A DNA stretch of 64,000 nt from Acutalibacteraceae bacterium (GTDB taxonomy: Bacteria > Bacillota > Clostridia > Oscillospirales > Acutalibacteraceae), in contig JAZSJQ010000057.1 in NCBI GenBank assembly GCA_045534445.1, positions 24,548 through 88,547 on the forward strand. The letters are read 5' to 3'. The notes under the pieces are model-generated. The model saw only the letters and a list, made by a program, of their open reading frames with translations. It did no database searches and had not been told where the DNA came from. The translations under genes and the position numbers were made by a program. Positions 1 to 64,000 of this stretch are shown piece after piece. Numbering within the stretch: the first letter of the stretch is position 1; each line of letters starts with the position of its first letter.

Positions 1-1396
1 CGGGTGTTTCTTCCGAGAGAGTTGACATGAAGTTTTCAGGCTTGATTACAACGTTATAGAACAGTGTACCTGAGAATGCAACCAGTACGGTCAGGACGAA
101 AGAAACGAAGAACAGCAGTATATTCTGCTTTTTATTTGCACACATCTGTTTGAGGACAAGACGGACAGATGTACTGAATCTTGTTTTCTCAAGGGGAAAT
201 GGATTGGTTTTTCCGTTTCCTGCTTTGCCTGTGCCTCTGATTGCACTTATAGGCTGTATCTTTCTGATTCGCTTTGCGGCACTGACGGTAAATGCAAATA
301 CTATGAACATTGGGATAATAATTGCGATAGCAAGACCGCCAAAATCAAAGGCAAGGTCAAAAGAGAAGCCTGACTGCATGGTAAGGAAAGATGCGAGTGC
401 GGGAAGTATGGCATATGAAAGCATCATACCAATAACAGCACTTATAACCGTTACAAGCATATAAGGAATCACAAGGCTTGCAATGATCATGTTACCTGTA
501 TAGCCCATGGCTTTCAGCACGCCCATACTGACCATTTCGTCTTCGATGGAATTACTGATTCGGAACTTGCTGAGGAACACACTGACAAGAAGTATGACCG
601 CCGCAAACGCAATAAGAATGAGAATCAGCAGACTGCACACCATTGTTCTTGTGTCTTTGGTGGAATCACTGTCGTTTGAAGCAAGCATTGCAACGCCTCT
701 GCGTTCAAGAATATTGCCTGTTTCGTTTTTAATGTTCTCAACAGAGGCTGACTCATCTGTTACAAGCGAATATTCAACTATGGCATTATCTATATTGGCT
801 GCGAGGAAATCTTTGTAGGCACTATCGGAAAGATATGCTCCCATCATGCCCTTGCCGTAGTTGCCGTACTGCATTTCTTCTGCCGTTCCTGCAACGAAAA
901 AATTGTACTCTTTGCCGTTTACTTCGTAAACTATCTCATCACCGACAGAAAACTCGCCGAAGTTAGCTACATAGAAAGGCAGGTATATTGCAGGCTCCGA
1001 TATATTATCGGACTCTCCCCTGATATCAAGTCGGTTCACACTTCGCTCGTCATCAATATTGTAAAACACGGTGTTCATATCGAAATCGGTGCCTCTGAAA
1101 TCTTTTATCACAGCTTCGGTATAAATTGCCCTGTGTGACTCGACTTTGCTGATACCTTCGATAGTATTAAACTCGTCGGTAAGTTCTGCAGTATTCTGTA
1201 TTTCAGGTATATATACATTTATTGACGCTGTGTTCAGTTCATCGAATTTTGCATCATATGCCTTATCCGTCTGAAACGCAAGTACCATTGCAAGATTAAG
1301 CATAAATGCGGTGAACATGACAATGAGTCCGAATGAAATATATGAGCCTTTGTCTTTTTTCAGATTGTGGAGAATCTGTGTGTATATCTTTTTCAT
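1..1396 (-). CDS. FtsX-family ABC transporter permease (C-terminal part runs off the window start)
   Basis: The minus-strand frame is open from the ATG (CAT at 1394-1396) to the window edge. It is absent from the ORF track because no stop lies inside the window. Hand translation gives MKKIYTQILHNLKKDKGSYISFGLIVMFTAFMLNL..., with a TM helix, a large loop and further TM helices. It starts 1 nt after the stop of the upstream ATPase. Confidence 0.8.
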   Translation of the reverse strand, partial: MKKIYTQILHNLKKDKGSYISFGLIVMFTAFMLNLAMVLAFQTDKAYDAKFDELNTASINVYIPEIQNTAELTDEFNTIEGISKVESHRAIYTEAVIKDFRGTDFDMNTVFYNIDDERSVNRLDIRGESDNISEPAIYLPFYVANFGEFSVGDEIVYEVNGKEYNFFVAGTAEEMQYGNYGKGMMGAYLSDSAYKDFLAANIDNAIVEYSLVTDESASVENIKNETGNILERRGVAMLASNDSDSTKDTRTMVCSLLILILIAFAAVILLVSVFLSKFRISNSIEDEMVSMGVLKAMGYTGNMIIASLVIPYMLVTVISAVIGMMLSYAILPALASFLTMQSGFSFDLAFDFGGLAIAIIIPMFIVFAFTVSAAKRIRKIQPISAIRGTGKAGNGKTNPFPLEKTRFSTSVRLVLKQMCANKKQNILLFFVSFVLTVLVAFSGTLFYNVVIKPENFMSTLSEETP

Positions 1397-1397
1397 G

Positions 1398-2165
1398 TTA
1401 CCACCCCATTTTTGCAAGGAAGTCATTGAGTTTTTCTTCTCTTTCGCTGTTTTCCACATTGTATTTTCCAAGGTCGCACTCACCGAATATCTGTCCGTCA
1501 CGGATATACAGAACCCGATTGCCTCGAAGTGCGGTGCGCTTGTCGTGGGTTACCATTATAATGCTCTGCCCTTCTTCATAAAGCTTCGTGAATACATTCA
1601 GAACTGCTTCAGAGTTATTTGAATTAAGTGCGCCTGTAGGCTCATCGGCAAAGACTACCTCAGGGCTGTTGATAACCGCACGGACAATACCTGCACGCTG
1701 GGCTTCACCTCCTGAGACCTGAGAAGGGAACTTCTTCTGAGTTATTTCCGGAATATTTACAAGCTCGAAAAGCTCTTTTGCTCTTTTTACAAGGTCTTTT
1801 CTGCCTGACTTGCCAAGTGCTCCTGCTGTCAGCACATTATCCATCAGGCTCATTTTTTCAAGAAGATATATCTGCTGAAAAACAAATCCGCAGTGCTTTC
1901 TTCTGAAAACTGCAAGCTGATCGTCGGAACATTCCGTTACCTCTTTGCCTGCAAAATGAACTGTTCCGTCAGAGGGTCTGTCCATTCCCGAAAGTGAATA
2001 CATAAGAGTGGATTTACCTGCACCCGATGAACCCATAATCACTGTGAAGTCGCCGCGATAGATATCGAGATCGAGATTCTCAAATATTGTCTGGCTGCCG
2101 TCGCCTGTGCCAAAACTCTTTTTTAATCCTCTTGCTGAGATGATGATGTCTTTTTCTGTGTTCAT
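1398..2165 (-). CDS. ABC transporter ATP-binding protein (MacB/FtsE-like)
   Basis: Walker A GSSGAGKST, signature VSGGEAQR, Walker B VVFADEPTGALN. The C-terminal tail ...FLAKMGW is shared with the paralog at 25464-26231. Confidence 0.93.
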   Translation of the reverse strand: MNTEKDIIISARGLKKSFGTGDGSQTIFENLDLDIYRGDFTVIMGSSGAGKSTLMYSLSGMDRPSDGTVHFAGKEVTECSDDQLAVFRRKHCGFVFQQIYLLEKMSLMDNVLTAGALGKSGRKDLVKRAKELFELVNIPEITQKKFPSQVSGGEAQRAGIVRAVINSPEVVFADEPTGALNSNNSEAVLNVFTKLYEEGQSIIMVTHDKRTALRGNRVLYIRDGQIFGECDLGKYNVENSEREEKLNDFLAKMGW

Positions 2166-2338
2166 ATTTTACCTCCGAAATTCAGTCGGCTGACTGTGAT
2201 GGCTTCATTCTATCCAAACACTTCCGTTGCCGCCACCAACAGTTGTTTGCAAACACGAAAAATGCGTGCTACGTTCCGTAGCACGGCAAATTTTCGCATG
2301 ATCAAGCCATTTTTAAACACATATTTTATCGATAAATT

Positions 2339-2380
2339 AAGAAAGGCTGACTGATTTTTAAAAATCAGTCAGCCTTTCTT
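2339..2380 (-). terminator. Long perfect palindrome, probable terminator after the flavodoxin-like gene
   Basis: AAGAAAGGCTGACTGATTTTT/AAAAATCAGTCAGCCTTTCTT, just downstream of the stop at 2413. Coordinates are +/-2. Confidence 0.6.
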
Positions 2381-2412
2381 GCTAACGAATAACATTTTCC
2401 TGCATTTTTTGA

Positions 2413-3114
2413 TCACTTATTTTTCCATGGACGCTTTCTTTTTGTCCAGCCCTTTTCCTGCCAGTATTCCTTTTCTGCTTCACCTGAACCCATACCGCCT
2501 TTTTGCATCATGCGCATCATCGAAAACATCATTTTGGTTTTTGCACTGACTTTAGGCTCACGATCTGAGGAAAGCTTCTTTGCAATTTTTGCGGCAGCCT
2601 TTTCGACCTTTGACTTCTTTCTGTCAGAAACCATATCCCAGTTCATTGCCTGGACGCTTATTCCATACTTTGTAATATCGGAAATACCCCAGTATCCAAG
2701 TGCAGTTGCAACATCCTTTATGGCAGAGTCTGTTCCGATTCCTGCCGCAGTTGATACAACAACCGCTTTCTTTTTAAACATACACTCTCTCGGTCTGTGT
2801 GACATCCAGTATGTAAAGGTAAGATCAATGAATGATTTCATCGGTGCTGAAGCTCTCATGCAATAGGTAGGAGTTGTGAAAATCAGCAGATCTGCCTTCT
2901 CCGCCGCACTCATGATCTTCTGCTTTTCATCATAGAACGGGCACTTACTTTCATCTTCGATGCAGCTGTAGCAGCCTGTACAGAAATGGTTTAAATCTCT
3001 TGGCAAAAAGAATTCCGTAATTTCTCTGTCTCCTGATATCTTATCGGCTATCATACGTCCGACGGTGTATGAACTGCCCTTGTGATTCTGGCCGTGAATC
3101 AATACTATTTTCAT
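2413..3114 (-). CDS. Flavodoxin-family / NAD(P)H-dependent FMN reductase-like protein
   Basis: MKIVLIHGQNHKGSSYTVG... is a flavodoxin-like N-terminus, and a Cys cluster CTGCYSCIEDESKCP resembles iron-sulfur flavoproteins. Its start overlaps the TetR stop (ATGA). Confidence 0.75.
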   Translation of the reverse strand: MKIVLIHGQNHKGSSYTVGRMIADKISGDREITEFFLPRDLNHFCTGCYSCIEDESKCPFYDEKQKIMSAAEKADLLIFTTPTYCMRASAPMKSFIDLTFTYWMSHRPRECMFKKKAVVVSTAAGIGTDSAIKDVATALGYWGISDITKYGISVQAMNWDMVSDRKKSKVEKAAAKIAKKLSSDREPKVSAKTKMMFSMMRMMQKGGMGSGEAEKEYWQEKGWTKRKRPWKNK

Positions 3115-3734
3115 TACTTTTCCTCCTTGGAATAAATTCTTGAAAACTGTCTTATGTGCCGTTCAAGCAGTGCGGTCAGCTCGCGCTCTCTTTGTGGCTC
3201 TCTGTCGCACATTGTCAAAAGCGTGTATATCGGGGCGTGAAACTGCAGTGCCATTGTATATGGATCCTCACTTTTCAGCACTCCCTTTTCGCACAGTACT
3301 GCGAACATTGTACTCTGATATTTCAACGAATCATCTATATACTGCCTGCTGAAAAGCTGTGCCAGCTCAGGATTGTGAAACTGTTCAATCGTCAGCATTT
3401 TGCGGAATTTCTGCGTATAATCGTCATGGAGAAAAAAGCTAAACAGCCCCATTCCCATCTGAACCAGAACATCTTCCGAAACTGCGGCAAAGGTCATCGC
3501 ATCTGCCATGGCGTTGTTTCCGTCCATGTTAAGAGATGCCGCCTGACGATCGTAATTGGCTTTCATTTCATCAAGAATTGCGTTGAATATATCGCGTTTG
3601 CTTTTATAGTGCTTGTAAAGTGACGGAGCCTTTATCCCTACTGCTTCCGCAATCCGGGCAACAAATACATTTGTGTAGCCATTTTCCGAAAATAAAGTCA
3701 GCGCTGCATCAAGTATTTTTCTCTTTGTGTCCAC
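3114..3734 (-). CDS. TetR/AcrR family transcriptional regulator
   Basis: N-terminal HTH ILDAALTLFSENGYTNVFVARIAEAVGIKAPSLYKHYKSKRDIF, and size about 200 aa. Confidence 0.9.
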   Translation of the reverse strand: MDTKRKILDAALTLFSENGYTNVFVARIAEAVGIKAPSLYKHYKSKRDIFNAILDEMKANYDRQAASLNMDGNNAMADAMTFAAVSEDVLVQMGMGLFSFFLHDDYTQKFRKMLTIEQFHNPELAQLFSRQYIDDSLKYQSTMFAVLCEKGVLKSEDPYTMALQFHAPIYTLLTMCDREPQRERELTALLERHIRQFSRIYSKEEK

Positions 3735-3841
3735 TCATTCACCTCCGTTTTATCAGTCCATGACTGTCGGCTAATTCAGATTAGCCTGATTATAAGCTAA
3801 TTTGGATTAGCTGTCAAGTTTTTTATTCTAAAAAATACATA

Positions 3842-3891
3842 TTGACATTTATCTATGCATCAACTATACTACGCATAGATAATTATCTATG
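3842..3891 (+). promoter_or_regulatory. Sigma-A type promoter with palindromic ArsR-type operator
   Basis: TTGACA (3842-3847), 17-nt spacer, TATACT (3865-3870). A perfect 18-bp palindrome CATAGATAATTATCTATG lies at 3874-3891, and an extra TTATCTATG copy lies at 3849-3857. Confidence 0.65.
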
Positions 3892-3904
3892 TGAGGCGTT
3901 GTTA

Positions 3905-4198
3905 ATGGACGAAAACAGAATTTCACTTATCTTCAAAGCATTCTGTGACGAAAACCGCATTCGCATTCTGAACATACTTAAAAACGGTGAAAAATGTGCA
4001 TGCAGGCTGCTCGAAGCTCTCAACGTGACCCAGCCCACCCTTTCCCACCATATGAAGATCTTATGTGAGTCAGGCATTGTAATTGGCCGCAAAGAAGGGA
4101 AATGGATGTACTACTCCATTTCAGAGGACGGGTTGGAAAAAGCACTTGAGTATATTGATTATTTAAGCACCAAAAAGGAGACTGACAAAAATGACTAA
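3905..4198 (+). CDS. ArsR/SmtB family metalloregulator
   Basis: Contains ...CACRLLEALNVTQPTLSHHMKIL..., the ArsR wHTH with a CxC site. The ATG at 3905 is preferred over the upstream TTG of the ORF track, because the TTG lies inside the promoter. Confidence 0.88.
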   Translation: MDENRISLIFKAFCDENRIRILNILKNGEKCACRLLEALNVTQPTLSHHMKILCESGIVIGRKEGKWMYYSISEDGLEKALEYIDYLSTKKETDKND

Positions 4199-4634
4199 GG
4201 CCGAAAAGGCAGTTGCGCTGTTCAATAGCGGATTCAACTGTTCTCAGGCGGTTCTTACCGCCTTTGCAAAGGATTTTGGACTTGATGAAAAGCTCACGCT
4301 GACGCTCGGCGCATCATTCGGAAGCGGAGCAAGAAAAGGAGAGCTTTGCGGTGCTGTATCGGGCGCACTCATGGTGCTCGGTCTAAGATACGGCCACTTT
4401 GATTCTTCTGATACGGAAAGAAGAGTACGAGCCAACACAATTACAGAGAGGTTCACAGAACGTTTCGAGGCGGTCAACGGCTCAATAGTATGCCGTAACC
4501 TGCTGGGCTATGATCTTGCAAAGCCTGAAGATCTGGCTGTGATACGCGAAAAAAAGCTGTTCACCGAATTCTGCCCTCTTATGGTTAAAAGTGCAGTGGA
4601 GGTGCTGGACGGCATACTTTCCGAATACGAGTAA
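4191..4634 (+). CDS. C_GCAxxG_C_C family (putative redox-active) protein
   Basis: Motif series FNCSQAV ... GELCGAVSGA ... CRNLL ... FCPLM. It overlaps the ArsR stop by 8 nt. Confidence 0.8.
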   Translation: MTKAEKAVALFNSGFNCSQAVLTAFAKDFGLDEKLTLTLGASFGSGARKGELCGAVSGALMVLGLRYGHFDSSDTERRVRANTITERFTERFEAVNGSIVCRNLLGYDLAKPEDLAVIREKKLFTEFCPLMVKSAVEVLDGILSEYE

Positions 4635-4815
4635 AAAGAACCGTCGGGCATACCGTCTACAAACAGCATCATTAATTTATATAAAAATAAGTCATACATG
4701 ATTTACTTATATATTAATTTGCCGAAATTGATATACACACCAAATATTTCTTTACAACATCACTTTACCGTGCTAAAATTACATCACATTATTTATTACT
4801 TTGGAGGGTACACAT

Positions 4816-5616
4816 ATGAAAAAGATCATCGCATTACTTCTCGCAGTTCTTATGATCGTCGGCATCACCGCTTGCGGCAAGAATGACGGCACTGACCTTG
4901 AAAACGTCAAGGAAAAGGGCACTTTAATTGTCGGTATCACCGACTTTGCTCCCATGGACTACAAGGTTGCAGGCAACGATGAGTGGGTCGGCTTTGACGC
5001 TGACATGGCTAAGCTTTTTGCTGAATACCTCGGTGTTGATGTTCAGTTCGTTGAGATCACATGGGGTCAGAAGGTCAATGAGCTTAACAGTAAGTCCATC
5101 GACTGTGTATGGAACGGAATGACTCTCAACGATGAGGTCAAAGCTGCTATGAGCACCTCTGTTCCCTATTGCCTCAATGCTCAGGTTCTTGTTGTTCCTG
5201 CTGACAAGGCTGCAGACTTTGAGAATCTTACTGATCTCAACGGTATCAACGTTGCTGTTGAAAGCGGTTCCGCAGGCGAAGACGCTGCTCTTGCTCTCGG
5301 TGCTAAGACCGTTGCTGTTGAAAAGCAGTCTGACGCTCTTATGGAGGTTGCTGCAGGCACTTCCGATGCTGCTGTTATCGATCTTCTCATGGCAGGCGCT
5401 ATGATCGGCGAAGGCACTAACTATAACAATCTTGTTTGGGTCCTCAATCTCAACGATCTCCAGAATCTTGAGTCCGAGATGTACGGCGTTGGTTTCCGCA
5501 AGGATTCTGACCTTACCGAGAAGTTCAACACCTTCTGGAGCGAGAAGGTTGCAGACGGCACCGTTCTTGAGGTTGCAAAAACCTATGGTGTTCAGGAATC
5601 TGTTATACTTGACTAA
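4816..5616 (+). CDS. Amino acid ABC transporter substrate-binding lipoprotein (family 3 SBP)
   Basis: MKKIIALLLAVLMIVGITACGKND is a signal peptide with a lipobox, followed by an SBP_bac_3-like body. A GGAGGG RBS lies 7 nt upstream of the ATG at 4816. Confidence 0.9.
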   Translation: MKKIIALLLAVLMIVGITACGKNDGTDLENVKEKGTLIVGITDFAPMDYKVAGNDEWVGFDADMAKLFAEYLGVDVQFVEITWGQKVNELNSKSIDCVWNGMTLNDEVKAAMSTSVPYCLNAQVLVVPADKAADFENLTDLNGINVAVESGSAGEDAALALGAKTVAVEKQSDALMEVAAGTSDAAVIDLLMAGAMIGEGTNYNNLVWVLNLNDLQNLESEMYGVGFRKDSDLTEKFNTFWSEKVADGTVLEVAKTYGVQESVILD

Positions 5617-5640
5617 GCAAACAGTTTTTTCTTAATATGA

Positions 5641-5665
5641 CAGAGGGCGGCAAAACCGCCCTCTG
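5641..5665 (+). terminator. Hairpin between the SBP and permease genes (partial terminator or stabiliser)
   Basis: CAGAGGGCGG-CAAAA-CCGCCCTCTG followed by CCTTT. Confidence 0.45.
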
Positions 5666-5714
5666 CCTTTAATAACCTGGTTTTCGGATATCGCTACCTC
5701 AAGGAGGCTATTTT

Positions 5715-6404
5715 ATGAGCTTTTTCTCATCTCTGGAGTTTAAGACTGTTGTCGAAGCTCTCAATCAGGGTTTTCTTGTAACTCTGGAGTTATTCTTTGT
5801 AACACTTATCGGCGCGCTCCCTTTGGGACTTGTCATTTCATTCGGTTCAATGAGCCGGTTTGCACCTTTTCGCTGGTTCACCAAAACACTGGTATGGATC
5901 GTTCGCGGTACTCCCCTTGTTCTGCAGATCATCGCGATCTATTATGTTCCCGGTCTGCTTGGGCTATATATCTGGGGCGGCGGCGAGTCCGGTAGATTTA
6001 CTGCTGTTGCAGTGGCTTTTATAATCAATTACGCTTTCTATTTTTCGGAGATATTCCGCGGCGGTATCCAATCTGTTCCTCAGGGTCAGTATGAAGCAGG
6101 ACAGGTTCTCGGCATGACACGCAGTCAGATATTTTTCAAGATAACTCTGCTTCAGATGATAAAGCGTATAGTTCCCCCTGTATCAAATGAGATCATCACT
6201 CTTGTAAAGGATACCTCTCTCGCCCGTGTTATTGCCCTTCAGGAGGTAATATGGATGGGCGAAGCATTTTTGAGGGGTTATCAGGGCTTCGCAGGTCTCG
6301 TTTGGCCTCTCTTCTTCACCGCTGTATACTACCTCGCATTCAGTGGAATCGTAACCATTCTTCTCAATCTCCTTGAGAAGAAACTCGATTATTTCCGTGC
6401 TTAA
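5715..6404 (+). CDS. Amino acid ABC transporter permease (His/Glu/Gln/Arg/opine family)
   Basis: Multi-TM protein with an EAA-like loop ...MTRSQIFFKITLLQMIKRIVPPVSNEIITLVKDTSLA... Confidence 0.9.
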   Translation: MSFFSSLEFKTVVEALNQGFLVTLELFFVTLIGALPLGLVISFGSMSRFAPFRWFTKTLVWIVRGTPLVLQIIAIYYVPGLLGLYIWGGGESGRFTAVAVAFIINYAFYFSEIFRGGIQSVPQGQYEAGQVLGMTRSQIFFKITLLQMIKRIVPPVSNEIITLVKDTSLARVIALQEVIWMGEAFLRGYQGFAGLVWPLFFTAVYYLAFSGIVTILLNLLEKKLDYFRA

Positions 6405-6416
6405 GGAGGAATTACT

Positions 6417-7202
6417 GTGGCTATTCTAAGTGTTAAAAACATCAGCAAATCCTTCGGAAGCACCAAGGTGCTTGAGGATGTCAATTTTGACCTCAATGCA
6501 GGCGAAACTATTGCTATTATAGGCTCTTCAGGCTCAGGAAAGACCACTCTTCTCCGTTGTCTTAATTTCCTCGAAACTCCCGACACCGGCACTGTCTCAA
6601 TTGCCGATGAGGTCATCATCGATTGCGATGATACCACCAAACCGAGCGAAGCTGTTATTCGTAGCCGACGCTCTCATTTCGGTCTGGTATTCCAGTCATT
6701 CAACCTCTTCCCCCAGTACACCGCTCTGAAAAACGTTACTCTTGCAAAGGAGCTGCTTGCCAAGGAGCGACCTGATTTCAAGGCTAACCGCAAGGAGATT
6801 CTTAAAGAAATCGAAGAAGAAGGTCTGGAGCTTCTCTCAAAAATGGGACTTGCTGACAGAGCAGGACATTATCCCCATCAGCTCTCAGGCGGTCAGCAGC
6901 AGCGTGTTGCCATCGCCCGTGCGCTGGCTCTTCATCCCGATATACTCTGCTTTGACGAACCCACCTCCGCTCTTGACCCCGAGCTTACAGGCGAAGTGCT
7001 CAAGGTAATACGTTCTCTCGCAGACCAGAAGACCACCATGATAATCGTAACTCACGAAATGGCTTTTGCCCGTGATGTTGCAGACCGTGTTATATTCATG
7101 GACGAAGGTGTTATCGTCGAGCAGGGTCCTGCACAGCAGGTTATTGAAAACCCGCAGAACGAGCGCACAAAGCACTTCCTTGCCCGTTATAACGAGCAGT
7201 AA
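6417..7202 (+). CDS. Amino acid ABC transporter ATP-binding protein
   Basis: Walker A GSSGSGKTT, signature LSGGQQQRVAIARAL, Walker B ILCFDEPTSALD. Confidence 0.95.
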   Translation: MAILSVKNISKSFGSTKVLEDVNFDLNAGETIAIIGSSGSGKTTLLRCLNFLETPDTGTVSIADEVIIDCDDTTKPSEAVIRSRRSHFGLVFQSFNLFPQYTALKNVTLAKELLAKERPDFKANRKEILKEIEEEGLELLSKMGLADRAGHYPHQLSGGQQQRVAIARALALHPDILCFDEPTSALDPELTGEVLKVIRSLADQKTTMIIVTHEMAFARDVADRVIFMDEGVIVEQGPAQQVIENPQNERTKHFLARYNEQ

Positions 7203-7208
7203 GATATC

Positions 7209-7241
7209 AAAAACAGCAGGAGTAAACTCCTGCTGTTTTTT
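7209..7241. terminator. Bidirectional intrinsic terminator between convergent genes
   Basis: ACAGCAGGAG-TAAA-CTCCTGCTGT flanked by an A-run and a T-run. It lies between the stops at 7202 (+) and 7245 (-). Confidence 0.85.
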
Positions 7242-7244
7242 AAT

Positions 7245-9239
7245 TTATTTTGCGTTTCTTTTGAATACTGCGGCTGTTCTGGAAGGCAGATAGCATTGGA
7301 AGCCAATCTGTCCGTTTTCGTTTTTGACTGCTGTGTATTCATAATTCATATCGGTACGGTCAAAGCCGCCGAAAACACTGCTGTCAGTAGAAAGCACCGC
7401 CTTGTACTTTCCTTCCGCCGGAGCTGTTACAAAGTATCCCTCAAAAGATCTTGTGGGATTGAAGTTGAATGCGAAAATGTAATCGCCCTTAGAGTAAATT
7501 ATAATCTTATCATCGTTATGAATATAGCCGTACTGTGCCTTTTCTGAAATCAGATCGCCCTCTTTAAGGAGCGTTATCATAGCTTTATCAAAGGCGCGGA
7601 GCTGTCCGTATCTGAGATTGTCATCATCAGCAAGGCTCCACTGTCTGCGGCAGTAATGATAGCTCCAGCCATTTCCTTCACGGGGGAAATCTATCCACTC
7701 GGGGTGACCGAATTCGTTGCCCATGAAGTTGAGATAGCCCTCTCCTGCCAGTGATGCCGTTATAATGCGTATCATCTTGTGAAGCGCCATGCCTCTGTCG
7801 ATAACAGCATTATTGCTGTTTTTGCACATTCCTGTGTACATATCTGCATCGCAAAGGCGGAACATGATCGTCTTGTCTCCGACAAGAGCCTGATCGTGAG
7901 ATTCTGAATATCCGATGTTCTTTTCCTCGGGTCTGCGGCTGTTAAGCTCGTACCAAAGCTTGTTCATATCCCAGTTTTCATCGGTATATTCCTTTATCAT
8001 CTTTATCCACAGATCGGGAACACCCATGGAAAGCCTGTAATCAAATCCGATACCGCCGTCGGGAATCTTTATGCACATACCCGGCATACCCGACATATCC
8101 TCGGCTACCGTCAGCGCATTGGGATTGATTGTGTGAATAAGCTCGTTGGCAAGCTGCAGATATGTTATTGCCTCTGTGTCAGTATTGAGAGAAAAGTACA
8201 TACTGTAATTGCAGAATGCACTTCCAAGTCCGTGGTCATGGTACAGCATCGAGGTAACACCGTCAAAACGGAAGCCGTCAAAATGGAATATCTCCATCCA
8301 GTATTTGAGATTTGAAAGCAGGAAGTGCAGGACTTCATTCTTTCCGTAATTGAAAAGCTTTGTGTCCCATGCACTGTGGTGACCTCTGGGTCCGTCATGG
8401 AAGAACTGGTACTGTGTGCCGTCAAACTCATTGAGTCCCTCGCTGGTATTCTTTACCGCATGAGAATGCACTACGTCAAGAAGCACCGTAATTCCCATGC
8501 TGTGAGCTGTATCTATAAGCTTCTTCAGGTCACTTCCCTTTCCGTAACGGGATGATGCAGCAAAGAAATTCGACACCTGATAGCCAAAGGATCCGTAATA
8601 AGGATGCTCCATTATTGCCATTATCTGAATGGTATTATAGCCAAGATCCTTTATTTTCGGCAGTATATCGCGGGTAAACGCCTCATAAGTGCCGACGCTG
8701 TATCCCTCATGAGCCATGCCGATATGACATTCATAGATATACGGTGTTTTGCAAGGCTTGAAGTTCTTGTCCGTCCACTTGAATTCATCGAAAAGTATAT
8801 CATCAACCTCAGCACACCAGAGATGGGTGTTTTCATCCTGAACCACTCTTGTTGCATAGGTAGGAATACGTCTGAGAGTCTGACCGTTATGGATTACGAC
8901 TGCCTGTATCTTCTGCCCTGCTTTAAGCGCTTTGCTGCCCTTTAGCTTTACTTCATAAACACCCCGTCCGAGATCCTTCATGGGGCAGGCATAAAGATCC
9001 CAATTATTGAAATCTCCCGTGAGATACATCTTCTCTGCACCCGGTGCCCATTCACGGTAAACCCAGCCGTCCTTTGTCTTGTGAATACCGAAGTATTCAT
9101 ATCCGTTTGCAAAGTCAACAAGGTTTTTATTGTTTCCGAGAAGCTGAACTCGCTTCTTTTCATAATTGTCCATTCTAAGCTGAAGGTCACTCTCATGCGG
9201 CTTCAGATAAGGATCTATCTCCAATATTTTAAGGCTCAT
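7245..9239 (-). CDS. glgB: 1,4-alpha-glucan branching enzyme (GH13)
   Basis: GH13 catalytic motifs are present (DVVHSH, GFRFDGVTSM, EDMSG, ESHDQ). The start is set at the ATG of MSLKILEIDPYL..., which is preceded by AAGGAG; the ORF-track TTG start overlaps that RBS. Confidence 0.92.
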   Translation of the reverse strand: MSLKILEIDPYLKPHESDLQLRMDNYEKKRVQLLGNNKNLVDFANGYEYFGIHKTKDGWVYREWAPGAEKMYLTGDFNNWDLYACPMKDLGRGVYEVKLKGSKALKAGQKIQAVVIHNGQTLRRIPTYATRVVQDENTHLWCAEVDDILFDEFKWTDKNFKPCKTPYIYECHIGMAHEGYSVGTYEAFTRDILPKIKDLGYNTIQIMAIMEHPYYGSFGYQVSNFFAASSRYGKGSDLKKLIDTAHSMGITVLLDVVHSHAVKNTSEGLNEFDGTQYQFFHDGPRGHHSAWDTKLFNYGKNEVLHFLLSNLKYWMEIFHFDGFRFDGVTSMLYHDHGLGSAFCNYSMYFSLNTDTEAITYLQLANELIHTINPNALTVAEDMSGMPGMCIKIPDGGIGFDYRLSMGVPDLWIKMIKEYTDENWDMNKLWYELNSRRPEEKNIGYSESHDQALVGDKTIMFRLCDADMYTGMCKNSNNAVIDRGMALHKMIRIITASLAGEGYLNFMGNEFGHPEWIDFPREGNGWSYHYCRRQWSLADDDNLRYGQLRAFDKAMITLLKEGDLISEKAQYGYIHNDDKIIIYSKGDYIFAFNFNPTRSFEGYFVTAPAEGKYKAVLSTDSSVFGGFDRTDMNYEYTAVKNENGQIGFQCYLPSRTAAVFKRNAK

Positions 9240-9419
9240 AATGACGCTCCTTATAATTTCGTTCAATATAATTATTATATCAAATCATTTCATATTTGTA
9301 AATAACAGCAATAAAATTAACATATGCAAAATTTATTATGTGCAAAAAATGCAATCAGTTGACAAGCAACACTTAATGACACTATAATTACATATAAGAA
9401 ATTCACGGAGGTCATTATT

Positions 9420-10568
9420 ATGATTCTTATAAAAAACGGTCTGATCCATGATGCGGTAAACAAAGAACCCTATATCGGGGATATCCTGATTGAGGACGGA
9501 AAGATAAAGGAAATAGGTAAAGGCATCGAGACTGATGCTCAGACAGTTGATGCATCCGGACTCAGTGTTTACCCCGGTTTCGTTGAAGCACACTGCCATC
9601 TGGGTCTTCACGACTACGGCATCGGCTTTGAGGGCGCTGACTATAACGAAATGAACGATATCCTCTCTCCTCAGCTTCGTGCCATAGACAGTATTTATCC
9701 TCAGGACGAGACCTTCAAGAAAGCTGTTCGAGGCGGCGTTACCTGCGTGTGTACAGGTCCCGGCAGTGCCAATGTTCTCGGCGGCACCTTTACTGCCATC
9801 AAAACCGTCGGCAATTGCGTTGACAACATGACGGTAAAAACCGAAGTTGCCATGAAATGTGCTTTCGGTGAAAATCCCAAGCGCTGCTACAAGGATAAGA
9901 ACAATTTTGCAAGAATGAGCACCGCGTCAAAGCTTCGCGAGATACTCATGAAGGCAAAAGACTACAAAGCGCGTGTTGAAGCTGCAAACGGAGAAGCTTC
10001 AAAAAGGCCTGCCTTTGACATGAAGCTTGAAGCTCTTCAGCCCGTTATCAACAAGGAAATGCCTCTGAAGGCTCACGCTCACAGAGCGGATGATATTTTC
10101 ACCGCAATCAGGATCGCTAAGGAGTTTGATGTAAAACTCACTATCGAGCATTGCACCGAGGGGCATCTCATCGTCGATGAGCTTGCTGACTATAATTATC
10201 CCATAGCCGTTGGCCCCACTCTTACCAACGCCTCAAAATTCGAGCTTCGTAATAAATCATGGGAAACTCCCAAGGTGCTTTCTGACGCAGGCTGTCAGGT
10301 TTCTATAATAACCGACTCCCCAGTTATTCCTCAGGAATACCTGTCACTCTGTGCAGGTCTTGCGGTAAAAGCAGGCATGGATCCCTTTGCCGCTTTGCAG
10401 GCAATCACCATAAATCCCGCAAGGCATATCGGAATTGCTGATCGTGTAGGCTCCCTCGAAATCGGAAAAGATGCAGATATTATTATTACCGACGGTGATC
10501 CTATTACCTCCACCACCTGCGAAGTACTTTATACGATTATTGACGGCAATATAGTATACAAAGCATAA
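9420..10568 (+). CDS. Amidohydrolase family protein (metal-dependent hydrolase)
   Basis: MILIKNGLIHD...GFVEAHCHLGL is the HxH metal motif, with a C-terminal ...GSLEIGKDADIII... segment typical of the amidohydrolase superfamily. Confidence 0.85.
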   Translation: MILIKNGLIHDAVNKEPYIGDILIEDGKIKEIGKGIETDAQTVDASGLSVYPGFVEAHCHLGLHDYGIGFEGADYNEMNDILSPQLRAIDSIYPQDETFKKAVRGGVTCVCTGPGSANVLGGTFTAIKTVGNCVDNMTVKTEVAMKCAFGENPKRCYKDKNNFARMSTASKLREILMKAKDYKARVEAANGEASKRPAFDMKLEALQPVINKEMPLKAHAHRADDIFTAIRIAKEFDVKLTIEHCTEGHLIVDELADYNYPIAVGPTLTNASKFELRNKSWETPKVLSDAGCQVSIITDSPVIPQEYLSLCAGLAVKAGMDPFAALQAITINPARHIGIADRVGSLEIGKDADIIITDGDPITSTTCEVLYTIIDGNIVYKA

Positions 10569-10608
10569 TGAAAAGGACTGCAGAAGCAATGTCTGCAGTC
10601 CTCTTCTT

Positions 10609-11460
10609 TTATGCTTTGCAAAGTGCTGTTTCTATAAGGCAGGTCGATGGCTGCGGAAGAGTATCGTCCAATATCACTTCTCCTATGGAATCTGCCTTTA
10701 TGTATCCGCTGATGGGATTCTTTACGCTTATTATATCTCCTCTGACTGTCGCCTGTACCTCACTTCTTTCGAAAGAAAGGTCGGTATCAATCATTTCACA
10801 GTCCTCAAGCACCAAGCCTTTTGCATAGCACAGAGGCTGTGTTCCTATTATTCTGCACCTTACAAGGCGCAGATCCTCTGAATACCATGCAAGGTATTCA
10901 CCTTTAATGGCACTGTCGTACACAGTAACATTCCTGCTGTGCCAGAAAGCATCCTTTGTATCGAGCACAGAATCACGGATCGTCATATTCTCAACATACT
11001 GAAAGGAATATTTGCCCTTTAACTGCACTTTTTCAAGCTCAAGATCAACCGTTTTAAGAAATGGATACTCTCCCTCAAGTGAGCAATCGGTGAGTTTTAC
11101 ATTATTGCAGAACCACCCAAACTCAGGAGATACGGCTTTGCAGTTATCAAGCACAACGCCTTTACACTCTCTGAGTGCCTTTATTCCGCCCAAAATGCTG
11201 TTTCTTACGGTCACATCTTCATCGTACCAAAGTGCAGCACGGCAATTTTCGGTCATTTTGCAGTTCTCAATAACCGCACCGGTTACATGCCAAAGAGGAT
11301 AGCGAAGATTCATACTGCAATCGCGAAGATGCACATTGCGGCATTCTTTCAGCGCAGATTCACCGTCAGCAGGTCCGTCAAAACGACAATTTATGACGTC
11401 AGCATTCTGCACCGCATACAATGCACGTTCTTCGTCAAGTGTCAGGTTCTCGAATTTCAT
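10609..11460 (-). CDS. DUF3737 family protein (beta-helix repeats)
   Basis: The 283-aa protein MKFENLTLDEERALY...GESALKE...RYPLWH...DAFWHSRNVTVYDS...GEYLAW...SVKNPISGYI matches my memory of the DUF3737 consensus. Confidence 0.7.
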   Translation of the reverse strand: MKFENLTLDEERALYAVQNADVINCRFDGPADGESALKECRNVHLRDCSMNLRYPLWHVTGAVIENCKMTENCRAALWYDEDVTVRNSILGGIKALRECKGVVLDNCKAVSPEFGWFCNNVKLTDCSLEGEYPFLKTVDLELEKVQLKGKYSFQYVENMTIRDSVLDTKDAFWHSRNVTVYDSAIKGEYLAWYSEDLRLVRCRIIGTQPLCYAKGLVLEDCEMIDTDLSFERSEVQATVRGDIISVKNPISGYIKADSIGEVILDDTLPQPSTCLIETALCKA

Positions 11461-11571
11461 TTTTACAACAGTCCTTTTGCGTTCTGTAATTTTGATATTT
11501 TACCTTAATTTTCCGTTCCAGTCAACAATTCATAACAGAATTCGTACCATGCAATTTAATCTTACTTTTAC

Positions 11572-11614
11572 TTGATTATTGACTATGCATTTGCTATACT
11601 GATTTTACAGTATA
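11572..11614 (+). promoter_or_regulatory. Putative promoter of the RyR gene pair, with a palindrome overlapping the -10
   Basis: TTGATT (11572-11577), 17-nt spacer, TATACT (11595-11600). The inverted repeat TATACTG-N6-CAGTATA spans 11595-11614. A GGAGGG RBS lies 7 nt before the TTG start. Confidence 0.5.
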
Positions 11615-11632
11615 GTATTGGAGGGATAACAA

Positions 11633-14101
11633 TTGGACAGAAAAAACGATTATACTCCTGCACCTATGGACACCTCAAAAGTCAGATTTCCCAATGAGCT
11701 TAATGATCTTATAGACGACCTCGCCCAAAACGCCCATGAGGTCTGGGCAGAGGGACGAATGGCAGAGGGCAAGTCTTTTGGCAAGTCTAACGATACCGTC
11801 AAAGGCAAAAATACTTTCCTCAAGCCCTATGATGCCATGAATCCTGCTGAAAAGCTGTATGACATCAATTCTGTGGAACAGACGATTAAATTCATCTTAA
11901 AAAACGGATATAAAATTGAAAATATCGACAAATCATACTGGGATGGTATTGAGCGCCAATATTTCAAAAAGTATCATAGCGATAAGGCGGTGCCGATTTA
12001 TAAGGCTCCTCTTATTATCGGTCTTGTATCGGACACCTGCGCAGATACAGATGTCAGGGAAATTCATAAGAGTATTGATGAATTTGCCGCTTATATCACA
12101 AAGCACCTCGGCATTCCATGTGAAAAGTGTGAAAACAGCAAAAGAGAAACTCCTGTTTACATAATTTCAGAGCTTGCCAACAATATCGAGCATTGCGCTT
12201 CAGAATATGCATTTAAAAACTACGGCTTTGAGATTATCACAATCAATAATCCTCAGTCGGGATACAAAAACATCAGTATTCCCTGCCCTGCTGTAGATTA
12301 CATAACGTCCAAAAACTTCATGCTTCTTTCCTTCTGGAAAGGCTTGGACAAACACAGCCGCGCAGGCACTGCAGTAAGAAAAACTCTGCTCGAATATGAC
12401 CGCACCAGTCCCGATCCTCAGCGCACGGTAATAGGAGATTCACATGCTGTTTACCATGTTGTTCTCCCCGGCGACGCACCCACTTCCTTTTACTGGAAAA
12501 ACAGACTTCTTCTGCCCTATATACTTGAGTCCGGCGACAACTGGTACACACTCAGAGATGCTCAGATTATCTATGATCGTGACAGCCGACAGAAGATCAT
12601 TATGGGACAGACTGCGGCAACTCTCGCAAACGGCTCGATAAAAGAAATTGTACGCAAAGAGAAAAGGACGCTCAAGCAGCAATATAAAGCTGACAGAAAA
12701 GCTCTTGATGCTCAATACAACAGTATATCCGACAAAAAGCTTATTGCCGAGAGTGCAAACAGAGTCCTTTCAAAAAAAGAAAAAGCCACTATCATAAGGC
12801 TTCTAAAGAAAGATAAAAAGAACTATATAGATGCAAAGAAAAAGCTTCGTGAAAAGTATTCAAAAGACTTGATAGCAGCCGGAAATAAAGAGAAATACAA
12901 CAAAGCCCTCGAAAAATCCAAGAAAGAACGTCATGAGCTGAATCTAAGTATGTTCGGCTATATAAACCGCTCTATCAAAAAAGGCAGCACTCGCAAACCC
13001 TCAGACGAATTTGATCTGCTCACTGATGACACCCACGGCAAAAGCCTATGTGCGGATGTCTCAAATCTCCGTCATCTGCGCCTTGATACTATTGCGACTA
13101 CTTTCCAGAATGCCAAGAAAAAGCAGACAACTTCAGTTGCATTTCTTGCCGCAATAGGACTCGCTGCCTACGGAATATTCTCGGATCTTGCCTCAGCACG
13201 TTCTCTTCTGGGAATTATCGGCGGCACTGTTTCAGCTCTTACAATTATCGCCGCACTTGTGATCTTTATTATAAGTCAGCATAAGAATTATCACAGTGTC
13301 CACTTGAATCTCCGTCTACTCTCTGAAATGCTGAGAGTAAAGACATATCTCAATGCCGCGGGCATTTATGATTCTGATGTTGCTGATATGCTCAGCGAGC
13401 GTCAGCAGCTGGAACTTGAATGGGCAAAGTATATATGCCGCGGCTGGGACATTATCGATACCGCAGAAGGTTATTATGAACCCTCTGCACAAAAGCCGAT
13501 TTCACTTGATGTCATACGCAGAAAATGGATAGGATCCGCCGACAATCTCCTTGACGGACACAGCAACGCAAAGGTTTATAACCCCTCTTCTGACAAGGCT
13601 CAGATGGATTATGACAGAGGACGAGGCAGTGAATACTTCAAAAAAGCACGAAATCTTTCTATTTTCAAAAGCTTTGCTTCTGTTTTTGCAGTTGTTACAA
13701 CACTCGGAGTTACTATAACCGCTGCAATCATGTTCTTTATCAATTCCGGTCTGACCGTGCCCGAAAGCTGGCAGGCGCTTTTCAACGATCAGTTTGATAT
13801 GAGCGCTCGCTATAACTTCTGGGAAGCACTGTTCGTTTTTCTTGCAGGTATCATACCTGCCGTTATAGGTTGTTTTCTTATTTTCCACGAGAGTCAGATG
13901 TATTCCGAAAACGCTCTGCGTTATAAATGGATGGCGGTAAAATATCAGAAGCTCACCGCTTGCATTGACAGTACACTTGCTGCTTCCGATTCCGATGAAG
14001 CAGTTCGCAAGATATTTAAGGATGCCGCTCGTGCCGCAGTTGAAGAAATTGGTGAATGGACTCTTCTGACCGCAGGCAACGAAGCTGCTCTGCCGTTCTA
14101 A
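11633..14101 (+). CDS. 822-aa multidomain membrane protein: RyR domain, Rossmann-like core, K/E coiled coil and two SLATT-like 2TM modules
   Basis: aa 7-97 resemble the RyR repeat (DLAQNAHEVWAEGR...LKPYDAMNPAEKLYDINSVEQTIKFILKNGYKIE). The protein has four TM helices, at about aa 500-517, 524-548, 676-704 and 728-751. It uses a TTG start. See findings. Confidence 0.7.
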   Translation: MDRKNDYTPAPMDTSKVRFPNELNDLIDDLAQNAHEVWAEGRMAEGKSFGKSNDTVKGKNTFLKPYDAMNPAEKLYDINSVEQTIKFILKNGYKIENIDKSYWDGIERQYFKKYHSDKAVPIYKAPLIIGLVSDTCADTDVREIHKSIDEFAAYITKHLGIPCEKCENSKRETPVYIISELANNIEHCASEYAFKNYGFEIITINNPQSGYKNISIPCPAVDYITSKNFMLLSFWKGLDKHSRAGTAVRKTLLEYDRTSPDPQRTVIGDSHAVYHVVLPGDAPTSFYWKNRLLLPYILESGDNWYTLRDAQIIYDRDSRQKIIMGQTAATLANGSIKEIVRKEKRTLKQQYKADRKALDAQYNSISDKKLIAESANRVLSKKEKATIIRLLKKDKKNYIDAKKKLREKYSKDLIAAGNKEKYNKALEKSKKERHELNLSMFGYINRSIKKGSTRKPSDEFDLLTDDTHGKSLCADVSNLRHLRLDTIATTFQNAKKKQTTSVAFLAAIGLAAYGIFSDLASARSLLGIIGGTVSALTIIAALVIFIISQHKNYHSVHLNLRLLSEMLRVKTYLNAAGIYDSDVADMLSERQQLELEWAKYICRGWDIIDTAEGYYEPSAQKPISLDVIRRKWIGSADNLLDGHSNAKVYNPSSDKAQMDYDRGRGSEYFKKARNLSIFKSFASVFAVVTTLGVTITAAIMFFINSGLTVPESWQALFNDQFDMSARYNFWEALFVFLAGIIPAVIGCFLIFHESQMYSENALRYKWMAVKYQKLTACIDSTLAASDSDEAVRKIFKDAARAAVEEIGEWTLLTAGNEAALPF

Positions 14102-14115
14102 AGGAGGAATTTATT

Positions 14116-14403
14116 ATGTACGAAAACTATAAGCCTGCTCCAATAGATACTTCTGATGTATCTCTCCCCGAAAGCCTCAACGACCTTGTTGAATACATGG
14201 CAAAGAATACTCACGAGGTTTGGGCTGCCACAAGAATCAAGCAGGGCTGGACTTACGGTCCTGAGAGAAACGATGAATTAATGCACCACCCCTGCCTTAT
14301 CCCCTATGAGGAGCTTCCCGAAAGCGAAAAGGTCTACGACCGCAACATTTCTCTTGAAACTCTCAAGCTTATAACCAAGCTTGGATATGAAATAAAGAAG
14401 TAA
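14116..14403 (+). CDS. Stand-alone RyR domain protein (95 aa)
   Basis: MYENYKPAPIDTSDVSLPESLNDLVEYMAKNTHEVWAATRIKQGWTYGPERNDELMHHPCLIPYEELPESEKVYDRNISLETLKLITKLGYEI is a canonical RyR repeat. Its AAGGAGG RBS overlaps the stop of the upstream gene. Confidence 0.85.
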   Translation: MYENYKPAPIDTSDVSLPESLNDLVEYMAKNTHEVWAATRIKQGWTYGPERNDELMHHPCLIPYEELPESEKVYDRNISLETLKLITKLGYEIKK

Positions 14404-14407
14404 TTTT

Positions 14408-14441
14408 ACAGCCGACCGTTTCGTTGGAAATGGTCGGCTGT
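14408..14441 (+). terminator. Hairpin after the RyR pair
   Basis: ACAGCCGACC-N14-GGTCGGCTGT. The T-tract is weak. Confidence 0.5.
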
Positions 14442-14529
14442 AATGCTTAAAACGTTGATTTTTTCTAAGTTACGATATATAATTATTAAATACCGCATAA
14501 AAAGTAATTGCTGATCGGAGGCATTGAAT

Positions 14530-15027
14530 ATGTGCTGTCAGAACAAAGGTCCTCAGAGCGATTTTTCTCTGCTTGAGGACACTCTCATTTCCTATGCTGA
14601 TACACCAGGCAGTCTTATTGCCATTCTGCAGAAGGCTCAGGATATTTATGGCTATCTGCCCAAGGACGTTATGTATCATATCGCAGAGCGTATCGGCGTA
14701 ACTCCTGCTGAGGTTGTCGGTGTTGCCACCTTCTATTCTCAGTTCCGTCTTTCTCCCATAGGCAAGTATCTTATCATGGCTTGTCAGGGCACCGCCTGCC
14801 ATGTCAACGGCAGTAAGCGTGTCGGTGAAGCTGTTGCAAAGTATCTTGAAATCGAGAACGGCGAAACAACCGCAGACGGGCTTTTTACCCTTGAAAACGT
14901 TGCCTGTCTCGGCTGCTGTTCCCTTGCTCCCGTTATCATGATAAACGGTGAAGCATACGGTAATCTCACTCCCGAGAGTGCTATTGCCATTATCAAGGAC
15001 ATTCAGGCAAAGGAGGCACAGGCATAA
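14530..15027 (+). CDS. NuoE/HydC-like [2Fe-2S] thioredoxin-fold subunit
   Basis: ...ILQKAQDIYGYLP...ATFYSQFRL...CQGTACHVNG...CLGCCSLAP is the NuoE family signature. The ATG at 14530 lies 7 nt after GGAGGC. Confidence 0.9.
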   Translation: MCCQNKGPQSDFSLLEDTLISYADTPGSLIAILQKAQDIYGYLPKDVMYHIAERIGVTPAEVVGVATFYSQFRLSPIGKYLIMACQGTACHVNGSKRVGEAVAKYLEIENGETTADGLFTLENVACLGCCSLAPVIMINGEAYGNLTPESAIAIIKDIQAKEAQA

Positions 15028-16778
15028 TGAGAATAGTTATCGGTGAAGGCTCCTGCGGTGTTGCTGCGGGTGCTTCAAAAGTTCGCAGTGCCATTGAAGC
15101 TTTGATGAATGATAATGAAAGCTTTACTCTCGGCAGCACAGGCTGTATCGGTATGTGCTTCTTAGAGCCTATTGTTGACCTTTATGATGATAAAAATCTT
15201 ATAAAGAGACTTGTTAAAGTTTCGCCTGATGATGCTGAGGCTATTATCAAGACTGCAAGAACAGGCGATCTTTCATATGTCGAAAAGCTCGCAATCTCTG
15301 CTGAGGATGAGGAGTTTTTAACAAAGCAGACGAGAATCGCACTGCGTCACTGCGGTCTTATTGACCCCACTTCCCTTGAAGATTACTGCAATGCAGACGG
15401 CTACGAAGCATTAAAGAAAGTACTCACTTCAATGACCCCCGAAGAGGTTATTGAAGAAATAAAGGTATCGGGTCTGGCAGGTCGAGGCGGCGCGGGCTTC
15501 CCCACATGGTTTAAATGGAATGCCGCCCGTCAGAGCGCAGGTGAAAATAAGTATCTTATCTGCAACGCCGACGAAGGTGACCCCGGTGCATTCATGGACA
15601 GAGCTGTTATCGAATCTGACCCCCACACTCTTATCGAAGGTATGCTCATCGGCGCTTATGCTATCGGTGCTTGCGAGATGATCGTTTATGTCCGTGCTGA
15701 GTATCCGCTGGCTATCGTTCATCTTGAAGAGGCTATCAGACAGGCAAGAGAAGCAAATCTCCTCGGTAAAAATATTCTCGGCACTTCATTCTCCTGCGAT
15801 ATGAGAATCAAGGCAGGTGCAGGTGCATTTGTTTGCGGCGAGGAGACTGCTCTTATTGAGTCCCTTGAGGGTAAGCGCGGTATGCCCCGTCTCAAGCCTC
15901 CCTTCCCTGCTCAGAAGGGTTATATGAACGCACCTTCCAACATCAACAACGTTGAGACCTTTGCAAATGTTTCCTGGATAATCAATAACGGCGGTGCTGC
16001 TTTTGCCGCTATGGGTACTGAAAACAGCAAGGGTACAAAGGTCTTTGCACTGACAGGTAAGATTCACAAGGGCGGTCTTGTTGAAATCCCCATGGGTAAG
16101 ACTCTCCGTGATGTTATCTACGGCATCGGCGGCGGTATCCGTGACAATAAGGAATTCAAGGCGGTTCAGATGGGCGGTCCTTCAGGTGGATGTATTCCTT
16201 CAGAGCTTCTTGATACTGTTATCGACTACAAGGCCCTGGGCGCAACAGGCGCTATCATGGGTTCAGGCGGCATGGTCGTCATGGACGAGAGCACCTGCAT
16301 GGTTGGTATGGCTAAGTTCTTCCTTGATTTCACCGCTCTTGAATCCTGCGGAAAGTGTACTCACTGCAGAATCGGAACAAAACGTATGCAGGAGATTCTC
16401 ACCAGAATCGTTGAGGGCGAAGGCAAAGAAGGCGATATCGAGCTGCTTGAAGAGCTTTGCAACGCTGTAAAGGATGGAGCGCTCTGCGGTCTCGGTCAGA
16501 CTGCTCCAAACCCTGTACTTACCACTATCCGTTATTTTAGAGACGAATATATTGCTCACATAGTTGACAAGAAGTGCCCAACCAAAGAATGTCCCGCACT
16601 TCGCACATACTACATTGACGCCGATAAATGCAAGGGCTGTACCCTTTGCGCACGCAACTGCCCTGCCAAAGCTATCAGCGGCACTGTCAAAAATCCCCAC
16701 GTTATCGACCCCAGTCTTTGCATACGCTGTGACCAGTGCCGCAAGGCTTGCAAGTTCGATGCAATCTATATGGATTAA
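15027..16778 (+). CDS. NuoF/HydB-like NADH-binding FMN flavoprotein subunit with C-terminal 2x[4Fe-4S]
   Basis: GLAGRGGAGFPT (FMN/NADH site), ESCGKCTHCR (N3 cluster), and C-terminal CKGCTLCARNCP...CIRCDQCRKACK. Confidence 0.92.
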   Translation: MRIVIGEGSCGVAAGASKVRSAIEALMNDNESFTLGSTGCIGMCFLEPIVDLYDDKNLIKRLVKVSPDDAEAIIKTARTGDLSYVEKLAISAEDEEFLTKQTRIALRHCGLIDPTSLEDYCNADGYEALKKVLTSMTPEEVIEEIKVSGLAGRGGAGFPTWFKWNAARQSAGENKYLICNADEGDPGAFMDRAVIESDPHTLIEGMLIGAYAIGACEMIVYVRAEYPLAIVHLEEAIRQAREANLLGKNILGTSFSCDMRIKAGAGAFVCGEETALIESLEGKRGMPRLKPPFPAQKGYMNAPSNINNVETFANVSWIINNGGAAFAAMGTENSKGTKVFALTGKIHKGGLVEIPMGKTLRDVIYGIGGGIRDNKEFKAVQMGGPSGGCIPSELLDTVIDYKALGATGAIMGSGGMVVMDESTCMVGMAKFFLDFTALESCGKCTHCRIGTKRMQEILTRIVEGEGKEGDIELLEELCNAVKDGALCGLGQTAPNPVLTTIRYFRDEYIAHIVDKKCPTKECPALRTYYIDADKCKGCTLCARNCPAKAISGTVKNPHVIDPSLCIRCDQCRKACKFDAIYMD

Positions 16779-16793
16779 GGAGGCGAGTTTAAA

Positions 16794-18821
16794 ATGGAAC
16801 AGATCAAAATTACAATAAACGGCATTGAAATGACCGGCAATAAAGGCGACACCATATTAAATATCGCCGCTAAAAACGGAATTGAAATACCCAATCTCTG
16901 CTACAGTCCCAACTTAAAGCTTTATGGTGCCTGCGGACTCTGTCTTGTTGAGGCTGAGGGAAGCCCCAAGCTTCTTCGTGCCTGCTCGACAGTTGCTTCT
17001 GACGGTATGGTCATCAATACTGAGGGGGCAAGAGCAAAGAGTGCGAGAAACGTTGCTCTTGAGCTTATCATGAGCGATCACGAGGGTGACTGCAAGGGAC
17101 CTTGTTCCCTTAACTGCCCTGCTCGTACAGATGTACAGGGTTATCTGAAGGCCATTGCAGAGGGCAATGACAAAGAAGCTGTCAGAATAATAAAAGAGAA
17201 AATTCCCATTCCTGCTTCTATAGGCCGTGTCTGTCCTCACCCCTGTGAGGCAAACTGCCGCAGAGCACTTGTGGAAGAGCCTATTTCTATCGCTTTTCTT
17301 AAAGCTTTTGCAGCTGACAATGACCTTGCATCCGATGAACCTTACAAGGCTTCACCCAAGGCTGACACAGGCAAGAAGGTCGCAATCATCGGCGGTGGTC
17401 CTGCAGGACTGAGCGCTGCTTACTATCTGCGCCTTGCAGGTCACGCTGTTACAATTTACGATGCCATGCCCGAAATGGGCGGTATGCTTCGCTACGGTAT
17501 TCCCGAATACCGTCTTCCCAAGGCTGTGCTGGCTCAGGAAGTTGCGGCTATCGCTTCTATCGGCGTTGAGATGAAAAACGGCGTTAAGCTGGGTTGTGAT
17601 ATCACTCTTGAGGAGCTTAGAAAAGAATTCAATGCGGTTTTAATTGCTGTTGGCGCATGGAAAAGCAGTACTGTTGGCTGTGAAGGCGAAGACCTTGATG
17701 GCGTATTGGGCGGTATTGACTTCCTCAGAGAGGTCAACATGGGTGTTATTCCCAACATCGGCAAGAATGTTGCTGTTGTCGGCGGCGGCAACACCGCTAT
17801 GGACGCTTGCCGTACCGCTGTGAGATGCGGTGCTGAAAATGTATATGTTATCTACCGCAGAACAAGAGCTGAGGCTCCTGCGGAGGATATTGAAATTGAA
17901 GAAGCCATTGAAGAAGGCGTACAGTTCAAGTTCCTGACTAATCCTGCTGAGATTATCGGTGAGAACGGAAAGGTTACTGCAGTTAAGCTTCAGATTATGG
18001 AGCTTGGCGAGCCCGATGCTTCAGGCAGACGTTCTCCTGTTCCCGTTGAGGGCAAGTTTGAGGTATTACCTATCGATACTCTTATCTCCGCTATCGGTCA
18101 AAAGTGTGATCCTGCGGGACTTACCGATATTGAGCTTTCCCGCAGAGGTACTGTTACCGCCAATGAGAACAACTGCGTGACAAATCTTGAGGGTGTATTT
18201 GCCGCAGGTGATGCCACAAACCGTGGCGCTTCCATTGCTATTGATGCTATCGCCGAAGGTGACAGAGCCGCTATGGCTATTGATGCTTACTTAAACGGCA
18301 AGCCTATGGTATTCCCCGAGCCTTATTATTCAAAGCGCAATGTTACCGCCGAGATGCTTTCAGACAGAGAAAAGGCTCCGAGAGCGGTTATGTCTGTAAA
18401 AGAGCCTTCTTACAGACGAGGCAATTTTGAATCTGTCATAAACGGATTTACAGAAGAGCAGGCAAGAAAAGAGGCTGCAAGGTGCTTAGAGTGCGGCTGT
18501 CACGATTTCGCAGACTGCAAGCTTATCCGCTATGCTAACCTTGAACCCATCAATCCCGACCGCTTTGCAGGTGCAAAGCACAAGTACTTCAAGGAACAGA
18601 AGCTTGTTTCCATAGAGCGTGATCAGGGTAAATGCATACTTTGCAATCTCTGTGTGCGTACCTGCCGTGAAGAAGTCGGTGCAGGTCTGCTTGGTCTTGT
18701 AGACAGAGGCTTTGCGACAGTCATCAAGCCCGAATTTGAGGGCGATGCAGCAGCAAGATGCAAGGATTGTCACAAATGTGCTGATCTCTGTCCCACAGGC
18801 GCACTGAAGATTCTGGGATAA
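16794..18821 (+). CDS. Fusion protein: N-terminal [2Fe-2S]/His-ligated cluster (HydA/NuoG-like), GltD/NfnB-like FAD-NAD(P)H oxidoreductase and C-terminal ferredoxin motifs
   Basis: CYSPNLKLYGACGLC, DHEGDCKGPC, KVAIIGGGPAGLSAAYYL, VVGGGNTAMD, CILCNLCVRTC...CKDCHKCADLCP. No H-cluster motifs were found. Confidence 0.85.
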   Translation: MEQIKITINGIEMTGNKGDTILNIAAKNGIEIPNLCYSPNLKLYGACGLCLVEAEGSPKLLRACSTVASDGMVINTEGARAKSARNVALELIMSDHEGDCKGPCSLNCPARTDVQGYLKAIAEGNDKEAVRIIKEKIPIPASIGRVCPHPCEANCRRALVEEPISIAFLKAFAADNDLASDEPYKASPKADTGKKVAIIGGGPAGLSAAYYLRLAGHAVTIYDAMPEMGGMLRYGIPEYRLPKAVLAQEVAAIASIGVEMKNGVKLGCDITLEELRKEFNAVLIAVGAWKSSTVGCEGEDLDGVLGGIDFLREVNMGVIPNIGKNVAVVGGGNTAMDACRTAVRCGAENVYVIYRRTRAEAPAEDIEIEEAIEEGVQFKFLTNPAEIIGENGKVTAVKLQIMELGEPDASGRRSPVPVEGKFEVLPIDTLISAIGQKCDPAGLTDIELSRRGTVTANENNCVTNLEGVFAAGDATNRGASIAIDAIAEGDRAAMAIDAYLNGKPMVFPEPYYSKRNVTAEMLSDREKAPRAVMSVKEPSYRRGNFESVINGFTEEQARKEAARCLECGCHDFADCKLIRYANLEPINPDRFAGAKHKYFKEQKLVSIERDQGKCILCNLCVRTCREEVGAGLLGLVDRGFATVIKPEFEGDAAARCKDCHKCADLCPTGALKILG

Positions 18822-18831
18822 TAAAAGTTTT

Positions 18832-18897
18832 GAGCATTGATTTATCAATGCTCCGCTTTCCATACATTTAACCCTCAGGCAGGAATGTCTGAGGGTT
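18832..18897 (+). terminator. Two consecutive hairpins after the flavin-complex operon
   Basis: GAGCATTGA-TTTA-TCAATGCTC (18832-18853) and AACCCTCAG-N10-CTGAGGGTT (18870-18897). Confidence 0.55.
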
Positions 18898-18967
18898 ATT
18901 GTTTAATATTGATTTTAGCTTTTTACCGAGATATAATTCAATTATATGCTTGAATGAGGTGATTAAG

Positions 18968-19573
18968 GTGCTTGTTTTATGCTCAAACGGATTATCAAGC
19001 GATGCACTGCTGGCACATATCCGCAGCAAAACAGCTGCTTGTAAAACAGCTGCATTGGTTGTGACCGCAGACAATGAATACAAGGAAAACAATTATCACG
19101 TTCCCAGATGCGTTTCGGAATTGGAGACCCTGAATCTTCATGTTGATATTTTCGATTTGGATAAGCAATCTGCTGATTTGTTGCTGAATTATGATGTTGT
19201 TGAATTTATCGGAGGGAATCCTTATTATTTGCTGCACTCAATTCGAAAAAACAACGCTGTGGAAATATTAAGAGATATTGCTGCTGACAAAATTCTGATT
19301 GGCTGGAGCGCTGCTGCATTTGTTTTTTCTCCTACACTTGAATTGGTGAACTGTTATTCTCCCGAAATGAATTTTCTGGAAATAACGGATCTGAGCGCGC
19401 TCTCTTTAACAAGCGTTCAGGTGCTGCCGCACTATAGTAAGTTTCTTACAAGATTTGAGCGGTTTGAAGAAAAGTGCTGTATTTACGAAAAAGAACATAA
19501 TGTTAATGTAATCCGTATAAACGACGGTGATGGAGTGTTTATTGACGGAGAAGTTCGCCTTTGCAAAGTATAG
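18968..19573 (+). CDS. Peptidase S51 (dipeptidase E-like) family protein
   Basis: VLVLCSNGLSS...ALVVTAD...VEFIGGGNPYYLL-like GGNPYYLL motif...IGWSAAA. The GTG start at 18968 is preceded by GAGGTGA. Confidence 0.7.
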   Translation: MLVLCSNGLSSDALLAHIRSKTAACKTAALVVTADNEYKENNYHVPRCVSELETLNLHVDIFDLDKQSADLLLNYDVVEFIGGNPYYLLHSIRKNNAVEILRDIAADKILIGWSAAAFVFSPTLELVNCYSPEMNFLEITDLSALSLTSVQVLPHYSKFLTRFERFEEKCCIYEKEHNVNVIRINDGDGVFIDGEVRLCKV

Positions 19574-19732
19574 ATTCAAATTTAATGTATCATCCGATGA
19601 GCTGAAAGCGGCTTATTCCGAGAAGTTTGAGCGGAATATGACTCGGTGGTAATTTAGATCTGTTCTCTCTTTTCGTTTTCTCTCTCCCCCAGTCTGCTTC
19701 GCAGCCAGCCCCCTCGTCAGAGGGGGCCTTAT

Positions 19733-20941
19733 TTATCCATTGAAAACGTATTTACTGAGTCTGTCAAAGGCTTCTTTTACCCTTGAGAGAGGCAGGGCGA
19801 GGTTTACTCGGATATGGCTTTTGCCGTGGAAGGGTCTGCCGTCCTGCCAGTGGACGCCTACGTCCCAGCCGGCTTTCAGCAGGTCGTCTATTGTTTTACC
19901 ATGTGAGGTGCACCATTTTTCGCAGTCGAGGAACAGCATATATGTACCCTGCGGGCGGCTTACTTCTACACCTCCAAAGTGCTCATTTATGTAGTTAACG
20001 GCATAATCTACATTGCCTGTTATAGTCTCACACAGCTCCGAAACCCATATATATCCCTCGTCACTGTATGCGCCTATAAGAGCGTGCATGGACATTACGT
20101 TCATGGAGTTGTAGTGTGAAAGAGAGCTTTCCTTGTCGTGGCGGTCTTTCAGTGCTTTATTGTAGATAATATGATAACTTCCCACCAGACCTGCAAGATT
20201 AAAGGTTTTTGACGGTGCATAGAGGGCAACGGTACGCATTTTTGCGTCCTCACTGACGGACTGAGTCGGTATATGCTTATTTCCCGTAAGAATGATATCG
20301 CTCCAGATTTCGTCAGACACAACGGAAACATCGTGCTTTTTGTAAATCTCCATTGCCTTTTCAATTTCCCATTTCTCCCAGACTCTGCCTGTGGGATTGT
20401 GGGGTGAACAAAATATGGCGGCGTGTATCTTGTGCTCGGAAAGCTTCTTTTCCATGTCCTCAAAATCCATGCGCCATGTTCCGTTTTCGTTCTTTACAAG
20501 AGGCGAATGGATTATATCATAGCCGTTGTTTTCAAGGCTGTGAGTAAAGCCTATGTATGTGGGAGAATGGATAAGCACCTTATCCCCTCTTGAACACATT
20601 ACATTGAGGGCTGACACAACTCCGCCAAGGACTCCGTTTTCGTAGCCTATGTTTTCCTTTGTAAGCTCGGTTACACCGTTGCGTGTTTTCTGCCAACGGA
20701 TTATTGAGTCAAAATATGCATCTGTCGTCTCAAAATAGCCGAAAGCAGGGTGCTTTGCACGCTCGATCATAGCATCGGTTATGGCTGGCAGAACTGGGAA
20801 GTTCATGTCCGCAACCCACATTGGGATTGAATCAAAGCCTTCTTTTGGCGCTCCGATGCCGAAGGAGGGCTTGCCTATTGCGTCTATTGCTATTGCATCC
20901 TTGCCTCTGCGGTCAAGGATAGATGTAAAATCGTATTTCAT
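19733..20941 (-). CDS. MalY/PatB family PLP-dependent C-S lyase (aminotransferase class I/II fold)
   Basis: The 402-aa protein MKYDFTSILDRRGKDAIAID...SPHNPTGRVW...APSKTFNLAGL contains the PLP-lysine motif SKTFN. Confidence 0.88.
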   Translation of the reverse strand: MKYDFTSILDRRGKDAIAIDAIGKPSFGIGAPKEGFDSIPMWVADMNFPVLPAITDAMIERAKHPAFGYFETTDAYFDSIIRWQKTRNGVTELTKENIGYENGVLGGVVSALNVMCSRGDKVLIHSPTYIGFTHSLENNGYDIIHSPLVKNENGTWRMDFEDMEKKLSEHKIHAAIFCSPHNPTGRVWEKWEIEKAMEIYKKHDVSVVSDEIWSDIILTGNKHIPTQSVSEDAKMRTVALYAPSKTFNLAGLVGSYHIIYNKALKDRHDKESSLSHYNSMNVMSMHALIGAYSDEGYIWVSELCETITGNVDYAVNYINEHFGGVEVSRPQGTYMLFLDCEKWCTSHGKTIDDLLKAGWDVGVHWQDGRPFHGKSHIRVNLALPLSRVKEAFDRLSKYVFNG

Positions 20942-20951
20942 GGTAGTCTCC

Positions 20952-21791
20952 TTAAAATTTGACTGTCTGTCCGGCAGGGATCTTCACGGTGTTTTTTCCG
21001 TCAAAGCCCCAGAGGTCTGTTGCTGTGGGATTGCATACGACGCTTGCATCTGCCGAGAATACAAGCTCGGAAAATGCGTGGGTATAGTCATAGATTTCCA
21101 TATTTGTTGCATACCAGATATCATTGTGTCCGCCAAGCTTTTCCAGAGCATTTTCTATAACATACCAGTTGTCATCACGTTCAAACTCATAAGAATGTCC
21201 CCAGAGATAGAACAGCATGGGCTCACGGTCTGCTTCTTTATTCATGAATATGTCTGTAAGATCGGATAGCTTTTCGTCGTTGTGATGGCAGGTGGGCTTG
21301 AGTCGCAGCCAGTCACGGGGCATTTCAAAGCTATGGCTTGATTCAACGGTGCGGCAGTATTTTATTCCTGCAAGACGCAGAATCTCCACTACATCGTCGG
21401 AATACGCTCCGTAGGGGTACGCTCCGCCTTTTATAATGGTTTCATACTGCTGTTCAAGCATTCGGCGGTCGTTTATTATATCATACATTGCTTCGCTTGT
21501 CGGCAGAGAGTCCCAGAACGGGTGGTCTGTGCCGTGAATCGCAACCTCCACTCCCTCATGCCCGTATACTTTCTGACTTTCTGTAAGGCTCATTCGACGG
21601 TGTATCTGACCCTCGGGCCATCTATGTCCTTCGGGTGCATAGAGTCCTGCATTTATATTGAACGTGCCTTTGATGCCGTTCTTTTTCATTATTTCAATGA
21701 GACGGATATCCTGCTCCACTCCGTCGTCATAGCTTAAGGTCAGCGCCTTTGCCCGTCCCTCGGGAAAACGCATACGAAACTGTACTGCCAT
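20952..21791 (-). CDS. Polysaccharide deacetylase family protein (CE4)
   Basis: ...LTLSYDDGVEQDIRL...GTFNIN...AIHGTDHP... are NodB-type motifs. Confidence 0.85.
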   Translation of the reverse strand: MAVQFRMRFPEGRAKALTLSYDDGVEQDIRLIEIMKKNGIKGTFNINAGLYAPEGHRWPEGQIHRRMSLTESQKVYGHEGVEVAIHGTDHPFWDSLPTSEAMYDIINDRRMLEQQYETIIKGGAYPYGAYSDDVVEILRLAGIKYCRTVESSHSFEMPRDWLRLKPTCHHNDEKLSDLTDIFMNKEADREPMLFYLWGHSYEFERDDNWYVIENALEKLGGHNDIWYATNMEIYDYTHAFSELVFSADASVVCNPTATDLWGFDGKNTVKIPAGQTVKF

Positions 21792-21792
21792 G

Positions 21793-22251
21793 CTATGCCT
21801 CCTGATAATACTTTTCTATAATTCTATATCTGTAATAATTAGCCTGACGCTCAGATGCCGCATCACTTTGCTCTAAATCGATCACCCACTGAAAATAATG
21901 AGTCAGCTCATGAACAAGTGAGCTTAATATTTGCTCATATATTTCTTCTTTTGAAAATTCATTCAGCAAATCAGACTCAATTTTTGAAGGTATTCTGATA
22001 TATGGCGTTCTTTTTTCAAACCATCTGAAGCTGCCATATGCCATTATGCCATTTAATAATCTGACTTTTTCACAGTTTTTTATATATACGTTGAGACGGA
22101 CGGGAAATATATACCTTCTTCTCAGCCATTTTGCAAATAAAATGCAGGCTTTTCGCAAATCATCATCAATACCCTTTTCGTAGTGAAAGAATATTCCTTT
22201 GTTGTCTGCTTTTAAACCTCGCTCGGTCTCAAATTTCTGCCAAAGATTCAT
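21793..22251 (-). CDS. Hypothetical protein with HExxH motif (152 aa)
   Basis: It carries LVHELTHYFQW near the C-terminus, and I recognise no other family signature. It ends 1 nt before the deacetylase start. Confidence 0.6.
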   Translation of the reverse strand: MNLWQKFETERGLKADNKGIFFHYEKGIDDDLRKACILFAKWLRRRYIFPVRLNVYIKNCEKVRLLNGIMAYGSFRWFEKRTPYIRIPSKIESDLLNEFSKEEIYEQILSSLVHELTHYFQWVIDLEQSDAASERQANYYRYRIIEKYYQEA

Positions 22252-22327
22252 TCTCCCACCCTTTCATTCATAAAATTAATTTTACCACACTCTCCACGTT
22301 TCTGCAATAACTCATGACTGCAAACGC

Positions 22328-22357
22328 AAAACGACGGCACTGATTCAGTGCCGTCGT
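22328..22357 (-). terminator. Intrinsic terminator after the lipoprotein gene
   Basis: ACGACGGCACTG-ATT-CAGTGCCGTCGT, followed by TTTTG on the minus strand. Confidence 0.8.
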
Positions 22358-22361
22358 AATT

Positions 22362-22970
22362 TTATTCAAAGGTGAAGAAGCCGTAAACCTGCTCCACATT
22401 CATTATGCTGTAGTAACCGAGGGTTTCGCCTCTTACTTCTTCATATCTGCCGGGCCACCAGCTAAGGAATTCCTCGGAAAAATCATAGATGGGAGTGTCG
22501 GGTTTAAAAAGCATGAAGGTCTCGCTGTCTTCAAGTCCGTAAGGATATGATGCTATATATTTCACACCGTCTTCTATCCATTCCTTGCCCATCTCGTCCT
22601 TTACGGTAACCTTGCCGATGGTCATTTCATAGCTGTACTCATCAACCTTTGTGATGTTCTCAAAGCTGCCGCTGAATTCACAGATGTAGTAGCTTCCATT
22701 CGGGTAATCTTCGCCTGTTGAACCCATTTCAGAATCATGATATTTGCCTGTGAATGTGCCGTCGGGGTTCAGGGTAAGCTCTGTACCCCAGCCGCCTGCA
22801 CCGCTGGAGAAATAAAAATCAAGGGGCAGGAAATCAAGCTCGGTTTCTGTTTTTTCCGTCTTGCTTTCTGTCATTGTCTGAACCGATTCGTCATCCTTTT
22901 TCTCTGATGCACAGGCTGCACAGCACAGAAGCAGGGTCAATGCCAGAAGCATACTTATTATTTTTTTCAT
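22362..22970 (-). CDS. Lipoprotein of unknown function (202 aa)
   Basis: MKKIISMLLALTLLLCCAACAS is a signal peptide with a lipobox Cys. Confidence 0.75.
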   Translation of the reverse strand: MKKIISMLLALTLLLCCAACASEKKDDESVQTMTESKTEKTETELDFLPLDFYFSSGAGGWGTELTLNPDGTFTGKYHDSEMGSTGEDYPNGSYYICEFSGSFENITKVDEYSYEMTIGKVTVKDEMGKEWIEDGVKYIASYPYGLEDSETFMLFKPDTPIYDFSEEFLSWWPGRYEEVRGETLGYYSIMNVEQVYGFFTFE

Positions 22971-23029
22971 TTTATCACCTTCCCTGTTTTTATCTTACCA
23001 CTTTTGTCCGTTTTTCCAACATAAAATTA

Positions 23030-24262
23030 TCACACAGGAGAAAAAACTGCGGTGACGCTCATTGCGCCGTCCTTTATCTGTGCGAAGACCTCGCCGTGCA
23101 TCTTGTTCATAATGCATCGGCAGATATATAGACCTAATCCGCTGCCGTTTTTGTCTGCGGCATTGGTGCCTCGCCAGAAGCTGTCGAACATATGAGGCAG
23201 TTCGCTTTCGGGCAGTGTACAGCCCCAGTTTGTAACGGTCACAAGGCGGCAGCCCTCTTCTTCGGTTACGTCTATTGATATTCTTTTGCCGTCACCGTAT
23301 TTTATGGCATTCTCCATTATATTCTGGAGCACCTCTGTCCCTCGGTCACAGTCGCCGCGAATCAGGCAGTTGCTGTAGTCGGAAACGGAAAATTCCGTCT
23401 TTAACAGGCGCAGCTTGTCCTTATAGAAATCGGTCACTCCGCCGAGCATTTCGGAAAGGTAAAATTCGCCGTCTTGCACTTCTATCGACAGGAAATCCTC
23501 CTTTGATGCTTTCACTATGCCCGAGACATAACCCTCTATCTCATCTGCCTTTTCGTTTATGCTCTCTGCTATTTCTGCCTGCTTTTCCGTGTCCTCATAA
23601 AGACCCTTTGAAAGCGCCTTTGAATAAAGCTTGATTGCGGAAAGGGGAATCTTGATGTCGTGAGACAGGGAGAGAATCAGCTTTTTGCGCTCTGCCTGCA
23701 GGCTCATCTCTGTTTCCTTATTCTGTTCGAGCTTCTCTCTGAGCATGTCCATGCCCCATATGAATCTGCCGAAATAACGCTGGCGGTTTTCCTTCAGTGG
23801 CATTGTAAGATTGCCCTTTGACAGCTCGTAGGGCATTTCGCGAAGGGTCAGAAAGGGCTTTACCACACGGCGGCGCAGGTACAGAAGTACTGCAATCACA
23901 ATTGCAGCCATTACGCCAAGAGACAGGTTTACCGTTGTTATTATATTCTTTTCCATGCCCTTTGACTCGGAATAATCAAAACGGTAATATCTGCCGTTTA
24001 TCTCCCTGATAAGATAATCGCTGCTGCCTCCTGTTATGCCCTCATTCCCCTCAATGAGAAAAACGGCCGTCAGTGTGGGATAATCAGACAGCAAAAGGGC
24101 TTCCATGCCCTCTTTTTCTATCACTGCTGCCGCTCGGGCGGCGTCTACTCTGTGCTGTCTGCCCTCTGACTGCGCCGATGAGCCCATCCACAGATTGACT
24201 CCTGCAAAAATCAGTGTTGCAAGCAGAATTACTGTTATAAGCAATCGGTTGAAGGCTTTCAT
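23030..24262 (-). CDS. Sensor histidine kinase
   Basis: Two N-terminal TM helices flank a roughly 100-aa loop. H-box SLSHDIKIPLSAI, and N/G boxes (NAIKYG, GSGLGLYICR). The ATG of MKAFNRL... lies 7 nt after GAGGAG. Confidence 0.9.
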   Translation of the reverse strand: MKAFNRLLITVILLATLIFAGVNLWMGSSAQSEGRQHRVDAARAAAVIEKEGMEALLLSDYPTLTAVFLIEGNEGITGGSSDYLIREINGRYYRFDYSESKGMEKNIITTVNLSLGVMAAIVIAVLLYLRRRVVKPFLTLREMPYELSKGNLTMPLKENRQRYFGRFIWGMDMLREKLEQNKETEMSLQAERKKLILSLSHDIKIPLSAIKLYSKALSKGLYEDTEKQAEIAESINEKADEIEGYVSGIVKASKEDFLSIEVQDGEFYLSEMLGGVTDFYKDKLRLLKTEFSVSDYSNCLIRGDCDRGTEVLQNIMENAIKYGDGKRISIDVTEEEGCRLVTVTNWGCTLPESELPHMFDSFWRGTNAADKNGSGLGLYICRCIMNKMHGEVFAQIKDGAMSVTAVFSPV

Positions 24263-24266
24263 GTTT

Positions 24267-24932
24267 TCACTCCTCAAATCTGTAGCCTGTGCCCCAGACG
24301 GTAAGAATGTGCTTCGGATTTTTAGGGTCTGCTTCGATCTTTTCTCTCAGCCACTTTATATGGACCGTGAGAGTCTGAGGCTCGGAATCACTGTCAAAGC
24401 CCCATATTCTCGAAAACAGCATATCCTTTGAAAGGGTCGTTCCTCTGTTTTCCATGAACAGCTCAAGAAGGTCCACTTCCTTGGCGGTCATTTTGAGTTC
24501 TTTGTCCCCGCATCTGACAACGCGGCGCACTCTGTCAAGGGTGATATCGCCGCAGGTAAGGCTGTCCTGCTCGAATCTTCTGCGGAAGATGCCCTTGATT
24601 TTGGCTATCATGATGTCGATATCAAAGGGCTTTTCTATGTAGTCATCTGCGCCGAGAATCAGCCCGTTGAGCTTGTCTTCCTTGGTTATTCTGGCACTGA
24701 CTATGAATATGGGCGTGTTTTCCTTTTCCCTTATCTTTCTGCACACTGCAAAGCCGTCGATGCCAGGCAGCATTACATCAAGAATTACGAGCTTTGCACC
24801 GTATTTTTCGAATATGGAAAGTGCCTTTTCGCCGCTGTCGGCATGGCTTACGGTGTACCCCTCCGCCCGAAGAAAATCGCAGAGCAGAGCGGATATTTCT
24901 GTATTGTCCTCAACTACAAGTATATCGGTCAT
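24267..24932 (-). CDS. OmpR-family response regulator
   Basis: Receiver domain (ILVVEDN...LVILDVMLPGIDG) plus a winged-helix output domain (...LTVWGTGYRFEE). Confidence 0.95.
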   Translation of the reverse strand: MTDILVVEDNTEISALLCDFLRAEGYTVSHADSGEKALSIFEKYGAKLVILDVMLPGIDGFAVCRKIREKENTPIFIVSARITKEDKLNGLILGADDYIEKPFDIDIMIAKIKGIFRRRFEQDSLTCGDITLDRVRRVVRCGDKELKMTAKEVDLLELFMENRGTTLSKDMLFSRIWGFDSDSEPQTLTVHIKWLREKIEADPKNPKHILTVWGTGYRFEE

Positions 24933-24994
24933 AGCATTATCCCCTTTTATATGGGTTTTGCAGAGACGGTAAAAAACCGCCTCTGCTGTGATAA

Positions 24995-25444
24995 TCAGAT
25001 TATAAAATTAACAAGTGCAAATATTATATGGCAGACGGAGAATATAGCCGCAGGAACAAGTGCTATTGCATTTTTGCGGTCTATGGCAAAAAGCAGAAAT
25101 GCAAGGCATGGCAGTACGGTCATGCCGAGAATTACGGAGACTGCGGTAATTCCAGTGTAGTACAGCACCCAGCAGACATAGTAAAGAATCACGCAGGCTG
25201 CTGATGCACCGATTACAGGGGTCAGCGCAAGCTTTTTCCGCTTTGTGTTTATAAACGCGCAGAGTGAAAACACCATTAGCACCTGACACACCGATGCAAT
25301 CATGTCAATTACGGGAGTTAACGACTGGGTTCTGAGTACATCATTCGGCGCAGGAATTGCAAACCATATGATGTTCGGTATCATGACTGCAAGGAAAAGC
25401 ATCAGTCCCCACACATCAAAGCCCATTCTGTAGTTTTTCAGCAT
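24995..25444 (-). CDS. Small integral membrane protein (about 4 TM, 149 aa), unknown function
   Basis: Hydrophobic helices run throughout. It sits between the ABC ATPase and the response regulator in the same orientation. Confidence 0.65.
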   Translation of the reverse strand: MLKNYRMGFDVWGLMLFLAVMIPNIIWFAIPAPNDVLRTQSLTPVIDMIASVCQVLMVFSLCAFINTKRKKLALTPVIGASAACVILYYVCWVLYYTGITAVSVILGMTVLPCLAFLLFAIDRKNAIALVPAAIFSVCHIIFALVNFII

Positions 25445-25463
25445 TCTGCCATTCCGCCTCTCT

Positions 25464-26231
25464 TTACCATCCCATTTCCATCAGCCAGTTTGAAATTGCA
25501 CGCTCTCTGTCACGAAGCGGCGATACGCCGTCGTACATATCAAGATTATACTCGCCCTTTATGTTTCCGTCAACGATGTACATTACCCTCGTGCAGCGAG
25601 CGGCGACCTTTGTATCGTGGGTTACCAGCATTACGGTTGTACCCTCGCGGTTTACAGCGCCCAGCATATCCATTACTTCGTCCGATGCTGAGCGGTTGAG
25701 TGCGCCTGTGGGCTCGTCGGCAAAGATCATCTTCGGCTTATTGATAAGGCTTCTGCACAGGCAGGCGCGCTGGAGCTGACCGCCTGATACTTCGTCTATG
25801 CCATTGTCGGCAGTTTCGATTATGCCCTGCTTTCTCATAAGCTCGCGTCCGCGCTCGGCTTTTTCCTTTCTGCTTTCATTTATCTTCTTTGACTGGCAGG
25901 AAGGCAGGAGAATATTATCGAGAATATTGAGATTCTTGAGCATGTACATCTGCTGGAAGATAAAGCCCATGTGGTCAAGTCTGAGAGCGGAAAGCTCCTT
26001 ATCGTTCATTGCGGCAATGCTCTTACCGTCAAAAAGCACATCTCCTGCGGTGAGCTTATCCATGCCCGACACCGCATAGAGCAGTGTGGATTTACCGGAG
26101 CCCGAGGGACCCATGACAGCTACCATTTCGCCCTCGCTGACAGAAAAGTTTACGTTCTTGAGTACATTGTTCTGACGCTTGTTGAGTACATAGGTCTTGC
26201 AGAGATCCTTTACTTCGAGAATTTTATTCAT
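25464..26231 (-). CDS. ABC transporter ATP-binding protein (MacB/FtsE-like)
   Basis: Walker A GPSGSGKST, signature VSGGQLQR, Walker B MIFADEPTGALN. The C-terminal ...WLMEMGW tail is paralogous to 1398-2165. Confidence 0.94.
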   Translation of the reverse strand: MNKILEVKDLCKTYVLNKRQNNVLKNVNFSVSEGEMVAVMGPSGSGKSTLLYAVSGMDKLTAGDVLFDGKSIAAMNDKELSALRLDHMGFIFQQMYMLKNLNILDNILLPSCQSKKINESRKEKAERGRELMRKQGIIETADNGIDEVSGGQLQRACLCRSLINKPKMIFADEPTGALNRSASDEVMDMLGAVNREGTTVMLVTHDTKVAARCTRVMYIVDGNIKGEYNLDMYDGVSPLRDRERAISNWLMEMGW

Positions 26232-26249
26232 AACAGGTTTATCCTTTCT

Positions 26250-28616
26250 TTATTCAATACTGGAGGTCTGGGAGGCGGTTATCTTCTTCGTGCTCTGTGC
26301 GGCAATGAATACCGCAATGAGTGTTGCTCCTATGAGCATAAGGGGATATATCACATAAGCCTCAAGAGGTACTATGTCGTATTTTATAAAATCTGCACCC
26401 ATCATTTTAAATATCGGGGTGATAAGAAGCTGGGTTGCAGGGGTGGAAAGTGCTATGCCGAGAACGGCGGATATTATCAGCACTATGCCCATTCTCAGAA
26501 CATGCCAGCGGACTGTGAAGCCCTTTGTAAAGCCTGCTGCTCTCAGCATTGCGATCTGTCCCTTTTCCTTGGCGATGAAGGAACGCTCCATGAGCATGGC
26601 GATCATCATGCAGATAATTATCATAATCGGTGTGAGCAGATTGCGGATGGATTCGACCATTTCAGCAGAGCCTGTGAAATAGTTTGCATATTCTCCGCCA
26701 TTCATAACCCTGGATTCCGGATAAAGCTCCGCCAGGCGCTCCTTGCGTCTCTCAAGCTCTTTTTCGTCGGGGTTATCACAGAAGGTTATCTGATAGGCAT
26801 TGAAGCCTGCTGCCTGAGAGTAGTTTATCTCGGCATCTTCATGAAGTCTTACACCGTTGCCCATGTTCATCATGGACTGGAATATTCCCACAACCAGAAC
26901 TTCACGCTTTTTGTCCATGTCGGTGTAGGTAAAGGTATCCCCTATCGTTACGTCAAGGGCCTCTGCCACCTTTGTGGTTATTGCCACCTCATCAGGATTC
27001 TGCGGTGCTGAGCCTTCGGAATAAACATAATCCGAAGCCTTTACACCTGTTCCCTGGAAAATCATTCCTGCATAAGAATTTTCTCCTGCATCAAGGGTGC
27101 TGAACATGAATATCTCGCCGAAGGCATAACAAGGCATTCCTTCTTCTTCAAGGGTCTTTTCTATTTCCTTCAGGTCTCGTCTGAAATTGTCTCTGCCCTT
27201 TTCCTCGAAATAGTCAACATATGTTGTGTCAACCAGATAAACATCGCTTTCGGCAGTTCCGAAATAGGCTACCAGCTTATCACTTTTCAGGGTGTTTATT
27301 GTGTTGATGACAACTATTGTCATAACAAGGCACAGTGTAAAGGCTATTATCATAGTGATATAGCGTTTTGCGTTGCTCAGAATATCATTGAGCGACAGGA
27401 AGGACACAGGTCTCATTCGTCCCTTTGCAAGGGACAGGGGACTTCTTTTTGAGAATCTCTCACCCTCTGAGCCGTCACGGACAGCCGCTACAGGTGAAAG
27501 CTTCTTTACTCTCTTTGTGCCGCCCCAGCAGAATATCATTACTACGAAAACCACCAGTGCAACACAGATGACATTTACAAAATAAAGTCTGCTGCCGTTT
27601 ATTATCATTATCTGAGAAGCTTTTTCAAGCAGCATATTGCCGAAGGGAATACCTGCTGCAAGTCCCAGCACAGCGCCGACTACAGAAATCGCAAAGTATT
27701 TTACGAGATACAGACCTCTTATCTTTCTGTCTGATATGCCCACTGCCTTCATTACGCCGATCTCACGGAATTCCTGAGAGAGTGTGAAGTTGATGGTGAA
27801 GCGAAGCACAACTATCGCTATGAGCACAAGGCAGATGCTGACTACAAGAAATACTCCTGCAACTGCCATGTCAAGAACATACATCGACTGCATCAGGTCG
27901 GAGTCTGCCATCAGAACTGTGCTCAGTCCTGTATCCATAAGCTCTTTTGCAAATTTCTTTGTGTCTTTTGTCTCTATTGAGCAGAGTGCTCCTGCACGCT
28001 GCTGTTCCTTTACAAGAGGCTCTGAATAAATCTCTTTGAAATCCTCGTATGATATTATGCATCTTGTTGATCCTACATTGGGAGAACCTAAAAGTGCGTC
28101 CTTGATAAAAGCTTCAACAGTAAATTCTTTTTTTGTTTCTCCGAGGGTTACCATAATGGTATCGCCGACTTTGATATCGTTCTTGTTTCTTAATTTGACA
28201 GGCAGATATATCTTGCCGCTTTCTATCGACTCAATAAGCATGTCGTCCTCTGTGAAATAAGAAAGGGACGCTTCCTCGAAAGCGAAAAGAGTCAGTGTCG
28301 GTGCATTTTCTATCTCTTCGCCGTTTAATAACGCATCGTCCGCACTCAGATAAACAAGCGGCTCGGTGTGATGGGAATCGGCAAGCTCTATAGAACCGAT
28401 CACACTGTCGAGCTCTTCTGCCTCCGTTCCCTTTGTCATTACAACGTAGTCGCTCATGCCTGCCATTTCAAAGAAATCGTCCTGCGCATTGATTATGGTC
28501 AGAATGTTGTTTGCACTGCTCGATACAAACACCGCCGACAGGGTTATGAATACAAGCAGTATGATGTTCATTACCTTATTTCGCTTAAGGTCTTTTTTCA
28601 GTATTCTAAGATACAT
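26250..28616 (-). CDS. FtsX-family ABC transporter permease (788 aa, duplicated FtsX module)
   Basis: MYLRILKKDLKRNKVMNIILLVF..., with two blocks of TM helices separated by large loops. FtsX-like segments include GVMKAVGISDRKI and AMLRAAGFTKGF. Confidence 0.9.
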   Translation of the reverse strand: MYLRILKKDLKRNKVMNIILLVFITLSAVFVSSSANNILTIINAQDDFFEMAGMSDYVVMTKGTEAEELDSVIGSIELADSHHTEPLVYLSADDALLNGEEIENAPTLTLFAFEEASLSYFTEDDMLIESIESGKIYLPVKLRNKNDIKVGDTIMVTLGETKKEFTVEAFIKDALLGSPNVGSTRCIISYEDFKEIYSEPLVKEQQRAGALCSIETKDTKKFAKELMDTGLSTVLMADSDLMQSMYVLDMAVAGVFLVVSICLVLIAIVVLRFTINFTLSQEFREIGVMKAVGISDRKIRGLYLVKYFAISVVGAVLGLAAGIPFGNMLLEKASQIMIINGSRLYFVNVICVALVVFVVMIFCWGGTKRVKKLSPVAAVRDGSEGERFSKRSPLSLAKGRMRPVSFLSLNDILSNAKRYITMIIAFTLCLVMTIVVINTINTLKSDKLVAYFGTAESDVYLVDTTYVDYFEEKGRDNFRRDLKEIEKTLEEEGMPCYAFGEIFMFSTLDAGENSYAGMIFQGTGVKASDYVYSEGSAPQNPDEVAITTKVAEALDVTIGDTFTYTDMDKKREVLVVGIFQSMMNMGNGVRLHEDAEINYSQAAGFNAYQITFCDNPDEKELERRKERLAELYPESRVMNGGEYANYFTGSAEMVESIRNLLTPIMIIICMMIAMLMERSFIAKEKGQIAMLRAAGFTKGFTVRWHVLRMGIVLIISAVLGIALSTPATQLLITPIFKMMGADFIKYDIVPLEAYVIYPLMLIGATLIAVFIAAQSTKKITASQTSSIE

Positions 28617-28882
28617 AAGGCTTTTCTGTCCTTTCTCTGAAAGTGCCCTCAGGGCGTCCCCCTCGGAACTGTCATGAGTTTAGCACGGCAATTATTAAAC
28701 AATCCTTAAATGATTTAATATTCTGTTTTTTCATTTTAGCACACTTTGTTCTGTAAGAACAGCAAAAAGCTCCTTCCCGTTCGGAAAGGAGCTTTAAATA
28801 AATCATAATAGTTTTTTGCATTTTACAAAAGGATACAATCACGGCAATATATACTCGGATTTTCCACCTCATCCGCCTCGTC

Positions 28883-28934
28883 GAGTTCGCATTTTTGCGA
28901 ACTCTGCTCGGCACCTTCCCCTCAAGGGGAAGGC
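28883..28934. repeat. Double-hairpin intergenic element, copy A
   Basis: GAGTTCGC-ATTTTT-GCGAACTC followed by CCTTCCCC-TCAA-GGGGAAGG. It is about 75 percent identical over 50 nt to copy B at 35729-35778. Confidence 0.7.
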
Positions 28935-28969
28935 TTTAATTGCATTGTCCCCTTTGGAAACCTGTTTTT

Positions 28970-29620
28970 CTATACTTTTTTATCTCTGAGCATGGGGCGT
29001 GCTATCTTTTCATTGAAAAGCTCAATGAGCGGTCCCATGAAGAAGGCTGTGATTATGGTTCCGATGCCGATGATGGTCGGGATCGCCTTCCATTCTCCGC
29101 CGCCCAGCACAAACAGCAGTGCGCCCGATATCACGCAGACGATGTCTGTGCAGATGCGGATATACTTGAATTTCCATAATTTCCATTTGTTTGCGCAGAT
29201 AAGCGCAATTGCATCATAGGTGGATACGCCAAGGTCGGCGGTCATATAAAGCGATGAGCCGAAGCATATGACCACTATGCCCACTATCAGACAGCCTATT
29301 CTCAGTGGCAGTGAAGGCTCATCGAACACCTTCAGAAGCAGTCCGTGGGTAAATTCGGTAACGTAGCCTAAAAGGAACAGGTTTATAAATGTGGCGATGC
29401 CTATGTAATGCCTGTCAAAAACAAGGCTGAACAGCAGAAGCACTGCGTTGACTATTACATATAATGTACCGAAATCTATGGGTATGAGCCTGTCAAGTCC
29501 GCTCATAAGGGACTGGAACGGGTCTACACCAAAGGCGGCTATCTTGAAAACAGCCACGCTCACTGCGCAGATTATTACACCTGCTGCCGACATTATTATC
29601 CTCTTTACGGTATTATTCAA
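28970..29620 (-). CDS. YczE/YyaS/YitT-like membrane protein
   Basis: MNNTVKRIIMSAAGVIICAVSVAVFKIAAFGVDPFQSLMSGL... is a multi-TM protein. It uses a TTG start with an AGAGGA RBS. Confidence 0.6.
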   Translation of the reverse strand: MNNTVKRIIMSAAGVIICAVSVAVFKIAAFGVDPFQSLMSGLDRLIPIDFGTLYVIVNAVLLLFSLVFDRHYIGIATFINLFLLGYVTEFTHGLLLKVFDEPSLPLRIGCLIVGIVVICFGSSLYMTADLGVSTYDAIALICANKWKLWKFKYIRICTDIVCVISGALLFVLGGGEWKAIPTIIGIGTIITAFFMGPLIELFNEKIARPMLRDKKV

Positions 29621-29654
29621 ATTGTTTCCTCTTTCCTGTTTTTACTGCTTCAGT

Positions 29655-29683
29655 ATTATAACTTCATTGCGTATCTATGTCAA
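29655..29683 (-). promoter_or_regulatory. Consensus sigma-A promoter for the YczE-like gene
   Basis: Minus strand TTGACA (29678-29683), 17-nt spacer, TATAAT (29655-29660). Confidence 0.65.
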
Positions 29684-29785
29684 CAAAAACAATCTGGTCA
29701 TATAAATAAACTCATAACTGACTATTTTAAAATGACCAGTTTTGTATTATCTTTATTATATAACTGAGAAAACGGAGGCATTGCT

Positions 29786-30391
29786 ATGATGACCATTACA
29801 TACAAGGTTAAAAACGGCATATATGTCAATATGACAAACCGCTGTCCCTGCGCCTGCACCTTCTGCCTGAGGCAGAACGGCGACTGCGTATACGGCTCGG
29901 ATTCCCTGTGGCTCGAGCGTGAGCCGACGGTCAGTGAGGTCTGCGAAAGCATTGATTCCTACGACCTTTCAAAGGAACAGGAGATCGTTTTCTGCGGCTA
30001 CGGTGAGCCCACAGAACGGCTTGACGATCTGCTGGAGGTGGCTTCCTTTATCCGTTCTAAGAGTGATATCCCCATTCGCATAAACACTAACGGACTCTCT
30101 GACCTTATAAACGGCGAAAAGACTGCACAGAAGCTTCGTGGACTTATCGACACCGTTTCAATAAGCCTCAATGCCACAAACAAAGAGGATTATCTGAGCA
30201 TAGTCCGCCCAAAGTTTGGCATTGATTCTTTCGATGCCATGCTCAGCTTTGCAAAGGACTGCACCCTTTATGTCCCCAATGTTATAATGACGGTGGTCGA
30301 TGTGGTCACCACTCCCGAAGAGCAGGAGACATGCAGGGAGATATGCCGGTCTGTCGGAGCAACGCTTCGCGTAAGACCGTATGAGGAATAA
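29786..30391 (+). CDS. Radical SAM protein, TatD-associated (TIGR04038-like) family
   Basis: CPCACTFC is a CxxxCxxC motif near the N-terminus. The size is about 200 aa, and ...VFCGYGEPT...INTNG... is present. Confidence 0.75.
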   Translation: MMTITYKVKNGIYVNMTNRCPCACTFCLRQNGDCVYGSDSLWLEREPTVSEVCESIDSYDLSKEQEIVFCGYGEPTERLDDLLEVASFIRSKSDIPIRINTNGLSDLINGEKTAQKLRGLIDTVSISLNATNKEDYLSIVRPKFGIDSFDAMLSFAKDCTLYVPNVIMTVVDVVTTPEEQETCREICRSVGATLRVRPYEE

Positions 30392-30473
30392 GTGTATTCT
30401 GATGCTTTTGTGTTGAAACGGGTAATTTTTCATATATAATCAAATTATACTGATAAAAAAGGAACGTGATGCT

Positions 30474-32318
30474 ATGGCAGGACCTATGGGAAGAGGTCTT
30501 GGACCTCGCGGATTTCTTACCGATGAAGAAAAGCAGAATATGCCGAAGGTTACAAAGGGGCTTCTTCTGCGTATTTTAAGCTACTTAAAGCCCTACTGGC
30601 TCCAGTTTGTTTTTGTGTTCGTCGCCATTCTCCTGTCGGCGGGTGTGGGACTTCTCCCCTCCATCATTACAGGACGAATCGTTGACGAGGCACTTATCGG
30701 CAACGACCTTGCACTACTTATAAAGCTTCTGCTTATGGCTTTTGCAACTCTGACCATATCTCAGGTCATCGGAGTGCTGGAAAACTACATAAACGCATGG
30801 ATATCCCAGCGCATCATCTTCGATATGAAGAACCAGATGTATGACCATCTCCAGCACATGCCCCACTCCTTCTTTACCTCCGAAAAGCAGGGCGATATCA
30901 TAACACGAATGAACACGGACATCAGCGGCGTAAGCTCTGTTATTTCCGGCACTCTGTCTAGCATAGTCAGCAACGTGGCGACAGTCGTTACCACCCTTGT
31001 GGCTCTCTTTACAATGAGCTGGAAGCTGGCACTTGTGGGCATTGTGGTAATCCCTCTGCTTATTCTTCCTACAAAGAGCGTCGGTAAGACAAGATGGAAG
31101 CTTCTGACCGAAAGTCAGGCAAAGAACGACGAGATGAATCAGCTTGTAAACGAGACTCTCAGCGTCAGCGGTTCGATGCTCGTAAAGCTCTTTACAAGGG
31201 AAAAGAAAGAGTATGACCGCTTTGTGGACGTAAACGAAGAGGTTACTCAACTGGCACTTAAGGAACAGCGAAGCGGTAAGTGGTTTATGGTCATTATGGG
31301 TATGTTTAGCCAGATAGGACCTCTGCTGATTTATTTTGCAGGCGGTCTGTTCATTATAAAAGGGCTCGACCCCACCCTTACGGTCGGTGTCATCACCGCT
31401 ACCGTTGCCCTTATCAATCGCCTTTATCGACCCGTTCAGTCGCTTTTAAACATTCAGGTGGACTTTACCCGTTCCCTTGCACTCTTTACCCGTATATTCG
31501 ATTATTTCGACAAGGAGAACACCATTGTCTCCCCCGAAAACGGAAAGAAGCCCCATGTTGCCTGCGCTGACATCGATTTTGATCACGTTGCTTTCTCCTA
31601 CACTCCCGAAAAGCCCCTGCTGACGGATATCGATTTTACCGTTCCCGGCGGGCAGATGTTTGCCATAGTCGGCCCTTCAGGCTCGGGTAAGTCTACGGTT
31701 GTAAACCTTATTCCGAGACTTTATGATTGTCTCGACGGCTGTGTTACTGTAGGCGGTGTTGACGTGCGCGATTTTGACCTTACATATCTGCGCGAGAAGA
31801 TTGGCGTTGTAACTCAGGACACTTACCTTTTCAACGGCACCATAAAAGAAAATCTCCTGTATGCAAAGGACGATGCAACACAGGAAGAGATAGAAAATGC
31901 CTGCCGAACTGCAAGCATTCACGATTTTATTGTAAATCAGCCCGACGGTTACGACACAATGGTGGGCAACCGAGGCTTGAAGCTCTCAGGCGGTGAGAAG
32001 CAGAGACTTTCCATTGCCCGTGTCATACTCAAGAATCCCGATATTCTCATTCTGGACGAAGCTACCTCCGCCCTTGACTCGATCTCCGAAAACGCCATTC
32101 AGGACGCTCTCGAGGTGCTTATGGACGGCAGGACAAGCATTGTCATCGCTCACAGGCTTTCTACAATTCTCAAAGCAGATAAGATTCTTGTTGTAAAGGA
32201 CGGAGTCATTGCAGAGCAGGGTACTCACGAGGATCTGCTGGCTAAGGGAGGCACTTACAGAGATCTGTACGAGACACAGTTCAGACAAATTCTCGAATAT
32301 GAGGCTGAAAAGAAGTAG
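30474..32318 (+). CDS. ABC exporter, fused permease/ATPase (MsbA-like type I exporter)
   Basis: Six-TM N-terminal half, then Walker A GPSGSGKST, signature LSGGEKQR and Walker B ILILDEATSALD. Confidence 0.93.
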   Translation: MAGPMGRGLGPRGFLTDEEKQNMPKVTKGLLLRILSYLKPYWLQFVFVFVAILLSAGVGLLPSIITGRIVDEALIGNDLALLIKLLLMAFATLTISQVIGVLENYINAWISQRIIFDMKNQMYDHLQHMPHSFFTSEKQGDIITRMNTDISGVSSVISGTLSSIVSNVATVVTTLVALFTMSWKLALVGIVVIPLLILPTKSVGKTRWKLLTESQAKNDEMNQLVNETLSVSGSMLVKLFTREKKEYDRFVDVNEEVTQLALKEQRSGKWFMVIMGMFSQIGPLLIYFAGGLFIIKGLDPTLTVGVITATVALINRLYRPVQSLLNIQVDFTRSLALFTRIFDYFDKENTIVSPENGKKPHVACADIDFDHVAFSYTPEKPLLTDIDFTVPGGQMFAIVGPSGSGKSTVVNLIPRLYDCLDGCVTVGGVDVRDFDLTYLREKIGVVTQDTYLFNGTIKENLLYAKDDATQEEIENACRTASIHDFIVNQPDGYDTMVGNRGLKLSGGEKQRLSIARVILKNPDILILDEATSALDSISENAIQDALEVLMDGRTSIVIAHRLSTILKADKILVVKDGVIAEQGTHEDLLAKGGTYRDLYETQFRQILEYEAEKK

Positions 32319-32324
32319 AATAAT

Positions 32325-33113
32325 ATGATATTCACAAAAGAACAACTGAAAAAACAGATTGCCGAAATGGGCATTTCCCCCTCGGACACTGTACTGATAC
32401 ATACATCCATGCGTGCTGTGGGCGAGGTTGAAAACGGAGCTGACGGAGTTATCGATGCATTTATTGAGTATCTCCGTGACGGTCTGTTTCTTGTTCCTAC
32501 CCACACATGGGACAGGGTTTATTCCGAAAAGCCTGTATATGATGTAAGGAGCACTGTTCCTTGCATCGGCGCTCTGCCGAGGGCTGCGGCTTTCAGGCAG
32601 GACGGTGTGCGATCCCTGCACCCCACGCACTCTGTATGGGCTTGCGGCAAAGGTGCTGAGGATTTTATTAAAAACGAAGAAAACGCACTCTCCCCTTGTC
32701 CTCCCGGCTTTGTATGGGATCGTCTTGCAGATGTGAATGCAAAAATACTTCTGATCGGTGTTGGAAACGATAAAAATACCTTTATTCACGCCGTCGAAGA
32801 GGTTGCTGACATTCCCGACAGACTCGCGGAAAATCCCTTTGAGGTAACGATTCTCGACTACGACGGCAATGCTCACCGTCACCCCTATCGCTGCCATTGC
32901 TGCAGCAGATCGGACGATGTGTCGAGGCAATTTGTGAATTTTGACAAGCCGCTTGTCAAACTTGGCGCACAATCCTTCGGCAAGCTCGGTAATGCTGATG
33001 TGCGTATTGTTGACGCCGCTCTCTGCAAGGAGATTATTCTTCGGATTTATTCACGGGCAGACAGCGACCTGTGCATAGAGCTGTGTGAGATACCAACGGA
33101 GTTTTATATGTGA
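32325..33113 (+). CDS. AAC(3)-family aminoglycoside N-acetyltransferase-like protein
   Basis: ...GISPSDTVLIHTSMRAVGEVENGADGVIDAF...LVPTHTW...SLHPTHSVWA... are typical AAC(3) fold motifs. It starts 6 nt after the exporter stop. Confidence 0.8.
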   Translation: MIFTKEQLKKQIAEMGISPSDTVLIHTSMRAVGEVENGADGVIDAFIEYLRDGLFLVPTHTWDRVYSEKPVYDVRSTVPCIGALPRAAAFRQDGVRSLHPTHSVWACGKGAEDFIKNEENALSPCPPGFVWDRLADVNAKILLIGVGNDKNTFIHAVEEVADIPDRLAENPFEVTILDYDGNAHRHPYRCHCCSRSDDVSRQFVNFDKPLVKLGAQSFGKLGNADVRIVDAALCKEIILRIYSRADSDLCIELCEIPTEFYM

Positions 33114-33144
33114 AAAGCCACGGCGGAATTACCGCCGTGGCTTT
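33114..33144 (+). terminator. Intrinsic terminator after the AAC(3)-like gene
   Basis: AAAGCCACGGCGG-AATTA-CCGCCGTGGCTTT, immediately after the TGA. Confidence 0.8.
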
Positions 33145-33149
33145 ACTTA

Positions 33150-33290
33150 TGCTTCGCCTTTGGTGAAATATTTTGCCTATCGGCAAAATGTGAAATTAAA
33201 TCCACCCACCGCCGCGACGATTTCACTCAAGCTTTGCTCGAATTTCACATTGCAGAGCAATATTTCTCCCCCCCGAAAGGGTGGATTTAG
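33150..33290. repeat. Structured spacer rich in GTGAAAT/ATTTCAC repeats and nested inverted repeats
   Basis: GTGAAAT at 33163 and 33190; ATTTCAC at 33220 and 33242. ATTTTGCC/GGCAAAAT lie at 33170/33182, TTTGCTC/GAGCAA at 33233/33255, and AAATCCACCC/GGGTGGATTT at 33198/33279. Confidence 0.6.
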
Positions 33291-33291
33291 T

Positions 33292-33326
33292 AAAAAAAGA
33301 CCTTGTCTTTCGACAAGGTCTTTTTT
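33292..33326. terminator. Bidirectional intrinsic terminator downstream of tRNA-Tyr
   Basis: A7-GACCTTGTC-TTTC-GACAAGGTC-T6. Confidence 0.9.
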
Positions 33327-33327
33327 C

Positions 33328-33412
33328 TGGTGGGAGCGGGTGGATTCGAACCACCGAAGTCGTCGACAACAGATTTACAGTCTGCCCCCTTTGGCCACTC
33401 GGGAACACTCCC
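33328..33412 (-). tRNA. tRNA-Tyr (anticodon GUA), long variable arm, CCA encoded
   Basis: The reverse complement GGGAGTGTTCCCGAGTGGCCAAAGGGGGCAGACTGTAAATCTGTTGTCGACGACTTCGGTGGTTCGAATCCACCCGCTCCCACCA folds as a cloverleaf, with anticodon loop CTGTAAA. Confidence 0.93.
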
Positions 33413-33440
33413 ATGTTCCTATTTATTCAATTGCACGATC

Positions 33441-33516
33441 TGGAGCCGGTGGACGGACTCGAACCACCGCTCTGCTCGTCACAAATCAGCTGCTCTACCA
33501 ACTGAGCTACACCGGC
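33441..33516 (-). tRNA. tRNA-Thr-like (anticodon UGU) with non-canonical anticodon arm, CCA encoded
   Basis: The reverse complement is GCCGGTGTAGCTCAGTTGGTAGAGCAGCTGATTTGTGACGAGCAGAGCGGTGGTTCGAGTCCGTCCACCGGCTCCA. The acceptor, D and T arms are canonical, and the anticodon loop is TTTGTGA. The sequence is confirmed by all three overlapping ORF-track translations. Confidence 0.8.
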
Positions 33517-33574
33517 ACGCCGTGAATCCCAACCTCGCTTACGAGGTTACTGCCCTTTCGCAGAACGCTTGCTT

Positions 33575-33603
33575 AATATACATCATAAAACGATATTTGT
33601 CAA
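33575..33603 (-). promoter_or_regulatory. Sigma-A promoter of the tRNA-Thr/tRNA-Tyr operon
   Basis: Minus strand TTGACA (33598-33603), 17-nt spacer, TATATT (33575-33580), about 60 nt upstream of the tRNA-Thr 5' end. Confidence 0.65.
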
Positions 33604-33891
33604 GGCTTTTTTCAAATTTTCCGAAAATTATTTTTCATCCGTTTTCGAAAAGCTTACTCGAGCCTTACTGCCGCCATTTATGTGCCGGATTTTGTTTAAG
33701 TTTAACATAGAATTTCTGATTTTGCAAGTATTACTCTCCTTTGTTTGTGAAATATTTTAGATAACCTGCAAAAATGCATATCTGTAAAATATAAAATCTT
33801 CTGCTATGAAAAAGTGGCTCTTTTTCAAATTGATAGCCCTTGCGGATAGCTGTATAATTTATATCAGAGAACAAACAAAAGGAGTTTTATT

Positions 33892-34353
33892 ATGAATGAA
33901 AAGTACGCAGAGGGAAATTTTTACACCATTAATCATATTGTCATGTTTTCAGGTCTTTCCGACCGAACAATACGAAATTATATCTCCATGGGTCTGCTCA
34001 AAGGCGAAAAGATTAACGGCCTGTGGCACTTTACTCCCGAGCAGACTGAGGCATTTCTGACTCACCCTTCTGTGCGTCCAAGTATTCTTGCAAAAAACAA
34101 TGCCATTGTCTATGATTTTCTGCTCAATGATAAAAAGGCAGCGCACGAAGGCTGCATTATACTCGATTTTCCGGACGATGACCCCAAAAAGCTTTCAGCA
34201 TTTTTCTGCTATACCATAAGCAATGGTGGATACAGCAACATTAATTTCAGCTTTGACTGTATTAAAAAGTCTGTTCCCCGTGTTATTCTCAGTGGTTATA
34301 CTGAGGATATTCTGAAGCTTGTTACAGAGTATTATAAGCAGCGGAACAATTAA
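33892..34353 (+). CDS. Helix-turn-helix (MerR/excisionase-like HTH) domain protein, 153 aa
   Basis: FYTINHIVMFSGLSDRTIRNYISMGLLKGEKINGLWHFTPEQ. The C-terminal half is unassigned. Confidence 0.6.
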   Translation: MNEKYAEGNFYTINHIVMFSGLSDRTIRNYISMGLLKGEKINGLWHFTPEQTEAFLTHPSVRPSILAKNNAIVYDFLLNDKKAAHEGCIILDFPDDDPKKLSAFFCYTISNGGYSNINFSFDCIKKSVPRVILSGYTEDILKLVTEYYKQRNN

Positions 34354-34431
34354 CCGTTTATTTACAGCAGCGTCATTTCCTGTTGTCTTCTGTGTGGTAT
34401 ATGTATTGATAAACTGCTATGGAGGTAATTT

Positions 34432-35664
34432 ATGGACGCAGTCTTTATAGCTGATTCAATAGAGAAGCTTCATACTCCCGAACAAACTCTGATCGTCGGC
34501 ATTGACGGGCTTGGCGGTGCAGGAAAAAGCACTGTTTCAAAAGAGATCATAGCTGTTCTTCGCAGTAAGGGGTACGATGTCGCTCTTCTGCACATTGACG
34601 ATTTCATTCACCCGAAATCTATACGTTATAATAACGATTTCGCCCCTTGGGAGTGCTATTATAATCTCCAGTGGAGGTATGATTATCTGATAAATGAGGT
34701 TATTGGTGCTTTAAAATCAGGCGAGTCGCTCTGCAAAAGCATTGAGCTTTATGATAAAGACAATGACACATATCTCAATCAGAGCATTTGTCTTAAAAAT
34801 GGCGGCATACTGATTATAGAGGGGATTTTTCTTCAGAGAAGCGAGCTTTCAGATATTTTCGACTATATGATATATATCGATGTTCCCGAAAAAACGAGGC
34901 TTAAAAGAGTGCTGTCAAGGGACGGGTATATAGGAGACAGTGAGCAGATAAAGGAAAAGTACGAAAGCAGATATTTCCCTGCTGAGCGTTATTACGTCAA
35001 GACCTGTTCACCTGCCGAAAATGCAGATTATACCGCAAAGAGTGTTAAATGGCTGTTTTTTGACTTGGGCGGTACTGTTTATGATGAAAGTCTTTCCGAC
35101 AGGCAGAGAATAGAAGGGTTACTTGAAAAAGCATCTTCGGAAATTACTGCCGACAAGTTTTATGAGCATATGAAGGTTTCTGCAATGACTTTTGCAGAAT
35201 CCCCCTTCTCCGAAGCACGAAATTATTTCGGTATTGCGAAAAATGTACCCTATTCAAATGAGAAGGAATTTCTTTACCCTCATGCTGTTGATGTAATTAA
35301 GGTTCTATCGGAAAAGTACAGTCTTGCCGTTCTTGCAAATCAGCCTGTCAATACTATGGACAGACTTAAAATGGACGGGCTTTATGGTTGTTTCAAAATA
35401 ATCCTTCTCTCAGAGTACGAGAATATGTTTAAGCCTGATATCGGCTTTTTTGAATATGCACTCAGGAAAGCTGGCTGTGAACCTTCTGAAGCTGTTATGA
35501 TAGGCGACAGGCTTGATAATGACGTTTATCCTGCCAAGAAACTCGGTATGATTACTGTCAGAATAAAGCAGGGGCTTTTTTCGGTGCAGGAGGCTGCAAG
35601 CGAAAAATATACGCCTGATTACGAGGTCGATAGTCTTGCCGAGCTGCTCGAATTGGAACTATAG
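34432..35664 (+). CDS. Fusion of a P-loop (uridine kinase-like) domain and a HAD-IA hydrolase domain
   Basis: P-loop GIDGLGGAGKST. HAD motif I is FFDLGGTVYDE (a DxG variant), and motif IV is MIGDRLDNDV. Confidence 0.75.
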   Translation: MDAVFIADSIEKLHTPEQTLIVGIDGLGGAGKSTVSKEIIAVLRSKGYDVALLHIDDFIHPKSIRYNNDFAPWECYYNLQWRYDYLINEVIGALKSGESLCKSIELYDKDNDTYLNQSICLKNGGILIIEGIFLQRSELSDIFDYMIYIDVPEKTRLKRVLSRDGYIGDSEQIKEKYESRYFPAERYYVKTCSPAENADYTAKSVKWLFFDLGGTVYDESLSDRQRIEGLLEKASSEITADKFYEHMKVSAMTFAESPFSEARNYFGIAKNVPYSNEKEFLYPHAVDVIKVLSEKYSLAVLANQPVNTMDRLKMDGLYGCFKIILLSEYENMFKPDIGFFEYALRKAGCEPSEAVMIGDRLDNDVYPAKKLGMITVRIKQGLFSVQEAASEKYTPDYEVDSLAELLELEL

Positions 35665-35680
35665 CATATAATATGAAGAA

Positions 35681-35710
35681 ATGCAGACAGCCATACGGCT
35701 GTCTGCATTT
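35681..35710 (+). terminator. Intrinsic terminator after the kinase-HAD gene
   Basis: ATGCAGACAGCC-ATAC-GGCTGTCTGCAT followed by TT. Confidence 0.8.
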
Positions 35711-35728
35711 GACACCTAATCAGTCACC

Positions 35729-35778
35729 GAAGTTCGCCTTCAGCGAACTTGCCGACAGCTTCCCTTTAAGGGGAAGCC
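35729..35778. repeat. Double-hairpin intergenic element, copy B
   Basis: AAGTTCGC-CTTCA-GCGAACTT followed by GCTTCCC-TTTAAG-GGGAAGC and then T6. The second hairpin contains the bioY stop codon. Confidence 0.7.
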
Positions 35779-36320
35779 TTTTTTATTACAGTCAATATTC
35801 GCTTTGCAATAGCAGACGCAGGCAATAACAGCACAAGGTCTATAGGCAGTGCAACAAGCATTGTAAGCCTCAATGCATCGAGTATTTCTGCGTCCGTGGC
35901 GTTTATATACAGCTTCATTATAAGGCAGAAGTACGCAAGTCCCACTGCATAAATGCAGGCAAGACCTGTTATACCCGAAAAATACAAATAACCTGCGGAG
36001 GGTGTTTTCCTTCGGTGGGCAACGAAACCTGCAACAAAGGCACATAAAATAAAGCCGATTATGTATCCGAAGCCGGGTTTAAGGACATACATAAGTCCTC
36101 CTCCCTGCGCAAAAACAGGAAGTCCCGCAAGTCCCATCAGCATATACGTCAGCGCACTTGCCGCACCGCCCCTTGCGCCCAGCACCTGCCCTGCAAGCAC
36201 CACGAAAAGTGATTGCAGGGTTATGGGTACAACAAGATCAATTTTTATGAATGCGCCTACTGCTATAAGCGCTGTAAACAAGCCGCACAGGACTATCTGA
36301 GCAGTTCTGTTATTCCGCAT
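35766..36320 (-). CDS. bioY: Biotin transporter BioY (ECF S-component)
   Basis: MRNNRTAQIVLCGLFTALIAVGAFIKIDLVVPITLQSLFVVLAG...GLPVFAQGGG... is the typical BioY sequence pattern. Confidence 0.9.
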   Translation of the reverse strand: MRNNRTAQIVLCGLFTALIAVGAFIKIDLVVPITLQSLFVVLAGQVLGARGGAASALTYMLMGLAGLPVFAQGGGLMYVLKPGFGYIIGFILCAFVAGFVAHRRKTPSAGYLYFSGITGLACIYAVGLAYFCLIMKLYINATDAEILDALRLTMLVALPIDLVLLLPASAIAKRILTVIKKASP

Positions 36321-39300
36321 CGGCTGTGTCCGTCTCTTCGATTACAAGCTCTTCAGAGGGAGCGCTCCACTGCTCACGAAGCTCAGCGGCACACTGACAT
36401 ACTCTTTCGATAAGAGCATTATCAGCTGTTTTATCGCCCTTACCGGGCTTTAATCCAAGTTCTTTTATGCGAGCAACAAGTGCCTTTGCGGCATTCTCCT
36501 TATCCTGATAATATGCGGATGCACGCACGCGGATAAACTTCCAGCCAAGACGCTCAAGAACCGACTGGCGGCTCATTGCAACGCTTATTTCTTCATCGGT
36601 CATTGCAGTCTCTCCGTCGCACTCAATGGCAACTCTCTTTCCGCCGCCTGTGCATATCATAGGCACGATATATGTTCCAACCTTTTCACGGAAAGCTACC
36701 TCGAAGCCCTCGTTTATAAGGGCATTGCTCAGCTCTTTTTCCATGGAGGACACCGCTGTGGGAGTAACCTTTTCAAGCGCCTTGGCGGTTGCCTCCGGGT
36801 CTATTGCATGAGAGATAAGCTTGAGTCTTATATCGTCACCCTTCAAATCTACATTGGGATCAAGGGAATGAACGACCCAGAGCTGATCCTTTGCTCGGCT
36901 TGCGGCAACGTTGTAACGCTTTGCGTAAACATCGTTGTAGCCCTCTCTTCTGGTCTGCAGGCTGGTTCCGTCACCCTTGCCCGCATCAACAAGGGAAATG
37001 AAGATAACATCTCTCTCATCGCCCTGGAAATACGCAGGGTTGCCGCAGAGTATCTGACGTTCTCTGTACTGGCTTTCGGTTATTCTTTCGCGGAGCATTC
37101 TGTCTATCAGAACGCCCTGTTCATCTCCTATCATGGTGATGACACCGAATGTAAGTCCCTTGTATTCTTTCTGCTTCATACAGGCGCAGATGAGAGAAAC
37201 TACGGCATTGGCTTCATTCTTATTTGTCTTCTTGCCGCTGGGTGCGCCGTCCTGCACTCTGTATTCGACCATCGCAGGCTTTACGGTTATACTGCCCGAA
37301 TCGCGCAAGGGACAGATAAGTCCGTTATATGTATGGAAATTCGAGAAGTTGATTATATCTGTAGCGCATCTGAAATGCTCACGAAGGGTTATAGGCTCGT
37401 AGTTTGCCTTTCCGAGATCATAGATTGACACAAGTTCGTCGTACATGGAGGCATTCTTTACGCCTGTTAAGAACTCTGCGTGGAGCTTCTGGGAGGTCTC
37501 AAGGTCCATTCCGACAGGAGTAGGGCTGACCTGCTTGTCATCGCCGACAACTATTACCTTCTTTGCAATGTACAGTCCGATAAGTCCGCTTAAATCCGCC
37601 TGGCTTGCTTCGTCTATGATGAGAACATCGAATTTCTCATCACCCGGCTCAAAATATTCTGCGACGGAAGGAAGGGGCATGATCCATACGGGAACGCTTC
37701 TGCGGCAGGCTTTCATTGCACGGCGAAGCTCACCCGATGCAAGAAGCTGCTCTGCCCTCTTGCCCGTTCCCTTGCCCACTCTCTTGACTAAGGTTGCCCA
37801 TGTGGCAAGGGCAGATTTGCGGTTGGGATCGCGCATGGTGCGAAGCTCTGCGCTCCATGCTCTGCGTGTAATAAGCTCTCTTGTAACTGTGGAGTAGCTC
37901 TTTGTAAGCTCTGAAATGCGCTCCTGAATGGATTCAATATCCTTGCCGAGTCTTGTTTCAAGCTCACCGCGGAGCTGTGCGCGTATCCAATGGATCTTAT
38001 AGTCTGAGGGCAGACTGCTCTCTCCGTTAAATCCGCGTCTTCCAGCTATTTCCTGTGCCCAAAGAGGACATATTTCCGAAAGCTTTACGATAAGTTCACA
38101 GCGTGTTCTATAGGCGTTTCTCTTTGCGCAGACTCGCTCATAGCTGTGGAGTGCTTCATTATATGCATCAGCATCTCTGTTTTCAATAGCTACGCGCATG
38201 GCAGTTATCATGGGCGCAAAGTCACGCTCATAAGGCACCAGCGTATTGGCAGCATTTCGGAGGGTCTCAAGACAATCAGATCTGTCTCCTCTGGTAAATT
38301 CAAGCTGTACATAGCTGAGAAGGTCGGTCTTCAGTGCATAGAATATGGATTCGACCTCTCCAAGCATACGGGTCTGCAAGGGAATGGTCTCGAAGTAGCG
38401 AGCAAAATCAAATCCAAGCTCCTCAAGCTTATTCTGTATTACCTGCCATGAGTTTGCGTACCATGTAAGCCAATCAGTAACACTTGACCAAATCTTCTGT
38501 GCCGTCTCTTCAGGACGTGCAGAAGATGATATATCAGGACCGCCTGCGCTTCTTACTGCCTTTTCCCATCGATTAAGAAGCTTCTTTTTGCCCAGCAGGT
38601 ATGCGTGATATCTGCTGAGTATCTCAACCTCGGAACGGGTATCAGGCTTTTCGCCGTTTATGACACAGCGCTCAAGCACGGGCTTCCATTTGGGATTGAG
38701 CATTATTTTAAGCCAGTTTATCTTTTCGCCATCTATATCCTCCAGCATATCTGCGAAAACAGGAGTAATTTCGGGAATTATCAGATCATCGGGTATCTGC
38801 GGGTCGGTGTCGATTATATCTCCACGAAGCTCAGCATACAATTTGTTGAGCTCGGGAAGCTGACCGTCAATGGACGCAAATACGCCTGTGATACCGCCTT
38901 CTGCAATTCCTGCCTGTGCAAGGGAAAGCTGCCAGCTTTCAGCTCTTGACATTCTGTCGGCTTCTATTTTTATGCTCTTATAGACTTCTCCGACCTGTGC
39001 GGTGTCTCTGCTTCCGTTGTCCTTCCAGTAACCTACTCCCTCTGTCTTTATGCTCTCGCCTGTACCCTCTGCGACCTCGCAGCATGCCTTGAAGCGCATT
39101 GAATCAAGCAGGACAGATGCATCGGGGGCTCCGATAGTAAGTATTTTTTCATCGTTTTCTGTAAGAGCGGCATTGGAAGAATAAAGAGTTTTAAGCTCGT
39201 CCTCACTAAGGGGCAGAGGCGTTCCAAGTCCTACGCTGTCGGGAATGAAAGCCTCCTCCTGCAGGTCACAGATAAGTTCTGCTGCCTGCTTGGGAGTATA

Positions 39301-40797
39301 ATACTTGCCGTCAACTTCAATCTCCTCGTATTCCTTTCTTACAAGGTTCACAAGGCTTGAACGGGCGTTGATAAGATCAGCTATAACGCGTCTTCTTTCC
39401 TGTTCATAACGGTCTGCCTCTTCATCAAGGGTCTCTGCATTATAGGCAGACATATAGTCATTTATCGTATTCAGAGAATTTTCAAGCTGCTTCTGATTAT
39501 CATCAGAAATGCTTACGCAGAGAGGTCTTATAGGCTCGCTTATTTTATCGCGGAGAACCGACAGCGCCTTTGAAGTCTGGCTGGTTACAAGAACGCTCTG
39601 TCCGCGGCTGAGCAGATCGCCTATTACGTTTGAAATAGTATGGGTCTTACCTGTTCCCGGAGGTCCCTGCACGATTACAGCAGGATTCTCTTTTATCTTT
39701 CTGGCAATGAGAAGCTGTTCACGGTTTGCCTGTTTTTCAAGAAGGAAATCAGGGTCGATTCCGTTTACGGATATAAGCTTTTCTGCTATACTCTGTTCTC
39801 TCGGCTCTGTTTCGGTATGTACACCCTCCCCAAGAATACTGAGCAGTGATGGAGAAAACTCCTCAGCAGTTTCAATATCATCAAGAATTTTTTCAGTCAT
39901 GGCGATATAGCCCGAATTTCGAGAGCGTGTAAACATTACGCTCCCTCGGGAAACAACATATTTTGCCTTGGATTCTTCATTGGTAAATTCACAGTCAAGG
40001 GATATGGTGTTGCAAAGCCTTGTCAGAAAATCATCAAGAGGTTCTTTGTCAAAGGCATGGATACCGCTGTCCTCAAGCTCGTTTGAAAAGCCCGAGAGAG
40101 TCTGGGTCTCAATATTCGGCAGCATCCTCAGAAGTCTTGTATTAAGCGTTGCGGGAGTATCGCAATCGCAGATTCTGAACATGGGCTTCTGTGCGTCAAA
40201 TTCAAGCATTACACGCTCAATGATAAGAGGATGATGGATCTTTGTCCCGTCTTCAAAACTGCAGGTCAGCATTCCGTCACCTATGACAAGCTCCATTCTG
40301 TCCTTTTCTCTGCTCATCTGAGACCACAGGTCGTAGAGCTTATCATACACTGCTCGGGATCTTGCGGCAGGCTCTGCATCATATCTCCATGCGTCGTGCA
40401 GTTCCATCCAGCCTGTGAGTATATCACGGCGCTCGAGGTCATCAGCAAAAAGCTCCGTGCGTATTTCATCGCTTTCTGCATCGTCACAGAATTCACGCTT
40501 TTCCTTTACTGTTATTCTTTTGAAGGGATCGTCCCATCCATCTTCGACCCAACCGTAAAGAGCGGCAGGCAGCATCGGACATGGCGGCACCTCTGCCTTT
40601 TCAACGCTAAGAATAGCAGTGGTCTCCGAAAAAGCTTCATCGCTTGTCTGTACTACTTTTATTGTGTTATGCACAGGCAGTGCGAACAGCTCAAGGCTGA
40701 ATGGGTAATCTGTGTAATTGAGATTTATGTCGCACTTGCGTTCTACAAGCGCTTTGACATAGCTGAATATCTGTCTAAGCTGCTTTCTTGCTTCCAT
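36310..40797 (-). CDS. 1495-aa SF1 (Upf1/DNA2-like, AAA_11/AAA_12) helicase fused to a C-terminal Vsr/DUF559-like endonuclease domain
   Basis: Motif I GPPGTGKT (39643-39666), motif II VLIIDEASQ (about 37600-37630), then VVGDDKQVSP, LREHFRC, FQGDERDVIF and YNVAASRAKDQLWVV. The C-terminus VAIECDG...LERLGWKFIRV is REase-like. Confidence 0.85.
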   Translation of the reverse strand: MEARKQLRQIFSYVKALVERKCDINLNYTDYPFSLELFALPVHNTIKVVQTSDEAFSETTAILSVEKAEVPPCPMLPAALYGWVEDGWDDPFKRITVKEKREFCDDAESDEIRTELFADDLERRDILTGWMELHDAWRYDAEPAARSRAVYDKLYDLWSQMSREKDRMELVIGDGMLTCSFEDGTKIHHPLIIERVMLEFDAQKPMFRICDCDTPATLNTRLLRMLPNIETQTLSGFSNELEDSGIHAFDKEPLDDFLTRLCNTISLDCEFTNEESKAKYVVSRGSVMFTRSRNSGYIAMTEKILDDIETAEEFSPSLLSILGEGVHTETEPREQSIAEKLISVNGIDPDFLLEKQANREQLLIARKIKENPAVIVQGPPGTGKTHTISNVIGDLLSRGQSVLVTSQTSKALSVLRDKISEPIRPLCVSISDDNQKQLENSLNTINDYMSAYNAETLDEEADRYEQERRRVIADLINARSSLVNLVRKEYEEIEVDGKYYTPKQAAELICDLQEEAFIPDSVGLGTPLPLSEDELKTLYSSNAALTENDEKILTIGAPDASVLLDSMRFKACCEVAEGTGESIKTEGVGYWKDNGSRDTAQVGEVYKSIKIEADRMSRAESWQLSLAQAGIAEGGITGVFASIDGQLPELNKLYAELRGDIIDTDPQIPDDLIIPEITPVFADMLEDIDGEKINWLKIMLNPKWKPVLERCVINGEKPDTRSEVEILSRYHAYLLGKKKLLNRWEKAVRSAGGPDISSSARPEETAQKIWSSVTDWLTWYANSWQVIQNKLEELGFDFARYFETIPLQTRMLGEVESIFYALKTDLLSYVQLEFTRGDRSDCLETLRNAANTLVPYERDFAPMITAMRVAIENRDADAYNEALHSYERVCAKRNAYRTRCELIVKLSEICPLWAQEIAGRRGFNGESSLPSDYKIHWIRAQLRGELETRLGKDIESIQERISELTKSYSTVTRELITRRAWSAELRTMRDPNRKSALATWATLVKRVGKGTGKRAEQLLASGELRRAMKACRRSVPVWIMPLPSVAEYFEPGDEKFDVLIIDEASQADLSGLIGLYIAKKVIVVGDDKQVSPTPVGMDLETSQKLHAEFLTGVKNASMYDELVSIYDLGKANYEPITLREHFRCATDIINFSNFHTYNGLICPLRDSGSITVKPAMVEYRVQDGAPSGKKTNKNEANAVVSLICACMKQKEYKGLTFGVITMIGDEQGVLIDRMLRERITESQYRERQILCGNPAYFQGDERDVIFISLVDAGKGDGTSLQTRREGYNDVYAKRYNVAASRAKDQLWVVHSLDPNVDLKGDDIRLKLISHAIDPEATAKALEKVTPTAVSSMEKELSNALINEGFEVAFREKVGTYIVPMICTGGGKRVAIECDGETAMTDEEISVAMSRQSVLERLGWKFIRVRASAYYQDKENAAKALVARIKELGLKPGKGDKTADNALIERVCQCAAELREQWSAPSEELVIEETDTADAE

Positions 40798-40820
40798 AAT
40801 GACAGTCCTTCCTGTATATC

Positions 40821-40845
40821 AAAACCCCGGTTTTGCCGGGGTTTT
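40821..40845. terminator. Bidirectional intrinsic terminator after the surface-protein gene
   Basis: AAAACCCCGG-TTTTG-CCGGGGTTTT. It lies only about 24 nt upstream of the helicase start codon. Confidence 0.85.
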
Positions 40846-40889
40846 GATTTTATCATTGTTCTTTTACCCGTTTTTTCGGAATGGTCATA

Positions 40890-43001
40890 TCAATCCCAGT
40901 TATTGAATTCGCCCTCATCGCTGAACTGAATGTCACCGAAAGATGCAGGCTGCTGAGAATATGTATGTCTTTCAGGGGTGGTCGGCTGGGATGCCTGTCG
41001 CTGTGTCACTTCCTCATACTGAGGCTCGGGAATTGTTCTTCTTGCCGATGCTTCGTAGTAATAAGCTTTATCTTCGTCATCTGAATACTTGCTCTCTCCC
41101 ATGGGCGCTCTCTTGACAATAAGGATTATGGCAATTGCAAGTCCGATTACAAGAATGGCAATACCGATTATCATTACATGAATGAGATTTACACCCTCAT
41201 CAATACGGTCATCCTCGTCGGGTATTGTATTAATGTTGAGTTCACCCATAAGGGTCAGTATTTCAGAATAGTATCTGTCGGCTGTTACCTGATCTGTATC
41301 TGTTCTGCTCAGTGCTTTCGCTTCAGCAACCTTATTCATCAATATATTATACCTGTCCTGAGGATAAGGAGTTGGGTCAATGTCTTCAACAGTAGCAATG
41401 ATCCTGTCAAGAGCAGTAAAGTTTGCGATAAGCACAAGATTGGTCATTGAGCTTTCAAGGGCAGCCTGCGCCTCATCGATATTCTGCTGGGAGCTTTCTT
41501 CGTCCGCAATGACTCTTTCAAGCTCTGCTATTGCAGTCTCGACATATTTCCATGAAGAATCGGTATACACACTTCTGTCTACCGACTTTACTCTTTCAAG
41601 CAGTTCCTTTGCATAGGTGCTGTCACCGCGGCGGACAAGTGCTTCCAGTGAGCCTGTAAGCTGCTCTGCAGCAGAATTGATTATAGTCTCATCTGCCTGA
41701 ATGGAAATAAGATTATCAAGCTCTGCTGCGTATTTCTGCATATTGTTCCATGAGGAAGGAGTATAGTCCTCTTCCCTCAGGGATTTGGCAATCTTGAGAA
41801 CGTTGAAGGGGGTCGTCTGAATGTTGTTAATAACAACAGTAGTTGTGGATTCATTGCCCGCCTTATCCTTTGCAACTATCACATACTCACCGTTTCTGAA
41901 TGCTACAAAGGACGGGGTATAGATTCCAACATATTCTCCGTTTACCGTTACATTAAGGATGCTGATATTATCCTTGACATTAAAGGTTACTGTTACATTT
42001 TCGTCAGTAATCGATGATGTGGATTTTTTGATATTGTCTATAACAGGTGCAGTACTGTCAAGTACTACGCCTGCAGAGGGGATCTCCTTTGAAACGTTGC
42101 CTGCATTGTCAATTGCACGGGCATATACGTTTCCTATGAAATCCTTCTCGAAAACAGGCTTCTTTGCAGGGTCATATCTGTTCCATCCTGCTTCGCTGAT
42201 ATATCCTCCGCTTTCAACAAGCTGATACTCGTAATATGCGATACCACTCTGGGAATCCGTTGCTCCGTCAATGGAACAGGTAAGAGAACCCGTAAAGAAG
42301 CTGGAGAAATTAGATGTTCCGTATGTAAGAGCGCCTTTTTCATTGCCAAAGGCAATTGAAAGAAGGGAAATATCGGGAGGTATCATATCAAAGTTAGCTA
42401 TGCTCATGGATACCTCTTCAGAACAATTCTGTGCGCGGTCAATGGTTCTTCCGTATACGACGCAGTTTGAATTTACGGTGAACTCGCCGTAATACTCTAT
42501 CCATGCGCCATCAGCACCTACACGATATTCAGTGCGGAGATATCCGGATTCCGCATCACTTCCGGATATCAGTCTGACGGTCTGCTCACTGTTGGTCCAT
42601 GCTGTTGTGGAAGGTACGATAGTCGGTGCAGAAGGTGCTTTTTTATCTATGCAGTTTACTCTTGCTTCTGCAAGAGGAGACTGTATGCTGTTTCCGTCAA
42701 CAACTTTTGCAGATATACCGACATTCTCGGTAACAACAAATGATTCGATGTACTCTGTCCATTCGCCGCCGTCTACACAATAGTAGATCTTTGCGTTGCC
42801 GTCCAGTGTATCGCCTGTGGTAACAGTTACCGTAACTGAGCTGTTGGTCGGCTCTGTAGGGAACTGAATCACAGGCGCGCTCAATGGCTGCGCAGGTTCC
42901 GGTGCTGTCGTATCTGTGGCGCTTTCTGATGCCGATGCTGATACTGAACATATACTGAACATCAGAAAAAGCACTGCGATCATTGTAATCAGTTTTTTCA
43001 T
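40890..43001 (-). CDS. Cell-surface protein with Ig-like/CHB_HEX_C-like repeats and FIVAR-like helical repeats, a C-terminal TM anchor and a cytoplasmic tail
   Basis: Signal peptide MKKLITMIAVLFLMFSICSVSASA, repeats such as KIYYCVDGGEWTEY and EYRVGADGAWIEYY, YTPSSWNNMQKYAAEL and YTDSSWKYVETAIAEL, and a TM helix LIHVMIIGIAILVIGLAIAIILIV. Confidence 0.7.
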   Translation of the reverse strand: MKKLITMIAVLFLMFSICSVSASASESATDTTAPEPAQPLSAPVIQFPTEPTNSSVTVTVTTGDTLDGNAKIYYCVDGGEWTEYIESFVVTENVGISAKVVDGNSIQSPLAEARVNCIDKKAPSAPTIVPSTTAWTNSEQTVRLISGSDAESGYLRTEYRVGADGAWIEYYGEFTVNSNCVVYGRTIDRAQNCSEEVSMSIANFDMIPPDISLLSIAFGNEKGALTYGTSNFSSFFTGSLTCSIDGATDSQSGIAYYEYQLVESGGYISEAGWNRYDPAKKPVFEKDFIGNVYARAIDNAGNVSKEIPSAGVVLDSTAPVIDNIKKSTSSITDENVTVTFNVKDNISILNVTVNGEYVGIYTPSFVAFRNGEYVIVAKDKAGNESTTTVVINNIQTTPFNVLKIAKSLREEDYTPSSWNNMQKYAAELDNLISIQADETIINSAAEQLTGSLEALVRRGDSTYAKELLERVKSVDRSVYTDSSWKYVETAIAELERVIADEESSQQNIDEAQAALESSMTNLVLIANFTALDRIIATVEDIDPTPYPQDRYNILMNKVAEAKALSRTDTDQVTADRYYSEILTLMGELNINTIPDEDDRIDEGVNLIHVMIIGIAILVIGLAIAIILIVKRAPMGESKYSDDEDKAYYYEASARRTIPEPQYEEVTQRQASQPTTPERHTYSQQPASFGDIQFSDEGEFNNWD

Positions 43002-43303
43002 ATATTCATATCCCTTTCCTCTGATCTGTATTCAAAAAAGAACAAGTCTTGATATATCATACCACAAAATCTGAACCGCCCTTTTTATCTGTACATTTTT
43101 CCATATACTATGATAACACATCTGTACTCTGCTGTACAGTAAATTTTGAAAATAAATATCAATAAAACATCTATTAATTAAATTTACATCTTGAATTGTA
43201 TTGTGTTTCAAATTATAATAAATGTGTGTTTTGCATAAATCATTTCAAAAAGCGACACACTTTTTAGACATTTGTCACACAGTTGTAAGAAGGACGTGAT
43301 GCA

Positions 43304-44158
43304 ATGGCAAACAGTCTTGCCGAATATACGAAATGCAAGGAGTATCTCATCTGCGTGGACAGCGACGGCTGTGCCATGGACACCATGGATATTAAGCATT
43401 TTCGTTGTTTTGGTCCATGTATGGTCGATGTGTGGGAGCTTAATCAATGGCGCGAAGAAATACTGACGCGCTGGAATGAGATAAATCTTTACACCATGAC
43501 CCGTGGGATAAATCGCTTTAAGGGGCTTGCGATAGCCTTATCTGAGATAAATAAAAAGTACACGGCAATCGAGGATATCTCCTCGTTGGCAAAATGGGCT
43601 GATACCAGTCCTGAGCTGTCAAACGCAGCATTGGAAAGAGCCATTGAAGCAGACCCTGACAGCATTTCATTGAGAAATGCCCTCAGATGGAGTCAGGCTG
43701 TAAATGAATCTATCACCATGCTGCCCGAAGAATGCAAGCTGCCATTCCCGAAGGCACGCGAGGCTTTGGAATTTGCTCATGGAAAAGCCGATATCGCCAT
43801 TGTTTCAAGCGCAAATCTCGATGCTGTGCTTGAGGAATGGGAAAAATTCGGACTTCTCCCCCATACCGATATCGTTCTTGCTCAGAATGCAGGCAGCAAA
43901 GCTTACTGCATCAGTGAGCTTTTGAAAAAAGGGTATGCTCCCGAAAATGTCATCATGTGCGGCGATGCTCCGGGTGATCTCGATGCGGCAAGGAAAAACG
44001 GGGTATTTTACTACCCCATACTGGTCGGACACGAAAAGGAAAGCTGGGAGGAGTTTATATCCGAAGCTTTCAACAGACTTATAAATAATACTTACGGAGG
44101 TACATATGAAAAAGACAAAGAAACCGCTTTCCTCAAAAACCTTGGAGAAGATGCTTAA
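43304..44158 (+). CDS. HAD family hydrolase
   Basis: Motif I ICVDSDGCAMDT (DxD), and ...VSSANL...MCGDAPGDLDAA (motifs II-IV). Confidence 0.8.
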   Translation: MANSLAEYTKCKEYLICVDSDGCAMDTMDIKHFRCFGPCMVDVWELNQWREEILTRWNEINLYTMTRGINRFKGLAIALSEINKKYTAIEDISSLAKWADTSPELSNAALERAIEADPDSISLRNALRWSQAVNESITMLPEECKLPFPKAREALEFAHGKADIAIVSSANLDAVLEEWEKFGLLPHTDIVLAQNAGSKAYCISELLKKGYAPENVIMCGDAPGDLDAARKNGVFYYPILVGHEKESWEEFISEAFNRLINNTYGGTYEKDKETAFLKNLGEDA

Positions 44159-45950
44159 AAAGGGTATTCTTAACGGTGTCGATCTCAAGGCTGTTCCCTA
44201 CAAGCTCAGCGATGAGGACATTCAGTGGGTCAAGACAACTATCGAAAGCATGACCGCAGAAGAAAAGGTCGGTCAGCTCTTCTTTCAGCTCACAATGGGC
44301 ATGGACGAAGCTTATCTGCAGGAGCTTATGGAAAAGTATCACCTCGGCGGCTGCCGTTACAACAATATGCCCGGCGCCGCTGTTCAGATGCAGAACCGTA
44401 TTCTTCAGAAGTATGCAAAGATTCCTGTCTTTATCGCCTGCAACACTGAGTGCGGCGGCAACGGCGGCTGCTCCGATGGCACATATATAGGTTCGGGCAT
44501 AAAAATAGGTGCAACAGGCAAGACCGAGTACGCCCATAATCTCGGTCGTATGGCAAATGAAGAGGCTGCGGCTATTGGCTGCAACATGGCATTTGCTCCT
44601 GTCTGCGATATCCACTACAACTGGGAAAACACCGAGGTCGTTTCCCGTGCTTTCGGCAATGATCCCAAGAGAGTTGCTGAGATGAGCCGCGCTTATCTCG
44701 AAGGCGCTCACACTATCGACGGCTTTGCCTGTGCTGCAAAGCACTTCCCCGGCAACGGTCAGGATTTCCGCGATGCTCACATCGCAAACAATATCAACTC
44801 ATTTAACGAAAAAGAATGGATGGCAACCTACGGCATGGTTTACAAGACCCTCATCGATTCCGGGCTTGACGCTATAATGGGCGGTCATATAATGATGCCC
44901 GAATATATGCGCGGAGTAAAGCCCGATATCAAGGACGATGAAATGCTCCCCGCTACCCTCTGCCCTGAGATCATGACAGGTCTGCTTCGCGACAAGCTTG
45001 GTTTCAACGGCATGGTCGTTACCGACGCAAGTCATATGGTAGCTATGACCGACCGTATGACAAGACGCGAAATGCTCCCTGCTTCCATCAACGCAGGCTG
45101 CGATATGTTCCTTTTCTTCAATGATCCCGAAGAGGATTACAGCACTATGCTTGAAGCTTACAAAGACGGTACCATCTCCGAGGAGCGTATGTGCGAGGCT
45201 CTCACTCGTATTCTCGGTCTTAAGGCTCATATGGGACTTAACAAAAAGGCTAAGGAAGCGCTTGTCCCTGCACCCGAGGTCGTCTCAGAAACTCTCGGCA
45301 AAGCTGAATATATTGCTGCCGCAGAAGCCATAAGCAAGGACTGCATTACCCTTGTAAAATACAAGGATAATGACGTACTGCCCCTCACCCCCGAGAAGTA
45401 TAAGAGAATTATGATCGTCTACGTCAAGGGTGCCGCAGGTCCCATGGATGCTCTAATTCAGATGGCTATGGGCGGCGGCGCAGGAAAGAAGAATCCAGCC
45501 GAAGAGCTTCGCGACAGACTTATTGAAAAGGGCTTTGATGCTTTCATTTATGAGAGCCCTCTTGATATGATCAAGAAGCAGATCGCTGCAGGCGAAAAAC
45601 CCAGCCTTAATCTCTATTTTGCAGGCAAGAATGCAATCAAGGACTTCGTTTCCGAGCAGGATCTTGTTATTACACTATGTGATGTTATGAACGGCAGACC
45701 TTCCTTTGGTCTTTCCAAGGGCGGCGGAGAGATTCCCTGGTACGTTTTTGAGCTTCCCGTTGTTGCTATCAGCGTAAACGCTCCCACAATGCTGGCTGAC
45801 ATTCCTCAGGTTCGCACTTACATCAACACTTATGACTCTAAGCCCGATACCCTTGACGCACTTGTTGATAACCTTATAACCGGTGAAGATGCATTCAAGG
45901 GCACTGACCCCATCGACAGCTTCTGCGGTCTCTGGGATGCTAAAATTTAA
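44106..45950 (+). CDS. Glycoside hydrolase family 3 protein
   Basis: KHFPGNG and GMVVTDA (the catalytic Asp region). The ATG at 44106 follows GGAGGT but overlaps the HAD gene by 53 nt. The alternative start at 44151 would overlap by 8 nt. Confidence 0.85.
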   Translation: MKKTKKPLSSKTLEKMLKKGILNGVDLKAVPYKLSDEDIQWVKTTIESMTAEEKVGQLFFQLTMGMDEAYLQELMEKYHLGGCRYNNMPGAAVQMQNRILQKYAKIPVFIACNTECGGNGGCSDGTYIGSGIKIGATGKTEYAHNLGRMANEEAAAIGCNMAFAPVCDIHYNWENTEVVSRAFGNDPKRVAEMSRAYLEGAHTIDGFACAAKHFPGNGQDFRDAHIANNINSFNEKEWMATYGMVYKTLIDSGLDAIMGGHIMMPEYMRGVKPDIKDDEMLPATLCPEIMTGLLRDKLGFNGMVVTDASHMVAMTDRMTRREMLPASINAGCDMFLFFNDPEEDYSTMLEAYKDGTISEERMCEALTRILGLKAHMGLNKKAKEALVPAPEVVSETLGKAEYIAAAEAISKDCITLVKYKDNDVLPLTPEKYKRIMIVYVKGAAGPMDALIQMAMGGGAGKKNPAEELRDRLIEKGFDAFIYESPLDMIKKQIAAGEKPSLNLYFAGKNAIKDFVSEQDLVITLCDVMNGRPSFGLSKGGGEIPWYVFELPVVAISVNAPTMLADIPQVRTYINTYDSKPDTLDALVDNLITGEDAFKGTDPIDSFCGLWDAKI

Positions 45951-45965
45951 ATTTGGATATGTTTT

Positions 45966-45998
45966 AAGGAGGTATGCGCAAAGCGCATACCTCCTTTT
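45966..45998. terminator. Bidirectional intrinsic terminator
   Basis: AAGGAGGTATGCGC-AAA-GCGCATACCTCCTT followed by TT, between convergent genes. Confidence 0.85.
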
Positions 45999-46031
45999 GC
46001 GACACAATATTATATTCATTTAATAGCAGTT

Positions 46032-46991
46032 TTACTTCTTATCGCAAATTATCTCTACTGAATCTGCAAGTATATTTTCATATCTATCACAAACAGTAAC
46101 AGTAAGGATTATCTGCTTTGCGTCAAAGTCGAAGCTGTCGGGGCAGATATTTACTGCTTCGCCCTTTTTGCTTAATATTTCGGAGAATACAAATTCACAA
46201 CCGTCCCCCTCTGCCGAGACACGGTAAGAACCGTAATTGTCCATTGTATAATAAATGCGCTGGCTCAGAGGAGTACAGACGATTTTTTCGAGTTTTATAG
46301 TATCGCCGTTATTAAGAGTGATCTCCTGCCCGATATTATATATTTCTGTTTCGCTGTCAAGCAGGCTGACATTGAGAGAAAAATCATAACTCCAATCGCC
46401 ATCTATTTTTACCATGCTTTCATCGACCGTCATCAAATTGACTGAATTAAAGCATACAACAAAATCGTGGATATCACTGAGCTTTTCTTCCGTGAGGTCA
46501 TATTCGATGGTGTACAAAAGTATTCCGTCGTAATTTTCACAGTATCCTATCCACGTACACGGCATTGCCTTGCCGTCAATCATCAGGATCCCCAAGCCTT
46601 CAGGCGATATCACATTAGCGTTCGGATATTTTTCACTTTGGAAACTGAAGGTCACATACAGCTTTCCGTTTTCGTAAAGAGCTTCGCTCAAAGTGATTTT
46701 AAGTCCGCCGTACTCTATGCTTCGATCCACTTTTTCTGCGTAGCTGTCTGTTGCTGAGCTGAACTCAACACTTTCACTGAGTCTTACTTCTCTGAATTTT
46801 CCCACAGCATACACTGTTCCTGTGAAGAGCACCACCAAGACTATAACTGCCGCCAAAACCGTTACCATTCGCTTTGCCGAAAATGATTTTCTGCTTTCAT
46901 TGAGAATTGTATTAATAGTATGGCTTTTAAAGTCTGCCGAGGCTCTTATATGTTTCTCTGCTTTGATGTATGTATCTTTAAAGTTCTTCAT
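46032..46991 (-). CDS. DUF4179-type anti-sigma factor-like membrane protein
   Basis: A short cytoplasmic N-terminus, one TM helix (MVTVLAAVIVLVVLFTGTVYAV) and an extracytoplasmic beta-rich domain. Its start overlaps the ECF sigma stop (ATGA). Confidence 0.7.
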   Translation of the reverse strand: MKNFKDTYIKAEKHIRASADFKSHTINTILNESRKSFSAKRMVTVLAAVIVLVVLFTGTVYAVGKFREVRLSESVEFSSATDSYAEKVDRSIEYGGLKITLSEALYENGKLYVTFSFQSEKYPNANVISPEGLGILMIDGKAMPCTWIGYCENYDGILLYTIEYDLTEEKLSDIHDFVVCFNSVNLMTVDESMVKIDGDWSYDFSLNVSLLDSETEIYNIGQEITLNNGDTIKLEKIVCTPLSQRIYYTMDNYGSYRVSAEGDGCEFVFSEILSKKGEAVNICPDSFDFDAKQIILTVTVCDRYENILADSVEIICDKK

Positions 46992-47479
46992 TATATTCCC
47001 TCCATATTAAGCATTTTTCTTAGTTTCTGTTTCGCTCTTTCAAATCTTGTACCAACGGTTGATAATGGAATACATAATATCTCTGATATTTCCTTTGTGT
47101 TGTATCCCTCAAAATAATATAGATATACTATGATGCGGTATTTCTTTTCAAGAGCATATACTGCTTCGTGAACGGCACGCTGATCGTTATCATCAAATGC
47201 AATTTCTTCATTCATGTATTCCTCATATGGTGACATTCTTTTCAATTTTCGCAGCTGATTTTTTGCCTGATTTACTGTAACTCTGATAAGCCATGCTTTC
47301 TCGTGCTTTTTATCATTGAATTTTGGTTTGCATTTATAAAGCTTTGTAAAAACCTCCTGTACAATATCTTCTGATTCTGCAAGACTTCCAAGAATGTTAT
47401 AAGCAATGTGAATCAAACTATCGGCATACTCATCAATGCAGCATTCAATATATTCTATCTTGCTCTCTGATTTATTCAT
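46991..47479 (-). CDS. ECF (sigma-70 family) RNA polymerase sigma factor
   Basis: Region 2 ...ESEDIVQEVFTKLY... and region 4 ...YYFEGYNTKEISEILCIPLSTVGTRFERAKQKL. The ATG of MNKSESK... is preceded by GGAGGTG. Confidence 0.9.
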   Translation of the reverse strand: MNKSESKIEYIECCIDEYADSLIHIAYNILGSLAESEDIVQEVFTKLYKCKPKFNDKKHEKAWLIRVTVNQAKNQLRKLKRMSPYEEYMNEEIAFDDNDQRAVHEAVYALEKKYRIIVYLYYFEGYNTKEISEILCIPLSTVGTRFERAKQKLRKMLNMEGI

Positions 47480-47555
47480 CGCATCACCTCCTTCATTAAT
47501 AAAACACGTCAGCATTGTCGCCTATGCTCATATAACGGGAATAATTTTTATACGC

Positions 47556-47586
47556 AAAAACCCTGCACCGTATGGTGCAGGGTTTT
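47556..47586. terminator. Bidirectional terminator ending the ribosomal cluster
   Basis: A5-CCCTGCACC-GTAT-GGTGCAGGG-T4, 14 nt after the rplQ stop. Confidence 0.9.
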
Positions 47587-47599
47587 AAATCATATTAGC

Positions 47600-47941
47600 T
47601 TAGATCAGCTCGATGATGCACATCTCAGCTGCGTCGCCACGACGGGGACCAGTCTTGATGATGCGGGTGTAACCGCCGTTGCGGCCTTCGTACTTGGGAG
47701 CAATCTCATCAAACAGCTTCTTTACGACATCTTCCTTGGTGATGAAAGCCATCGCATTTCTCTTGTTAGCGAGGTTGTTCTCCTTGGCAACGGTGATAAG
47801 GCGCTCTGCGAGCGATCTTACTTCCTTAGCTCTGGTTACGGTTGTCTCAATCTTTCCGTTCTCAAGAAGGAAAGTAACCATACCTCTGAGCATGGAGATT
47901 CTGTGAGCAGAAGCTCTGCCGAGCTTTCTTGTTCCGGGCAT
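47600..47941 (-). CDS. rplQ: 50S ribosomal protein L17
   Basis: [21 protein letters not shown].... The ATG follows AAGGAG, and the ORF-track GTG start overlaps that RBS. Confidence 0.96.
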
Positions 47942-48023
47942 CGTATTCACTCCTTTTTTGGGTGTTTATCATGTTAATGGTCATACCCTCGACATATTTA
48001 CGCCGAGAAAAGACCCGTCAGAT

Positions 48024-48977
48024 TCATTCGTCCTCTTTTCTCAGGGAATATCCGAGGGAATTAAGCTTTCCAAGGACTTCCTCAAGAGACTTGCGACCAA
48101 GGTTACGAACCTTCATCATGTCTTCTTCGGTCTTGCTGATGAGGTCCTCAACAGTGTTGATACCTGCACGCTTGAGGCAGTTAAATGAACGAACACTGAG
48201 GTCAAGCTCTTCGATTGTCATCTGAAGAACCTTCTCACTTCCGGTGGAAGCGGATTCGACCATGATCTCAGTACCGATCACGCTTTCGGACAGATCCACG
48301 AAGAGGTTAAGGTGCTCTGTGAGAACCTTTGCTCCAAGGGATACAGCTTCCTGAGCATTGATGGTGCCGTTGGTCCAGACCTCTAAGGTAAGCTTGTCGA
48401 GATCAGTAACGTTTCCTACACGAGTATTTTCTACTCTGTAGTTTACCTTTGTTACCGGTGCGTAGATGGAGTCTACTGCGAGAGTATCAACAACGTTCGC
48501 AGGGAACAGTGCTTTGTTTCTCTCTGCGGATACATATCCGCGGCCGGTGTCAACAGTGATCTCCATGACAAACTTAGCGCCCTGAGCCAGGGTGCATATA
48601 TGCATATCGGGGTTGAGTATCTCTACCTCGCTGTCGCATACGATGTCCTTTGCAGTGATTATCTTCTCACCCTCAGCGTCAATCATAAGCTTCTTGGGAC
48701 CTGTGCCGTAAAGCTTAGCTGTAAGACCCTTAATGTTGAGGATAATTTCTGCAACGTCCTCTTTTACACCGGGAATGGTGGAAAACTCGTGACGAACACC
48801 GTCGATCTTCACGCTGGTTACTGCTACGCCCTCAAGGGAAGAAAGCAGAACACGGCGAAGCGAGTTGCCGAGAGTCGTACCATAGCCCTTTTCAAGCGGT
48901 TCAACAACGAAACGTCCGTAAGTACCGTCCGCTGCAAGCTCAGCTATTTCGATAATGGGCTTCTCAATCTCAATCAT
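48024..48977 (-). CDS. rpoA: DNA-directed RNA polymerase subunit alpha
   Basis: [14 protein letters not shown]...[17 protein letters not shown]..., with a C-terminal domain ...[16 protein letters not shown]... Confidence 0.98.
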
Positions 48978-49115
48978 TAAAACCCCTCCTTGTCGTAATT
49001 ATAGCACAATGTCATGTGGAAAAATGACATCTCTTGTGTAACCTCCGATAATTCTTTATTACTGTTCTTATGCAGCAAATGCTGCATAAGAACATAAAAT
49101 GACGAAAACGGACGA

Positions 49116-49742
49116 TTACTTGGAATAGAGCTCGACGATGAGGGTCTCTTCAACTTCGAGATCGATATCCTCTCTGTTGGGAACATCAGTGATCTTAGCC
49201 TTGAGATTCTCCTTGTCGAGGTCAAGCCATCTGACAATGGGCTTTGCAGCGGTTGCTTCGAGAACAGCCTTGATCTTGGAGCTATCCTTGCTTGCGGGAG
49301 CAATGGAGATAGTCTCACCGACCTTTGTCAGGTAGGAGGGAATGTCAACGCGCTTACCGTTGATCTGGAAATGACCGTGAACAACAAGCTGACGTGCCTC
49401 AGCTCTGGAGGATGCCCAACCAAGTCTGTAGACTATGTTGTCGAGGCGGCTCTCAAGAATTCTGAGAAGGTTTTCACCGGTGATACCCTGCTTGCGGGTA
49501 GCCAGCTCATAGTAGTGACGGAACTGGTTCTCCAGAACGCCGTAGTAGCGCTTTGTGAGCTGCTTAGCTCTGAGCTGGAGACCATATTCGGAAGTCTTCT
49601 TGCGGCCCTGGCCGTGCTGACCGGGGACATAGTTTCTGCGCTCGATTGCGCACTTTTCAGTGTAGCAGCGATCGCCCTTGAGGAAGAGCTTCTTGCCCTC
49701 TCTGCGGCAGAGTCTGCATACGGGGCCTGTATATCTTGCCAT
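49116..49742 (-). CDS. rpsD: 30S ribosomal protein S4
   Basis: [31 protein letters not shown]... Confidence 0.98.
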
Positions 49743-49770
49743 TTAAGGTTGCACCTCCGTAAAATTTTAA

Positions 49771-50172
49771 CTAGACGCGGCGTCTCTTGGGGGGACGGCA
49801 TCCATTGTGGGGTATCGGGGTAACGTCCTTGATCATGGTGACGTTAAGACCGACAGTCTGAAGTGCACGAATAGCAGCTTCACGTCCGGAACCGGGACCC
49901 TTGACGTATACTTTTACATTCTTAAGGCCGTGCTCCATAGCAGCCTTTGCAGCGGTCTCCGCAGCCGACTGTGCAGCGAACGGGGTGGACTTTCTGGAGC
50001 CTCTGAAGCCAAGTCCGCCTGCGCTTGCCCAAGAAAGAGCATTACCCTGCTCGTCGGTGAGGGTTACGATTGTGTTGTTAAAGGTAGACTGGATGTGTGC
50101 TGCACCGTTCTCGATGTTCTTACGCTCACGGCGGCGGCGTACAGCAGTCTTCTTAGTAGCTTGCTTTGCCAT
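49771..50172 (-). CDS. rpsK: 30S ribosomal protein S11
   Basis: ...[30 protein letters not shown]... Confidence 0.98.
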
Positions 50173-50191
50173 CTTGTGCTATCCCTCCTGC

Positions 50192-50560
50192 TTACTTCTT
50201 CTTGTTTGCAACGGTTCTCTTCGGACCCTTGCGAGTACGTGCGTTTGTCTTGGAACGCTGACCGCGAACGGGAAGTCCCTTGCGGTGGCGAAGTCCACGA
50301 TAGCATCCGATGTCGATAAGTCTCTTGATATCGAAGCTTACGTTACGGCGAAGGTCACCCTCCACCAGGCAGTTGTGGTCAATATATTCACGAAGCTTAG
50401 AGATATCGTCCTCGGTGAGGTCACGAACTCTGGTATCGGGGTTGATACCGGTTGCGTTGATGATATCTGTAGCTGTCTTGCGGCCGATACCGTAGATGTA
50501 GGTAAGGCCGATCTCTACCCTTTTATCTCTGGGCAGGTCAACGCCGGAAATACGGGCCAT
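50192..50560 (-). CDS. rpsM: 30S ribosomal protein S13
   Basis: [26 protein letters not shown]... Confidence 0.98.
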
Positions 50561-50589
50561 TAGTTTGACACCTCCAAATTAATTGCGCC

Positions 50590-50703
50590 TTAACCCTGGC
50601 GCTGCTTATGCTTGGGATTCTCGCAAATGACCATTACGCGGCCCTTGCGCTTGATAATCTTGCACTTTTCGCAGATTTTCTTTACAGAAGGTCTGACTTT
50701 CAT
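50590..50703 (-). CDS. rpmJ: 50S ribosomal protein L36
   Basis: It falls below the ORF-track size cut-off. Hand translation of the minus strand gives [37 protein letters not shown], in the expected position between infA and rpsM. Coordinates are +/-1. Confidence 0.8.
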
Positions 50704-50753
50704 TGTAAACCTACCTTTCCGATATAAGCATTGCGCTCAATATCCGATGAAGT

Positions 50754-50972
50754 TTATTTGGTTCTCCATGTGATTCTTCCCTTGGTAAGATCATAGGGAG
50801 ACATTTCGACTGTCACTTTGTCACCCGGAAGGATGCGGATGTAGTTCATACGCAGCTTGCCGGAAATGTGAGCTGTGATTTCCTTGCCATTGGGGAGCTG
50901 TACCGTAAACATTGCGTTGGGCAATGCGTCTACTACTACGCCCTCAATTTCGATAACGTCCTCTTTTGACAT
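50754..50972 (-). CDS. infA: Translation initiation factor IF-1
   Basis: [53 protein letters not shown]... Confidence 0.98.
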
Positions 50973-50991
50973 TTCGCGAATCCTCCTTTAG

Positions 50992-51252
50992 TTAGCATTT
51001 TCGCTTTCCGTGCTCTGTATAATTATCATCATGCAGTTCACGTCTGAGCAGTTTGTTTGTCTTTATGCTTTCTTCAGGAACACACCTGTCAAGCAGCTCA
51101 AGATGCTTGAAACTCTTGAGTTTAGGCCGCTGCAAAGGTCTCTCCTTACCGTCTGCTATCAGTGCGAAATTTTCTTTCACACCGATGACCGCAAAGCATT
51201 TTCCTTTGTCGCGCCCGGATAATGCCCTGACCCTGCATCCTCTTTCAAACAT
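50992..51252 (-). CDS. KOW domain-containing RNA-binding protein
   Basis: An 86-aa protein with GRDKGKCFAVIGV.... It sits between map and infA, as in many Clostridia. Confidence 0.7.
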   Translation of the reverse strand: MFERGCRVRALSGRDKGKCFAVIGVKENFALIADGKERPLQRPKLKSFKHLELLDRCVPEESIKTNKLLRRELHDDNYTEHGKRKC

Positions 51253-51273
51253 ATCCTGTTCCCCCTCGAAACC

Positions 51274-52029
51274 TTAAATATCAGGAATCGTGAGTATTGC
51301 AGGTCCGTCACTTGTTATGGCAACGGTATGCTCGAAATGAGCAGCAAGCTTTCCGTCGAGCGTTACGACGGTCCACTCGTCATCGAGTATATTAACCCGA
51401 TGGGTTCCCTGGTTTATCATCGGCTCTATTGCCAATGTCATTCCGGGTTCAAGCCTTACGCCTCTGTGTGGCGTACCGAAATTCGGTACCTGAGGATCTT
51501 CGTGCATACTTGCGCCTACTCCGTGGCCGGTAAAGTCTCGTACCACCGAGTAACCGCGAGCTTCGGCATGCCTCTGAACAGCCGAGCCTATATCGCCCGT
51601 TCTGTTGCCTGCAACCGCCTGCGCAATTCCAAGGTCGAGACACTCTTTAGTAGTGTCAAGTAAGCGCTGAGCTTCGGGAGAAATGTCACCGCACGCAAAG
51701 GTGCAGGTAGTATCTCCGCAGTAGCCGTCCAGCTGAGCTACAACGTCAATGCTGACGATATCACCCTGCTTTAAGACTATCTTGTTGCTGGGGATGCCAT
51801 GGATAACCACATTGTTAACCGATATACAGGATGCTGCCGGATACCCGTGGTAACCGAGGCAGGGAGCTTTTGCTCCCGATGCCTCGATATACTTTCGGAC
51901 AATAGTTTCCAGCTCCATGGTTGTTACACCGGGCTCGACGGCACGTCCTGCAAGATGCAGAGCGTTTGCCGCGATTCTGCCAGCTTCCTTCATAAGAAGT
52001 ATCTGGCGGCTGGTCTTCTTGATTATCAT
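51274..52029 (-). CDS. map: Type I methionine aminopeptidase
   Basis: ...VIHGIPS...DIVSIDV...GHGVG...LAIEPM...EHTV... Confidence 0.96.
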   Translation of the reverse strand: MIIKKTSRQILLMKEAGRIAANALHLAGRAVEPGVTTMELETIVRKYIEASGAKAPCLGYHGYPAASCISVNNVVIHGIPSNKIVLKQGDIVSIDVVAQLDGYCGDTTCTFACGDISPEAQRLLDTTKECLDLGIAQAVAGNRTGDIGSAVQRHAEARGYSVVRDFTGHGVGASMHEDPQVPNFGTPHRGVRLEPGMTLAIEPMINQGTHRVNILDDEWTVVTLDGKLAAHFEHTVAITSDGPAILTIPDI

Positions 52030-52033
52030 AGGC

Positions 52034-52666
52034 TTAGTCCTCTAATGCAGCCATAACAAGAGCGGTAGTTTCTTCTACTGTCTCCTGTCCTTCGACTATC
52101 TTAAGCTTACCTGTCTTTTCATAGTAAGCCTTGAGGGGCTCGGTCTGCTCGTGGTAGACCTTGAGTCTTTCAGCCACTGTATCGGGGTGGTCATCCTTGC
52201 GCTGAATGAGGGCTCCGCCGCACTTGTCACAGCGACCTTCCTCACGGGGCTTTTTAAACTCCATGTGGTAAGAGCTGCCGCAAGCACCGCAGACGCGGCG
52301 ACCTGAAAGTCTGGCTGCGATTGCCTCGTCTGCGACCTCTATGTCAAGTACGCAATCGATGCTCACACCCATGTTATCGAGGGCCTCGGCCTGAGCGATG
52401 GTTCTGGGGAAGCCATCGAGAATAAATCCGTTTGCGCAGTCATCCTTTGCGATGCGCTCCTTGATTATTGCGATGACGACCTCATCGGGAACAAGAAGTC
52501 CGTTTTCGATGAACTCCTTTGCCTTGAGTCCAACTTCAGTGCCGCTCTTCAGAGCTTCTCTGATGATGTTGCCTGTGGAAATCTGGGGGATATTCAGACG
52601 ATCAGAGATAACCTCCGCCTGAGTACCCTTGCCCGCGCCGGGAGCGCCGAGAAGTATGATCTTCAT
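52034..52666 (-). CDS. adk: Adenylate kinase (Zn-lid type)
   Basis: MKIILLGAPGAGKGTQ..., with lid CGACGSSYH...CDKCGG. The ORF-track N-terminal extension overlaps secY and is discarded. Confidence 0.96.
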   Translation of the reverse strand: MKIILLGAPGAGKGTQAEVISDRLNIPQISTGNIIREALKSGTEVGLKAKEFIENGLLVPDEVVIAIIKERIAKDDCANGFILDGFPRTIAQAEALDNMGVSIDCVLDIEVADEAIAARLSGRRVCGACGSSYHMEFKKPREEGRCDKCGGALIQRKDDHPDTVAERLKVYHEQTEPLKAYYEKTGKLKIVEGQETVEETTALVMAALED

Positions 52667-52688
52667 AAGTAATCTCCCTTCACGTTCT

Positions 52689-53996
52689 TTATTCGAGGAA
52701 GCCCTTGTAGTGACGCATAAGCATCTGAGACTCGATCTGCTGAACAGTCTCAAGGGCTACGCCGACGAGAATGATTACAGAAGTACCGCTCATACCGAGG
52801 TTAAGTCCGGTAACTGCACCAATAAGGATAGGTACGATTGCGATAACGCTGAGGAACAGCGCACCGATGAGGGTGATTCTGCTGATGATCTTTGCAATGA
52901 AATCGCTGGTAGGCTTGCCGGGACGAATGCCGGGAACTGTACCGGAGTTCTTGCGAAGATTGTTTGCCATCTCTACAGGGTTGTACTGAATTGTTACATA
53001 GAAATATGCAAAAGCAATGATAAGTACAAAGTAGACGAGAGCGTAGATGAACTGATGCTTCTGGAAGAAGAACAGGAAGTTATACCAGAAGCCCTTTCCT
53101 GTGCCGTTGGTACCGTAGATGAACATACCGATAGTAGCAGGAATGGAGATGATGGAGGAAGCGAAGATGATAGGAAGAACACCGGACATATTGACCTTGA
53201 TGGGAATATGTGTGCTCTGACCGCCGTACATCTTACGACCAACAACTCTCTTTGCATACTGAACGGGAATTCTGCGCTCTGCGCTGTTCATGAACACGAT
53301 AAAGCCGATGGAAAGGATAAATACGATTACAAGTACGACAGCACCGATAATGTACTTTACCTCGCCGCTTCCGATCCATGCAACAACCTGCAGTACTGCC
53401 TGAGGCGCACGGGAAATGATACCTGCGAAGAGCAGCATGGAGATACCGTTGCCGATACCCTTAACATTGATCTGCTCGCCGAGCCACATCATAAGTGCGG
53501 AACCTGCGGTGAAGGTAAGAACGATTACGAATGCCTCATAAACCATTGCCCCCTTGCCGTAGTTAACTACGACACCGCTGTTCTTGAGGTACATGAAGAA
53601 GGCAAAGCCCTGAAGAAGACCAAGAATAACGGTTGCATAGCGGGTGATCTGAGCAATCTTCTTTCTGCCTTCTTCGCCTTCCTTGGAGAGTCTCTCAAGG
53701 GCGGGAATTGCAACAGTAAGAAGCTGCATTATGATCGATGCATTGATGTAGGGGGTAACACTCATTGCGAACATGGTAGCATTCTCAAATGCACCGCCGG
53801 AAAGAGTGTTAAGGTAGGAAACCAGGTTACCGGGATCGCCCATGGCGCCGCTCATGGACGCAGCAAGTGCTGCGGTATCCACGAACGGTACGGGGATTGC
53901 GGCACCAATTCTGAAAATAAGGATAATAAAGAACGTGAACAGTATCTTCTTGCGCAGATCGGGGATTGCCCATGCGTTACGAATAGTCTTAAACAC
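52689..53996 (-). CDS. secY: Preprotein translocase subunit SecY
   Basis: A 435-aa, 10-TM protein, MFKTIRNAWAIPDLRKKILFT... Confidence 0.98.
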   Translation of the reverse strand: MFKTIRNAWAIPDLRKKILFTFFIILIFRIGAAIPVPFVDTAALAASMSGAMGDPGNLVSYLNTLSGGAFENATMFAMSVTPYINASIIMQLLTVAIPALERLSKEGEEGRKKIAQITRYATVILGLLQGFAFFMYLKNSGVVVNYGKGAMVYEAFVIVLTFTAGSALMMWLGEQINVKGIGNGISMLLFAGIISRAPQAVLQVVAWIGSGEVKYIIGAVVLVIVFILSIGFIVFMNSAERRIPVQYAKRVVGRKMYGGQSTHIPIKVNMSGVLPIIFASSIISIPATIGMFIYGTNGTGKGFWYNFLFFFQKHQFIYALVYFVLIIAFAYFYVTIQYNPVEMANNLRKNSGTVPGIRPGKPTSDFIAKIISRITLIGALFLSVIAIVPILIGAVTGLNLGMSGTSVIILVGVALETVQQIESQMLMRHYKGFLE

Positions 53997-53997
53997 G

Positions 53998-54438
53998 TTA
54001 CATCACCTCTGCCTTTCCGCCTACAGCTTCGATTTTCTCTTTTGCCGTATTGGAAAATGCGGAGACCTTAACGGTGAGCTTCTTTGTCAGCTCGCCTTCA
54101 CCGAGGACCTTTACTCCGTCGAGAACCTTCTTTACAAGGCCTGCAGCTACGAGTGCCTCAGTATCAACAGTAGCGCCATCTTCGAAAGCATTGAGTGCCT
54201 CGACATTGATAACAGCATACTGGGTGCCGAAAATGTTATTGAAGCCCCTCTTCGGGATTCTTCTCTGAAGTGTCATCTGACCACCTTCGAAGCCAACGCG
54301 CATGCCGCGGCCTGCACGAGCCTTCTGGCCCTTATGACCCTTACCAGCGGTCTTTCCGTTACCGGAACCGTGACCTCTGCCTATACGCTTTACGTCCTTT
54401 GTGGAGCCTTCGGCAGGACTAAGTGTGCTAAGATTCAT
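53998..54438 (-). CDS. rplO: 50S ribosomal protein L15
   Basis: [41 protein letters not shown].... The ATG is preceded by GGAGGTG. Confidence 0.96.
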
Positions 54439-54457
54439 TTTGTTCGCACCTCCTTGC

Positions 54458-54643
54458 TTATGCTTCGCTGACCTCGATAAGATGTACAATCTTCTTGACC
54501 TTACCGGTGGTCTGTGCGTTTGCGGGCTGGATTGTTACATCGCCCGGCTTCTTAAGTCCCAGGGAATGAGCTGTAGCGATCTGGTCTTTCTTGCAGGCTA
54601 TGAGGCTCTTAGTGAGCGTAATTCTTACGTTTTTTGCCATCAT
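54458..54643 (-). CDS. rpmD: 50S ribosomal protein L30
   Basis: M(M)[30 protein letters not shown].... The start is one of two adjacent ATGs after AAGGAGG. Confidence 0.93.
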
Positions 54644-54653
54644 TGTTGCCTCC

Positions 54654-55154
54654 TTAACCAAGAATTTCTGCGGCAGTCTTGCCACGGGTGGCTGCTACCT
54701 GCTCAATGTTGCGAAGCTGAGACAGACCCTGAACGGTTGCCTTAACAACGTTTGCGGGGTTGTTGGAACGAAGAGCCTTAGTTCTTACGTCCTTGATGCC
54801 TGCAACTTCCATGACAGCACGGACAGGGCCGCCGGCGATAACACCGGTACCGGGAGCTGCCGGCTTGATGAGGACTTCGCCTGCACCAAACTTACCGAGG
54901 ACCTCGTGAGGTACGGTCGTACCCTTGAGGGAAACCTGAAGAAGATTCTTCTTGGCATCCTCGATGCCCTTGCGGATAGCATCGGGAACTTCGCCTGCCT
55001 TACCGATGCCAACACCGATGAGACCTTCGCCGTTGCCGACAACTACGAGAGCTGCATACTTGAAGATGCGTCCGCCCTTGACGGTCTTAGATACTCTGTT
55101 TATAGAAACGACTTTCTCCTGAAACTCGATTCCTGTTGCGTCAATTCTAGCCAA
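54654..55154 (-). CDS. rpsE: 30S ribosomal protein S5
   Basis: ...[28 protein letters not shown]... Confidence 0.98.
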
Positions 55155-55171
55155 AGTTATATCCTCCCTCT

Positions 55172-55531
55172 TTAGAAGTTGAGGCCGCCCTCACGGGCGC
55201 CTTCGGCCAGCTCTTTGACACGGCCGTGATAGATGTTGCCGCCGCGGTCGAATACCACGGTGGTGATGCCTGCCTTAGCGGCACGCTCTGCTACGAGCTT
55301 ACCGACATTGCGGGCTGCTTCCTTGTTTCCGCCATTGCCTCCGAAGTCTTTCTCAACGGTAGATGCAGCACAGATGGTTACACCCTTACCATCGTCGATG
55401 ACCTGAGCATAGATGTTAGCATTGGAGCGGAAAACACACAGGCGGGGACGCTCTGCGGTGCCGGAAATCTTACCGCGTACGCGAACGTGACGGTGCTTTC
55501 TGGCCTTCTTTGTATCCGGTCTTGATACCAT
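55172..55531 (-). CDS. rplR: 50S ribosomal protein L18
   Basis: ...[37 protein letters not shown]... Confidence 0.98.
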
Positions 55532-55550
55532 TGTTAATTCACTCCTTTAC

Positions 55551-56090
55551 TTACTTCTTACCGGTCTTGCCTTCCTTCTTGCGGACGACTTCACCGGTAT
55601 AACGAACACCCTTGCCATGATAAGGCTCGGGAGGTCTCTTGCCTCTGACTTCAGATGCGAACTGACCAACCTTCTGCTTATCGCAGCCATTGATGACGAT
55701 TGTGTTTGCGTTGGGAACCTCGATGGTGATACCATCGATTTCGGGCATGATGACCTGATGCGAATAACCCAGGTTCATAACGAGGTTCTTGCCTTCCTTC
55801 TGAACCTTATAACCGACGCCAATGACCTCAAGCTGCTTCTTGAAGCCATTTGAAACGCCTTCTACCATGTTGGCGATGAGGGTTCTGGACATGCCATGGA
55901 GAGAGCGGTTAAGCTTCTCATCGTTGGGACGGCTTACGGTGACAACACCGGGCTGAATGTCAACGATCATGTTCTCATGGATCTTCTGGGTAAGTGTGCC
56001 CTTGGGACCCTTAACGGTTACGATACCGTCTGCCATCTTTACCTCTACGCCGGCCGGTATTGCTATCGGCTTTCTGCCAATTCTGGACAT
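55551..56090 (-). CDS. rplF: 50S ribosomal protein L6
   Basis: MSRIGRKPIAIPAGVEVKMADGIVTVKGPKGTL... Confidence 0.98.
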   Translation of the reverse strand: MSRIGRKPIAIPAGVEVKMADGIVTVKGPKGTLTQKIHENMIVDIQPGVVTVSRPNDEKLNRSLHGMSRTLIANMVEGVSNGFKKQLEVIGVGYKVQKEGKNLVMNLGYSHQVIMPEIDGITIEVPNANTIVINGCDKQKVGQFASEVRGKRPPEPYHGKGVRYTGEVVRKKEGKTGKK

Positions 56091-56104
56091 TTAGCGGTAC
56101 CTCC

Positions 56105-56509
56105 TTACCAGATGAACGCGAGGACTTCGCCGCCAACGTTAAGCTCACGAGCCTTCTTGTCGGTCATGACACCCTTAGAAGTGGAAAGGATGGCAATACC
56201 GAGGCCGCCGAGTACCTTGGGCATTTCCTCTACGCTTGCGTAAATTCTGAGACCGGGCTTGGAGACTCTCTTGAGGCCGTTGATGACCGGAGTCTTGCCA
56301 GCGCCGTACTTCAGGGTAATTCTGATAGTACCCTGAGTGTTGTTCTTATCTTCAAGAACGTTAAAGTCCTTAACGTATCCCTCGTCAACGAGAATCTGGA
56401 CAATCGCCTTCTTCATGTTGGACGCGGGAACGTCAACAGTATCATGCTTCGCAGTGCTCGCGTTGCGGATTCTGGTCAGCAGATCTGCAATAGTATCAGT
56501 TACTTGCAT
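56105..56509 (-). CDS. rpsH: 30S ribosomal protein S8
   Basis: [25 protein letters not shown]... Confidence 0.98.
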
Positions 56510-56532
56510 TGACGTTTACCTCCTATTAGCAA

Positions 56533-56718
56533 TTACCAGCTTGCCTTTCTGACGCCGGGGATCTGGCCCTTGTGAGCCAGCTCTCTGAAGCAAATGCGGC
56601 ATACGCCGTACTTGCGAAGATATGCATGGGGTCTGCCGCAGATCTTGCAGCGGTTGTATGCTCTCGTAGAGAACTTAGCAGGTCTCTGCTGCTTACCCTT
56701 CATTGATGTCTTTGCCAC
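56533..56718 (-). CDS. rpsN: 30S ribosomal protein S14 type Z (zinc-binding)
   Basis: A 61-aa protein with [20 protein letters not shown] (CxxC...CxxC). Confidence 0.97.
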
Positions 56719-56730
56719 AGAATTACCTCC

Positions 56731-57270
56731 TTATTTCGCATACGGAGCGCCCATGAGTGTAAGGAGCTCACGAGCTTCTTCGTCAGTCTTAGCAGTGGTT
56801 ACGAAGCAGATGTCCATACCACGTACCTTGTCGATCTTATCGTAGTCGATTTCGGGGAAAATGAGCTGCTCCTTGATACCCATGTTGTAGTTGCCGCGAC
56901 CATCGAAGGAATCAGGATTGATGCCTCTGAAGTCACGAACACGGGGAAGTGCTACATTGAAGAAACGATCTACGAACTCATACATACGGTCGCCGCGAAG
57001 GGTTACCTTAACGCCGATGACCATGCCCTCACGGAGCTTGAAGTTTGCAACAGACTTCTTAGCTCTGCAGATTACGGGCTTCTGACCTGTGATTGCGGAC
57101 AGGTCATTCATGATAGCGTCGATAGCCTTGGAATTTTCCTTAGCCTCACCAGCACCGACATTGATAACAACCTTGTCGAGCTTGGGGATCTGCATGACGC
57201 TCTTATAAGAAAACTTCTTCATCAGGGCAGGTGCAATGTCTGCCTTGTACATATCTCTAAGTCTGGCCAT
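56731..57270 (-). CDS. rplE: 50S ribosomal protein L5
   Basis: [39 protein letters not shown]... Confidence 0.98.
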
Positions 57271-57284
57271 TGTGTCGTACCTCC

Positions 57285-57599
57285 TTAAAGCTTAGCGCCG
57301 CACTTGGCACATACACGGATCTTCTTGCCGTCCTCGTCCTTATGGGCGATTCTGGTAGCCTTCTTGCAGCCAGAGCAATAGATCTGAACCTTGCTTGCAT
57401 ACATGGGAGCCTCAGCAGTTACGATGCCGCCCTTATCGCCCATCTTGCGGGGCTTGACGTGCTTCTTAACCTGATTGATGCCCTCAACGATTACCTTGCC
57501 CTCTTTGGGGCTGACTGCGAGTACCTTACCCTTGGCACCCTTATCGTCGCCGCTGATTACAACAACTGTATCACCGGTCTTAACATGAACCTTATTCAT
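57285..57599 (-). CDS. rplX: 50S ribosomal protein L24
   Basis: [27 protein letters not shown]... is a KOW motif. A C-terminal CxxC...CxxC is present. Confidence 0.97.
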
Positions 57600-57615
57600 T
57601 TATACGGGCACCTCC

Positions 57616-57984
57616 TTAAAGTACTTCCGGAGCAAGGGACAGGATCTTGGTGTATTCCTTGTCACGAAGCTCTCTTGCGACCGGCCCGAAGATACGGGTG
57701 CCGCGGGGATTCTTATCTTCTCTGATGATAACTGCTGCGTTCTCATCGAAACGGATGTAGGTACCATCCTTACGGCGGAGACCGCTTGCAGTACGGACGA
57801 CTACTGCCTTGACGACATCGCCCTTCTTAACAACGCCACCGGGTGCTGCTTTTTTGACAGAGCATACGATAACGTCGCCAATGTTTGCATACTTTCTCTT
57901 GGTGCCGCCCAGAACGCGGATGCACATAAGCTCCTTTGCGCCTGTGTTATCGGCAACCTTCAGCAAAGACTGCTGCTGTATCAC
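57616..57984 (-). CDS. rplN: 50S ribosomal protein L14
   Basis: [27 protein letters not shown]... Confidence 0.98.
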
Positions 57985-58008
57985 AGTGGATTCCTCCTTA
58001 TAGCGAAA

Positions 58009-58269
58009 TTATTTAGCTCTCTCAACTATCTCAACAAGACGCCATCTCTTATCCTTGGAAAGAGGTCTTGTCTCCATAATTCTTACGCGGTCGCCGATCT
58101 TGCACTCGTTGTTCTCATCGTGAGCCTTGCACTTGTAGGTGCGCTTAACGATCTTCTTGTACAGCGGATGCTTAACGGAGTCCTCGATTGCTACTACGAT
58201 GGTCTTATCCATCTTGTCAGAAACGACCTTGCCGACTCTGACCTTTCTGAGGTTTCTTTCTTCGCTCAC
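58009..58269 (-). CDS. rpsQ: 30S ribosomal protein S17
   Basis: ...[32 protein letters not shown]... Confidence 0.98.
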
Positions 58270-58287
58270 AGCTTAATCCTCCCTTTC

Positions 58288-58491
58288 TTATGCGTTTGCT
58301 GCTTCAAGCTGACGCTCGCGAAGTACTGTCATAATACGTGCGATGTCTTTCTTGCAAGCATTGATGCGGGCCGGATTCTCAAGCTGGTTAATAGCAAGCT
58401 GGAAGCGCAGATTGAAGAGCTCTTCCTTCAGCTCACCGAGTTTTTCATTGAGTTCTACCTCAGTCATATCTCTGAGTTCTGATGCCTTCAT
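58288..58491 (-). CDS. rpmC: 50S ribosomal protein L29
   Basis: [31 protein letters not shown]... Confidence 0.98.
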
Positions 58492-58913
58492 TACTGCTCG
58501 CCTCCTTCTTCCTTCTTAACGAACTTGCACTTTACGGGGAGCTTGTTGGCTGCCAGACGGAGAGCTTCGCGTGCGACCTCTTCGCTGACACCGGCGATCT
58601 CAAACATGACTCTGCCGGGCTTGACAACTGCTACCCAGTATTCGGGTGAACCCTTACCGGAACCCATTCGGGTTTCAGCAGGCTTCTCAGTGATGGGCTT
58701 ATCGGGGAAGATCTTGATCCAGACCTTACCACCTCTCTTGATGTAACGGGTCATAGCGATACGAGCTGCCTCGATCTGGTTGGAGGTGATCCAAGCAGGC
58801 TCGGTGGTCTGAAGACCAAATTCACCATGGGAAACGAAGTTACCGCGCATTGCCTTGCCGGTGAGGCGGCCTCTATGCTGCCTGCGGTACTTTACTCTCT
58901 TAGGGAGCAGCAT
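58491..58913 (-). CDS. rplP: 50S ribosomal protein L16
   Basis: [21 protein letters not shown]... Confidence 0.98.
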
Positions 58914-59671
58914 TATGCGTTACCTCCTTCTTTGCGGGGTGCCGGGCGTCTGTCATCTCTGCGGGGACGTCTGTCACCGTCGTTGCGGCGTCTGTCGTCT
59001 CTGCGTCTTCTTGCAGGCTGCTCGGAACGCGGTGCCTTGCCGTCAGCAAGAACCTCGCCCTTATAGATCCAAACCTTTACGCCGATCTTACCGTAGGTGG
59101 TGTTTGCCTCAGCAAAACCATAGTCGATGTCAGCACGGATGGTCTGGAGGGGAATTGTACCCTCGTGATAGCTCTCGGAACGAGCAATTTCAGCACCGCC
59201 GAGACGGCCGCTTACCATTGTCTTGATACCCTTAACGTTGAGCTTCATAGCGCGGCTGATGCTCATCTTCATAGCGCGGCGGAAGCTTGTGCGCTTCTCA
59301 AGCTGAGATGCGATGGTCTCAGCAACGAGCTGTGCGTCGGTGTCGGGAGAATAGACCTCAACAACGTTGATGATAACGTTCTTCTTGAGGATCTTCTCAC
59401 AATCAGCCTTGAGCTTATCCTTCTCTGCGCCGCCCTTACCAATGATCATGCCGGGCTTTGCACAGTGGATGTGAACGCGAACCTTATCGTTATCGCGCTC
59501 GATTTCAATCTTGGGGATGCCTGCGCCGTAATACTTCTTCTTAAGCATGGTACGGAGCTTGTAGTCTTCTACAAGAGTATCGCCGAAATCCTTATCAGCG
59601 ACATACCAGCGGCTGTCCCAGTTCTTGATTACGCCGACACGCAGACCGTGGGGATTAATTTTCTGGCCCAT
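58913..59671 (-). CDS. rpsC: 30S ribosomal protein S3 with an Arg/Asp-rich C-terminal extension
   Basis: [23 protein letters not shown]..., with tail ...[33 protein letters not shown]. Confidence 0.98.
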
Positions 59672-59689
59672 TGTTTACCTCCTCCTCGC

Positions 59690-60031
59690 TTATTCCATCT
59701 CGCGTACGACGAGAGTGACATGAGATGTCTTCTTGTCGATGCGGAATGCTCTGCCCTGTGCTCTCGGACGAATTCTCTTGAGAGTGGGGCCCTGGCATGC
59801 ATAGCACTCAGCTACATAGAGCTTGGACTCATCACATGCCTTAGCGGGATCGTTGACTGCGTTTGCGACTGCGGACTTGAGAAGCTTCTCAAGATATTCG
59901 CAAGCAGCCTTCGGTGTATATTTAAGGATAGCTTTTGCTTCAGTGACAGGCTTGTTTCTGATAAGATCAAGCACTATCTGGACTTTTCTGGGAGAAATGC
60001 GAGCGTATTTAAGCTCTGCTCTTGCTTCCAT
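59690..60031 (-). CDS. rplV: 50S ribosomal protein L22
   Basis: [25 protein letters not shown].... The ATG follows AGGAG, and the ORF-track GTG start overlaps that RBS. Confidence 0.96.
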
Positions 60032-60054
60032 TTTGTACACTCCTTTCTGGCTGC

Positions 60055-60330
60055 TTATTTCTTAGATGTCTTGGAACCTGCGTGACCTCTGTAGGTTCTG
60101 GTGGGAGCAAACTCGCCGAGCTTGTGACCGACCATATCCTCAGTGACGAATACAGGAACATGCTTGCGACCGTCGTGAACAGCGAAGGTGTGTCCTACGA
60201 AGTCGGGGAAGATTGTGGAAGAACGGCTCCAGGTCTTAAGGATCTGCTTATCGCCTGTCTCGTTCATAGCCTTGACCCTCTTGAGCAGCACCGGCTGGAC
60301 AAAAGGACCTTTTTTAGTACTTCTGCTCAT
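60055..60330 (-). CDS. rpsS: 30S ribosomal protein S19
   Basis: [19 protein letters not shown]...[16 protein letters not shown]... Confidence 0.98.
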
Positions 60331-60345
60331 AGAAAAGCTCCTTTC

Positions 60346-61179
60346 TTACTTACCGTTTCTGCGTCTTACGATCATCTTAGAGGAAGCCTTCTTCGGGTTT
60401 CTGGTCTTGTAACCAAGAGCAGGCTTGCCCCAGGGAGTAACAGGACCGGGACGACCGATGGGGCTCTTGCCCTCACCACCGCCGTGGGGGTGATCGCAGG
60501 GGTTCATGACAGAACCGCGAACTGTGGGTCTCCAGCCCATGAGGCGCTTACGACCGGCCTTACCGATCTTAACGTTCTCGTGGTCGATGTTGGAAACCTG
60601 ACCGATGGTAGCCATGCAAGCTGCGGGAACGTTGCGAAGCTCGCCGGAGGGAAGTCTGAGAAGTGCAAGACCATTCTCCTTAGCCATGAGCTGAGCCTGA
60701 ACGCCTGCTGCCTTTGCGAGCTGTGCGCCCTTGCCGGGGTAGAGCTCAATGTTGTGAATGAAGGTACCTACGGGGATAGCGGACAGGGGAAGTGCGTTGC
60801 CGGGCTTGATGTCGGCATTGACACCGGATACTACTGTATCGCCAACCTTGAGGCCTTCGGGAGCAGTGATGTAAGTGCGTACGCCATCCTCATACTCGAT
60901 GAGGCTGATGAATGCGGAACGGTTAGGATCGTACTCGATTGTGAGAACCTTAGCGGGCATATCTGCCTTCTGTCTCTTGAAATCGATGATTCTGTACTTT
61001 CTGCGAAGACCGCCGCCTCTGTGACGGACGGTGATACGGCCATAGCTGTTACGGCCGGACTTCTTCTTCAGGTTTTCGAGCAGGCTCTTCTCAGGAGCAA
61101 CCTTGCTCAGAACCGAGTAATCAGTGACTGACATATTGCGTCGGCCATTGGTTGTCGGCTTATAAAACTTGATAGCCAA
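60346..61179 (-). CDS. rplB: 50S ribosomal protein L2
   Basis: [18 protein letters not shown]...[17 protein letters not shown]... Confidence 0.98.
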
Positions 61180-61262
61180 TTTAGCTCACTCCTTATGTGA
61201 TTTCGGCTTAGCGGAAGCTGGCTACTTCCATACGTCGCCGGCTGCACATCATGCGCAGACTA

Positions 61263-61556
61263 TTAAAGCATGCCCTCGAAGAATTCAATAGGCTTGGAAT
61301 CCTCAGTAACAGTGATGATAGCCTTCTTCCAGGACTTGGTGTAGCCACCGTTGTTTCTGCCCTGACGGCGGAAGTGACCGCGCATGCTGACAGTGTTTAC
61401 CTTCTTGGCGACGGTGCCGGGGAAGCAAGCGTTGAAAGCCTTAGCGATCTCGATCTTGTTTACATCAGCAACCTCGAAGGTGTACTTGCCCATGTGAACG
61501 CCTTCCATAGAGCGCTCAGTGATGATGGGGCGAATGATTATATCTCTGGGATTCAT
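61263..61556 (-). CDS. rplW: 50S ribosomal protein L23
   Basis: MNPRDIIIRPIITERSME.... Its start overlaps the rplD stop. Confidence 0.97.
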   Translation of the reverse strand: MNPRDIIIRPIITERSMEGVHMGKYTFEVADVNKIEIAKAFNACFPGTVAKKVNTVSMRGHFRRQGRNNGGYTKSWKKAIITVTEDSKPIEFFEGML

Positions 61557-62179
61557 TATGCATATACCTCCTCGATCTGAGCTACAGCGTCCTTGATGAC
61601 GATGAGCTTGTTTGCGTTGAGGATGTCATAAACATTGATAGTGTTGACAAGTGCAGTCTTAACACCGGGGATGTTTCTTGCACTGCGAACGATCTTCTGG
61701 CAGTTCTCAGGGATAACGATGAGTGCCTTGCGATCGGAACCTACTGCTGCGAGCATGTTAGCCACGGTCTTGGTGGAGAACTCGTCGAGCTTGAGGGAGT
61801 CAACAACGATCATATCGTTTTCTGCAACCTTTGCGGAAAGCACAGACTTAAGTGCAAGTCTGCGGAGCTTCTTATTGAGAACGAAGCGATAGCTTCTGGG
61901 CTTGGGGCCGAGAGCGATACCGCCGTGTCTCCACTGGGGAGATCTGGTGGAACCCTGTCTTGCACGACCTGTGCCCTTCTGTCTCCAGGGCTTCTTGCCG
62001 CCTCCGCGAACTTCGCCGCGAGTGAGGGTGGACTGTGTGCCCTGACGCTGGTTAGCAAGATAGTTAACAACTACTGCATGAACTGCGCTCATGTTGGGCT
62101 CGATACCGAAAATGGATTCGGAAAGGTCGATATTGCCGACCTGCTTGCCCTTAGTATCTACTACGGAAATTGTAGGCAT
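61556..62179 (-). CDS. rplD: 50S ribosomal protein L4
   Basis: ...GEVRGGGKKPWRQKGTGRARQGSTRSPQWRHGG... Confidence 0.98.
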   Translation of the reverse strand: MPTISVVDTKGKQVGNIDLSESIFGIEPNMSAVHAVVVNYLANQRQGTQSTLTRGEVRGGGKKPWRQKGTGRARQGSTRSPQWRHGGIALGPKPRSYRFVLNKKLRRLALKSVLSAKVAENDMIVVDSLKLDEFSTKTVANMLAAVGSDRKALIVIPENCQKIVRSARNIPGVKTALVNTINVYDILNANKLIVIKDAVAQIEEVYA

Positions 62180-62195
62180 TATGTTTCCTCCTCCC

Positions 62196-62873
62196 TTAAG
62201 CCTTTACGCTGTCGCTGATCATTACCAGTGCGCCCTTAGCGCCGGGGATTGCACCCTTGATGGCAATGAGGTTGTTTTCGACGTCAACCTTAACGATGGT
62301 AAGGTTCTGTACGGTTACACGCTCGCAGCCGAGGTGACCGGACATCTTCTTGCCTTTGAAAACTCTGGACGGATCGGAACAGCAACCGATGGAACCGCCG
62401 TGTCTTGCAACAGGACCTGTACCGTGGGACTCACGAAGGCGTCCGAAGTTCCAGCGCTTGATAACGCCGGCCCAACCCTTACCTTTGCTGGTGCCTACTA
62501 CGTCGATCTTGTCGCCCTCTGCGAATACGTCAGCCTTGATTACAGAGCCAACTTCTGCAGACTCTGCATTGTCGAGTCTGAACTCGCGGAGATACTTCTT
62601 GGGAGCAACATCAGCCTTCTTGAAGTGACCCTGCAGGGGCAGAGTTACGTTTGTGGGGAGGCTCTTGCGCTTTTCGCTGCGAGCGCCCTCATTGTACTTG
62701 AGCTTGATGTCGCCGAAACCGTACTGGACTGCAGAGTAGCCGTCGTTTGCAACTGTCTTTACCTGTGTTACTACGCAGGGACCTGCCTCAACAACTGTTA
62801 CTGCAATCGCGTTGCCCTGCTCGTCAAAGACCTGAGTCATGCCGAGCTTTGTGCCGAGAATTGCCTTTTGCAT
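62196..62873 (-). CDS. rplC: 50S ribosomal protein L3
   Basis: MQKAILGTKLGMTQVFDEQGNAIAVTV... Confidence 0.98.
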   Translation of the reverse strand: MQKAILGTKLGMTQVFDEQGNAIAVTVVEAGPCVVTQVKTVANDGYSAVQYGFGDIKLKYNEGARSEKRKSLPTNVTLPLQGHFKKADVAPKKYLREFRLDNAESAEVGSVIKADVFAEGDKIDVVGTSKGKGWAGVIKRWNFGRLRESHGTGPVARHGGSIGCCSDPSRVFKGKKMSGHLGCERVTVQNLTIVKVDVENNLIAIKGAIPGAKGALVMISDSVKA

Positions 62874-62955
62874 TGTTTCTTTTCCTCCTGTTAGGTTATT
62901 GGTTGCTTTCGCAACATGACCTCGACCGCAGGTTGATCAGTACCGAAATTTAAGC

Positions 62956-63267
62956 TTAGAGCTTGATCTCGATCATGATGCCAGCGGGGAGCTCTAATCC
63001 GGTAAGAGCCTCGACAGTTTTTGCCGAAGGTCTCAGGATGTCGATAAGACGCTTGTGGGTTCTGTACTCGAACTGCTCTCTGCTGTCCTTGTACTTGTGA
63101 ACCGCTCTCAGAATAGTAACGATTTCCTTCTCAGTGGGAAGGGGGACAGGACCCGATACGGAAGCGCCGGTGCGCTTTGCGGTCTCAACGATCTTAGCAG
63201 ATGCCTGATCGACGAGAGATGAGTCGTAACCCTTGATACGAATTCTGATTCTTTCCTTGACTGCCAC
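62956..63267 (-). CDS. rpsJ: 30S ribosomal protein S10
   Basis: [21 protein letters not shown].... It uses a GTG start after a GGAGGG RBS and is the first gene of the cluster. Confidence 0.98.
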
Positions 63268-63351
63268 AATAATCCCTCCTAATTAAAAATTTTGGTGGGC
63301 ACTGACCGCCTGCGCTTGTACACCCAGCCGAGTGTTTCGCGTATGGACATC

Positions 63352-63390
63352 AAAAAACCGAAATCTGCGGACAAGCCGCAAGGATTCCGG
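63352..63390 (-). terminator. Terminator-like hairpin plus U6 inside the S10-operon leader (candidate attenuator)
   Basis: The minus-strand RNA is CCGGAAUC-CUUGCGG-CUUGU-CCGCAG-GAUUUCGG followed by UUUUUU. It ends about 85 nt upstream of the rpsJ GTG. Confidence 0.55.
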
Positions 63391-63588
63391 GACTTTATGC
63401 CCTTGCTCGCCCCGGATTTCTGGGGGAACAGGCAAGCCGTTAGTGTTTTCATGGCATAGCAACCCTGATATGCTTACTAAAACACTTTTCGCCCGGTTTG
63501 AAATCGGACATACTCCGCGTAAAAACCAGCCCGTAGGCTGCAACCTCACGCATCATCGCAATATGTCTTTGTGCAGTCGTGCTTGCTT

Positions 63589-63616
63589 ATTATAACAGAA
63601 ATATCAGTATTTGCAA
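63589..63616 (-). promoter_or_regulatory. Strong sigma-A promoter with extended -10, upstream of the S10 cluster
   Basis: Minus strand TTGCAA (63611-63616), 16-nt spacer, TGT-TATAAT (-10 at 63589-63594). Confidence 0.7.
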
Positions 63617-63863
63617 GCTTTTTGAGGGGTTTTGGAGAAAAAATCTTCGTAGAATATACAAGAATTTTAAAGCTGTTTTTTGTGCAATGTGACAACAAAA
63701 TTCAGCATCGATTTTTATCCGTTATTTTGTATTTTTTCTCTTCCATGAACACTATATATAATAGGTATAGAAAACCACGCTCAAATGATACACCCGGACG
63801 CGTGGAAAGTCAAGACATAAATATCGGGAGGGCATGGAAGCCCTCCCCTACGGTTATATGTCA

Positions 63864-64000
63864 TTATTCAAAAGGATAGTATACTCCGTCAAGCTCGATT
63901 CCTGCTATGGTGTCCATGTCTATGGGGTTATTGAAGCTGATTGCATATATAAGACAATAAGTGTTTTCGCCCTGTGCCCGGTTTAACGCTCCGGGACCGG
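63864..64000 (-). CDS. C-terminal fragment of an unidentified CDS entering from the window end
   Basis: The minus-strand open frame ...GPGALNRAQGENTYCLIYAISFNNPIDMDTIAGIELDGVYYPFE* is followed by the hairpin GGGGAGGGC-TTCCAT-GCCCTCCC (63826-63848). I recognise no family. Confidence 0.4.
   Translation of the reverse strand, partial: GPGALNRAQGENTYCLIYAISFNNPIDMDTIAGIELDGVYYPFE

Follow-up and report, generated by a model that had tools for sequence, protein, structure and literature searches.

The 64-kb window, meaning the whole stretch of DNA that was analysed, comes from a gut Clostridia chromosome and carries a two-gene operon that, to judge from its sequence, may encode a nucleotide-signal-gated, membrane-disrupting effector derived from Thoeris-type effectors, together with its regulator. 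We put the probability of this reading at about one half. The large gene, L, encodes a cytoplasm-facing RyR domain, a SLOG-fold domain and a basic helix, followed by two SLATT-like two-transmembrane (2TM) hairpins. The small gene, S, encodes a second RyR protein. The operon is composed of the following features:

11572..11600, forward strand: promoter-like site 5' of L (TTGATT, 17-nt spacer, TG-TATACT; consensus scan only)
11620..11635, forward strand: Shine-Dalgarno GGAGGG and TTG start of L, read from the sequence; the Shine-Dalgarno lies 7 nt upstream of the TTG
11633..14101, forward strand: large gene L, ORF of 822 aa; RyR, SLOG, basic helix and two SLATT-like 2TM modules
11651..11920, forward strand: RyR (R12-type) domain of L, aa 7-96 (Pfam PF02026; PDB RyR repeats)
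11990..12562, forward strand: SLOG-fold domain of L, aa ~120-310, motifs eroded (AlphaFold2, Foldseek, alignments)
12635..12988, forward strand: long basic helical linker of L, aa 335-452, a sub-clade-specific insertion (AlphaFold2 helix 336-451)
13034..13387, forward strand: SLATT-like module 1, aa 468-585 (helix, TM1 at ~500-520, TM2 at ~528-548, helix)
13580..14098, forward strand: SLATT-like module 2 and C-terminal helix, aa 650-822 (TM3 at ~683-705, TM4 at ~733-752)
14102..14118, forward strand: Shine-Dalgarno AGGAGG and ATG of S, read from the sequence; operon junction
14116..14403, forward strand: small gene S, free single-repeat RyR protein of 95 aa (Pfam RyR E=4.7e-36)
14398..14448, forward strand: strong stem-loop directly after the S stop (RNA fold -31.9 kcal/mol, z=-7.9)

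A first-pass annotation of this DNA had claimed an 822-aa ORF with a four-part layout, and both are real. The TTG start of L is supported because its homologues share the N-terminus MD..N.Y.P.P.DT; the full-length homologues number six, with 31-100% identity. The gene had also been credited with its own promoter and terminator. The promoter-like site has 9 of 12 consensus matches and an extended -10 TG, and is a consensus match only. At the other end, the stem-loop after S has a T-run ~20 nt beyond it and is probably the end of the transcript, though the consensus scan called no canonical intrinsic terminator there. The small partner gene is likewise real. It begins after a 14-nt gap from the L stop, is preceded by its own Shine-Dalgarno and encodes an RyR-domain protein.

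The RyR domain of L matches PF02026 at 89.2 bits (E=2.1e-25; cut-off 27.4) and the RyR repeats of the PDB with E-values down to 1e-39. It had been described as a divergent repeat; RyR is right, and divergent is not, given so strong a match. S matches the same model at 123.4 bits. The earlier statement that bacterial RyR domains lack an assigned function no longer holds, as two 2026 preprints report phage PF02026 proteins that bind or hydrolyse 2'/3'cADPR (PMC13232231; 10.64898/2026.06.04.730250). In this work, single-repeat RyR proteins are obligate dimers formed via helices alpha1/alpha4, and a His/Trp/His/Asp set binds 2'cADPR, 3'cADPR and cADPR with nM-uM affinity (PMC13232231; 10.64898/2026.06.04.730250). 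Both preprints flag an unexplained kinship with R12 of the animal ryanodine receptors, and a host protein employing an RyR domain is described in neither. Our literature search also found no host system built on this domain, in agreement with the first-pass annotation.

The ligand residues of the phage protein RyDEP (H75/W78/H100/D117; spacing i, +3, +25, +42) served as the reference for L and S. All four equivalent ligand/catalytic positions are present in S (H33, W36, H58 and D75), with the spacing kept. The RyR domain of L keeps H35, W38 and D77, and N60 replaces the second His. This Asn is invariant in 7/7 L proteins, and the second His position is Thr in two of the eight S proteins. The retention of the ligand-contact His and Trp in both L and S argues for nucleotide binding and not for pure protein-protein recognition.

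The core of L adopts a SLOG fold according to AlphaFold2 and Foldseek, as the Rossmann/SLOG-type reading of aa ~120-300 had proposed. The alternating beta/alpha pattern of this region is seen in both AlphaFold2 runs. The full-length model (6 sequences) has a pLDDT of 49.8 and served for secondary structure only, and the domain model of aa 98-319 has a pLDDT of 72.6 (core 82-96) and a pTM of 0.72. Its best Foldseek PDB matches are nearly all SLOG proteins: the Moco carrier protein (6e-4), TM1055, LOG, DprA, TRPM MHR and the ThsA SLOG domain. The last of these is the BcThsA SLOG domain bound to 3'cADPR (7uxs), a weak match at E=2e-2, and the E-values as a whole, 6e-4 to 5e-2, are modest; TM-scores are 0.3-0.5. 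The SLOG models of Pfam and NCBIfam do not match L itself, and relatives of L have weak SLOG-clan matches to YAcAr, YpsA and DprA in Pfam. In alignments, the SLOG motifs of L are eroded: GVTGHR has become GLVSD, LAEGADQ has become ELANNIE, and LWDG..GGT has become FWKG..AGT. The equivalent of GGT in the homologue P0006 is CAD. All of the RyR clade shows this erosion, the TIR-linked P0013 among them. Another relative, P0017, has eroded SLOG motifs yet no RyR partner, so the correlation by which RyR replaces SLOG is imperfect.

The SLOG core is followed by the basic helix, a 118-aa insertion that is absent or short in aligned relatives. It is 43% charged (K28 and R8 versus E9 and D6; net +21) with weak heptads. 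The charged helical linker of the first-pass annotation is therefore borne out, and its Lys/Glu coiled coil fits only loosely. Beyond the linker, four hydrophobic helices are kept by hydropathy in 6/6 close homologues. Both modules are built as helix-TM-loop-TM-helix with a closely spaced TM pair, conserved in all homologues. The final helix of module 1 has the superfamily-invariant R561/E565/R568; module 2 carries a Q657 helix, an RYKW helix and the invariant E805/W809. An internal duplication was considered and rejected: the modules align in register, but the hhalign probability of 6% is non-significant. The two copies of the same arrangement that had been described thus share a topology, and their homology is not demonstrable. 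L matches NCBIfam SLATT_1 over aa 732-809, below threshold (E=0.033, 14.1 bits versus a cut-off of 41). SLATT-clan matches in relatives hit both modules and are mostly sub-threshold: DUF4231 in 31/76 and 16/20, and also SLATT_1, SLATT_3 and SLATT_5. In P0019 the match is above threshold (26.3 bits versus 24.7). Matches to DUF4231/SLATT_3 map to module 1, and the SLATT_5/SLATT_1 matches of P0020 fall on module 2. Because L lies below all SLOG and SLATT model thresholds, these assignments rest on transitive homology and predicted structure. With the Pfam matches, the clan matches of relatives and Foldseek taken together, the reading of L as RyR, a SLOG-type Rossmann core and two SLATT-like 2TM modules holds.

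Without its RyR domain, L is homologous from end to end to a canonical family (hhalign probability 100%, E=5.2e-41, 524 columns). SLOG-SLATT fusions were reportedly predicted computationally by Burroughs et al. in 2015. The SLOG and tandem SLATT-like superfamily comprises 873 representative clusters at E<=1e-3, and an exhaustive profile search was the step that revealed it. A full-length L query and a 25-sequence alignment query each recovered the six close homologues and nothing else, and a C-terminal-only alignment query returned 13 canonical members and none of the RyR clade. The narrow searches may be explained, we would guess, by a word index swamped by the Lys-rich linker. A PDB sequence search with the canonical-family profile found no solved structure of any relative. 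L and S match no model of PADLOC-DB v2, as had been predicted, and the only PADLOC match of ten relatives is a weak ShosA (SLOG).

Canonical superfamily members adjoin TIR-TPR genes. A TIR ORF is found in 37 of 85 canonical loci, and in 13 of the 18 where the flank is at least 3 kb on both sides; canonical neighbours match Pfam TIR_2 in 19/29 and ThsB_TIR in 15/29. Within the RyR clade, locus L012 encodes TIR_2 (44.1 bits), an L protein (P0013, 34% identical to L) and S in a row on one strand. The first-pass annotation had proposed a ligand- or partner-gated membrane effector, and this proposal is strengthened by the homology of the RyR-less core to a TIR-adjoining family and by the TIR, L and S operon of L012. 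TIR is present in one of about five RyR-clade loci with usable upstream flank. The 64-kb window and four cassette loci, L001, L002, L004 and L013, have no TIR by phmmer with four TIR proteins or by a 25-sequence TIR HMM. The best E-value of this HMM there was 0.23, compared with 5e-44 to 4e-20 for controls. It missed the DUF4062-type TIR-like domain carried by L006 and could therefore also overlook other TIR-like domains that are highly divergent. The window holds no signal-generating gene, so that a defence role of L and S is putative. Separately, the upstream neighbours of P0167 and P0017 were compared with L as possible paralogues, and are not.

TIR enzymes make cADPR-type molecules on infection, the SLOG domain of ThsA senses such molecules, and oligomerisation is presumed to be how SLATT effectors break through the membrane. 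If the operon is such a gated effector with its regulator, the SLOG pocket of the RyR clade would have decayed, and the RyR domain would have taken over signal perception or been added to it. An ADP-ribose-derived or other adenine nucleotide would act at the RyR module, by which L would be released or reorganised. The SLATT hairpins of L would then assemble, the membrane would be depolarised and growth would stop, as in abortive infection. S could buffer or hydrolyse low levels of the signal and so set a threshold. Alternatively, S could join the single RyR repeat of L in an R12-like unit of two repeats, which would keep L switched off as long as ligand is absent. For the window, the signal may come from a TIR or another enzyme elsewhere, or may be an endogenous or phage-derived nucleotide.

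A more specific proposal, which we hold only tentatively and regard as doubtful, is that RyR/R12 is a native bacterial receptor for TIR-made cADPR isomers and acts as the gate of a membrane-permeabilising immune effector. L and S would form a hetero-R12 unit, and its occupancy by ligand would convert the tandem SLATT modules from a closed to a pore-forming state.

The surroundings of the operon bear on a non-immune alternative, which we judge unlikely: a membrane channel or regulator with endogenous ATP, ADP or ADPR as its gating ligand, that is, a metabolic-state sensor of this Clostridia lineage with S as its soluble nucleotide-binding subunit. The cassette has housekeeping genes around it and is not part of a defence island, and the window lacks TIR. 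The cassette site is the DUF3737-nuoE junction. The same DUF3737 gene is found next to the cassette or close by in three progressively more divergent genomes, and this shared linkage makes the cassette look like an old resident of the lineage. S shows the conservation of a housekeeping protein, with identities of 86%, 72% and 64%. Against this alternative, the family is extremely rare and patchy: it has 6 clusters at 90% identity among 5.8 billion proteins, and clade-specific patterns are present in 2 of 185,579 species genomes. L also diverges faster than its neighbour genes, at 61% and 25% identity where DUF3737 keeps 80% and 56%, a point that counts for the gated-effector reading as well. 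Moreover, the closest larger family is TIR-linked, and one relative is in a TIR operon. The inserted accessory cassette of the first-pass annotation therefore fares unevenly: its rarity stands, and the DUF3737 linkage points to long residence in this lineage.

The pairing of L with S fits a second alternative, a toxin-antitoxin-like or guard pair, to which we assign a low probability. S would neutralise L through an RyR-RyR heterodimer, with no need of a host TIR signal, and L would fire when S is titrated or displaced, for example by phage RyDEP or RyR Tad sponges that dimerise via alpha1/alpha4. S lies after L in 8/8 RyR-bearing loci examined, and no RyR ORF occurs in 85 canonical loci covering 600 kb. 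In P0021, a relative that lacks the RyR domain, an RyR gene likewise lies downstream; RyR is separate there and fused in L, a Rosetta-stone-type connection of the domain with the L core. Both the pairing and this connection also count for the gated-effector reading. S occurs strictly in the RyR or eroded-SLOG branch, and canonical loci lack it. The division of one repeat in L and one in S suits a heterodimer, given that single-repeat proteins dimerise obligately; operon order and the short gap fit co-translation, and most loci are without TIR. These points are set against the ligand-contact His and Trp kept in both proteins and the TIR of L012.

Last and very improbable is mobile-element or phage-derived anti-defence cargo, with S a prophage anti-Thoeris sponge and L an unrelated membrane protein. 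Phage RyR proteins are anti-Thoeris factors, and S shares 62-66% identity with free RyR genes of scaffolds whose deposited title is 'UNVERIFIED: Bacteriophage sp.', but the genes of those scaffolds are ordinary bacterial ones and L is not among them. The cassette has neither phage nor integrase genes on its flanks, clade-specific patterns find no L relatives in IMG/VR, and L is consistently paired with S and has RyR fused into it. A prophage or anti-defence origin of the cassette is rejected on genomic context. A scan of JGI metagenomes with clade-specific patterns likewise yielded no relative.

Several known systems resemble the L/S operon in part. The canonical SLOG and tandem SLATT proteins (P0160-P0172 type, ~570 aa, by TIR-TPR/STAND genes) show homology to L across the SLOG domain, the two 2TM modules and the helix at the C-terminus, and have the invariant R/E/R, Q and E..W positions in common with it. 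Their GVTGHR, LAEGAD and WDG..GGT motifs are intact, whereas those of L are eroded. They have no RyR domain or RyR partner and usually a TIR neighbour; the L/S operon has an N-terminal RyR domain, the basic helix and S, and no TIR in the window.

[quoted passage not shown] By description, ThsH is a SLATT-type membrane effector tied to TIR-made cADPR signalling, as is proposed for L. [quoted passage not shown] ThsA of type I Thoeris, a SIR2-SLOG protein activated by 3'cADPR, shares a SLOG-fold sensor domain with L. Its effector is SIR2, whereas that of L is a membrane module, and the SLOG domain of L has eroded motifs and only the weak Foldseek match to ThsA.

The phage proteins RyDEP (PMC13232231) and RyR Tad (10.64898/2026.06.04.730250) cleave or sequester 2'/3'cADPR, and S shares their His/Trp/His/Asp positions and spacing. 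They are anti-defence factors, whereas here RyR is host-chromosomal, fused to a Thoeris-type effector and in an operon with it, which points to a role as a defence-side receptor or regulator. S also matches the RyR1 repeats of animals (E~1e-63) and a free RyR protein of Bacteroides thetaiotaomicron (3nrt, 6uag; 3e-32 versus 3nrt), and L matches RyR repeats at 1e-35. In both the animal receptor and L, an RyR domain is attached to a membrane-permeability protein. The animal protein has tandem repeats in a 5000-aa Ca2+ channel, whereas the two repeats of this operon are split between L, a 4-TM SLATT-like protein, and the separate protein S, each with a single one, and the membrane parts are not homologous.

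These findings suggest that the RyR domain serves bacteria in the reception of ADP-ribose-type signals, such binding having so far been shown only for phage counter-defence proteins. The locus supplies a host RyR protein, in which RyR is fused to a membrane effector of a TIR-linked SLOG/SLATT family, with a free RyR partner alongside. It also exposes that TIR-linked SLOG and double-SLATT family, which PADLOC v2 does not model. If RyR is a signal receptor, it would be a new sensor class beside SLOG, Macro, SAVED and CARF, and the operon would be a likely case, within Thoeris-type immunity, in which signal buffering is built in or a receptor is assembled from two parts. The sensing of cADPR-like molecules by R12 would then become testable in a simple bacterial system. 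If the hetero-R12 receptor is true, the phage RyR sponges would be explained as captured copies of a host receptor, and the operon would be a prokaryotic counterpart, possibly a forerunner, of the nucleotide/cADPR modulation of animal ryanodine receptors.

L and S, the large and small genes of the cassette, lie one behind the other. L encodes an 822-aa protein at the position assigned by the first-pass annotation. Its TTG start codon is preceded by GGAGGG and is supported by the N-terminus common to the homologues. S encodes a 95-aa free single-repeat RyR protein and begins 14 nt past the L stop codon, behind AGGAGG. The unit had been credited with its own promoter and terminator; a consensus scan found a promoter-like site and RNA folding a strong hairpin (-31.9 kcal/mol, z=-7.9), but no canonical terminator was called by the scan. 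The G+C content of the cassette is 43.4%, compared with 46.6% for the window.

Features of the cassette
11572-11600, promoter-like site upstream of L
11633-14101, + strand, L, 822 aa
14116-14403, S, 95 aa
3' of S, strong hairpin

The sole Pfam domain found in L is RyR (PF02026; aa 7-96, E=2e-25). Amino acids 335-452 are predicted by AlphaFold2 to form one long helix that is Lys-rich and carries a net charge of +21. A coiled coil had been proposed for aa ~335-440; the helical, Lys-rich character holds, but the heptads are weak, and the region is described here as a basic helical linker rather than a demonstrated coiled coil. Hydropathy places four transmembrane (TM) helices in L as two hairpins, an arrangement kept in all close homologues, and the charges on either side of the helices are consistent with an N-in/C-in orientation. 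The two 2TM modules had been taken as copies of one arrangement and do align in register, although their similarity is not significant (hhalign 6%). SLATT_1 (NCBIfam) weakly matches aa 732-809 (E=0.033). PADLOC returned no match for the cassette protein, as had been expected.

The central domain (aa 98-319) was modeled with AlphaFold2 from an 18-sequence alignment, giving a pLDDT of 72.6, a pTM of 0.72, and core values of 82-96. In a Foldseek search of the PDB, the best matches of this model were nearly all SLOG-superfamily proteins. The top match was the Moco carrier protein (E=6e-4), followed by TM1055, plant and bacterial LOG, DprA, and the TRPM N-terminal domain, and the matches include the ThsA SLOG domain bound to 3'cADPR. 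The E-values of the modeled domain are modest, and the SLOG enrichment among its matches is clear. The Rossmann/SLOG-type fold initially read from the sequence is thus supported by the predicted structure and its matches.

L belongs to a much larger family. Word-index homology searches with L recovered six clusters only, at 31-100% identity, whereas an exhaustive profile search from which the RyR domain was left out recovered 873 representative clusters at E<=1e-3, most of them 560-700 aa long. The query that yielded six close homologues by word index, against 873 clusters by exhaustive search, contained the linker (aa 335-452; 12635-12988); our guess is that low-complexity words of this Lys-rich segment crowd out true relatives in word-indexed searches. 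Aligned by hhalign, the six-sequence RyR-clade profile matches twenty canonical members, the RyR-less SLOG and tandem SLATT-like relatives, with a probability of 100% (E=5e-41); the 524 aligned columns take in the SLOG domain as well as the two membrane modules. Invariant in L and the canonical members are R561/E565/R568 in the helix after TM2, Q657, and the C-terminal E805..W809. Canonical members carry the textbook SLOG motifs GVTGHR, LSxLAEGADQ, and ALWDG..GGT; in the RyR clade, these are eroded to GLVSD, ELANNIE, and FWKG..AGT. Pfam matches in the relatives, individually weak but consistent, point to the SLATT clan (DUF4231 in 31/76 and 16/20, plus SLATT_3, SLATT_1, and SLATT_5) and the SLOG clan (YAcAr, YpsA, and DprA). 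The SLATT matches fall on module 1 in some relatives and on module 2 in others.

TIR proteins adjoin the canonical members. Among 29 neighbor proteins from 80 further metagenomic canonical loci, 19 matched TIR_2 and 15 matched ThsB_TIR in Pfam; most neighbors are TIR-TPR proteins, some with nSTAND1. The family is abundant in environmental metagenomes (at least 489 relatives). With a TIR HMM, a TIR ORF was detected at 37 of 85 canonical loci; where each flank reaches 3 kb or more, the count is 13 of 18. On this evidence, the canonical family fits the role of effector in a two-gene system of Thoeris type.

In every RyR-bearing locus examined, a small RyR gene lies directly downstream of L, while the 85 canonical loci (600 kb in total) contain no RyR ORF.

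Pairing of L and S across RyR-bearing loci (identity of L to the window protein)
Window: 100%, S downstream
L004: 61%, S downstream
L001: 39%, S downstream
L012: 34%, S downstream
L002/L003: 31%, S downstream
L094: 30%, S downstream
L013: 25%, S downstream
L095: L cut at contig end, S downstream

P0021, an RyR-less relative of L (598 aa) with eroded SLOG motifs, is followed 14 nt downstream by an RyR gene (L098 3139-3264; L099 2247-2372). This gene is cut by the contig end and opens with a clear RyR domain (MKKIENRYTPKPIDTSDV...NSHDVWAKG). The RyR domain is a gene of its own at P0021 and part of the protein in the window L, a classic indication that it and the L core act together. P0017, a relative that also has eroded SLOG motifs, is without an RyR partner, which makes the link between SLOG erosion and the RyR partner imperfect.

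Two preprints from 2026 assign functions to phage RyR domains. RyDEP is a phage PF02026 homodimer that cleaves 2'/3'cADPR and has the contact residues H75, W78, H100, and D117, though most of its homologues instead sequester 2'/3'cADPR with nM affinity (PMC13232231). RyR Tad, an alpha1/alpha4 dimer with equivalent H/W/H/D residues, binds 3'cADPR (Kd 43 nM), 2'cADPR, and cADPR (10.64898/2026.06.04.730250). Neither preprint describes host-encoded RyR effectors, and a literature search found no paper pairing RyR domains with SLATT. In the window S, the four residues are all present at RyDEP spacing (H33, W36, H58, and D75). The window L has H35, W38, and D77, with Asn for the second His, a substitution present in 7/7 L proteins. 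Conservation is much stronger in S than in L (86%, 72%, and 64% versus 61%, 39%, and 31% identity), and L diverges faster than the neighboring DUF3737 (61% and 25% versus 80% and 56%). The likeness of S to the vertebrate RyR1/2/3 repeats (E~1e-63, summed over repeats) is unusually high for a bacterium-to-animal comparison of a 90-residue domain; the B. thetaiotaomicron protein 3nrt matches at 3e-32. S also shares 62-66% identity with free RyR genes from two human-gut scaffolds (L010, 5995-6288, and L011; MT837259.1 and MT836850.1), which contain no L gene. These human-faecal scaffolds were deposited as 'UNVERIFIED: Bacteriophage sp.', and their flanking ORFs look bacterial or mobile-element-like.

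On the best-supported reading, L is a membrane effector gated by a nucleotide signal, and its ancestors were TIR-linked SLOG-SLATT effectors. The RyR module would perceive the signal or help to perceive it, and S may buffer or cleave the signal, or pair R12-like with the single repeat of L. The analysis shows the domain identities, the homology, the TIR-linked relatives, and the L-S pairing; the ligand, the gating, the membrane damage, and a role in defence are inferred. The ligand- or partner-gated effector proposed earlier is partly supported, and its main weakness is that most RyR-clade loci, the window included, are without a signal generator and lie among housekeeping genes. No TIR was found in the window, L001, L002, L004, or L013 (TIR HMM best E 0.23 versus 5e-44 to 4e-20 for controls), and the neighbors of L094, L095, and L098 are not TIR. 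L012 does encode TIR_2, L, and S, all on one strand. Its TIR protein (172-1635) combines TIR_2, a hydrophobic segment, and DUF6273, unlike the TIR-TPR partners of canonical relatives.

As had been noted, the cassette sits between housekeeping genes. Upstream are an amidohydrolase and DUF3737 (Pfam) and a large ORF read as a putative glycogen-branching enzyme; downstream, judged from translations, are probable NuoE/NuoF-like and Fe-S flavoprotein genes. Because most RyR-clade loci, the window included, share such surroundings and the missing signal generator, two rivals stay live: L as a non-immune membrane protein gated by an adenine nucleotide, which both features favor, and L/S as a TIR-independent toxin/antitoxin or guard pair, favored by the missing generator. 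Against both stands the TIR gene of L012, and against the first also the TIR linkage of the larger family. L001 (the P0005 locus) is the only cassette locus with defence-like flanking genes of the following kind: an AAA+/AAA_lid_6 protein and a WYL-WCX regulator at 4704-7866, downstream of the cassette. Genes of these types are common in defence neighborhoods.

A prophage or anti-defence origin of the cassette is unlikely; the window belongs to the core chromosome of a Clostridia bacterium from the gut, as confirmed by an S10-Clostridia ribosomal-protein leader elsewhere in the window, which also carries tRNAs, and clade-specific patterns found no RyR-clade relatives in IMG/VR or JGI metagenomes.

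RNA features elsewhere in the window
33215-33516, - strand, Gut-1 RNA (RF01706, 55.4 bits), directly beside two tRNA genes
63486-63564, - strand, S10-Clostridia ribosomal-protein leader (RF03136)

The RyR clade is very rare: 5.8 billion proteins yielded six clusters at 90% identity, and of 185,579 species genomes the clade-specific patterns matched two, both Acutalibacteraceae MAGs. This rarity suits the inserted accessory cassette first suggested, but three genomes have the same DUF3737 gene next to the cassette or close by, and in this lineage the cassette looks inherited rather than freshly inserted.

The canonical SLOG and double-SLATT family (L014-L093 and L006-L009), for which PADLOC v2 has no model, may be an under-described Thoeris type. 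The window system appears to be a Thoeris-type effector of the SLOG/SLATT kind to which an RyR sensor and an RyR partner have been added.

What the first reader, a model, noticed from the sequence alone, without database searches (positions are those of the whole stretch)
36310..40797. Solitary 1495-aa SF1 helicase fused to a Vsr/DUF559-like endonuclease, with ~370 aa of unassigned N-terminus and a ~650-aa insertion between motifs I and II
Seen: all Upf1/DNA2-type SF1 motifs are present (GPPGTGKT, VLIIDEASQ, VVGDDKQVSP, LREHFRC, GVITMIGDEQ, FQGDERDVIF, YNVAASRAKDQLWVV). Motif I lies at about aa 378-385 and motif II at about aa 1040, so a very large mostly helical insertion separates them. The last ~120 aa (...GTYIVPMICTGGGKRVAIECDGETAMTDEE...LERLGWKFIRVRASAYY) look like the restriction-endonuclease-fold DUF559/Vsr-type domain. 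I could match the N-terminal 370 aa to nothing.
Established: single-polypeptide SF1 helicase-nuclease fusions have been described as anti-phage or anti-plasmid systems (Nhi; Mokosh pairs a helicase with a PLD nuclease).
Inference: this is a candidate stand-alone nucleic-acid immunity protein of an unclassified subtype. Its neighbours are unrelated (a surface protein upstream and bioY downstream).
Basis: partly seen in the sequence, partly recalled or inferred. Interest (0 to 1): 0.65.

Follow-up and report, generated by a model that had tools for sequence, protein, structure and literature searches.

The report
Hhe-like helicase with degenerate nuclease

Summary
The ORF (36310-40797, minus strand, 1495 aa) and its architecture are real. 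It has an N-terminal domain that Pfam does not model, an Upf1-like SF1 helicase with all motifs, a RecA1 domain split by about 600 helical residues, and a C-terminal MTES_1575/DUF559 (Vsr-like) domain.

It belongs to a large unnamed family spread over many phyla. That family is a sister of Hhe, ProA and PDC-S37 but scores far below all three curated cut-offs. Canonical members keep an intact Vsr-type motif. Four of six that I inspected lie beside CRISPR-Cas, type I RM or Wadjet, so the family as a whole looks defensive.

The window's copy differs. It sits in a monophyletic Acutalibacteraceae-type clade of 31 clusters. In that clade all three conserved catalytic positions are replaced: the beta2 Asp, the His and a second Asp (P1379, M1399, A1407 here). 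They are 89/89, 82/89 and 89/89 conserved elsewhere and 0/30 in the clade.

The helicase motifs stay intact and the whole protein is under purifying selection (dN/dS about 0.07). The locus is syntenic in eight further relatives and lies about 7 kb from the rpoA-secY cluster, with no mobile or defence genes nearby.

Best reading: a vertically inherited helicase, probably without nuclease activity, derived from a defence-type ancestor.

The parts
36310..40797 (-). Whole ORF, 1495 aa, including the stop codon
   Evidence: full-length homologs at E=0
39823..40797 (-). N-terminal alpha/beta domain, aa 1-325. It is conserved across the family and no Pfam model covers it.
   Evidence: AF2 pLDDT 81.3, pTM 0.68. 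No PDB fold match, best E 0.39. A profile of it finds 2623 clusters at 50% identity; in all but a few of the 150 best it lies at the N-terminus. The core, aa 108-203, aligns with a plasmid DUF3320 helicase at E 2e-7.
39733..39822 (-). Low-confidence linker, aa 326-355
   Evidence: pLDDT below 50 over aa 326-365
39433..39732 (-). First part of RecA1, aa 356-455, with motif I (GPPGTGKT 378-385; nt 39643-39666) and motif Ia (TSQTSKA 405-411)
   Evidence: invariant columns 374-390
37678..39432 (-). Helical module of about 585 aa (aa 456-1040) inserted in RecA1
   Evidence: AF2 pLDDT 86.6, nearly all helix. Only weak coiled-coil matches in the PDB, best E 0.04. Its length is conserved across the family.
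36778..37677 (-). Rest of RecA1 plus RecA2, aa 1041-1340, with motifs II (DEASQ 1058-1066; nt 37600-37626), III, IV, V and VI
   Evidence: PDB sequence matches to Sen1, Upf1 and IGHMBP2 cores
36463..36753 (-). Vsr-like MTES_1575/DUF559 domain, aa 1349-1445, with substituted catalytic positions P1379 (nt 36661-36663), M1399 (nt 36601-36603) and A1407 (nt 36577-36579)
   Evidence: 66.5 bits here against 102-112 bits in canonical members
36310..36462 (-). Poorly conserved C-terminal tail with an acidic end, aa 1446-1495, plus stop codon
40806..40813 (-). AGGAAGGA ribosome-binding site 8 nt upstream of the ATG
40818..40848 (.). G+C-rich hairpin between the surface-protein gene and the helicase. 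On the minus strand it reads CCCCGGCAAAACCGGGGTTTT, a likely terminator of the upstream gene.
35766..36320 (-). bioY. Its start overlaps the helicase stop by 11 nt, so the two are probably co-transcribed. A terminator-like hairpin follows at 35679-35710.
   Evidence: the same overlap is seen in L001 and L092

Best explanation
The gene encodes an Upf1-like SF1B helicase from a large unnamed family. The family plan is a conserved N-terminal domain, a RecA1 domain split by a helical module of about 600 aa, RecA2, and a C-terminal Vsr-type domain. This family is a sister of the Hhe, ProA and PDC-S37 anti-phage helicase-nucleases.

Shown. The window's copy belongs to a derived, monophyletic clade of Oscillospirales (Acutalibacteraceae type). 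In that clade the ATPase and helicase motifs are intact, but three conserved catalytic residues of the Vsr-like domain are replaced. The gene is inherited vertically at a fixed core-chromosome locus and is under strong purifying selection.

Inferred. The protein still burns ATP to translocate 5'->3' along, or unwind, nucleic acid. Its Vsr-like domain now only binds DNA or has a structural role and no longer cuts. The gene has been exapted from a defence-type ancestor into a stable host function, either a nucleic-acid transaction of the host or a form of interference that does not need its own nuclease. It is not a mobile cut-and-destroy immunity protein.
For: Architecture and motifs.

Family size and spread: more than 2000 hits, with full-length relatives at 33-37% identity; at least 578 loci among species-representative genomes across many phyla.

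Not Hhe, ProA or PDC-S37. Canonical family members also fail those models.

Catalytic positions: position 1379 is D in 89/89 distant members and 0/30 in the clade; position 1399 is H in 82/89 and 0/30; position 1407 is D in 89/89 and 0/30. These columns align with the D, H and D of the DUF559 structure 3HRL. Position 1379 also aligns, in a weak match (E 0.29), with the PD-motif Asp region of the Hjc resolvase 1GEF.

A single derived loss: the clade is monophyletic, and both its sister P0032 and the outgroup keep canonical residues.

Purifying selection against L001: dN/dS 0.067 overall, 0.11 in the Vsr-like domain, 0.01 in the helicase core.

Synteny: the surface protein lies upstream in L001, L002, L004, L078 and L091. 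BioY or an MFS transporter lies downstream in L001, L003, L092, L002, L005, L078 and L091. Neighbour identities fall in step with the helicase.

Core context: the rpoA and secY genes lie 7-16 kb away, the surroundings are metabolic genes, and the ten neighbours and ten large ORFs scanned matched no integrase, transposase or defence family. The gene's GC is 0.48 against 0.466 for the window.
Against: No biochemistry is available. E1353, E1392 and D1394 are retained, and PD-(D/E)xK enzymes are known to relocate catalytic residues, so residual or remodelled nuclease activity cannot be excluded.

The lineage is sparsely sampled. Only about 6 relatives carry the neighbouring PRK-HAD fusion, so 'present in all relatives' rests on nine genomes including the window, and no empty site could be looked for.

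Synteny and purifying selection do not exclude a defence role. dS is close to saturation, so the dN/dS values are rough. The tree is neighbour-joining without support values.
Confidence: 0.5

Rival explanations
1. One reading: a stand-alone helicase-nuclease immunity protein. The helicase loads on foreign DNA or RNA and the C-terminal Vsr-like domain cleaves it, as presumed for Hhe.
For: Same overall plan as Hhe, ProA and PDC-S37, with homology over about 500 C-terminal residues. Hhe is an experimentally validated single-gene defence (PMC11482910). Canonical family members lie beside CRISPR-Cas, type I RM or Wadjet, and one is on a plasmid. E1353, E1392 and D1394 are retained, and the domain is under purifying selection.
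Against: The beta2 Asp, the His and the second Asp are lost in all 31 clade members. The MTES_1575 score is 66 bits against 102-112 in canonical members. The locus is syntenic and vertically inherited in core chromosome, with no defence or mobile neighbours.
Confidence: 0.22
2. A defence protein that does not use its own nuclease. The helicase/translocase is the effector, for example by stripping or unwinding phage replication intermediates or by futile ATP hydrolysis. Alternatively it senses foreign nucleic acid for an unlinked effector. The dead Vsr domain serves as the DNA-recognition module.
For: The helicase core is extremely constrained (dN/dS 0.01) and the pseudo-nuclease domain is retained. 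Ancestry is defence-associated. Hhe appears to respond to phage DNA-metabolism functions rather than to single proteins.
Against: No effector is linked in any of the 80 loci. Long-term synteny at a housekeeping locus is unusual for defence genes. There is no direct evidence.
Confidence: 0.18
3. The whole family, not only this clade, is a genome-maintenance or RNA-quality-control helicase-nuclease. Its occasional defence-island neighbours would then be coincidence.
For: Two of six canonical members have ordinary neighbourhoods. Among 135 nearest neighbours, only about 2 type I methylases and 2 SNF2-like proteins were defence-like. A related DUF4011 helicase is a core gene in P. aeruginosa (bioRxiv 10.1101/2022.11.11.516204). 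The nearest solved helicase cores are Sen1, Upf1 and IGHMBP2.
Against: The distribution is patchy across many phyla. Several members lie directly beside CRISPR-Cas, RM, Wadjet, transposases or integrases. The nearest named relatives are all defence proteins.
Confidence: 0.1

Closest known systems
Hhe (single-gene helicase plus Vsr-nuclease defence; PADLOC PDLC02194, NCBIfam NF042953)
   Same: One polypeptide, an Upf1-like SF1 helicase with an interrupted RecA1, and a C-terminal MTES_1575/Vsr domain. The match covers aa 945-1453.
   Different: 148 bits against a cut-off of 2000. Pfam finds no DUF4011 domain. The protein is about 300-400 residues shorter than the two Hhe models (1797 and 1911 positions). 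Three conserved Vsr-type residues are missing here. The locus is a syntenic core-chromosome site.
ProA (NCBIfam NF058533, 'anti-phage protein ProA')
   Same: Best NCBIfam match, 192 bits over aa 959-1461, covering helicase domain 2 and the nuclease domain.
   Different: The cut-off is 1500 bits. Only the C-terminal third aligns well. I found no source paper in the library.
PDC-S37 (PADLOC candidate single-gene system)
   Same: Best PADLOC match, 185 bits over aa 1024-1460. Canonical family members score 190-240 bits.
   Different: The best stretch covers only positions 906-1354 of the 1550-position model. The family is a sister group, not a member.
MTES_1575-type proteins and plasmid 'DUF3320 domain-containing' helicases (for example Sphingobium pSF1 WP_140043497)
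   Same: The N-terminal core (aa 108-203, E 2e-7), helicase and Vsr domain are shared, and the overall order is the same. That protein lies beside an RM system on a conjugative plasmid.
   Different: Those proteins are about 1900 aa, carry a C-terminal DUF3320 domain and keep an intact nuclease motif.
Eukaryotic Upf1 / Sen1 / IGHMBP2 / DNA2 helicase cores
   Same: Same SF1B motif set. These are the only solved structures with sequence similarity (E 3e-8 to 1e-3).
   Different: Similarity is confined to the RecA domains. They have no Vsr domain, and their N-terminal and inserted domains differ.
Mokosh MkoA/MkoC; Nhi
   Same: The helicase core matches MkoC and MkoA at 105-115 bits.
   Different: Nhi matches at only 16.6 bits around the P-loop.

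Membership tests
Upf1-like SF1B helicases (Pfam AAA_11 + AAA_12) | Motifs I, Ia, II, III, IV, V and VI all present, and both Pfam domains above the gathering score | tested here: met
   AAA_11 70.4 bits and AAA_12 52.2 bits against a cut-off of 27; motif positions; these columns are invariant in the family
Vsr / DUF559 / MTES_1575 restriction-endonuclease fold | The domain model scores above the gathering cut-off | tested here: met
   MTES_1575 66.5 bits against 38.2; DUF559 25.6 against 20.6
Vsr / DUF559 / MTES_1575 restriction-endonuclease fold | Catalytic residues present: beta2 Asp, E-x-D on beta3, His, second Asp | tested here: not met
   E1392 and D1394 are kept. Position 1379 is P (D in 89/89 distant members), 1399 is M (H in 82/89) and 1407 is A (D in 89/89). 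The columns were mapped onto 3HRL and Hjc.
Hhe | NCBIfam equivalog cut-off (2000 bits) | tested here: not met
   148.2 bits; PADLOC Hhe 115 bits
Hhe | N-terminal DUF4011 domain | tested here: not met
   No DUF4011 hit at E<=1. A profile-profile test against Pfam was not possible.
Hhe | Confers phage resistance as a single gene | not testable with these tools
   Needs plaque assays
ProA | NCBIfam equivalog cut-off (1500 bits) | tested here: not met
   192.5 bits, best stretch aa 959-1461 only
PDC-S37 | Full-length match to the PADLOC model | tested here: not met
   185 bits; the best stretch covers model positions 906-1354 of 1550. Canonical relatives behave the same way.
Unnamed family defined here (N-terminal domain, split SF1 helicase, Vsr domain; about 1500-1800 aa) | End-to-end homology, including the N-terminal domain and the inserted module | tested here: met
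   99-100% query coverage at 33-37% identity for most of the distant relatives listed; few gaps along the length; the N-terminal profile finds 2623 clusters
Defence-island / mobile defence gene | Neighbourhood enriched in defence or mobile genes, with variable presence among relatives | tested here: not met
   For the window clade: core-gene neighbours and conserved synteny. For canonical relatives the picture is mixed: 4 of 6 lie in defence or mobile contexts.

The most novel reading that the evidence does not exclude
A defence-type Hhe-like helicase-nuclease was captured by an Oscillospirales lineage, lost its nuclease chemistry in a single event, and has since been kept as a core, nuclease-dead helicase. 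Its N-terminal domain has no match among solved structures. This would be a bacterial case of an immunity gene domesticated into a host nucleic-acid function or into a nuclease-independent form of immunity.
Probability: 0.3. Interest if true: 0.65.

Novelty: new variant of a known kind. Interest (0 to 1): 0.45.

Why it matters
The analysis identifies a large family with no dedicated model in PADLOC v2 or NCBIfam 20. It comprises about 700 clusters at 50% identity under a strict threshold (E <= 1e-30) and about 2600 under a loose one (E <= 0.001). The family is related to Hhe, whose mechanism is still unknown.

Its N-terminal domain and its 600-aa helical insert are modelled with confidence but have no solved structural relatives, so they are good targets for structure determination.

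The window clade offers a natural 'nuclease-dead' comparison with canonical members. Testing the two side by side could show whether the helicase or the nuclease carries the biological activity. It could also show whether defence genes of this type can be domesticated.

For annotation, 'helicase plus DUF559' should not be scored as a defence nuclease without checking the catalytic columns.

Tried and rejected
1. A conserved partner gene. All-against-all clustering of 704 neighbour ORFs from 82 loci found no cluster in more than 7 loci. The 135 nearest neighbours hit 192 Pfam families, none in more than 3 members. Rejected.

2. The upstream 703-aa protein as a partner. It has a signal peptide, surface-protein domains (weak FIVAR and chitobiase C-terminal matches here; OmpL47-type in its L091 homolog) and a C-terminal TM anchor. 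It marks synteny and is not a partner.

3. The AP_endonuc_2 gene next to the helicase in L002 and L091 as a replacement nuclease. Its best NCBIfam matches are sugar epimerases, and it is absent from the window. Rejected.

4. The N-terminal domain as DUF4011. There is no Pfam hit. Homologs of the related plasmid protein's N-terminus also carry no Pfam annotation. Unresolved.

5. Fold searches. The N-terminal domain against the PDB gave a best E of 0.39, and against BFVD one marginal hit with TM 0.25. The insert against the PDB gave a best E of 0.04. None is informative.

6. The origin of the name 'ProA'. Three literature queries found nothing relevant.

7. An empty-site test in relatives. The lineage is too sparsely sampled, and the one extra relative recovered also carries the gene.

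8. Phage carriage. No full-length match in 50,697 phage records. Among plasmids, one true plasmid carries a full-length member.

9. Compositional anomaly. None found.
Full report
**Observation.** The ORF at 36310-40797 on the minus strand is 1495 aa with an ATG start. An AGGAAGGA ribosome-binding site lies 8 nt upstream. A G+C-rich hairpin at 40818-40848 separates it from the upstream gene. Motif I is at 378-385 and motif Ia at 405-411. Motif II is at 1058-1066, not 'about 1040'. The remaining motifs run up to residue 1309. Pfam finds AAA_11 in two pieces, AAA_12 at 1126-1309, and MTES_1575 at 1353-1444 (66.5 bits against a cut-off of 38.2), with DUF559 weaker. Nothing matches aa 1-350.

**Family.** A search of 5.8 billion proteins gave more than 2000 hits. 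The best 120 fall into two groups. A close group (P0001-P0031) is 49-100% identical to the window protein. After a gap come full-length relatives at 33-37% identity, nearly all covering at least 95% of the query. These come from Bacillota, Chloroflexota and other phyla, and where a name is given it is generic ('AAA domain-containing protein', 'very-short-patch-repair endonuclease'). Conservation runs the whole length with few gaps, so the N-terminal region and the insert are family features.

A scan of one genome per species found at least 578 loci. They span Bacillota, Chloroflexota, Acidobacteriota, Planctomycetota, Verrucomicrobiota, Myxococcota, Bdellovibrionota, Pseudomonadota, Fusobacteriota, Spirochaetota, Deinococcota and Actinomycetota. 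The best hit, at 91% identity, is an Acutalibacteraceae MAG, which places the window's organism.

The nearest named models are ProA (192 bits against a cut-off of 1500), Hhe (148 against 2000) and PADLOC PDC-S37 (185 bits, C-terminal third only). Canonical family members also fail these models. The family is therefore an unnamed sister of these defence helicase-nucleases. Hhe itself is a validated single-gene defence whose mechanism is unknown (PMC11482910).

**The two unassigned regions.** AlphaFold2 was run with family alignments. For aa 1-365 it gave a confident alpha/beta model (pLDDT 81.3, pTM 0.68). The model has a long helix at 121-163 followed by beta sheets, and a disordered linker at 326-355. 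Foldseek found no PDB match (best E 0.39, TM at most 0.15) and only one marginal viral hit. A profile of this domain finds 2623 clusters at 50% identity (702 at E<=1e-30). In all but a few of the 150 best hits it lies at the N-terminus, in proteins of about 1500-1800 aa or in shorter sequences that are probably fragments. Its core, aa 108-203, is also detectable in a 1937-aa 'DUF3320' helicase that lies beside an RM system on a Sphingobium conjugative plasmid.

The insert (aa 425-1050 modelled) is almost entirely helical at pLDDT 86.6. Its only PDB matches are weak ones to SMC-type coiled coils.

**The nuclease domain.** In 89 distant family members the motif reads SEFE...YRIDmV...aiECDGdrwH...eDmaRQaiLERLGWrFvRIR. 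Position 1379 is D in 89/89, position 1399 is H in 82/89 and position 1407 is D in 89/89. In the 30 other members of the window's clade these are 0/30, 0/30 and 0/30. The window itself has P1379, M1399 and A1407. E1353, E1392, D1394, Q1411, E1415, R1416, W1419, R1423 and R1425 are retained.

A profile of the canonical domain matches the DUF559 structure 3HRL (E 2e-6), and the same D, E-x-D, H and D columns are conserved there. It also weakly matches the Hjc resolvase, with position 1379 falling in the Hjc segment that carries the PD motif. From established knowledge of PD-(D/E)xK and Vsr enzymes, recalled rather than tested here, that Asp is a metal ligand and the His is catalytic. The MTES_1575 score falls from 102-112 bits in canonical members to 66 bits here.

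A neighbour-joining tree makes the clade monophyletic. Its sister (P0032) and the outgroup both carry canonical residues, so the loss is a single derived event.

The domain is nevertheless maintained. Against the 89%-identical ortholog, dN/dS is 0.11 in the Vsr-like domain, 0.067 overall and 0.01 in the helicase core. dS is near saturation, so these values are rough.

**Context.** Across 80 loci no partner gene is conserved. For canonical members:
- C. estertheticum: the gene lies beside a CRISPR-Cas locus, McrBC-like fragments and a NERD protein.
- C. manihotivorum: it lies among HEPN/MNT genes, transposases, an SNF2 helicase, a type I RM system and an integrase.
- Dehalobacter: it lies next to Fic and Wadjet.
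- A Fusobacteria plasmid copy lies near a type I RM system and an integrase.
- Tengunoibacter and Alicyclobacillus: the neighbourhoods are ordinary.

The window clade is different. A signal-peptide/TM surface protein lies upstream in the window, L001, L002, L004, L078 and L091, with a sugar-epimerase-like gene in between in some of them. BioY (window, L001, L003, L092) or an MFS transporter (L002, L005, L078, L091) lies downstream. The surface protein's identity falls in step with the helicase: 77, 57, 42 and 44% against 89, 65, 54 and 54%.

The window itself is core chromosome. The rpoA and secY genes lie at 48-54 kb, the other genes are metabolic, and the ten neighbours and ten large ORFs scanned matched no integrase, transposase or defence family. 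The gene's GC is 0.48 against 0.466 for the window. The bioY start overlaps the helicase stop by 11 nt, and the same overlap is seen in L001 and L092.

**Interpretation.** The family as a whole looks like a stand-alone helicase-nuclease of the Hhe type and is probably defensive. That inference rests only on its relatives and its neighbourhoods.

The window's copy keeps an evidently functional ATPase/helicase and an unusually constrained core. It has lost three conserved nuclease residues and behaves as a vertically inherited chromosomal gene. I therefore favour a nuclease-inactive helicase exapted from a defence-type ancestor (confidence about 0.5). The rivals are a still-active nuclease (0.22), nuclease-independent defence (0.18), and a housekeeping role for the whole family (0.10).

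The main caveats are these. There is no biochemistry. Three acidic residues are retained and could support a remodelled active site. Only nine genomes of the clade, including the window, were available. The tree has no support values.

**Novelty and score.** The architecture is a known kind. The family is unnamed, and the window clade is a nuclease-degenerate, syntenic variant. I rate it 'new variant of a known kind' with interest 0.45.

Noticed in passing
window 33328-33516 (-): tRNA-Tyr(GTA) and tRNA-Thr(TGT) lie about 3 kb from the helicase. The mechanical ORF 33085-33525 (+) overlaps them and is probably spurious.
   Followed up: partly
window 34432-35664 (+): A uridine-kinase/PRK-like P-loop domain fused to a HAD hydrolase (410 aa). 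The fusion is rare: only about 6 relatives in the 5.8-billion-protein collection. In L092 it is split into two ORFs of 322 and 79 aa.
   Followed up: partly
window 40890-43001 (-): A 703-aa surface protein with a signal peptide, surface-protein domains (weak FIVAR and chitobiase C-terminal matches; OmpL47-type beta-barrel in its L091 homolog) and a C-terminal TM anchor. It is kept next to the helicase across relatives down to 42% identity, so it serves as a synteny marker.
   Followed up: yes
window 30474-33113 (+): An ABC exporter (98% identical in L001) is followed directly by an aminoglycoside 3-N-acetyltransferase family gene.
   Followed up: no
window 11633-14101 (+): An 822-aa protein with an N-terminal RyR domain (E 2e-25) and no other Pfam match.
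   Followed up: no
window 46032-47515 (-): An ECF-type sigma factor (46991-47515) is followed by a DUF4179/DUF5643 protein (46032-46991), a likely sigma/anti-sigma pair.
   Followed up: no
P0107 (family member, 2374 aa): A canonical family member carries C-terminal RNA polymerase alpha-CTD and sigma-70 region 4 domains. Others carry DUF5655 or DUF3320 tails. The C-terminal extension is a variable module in this family.
   Followed up: no
L085 1-4600 and 8409-22902; L088 17693-24367: In C. estertheticum, the canonical relative lies between a type I CRISPR-Cas adaptation/Cas3 block on one side and, on the other, fragmented DUF2357/PDDEXK_7 genes, a group II intron RT and a NERD protein. In Dehalobacter, the relative is 2.7 kb upstream of a complete Wadjet JetABCD.
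   Followed up: partly
BFVD entry A0A8S5P0T8 (Myoviridae sp. ctakU3, 440 aa 'AAA domain protein'): This is the only structural hit for the N-terminal domain (E 5.6e-4, but TM only 0.25). It may be a fragment of a family member on a viral-metagenome contig.
   Followed up: no
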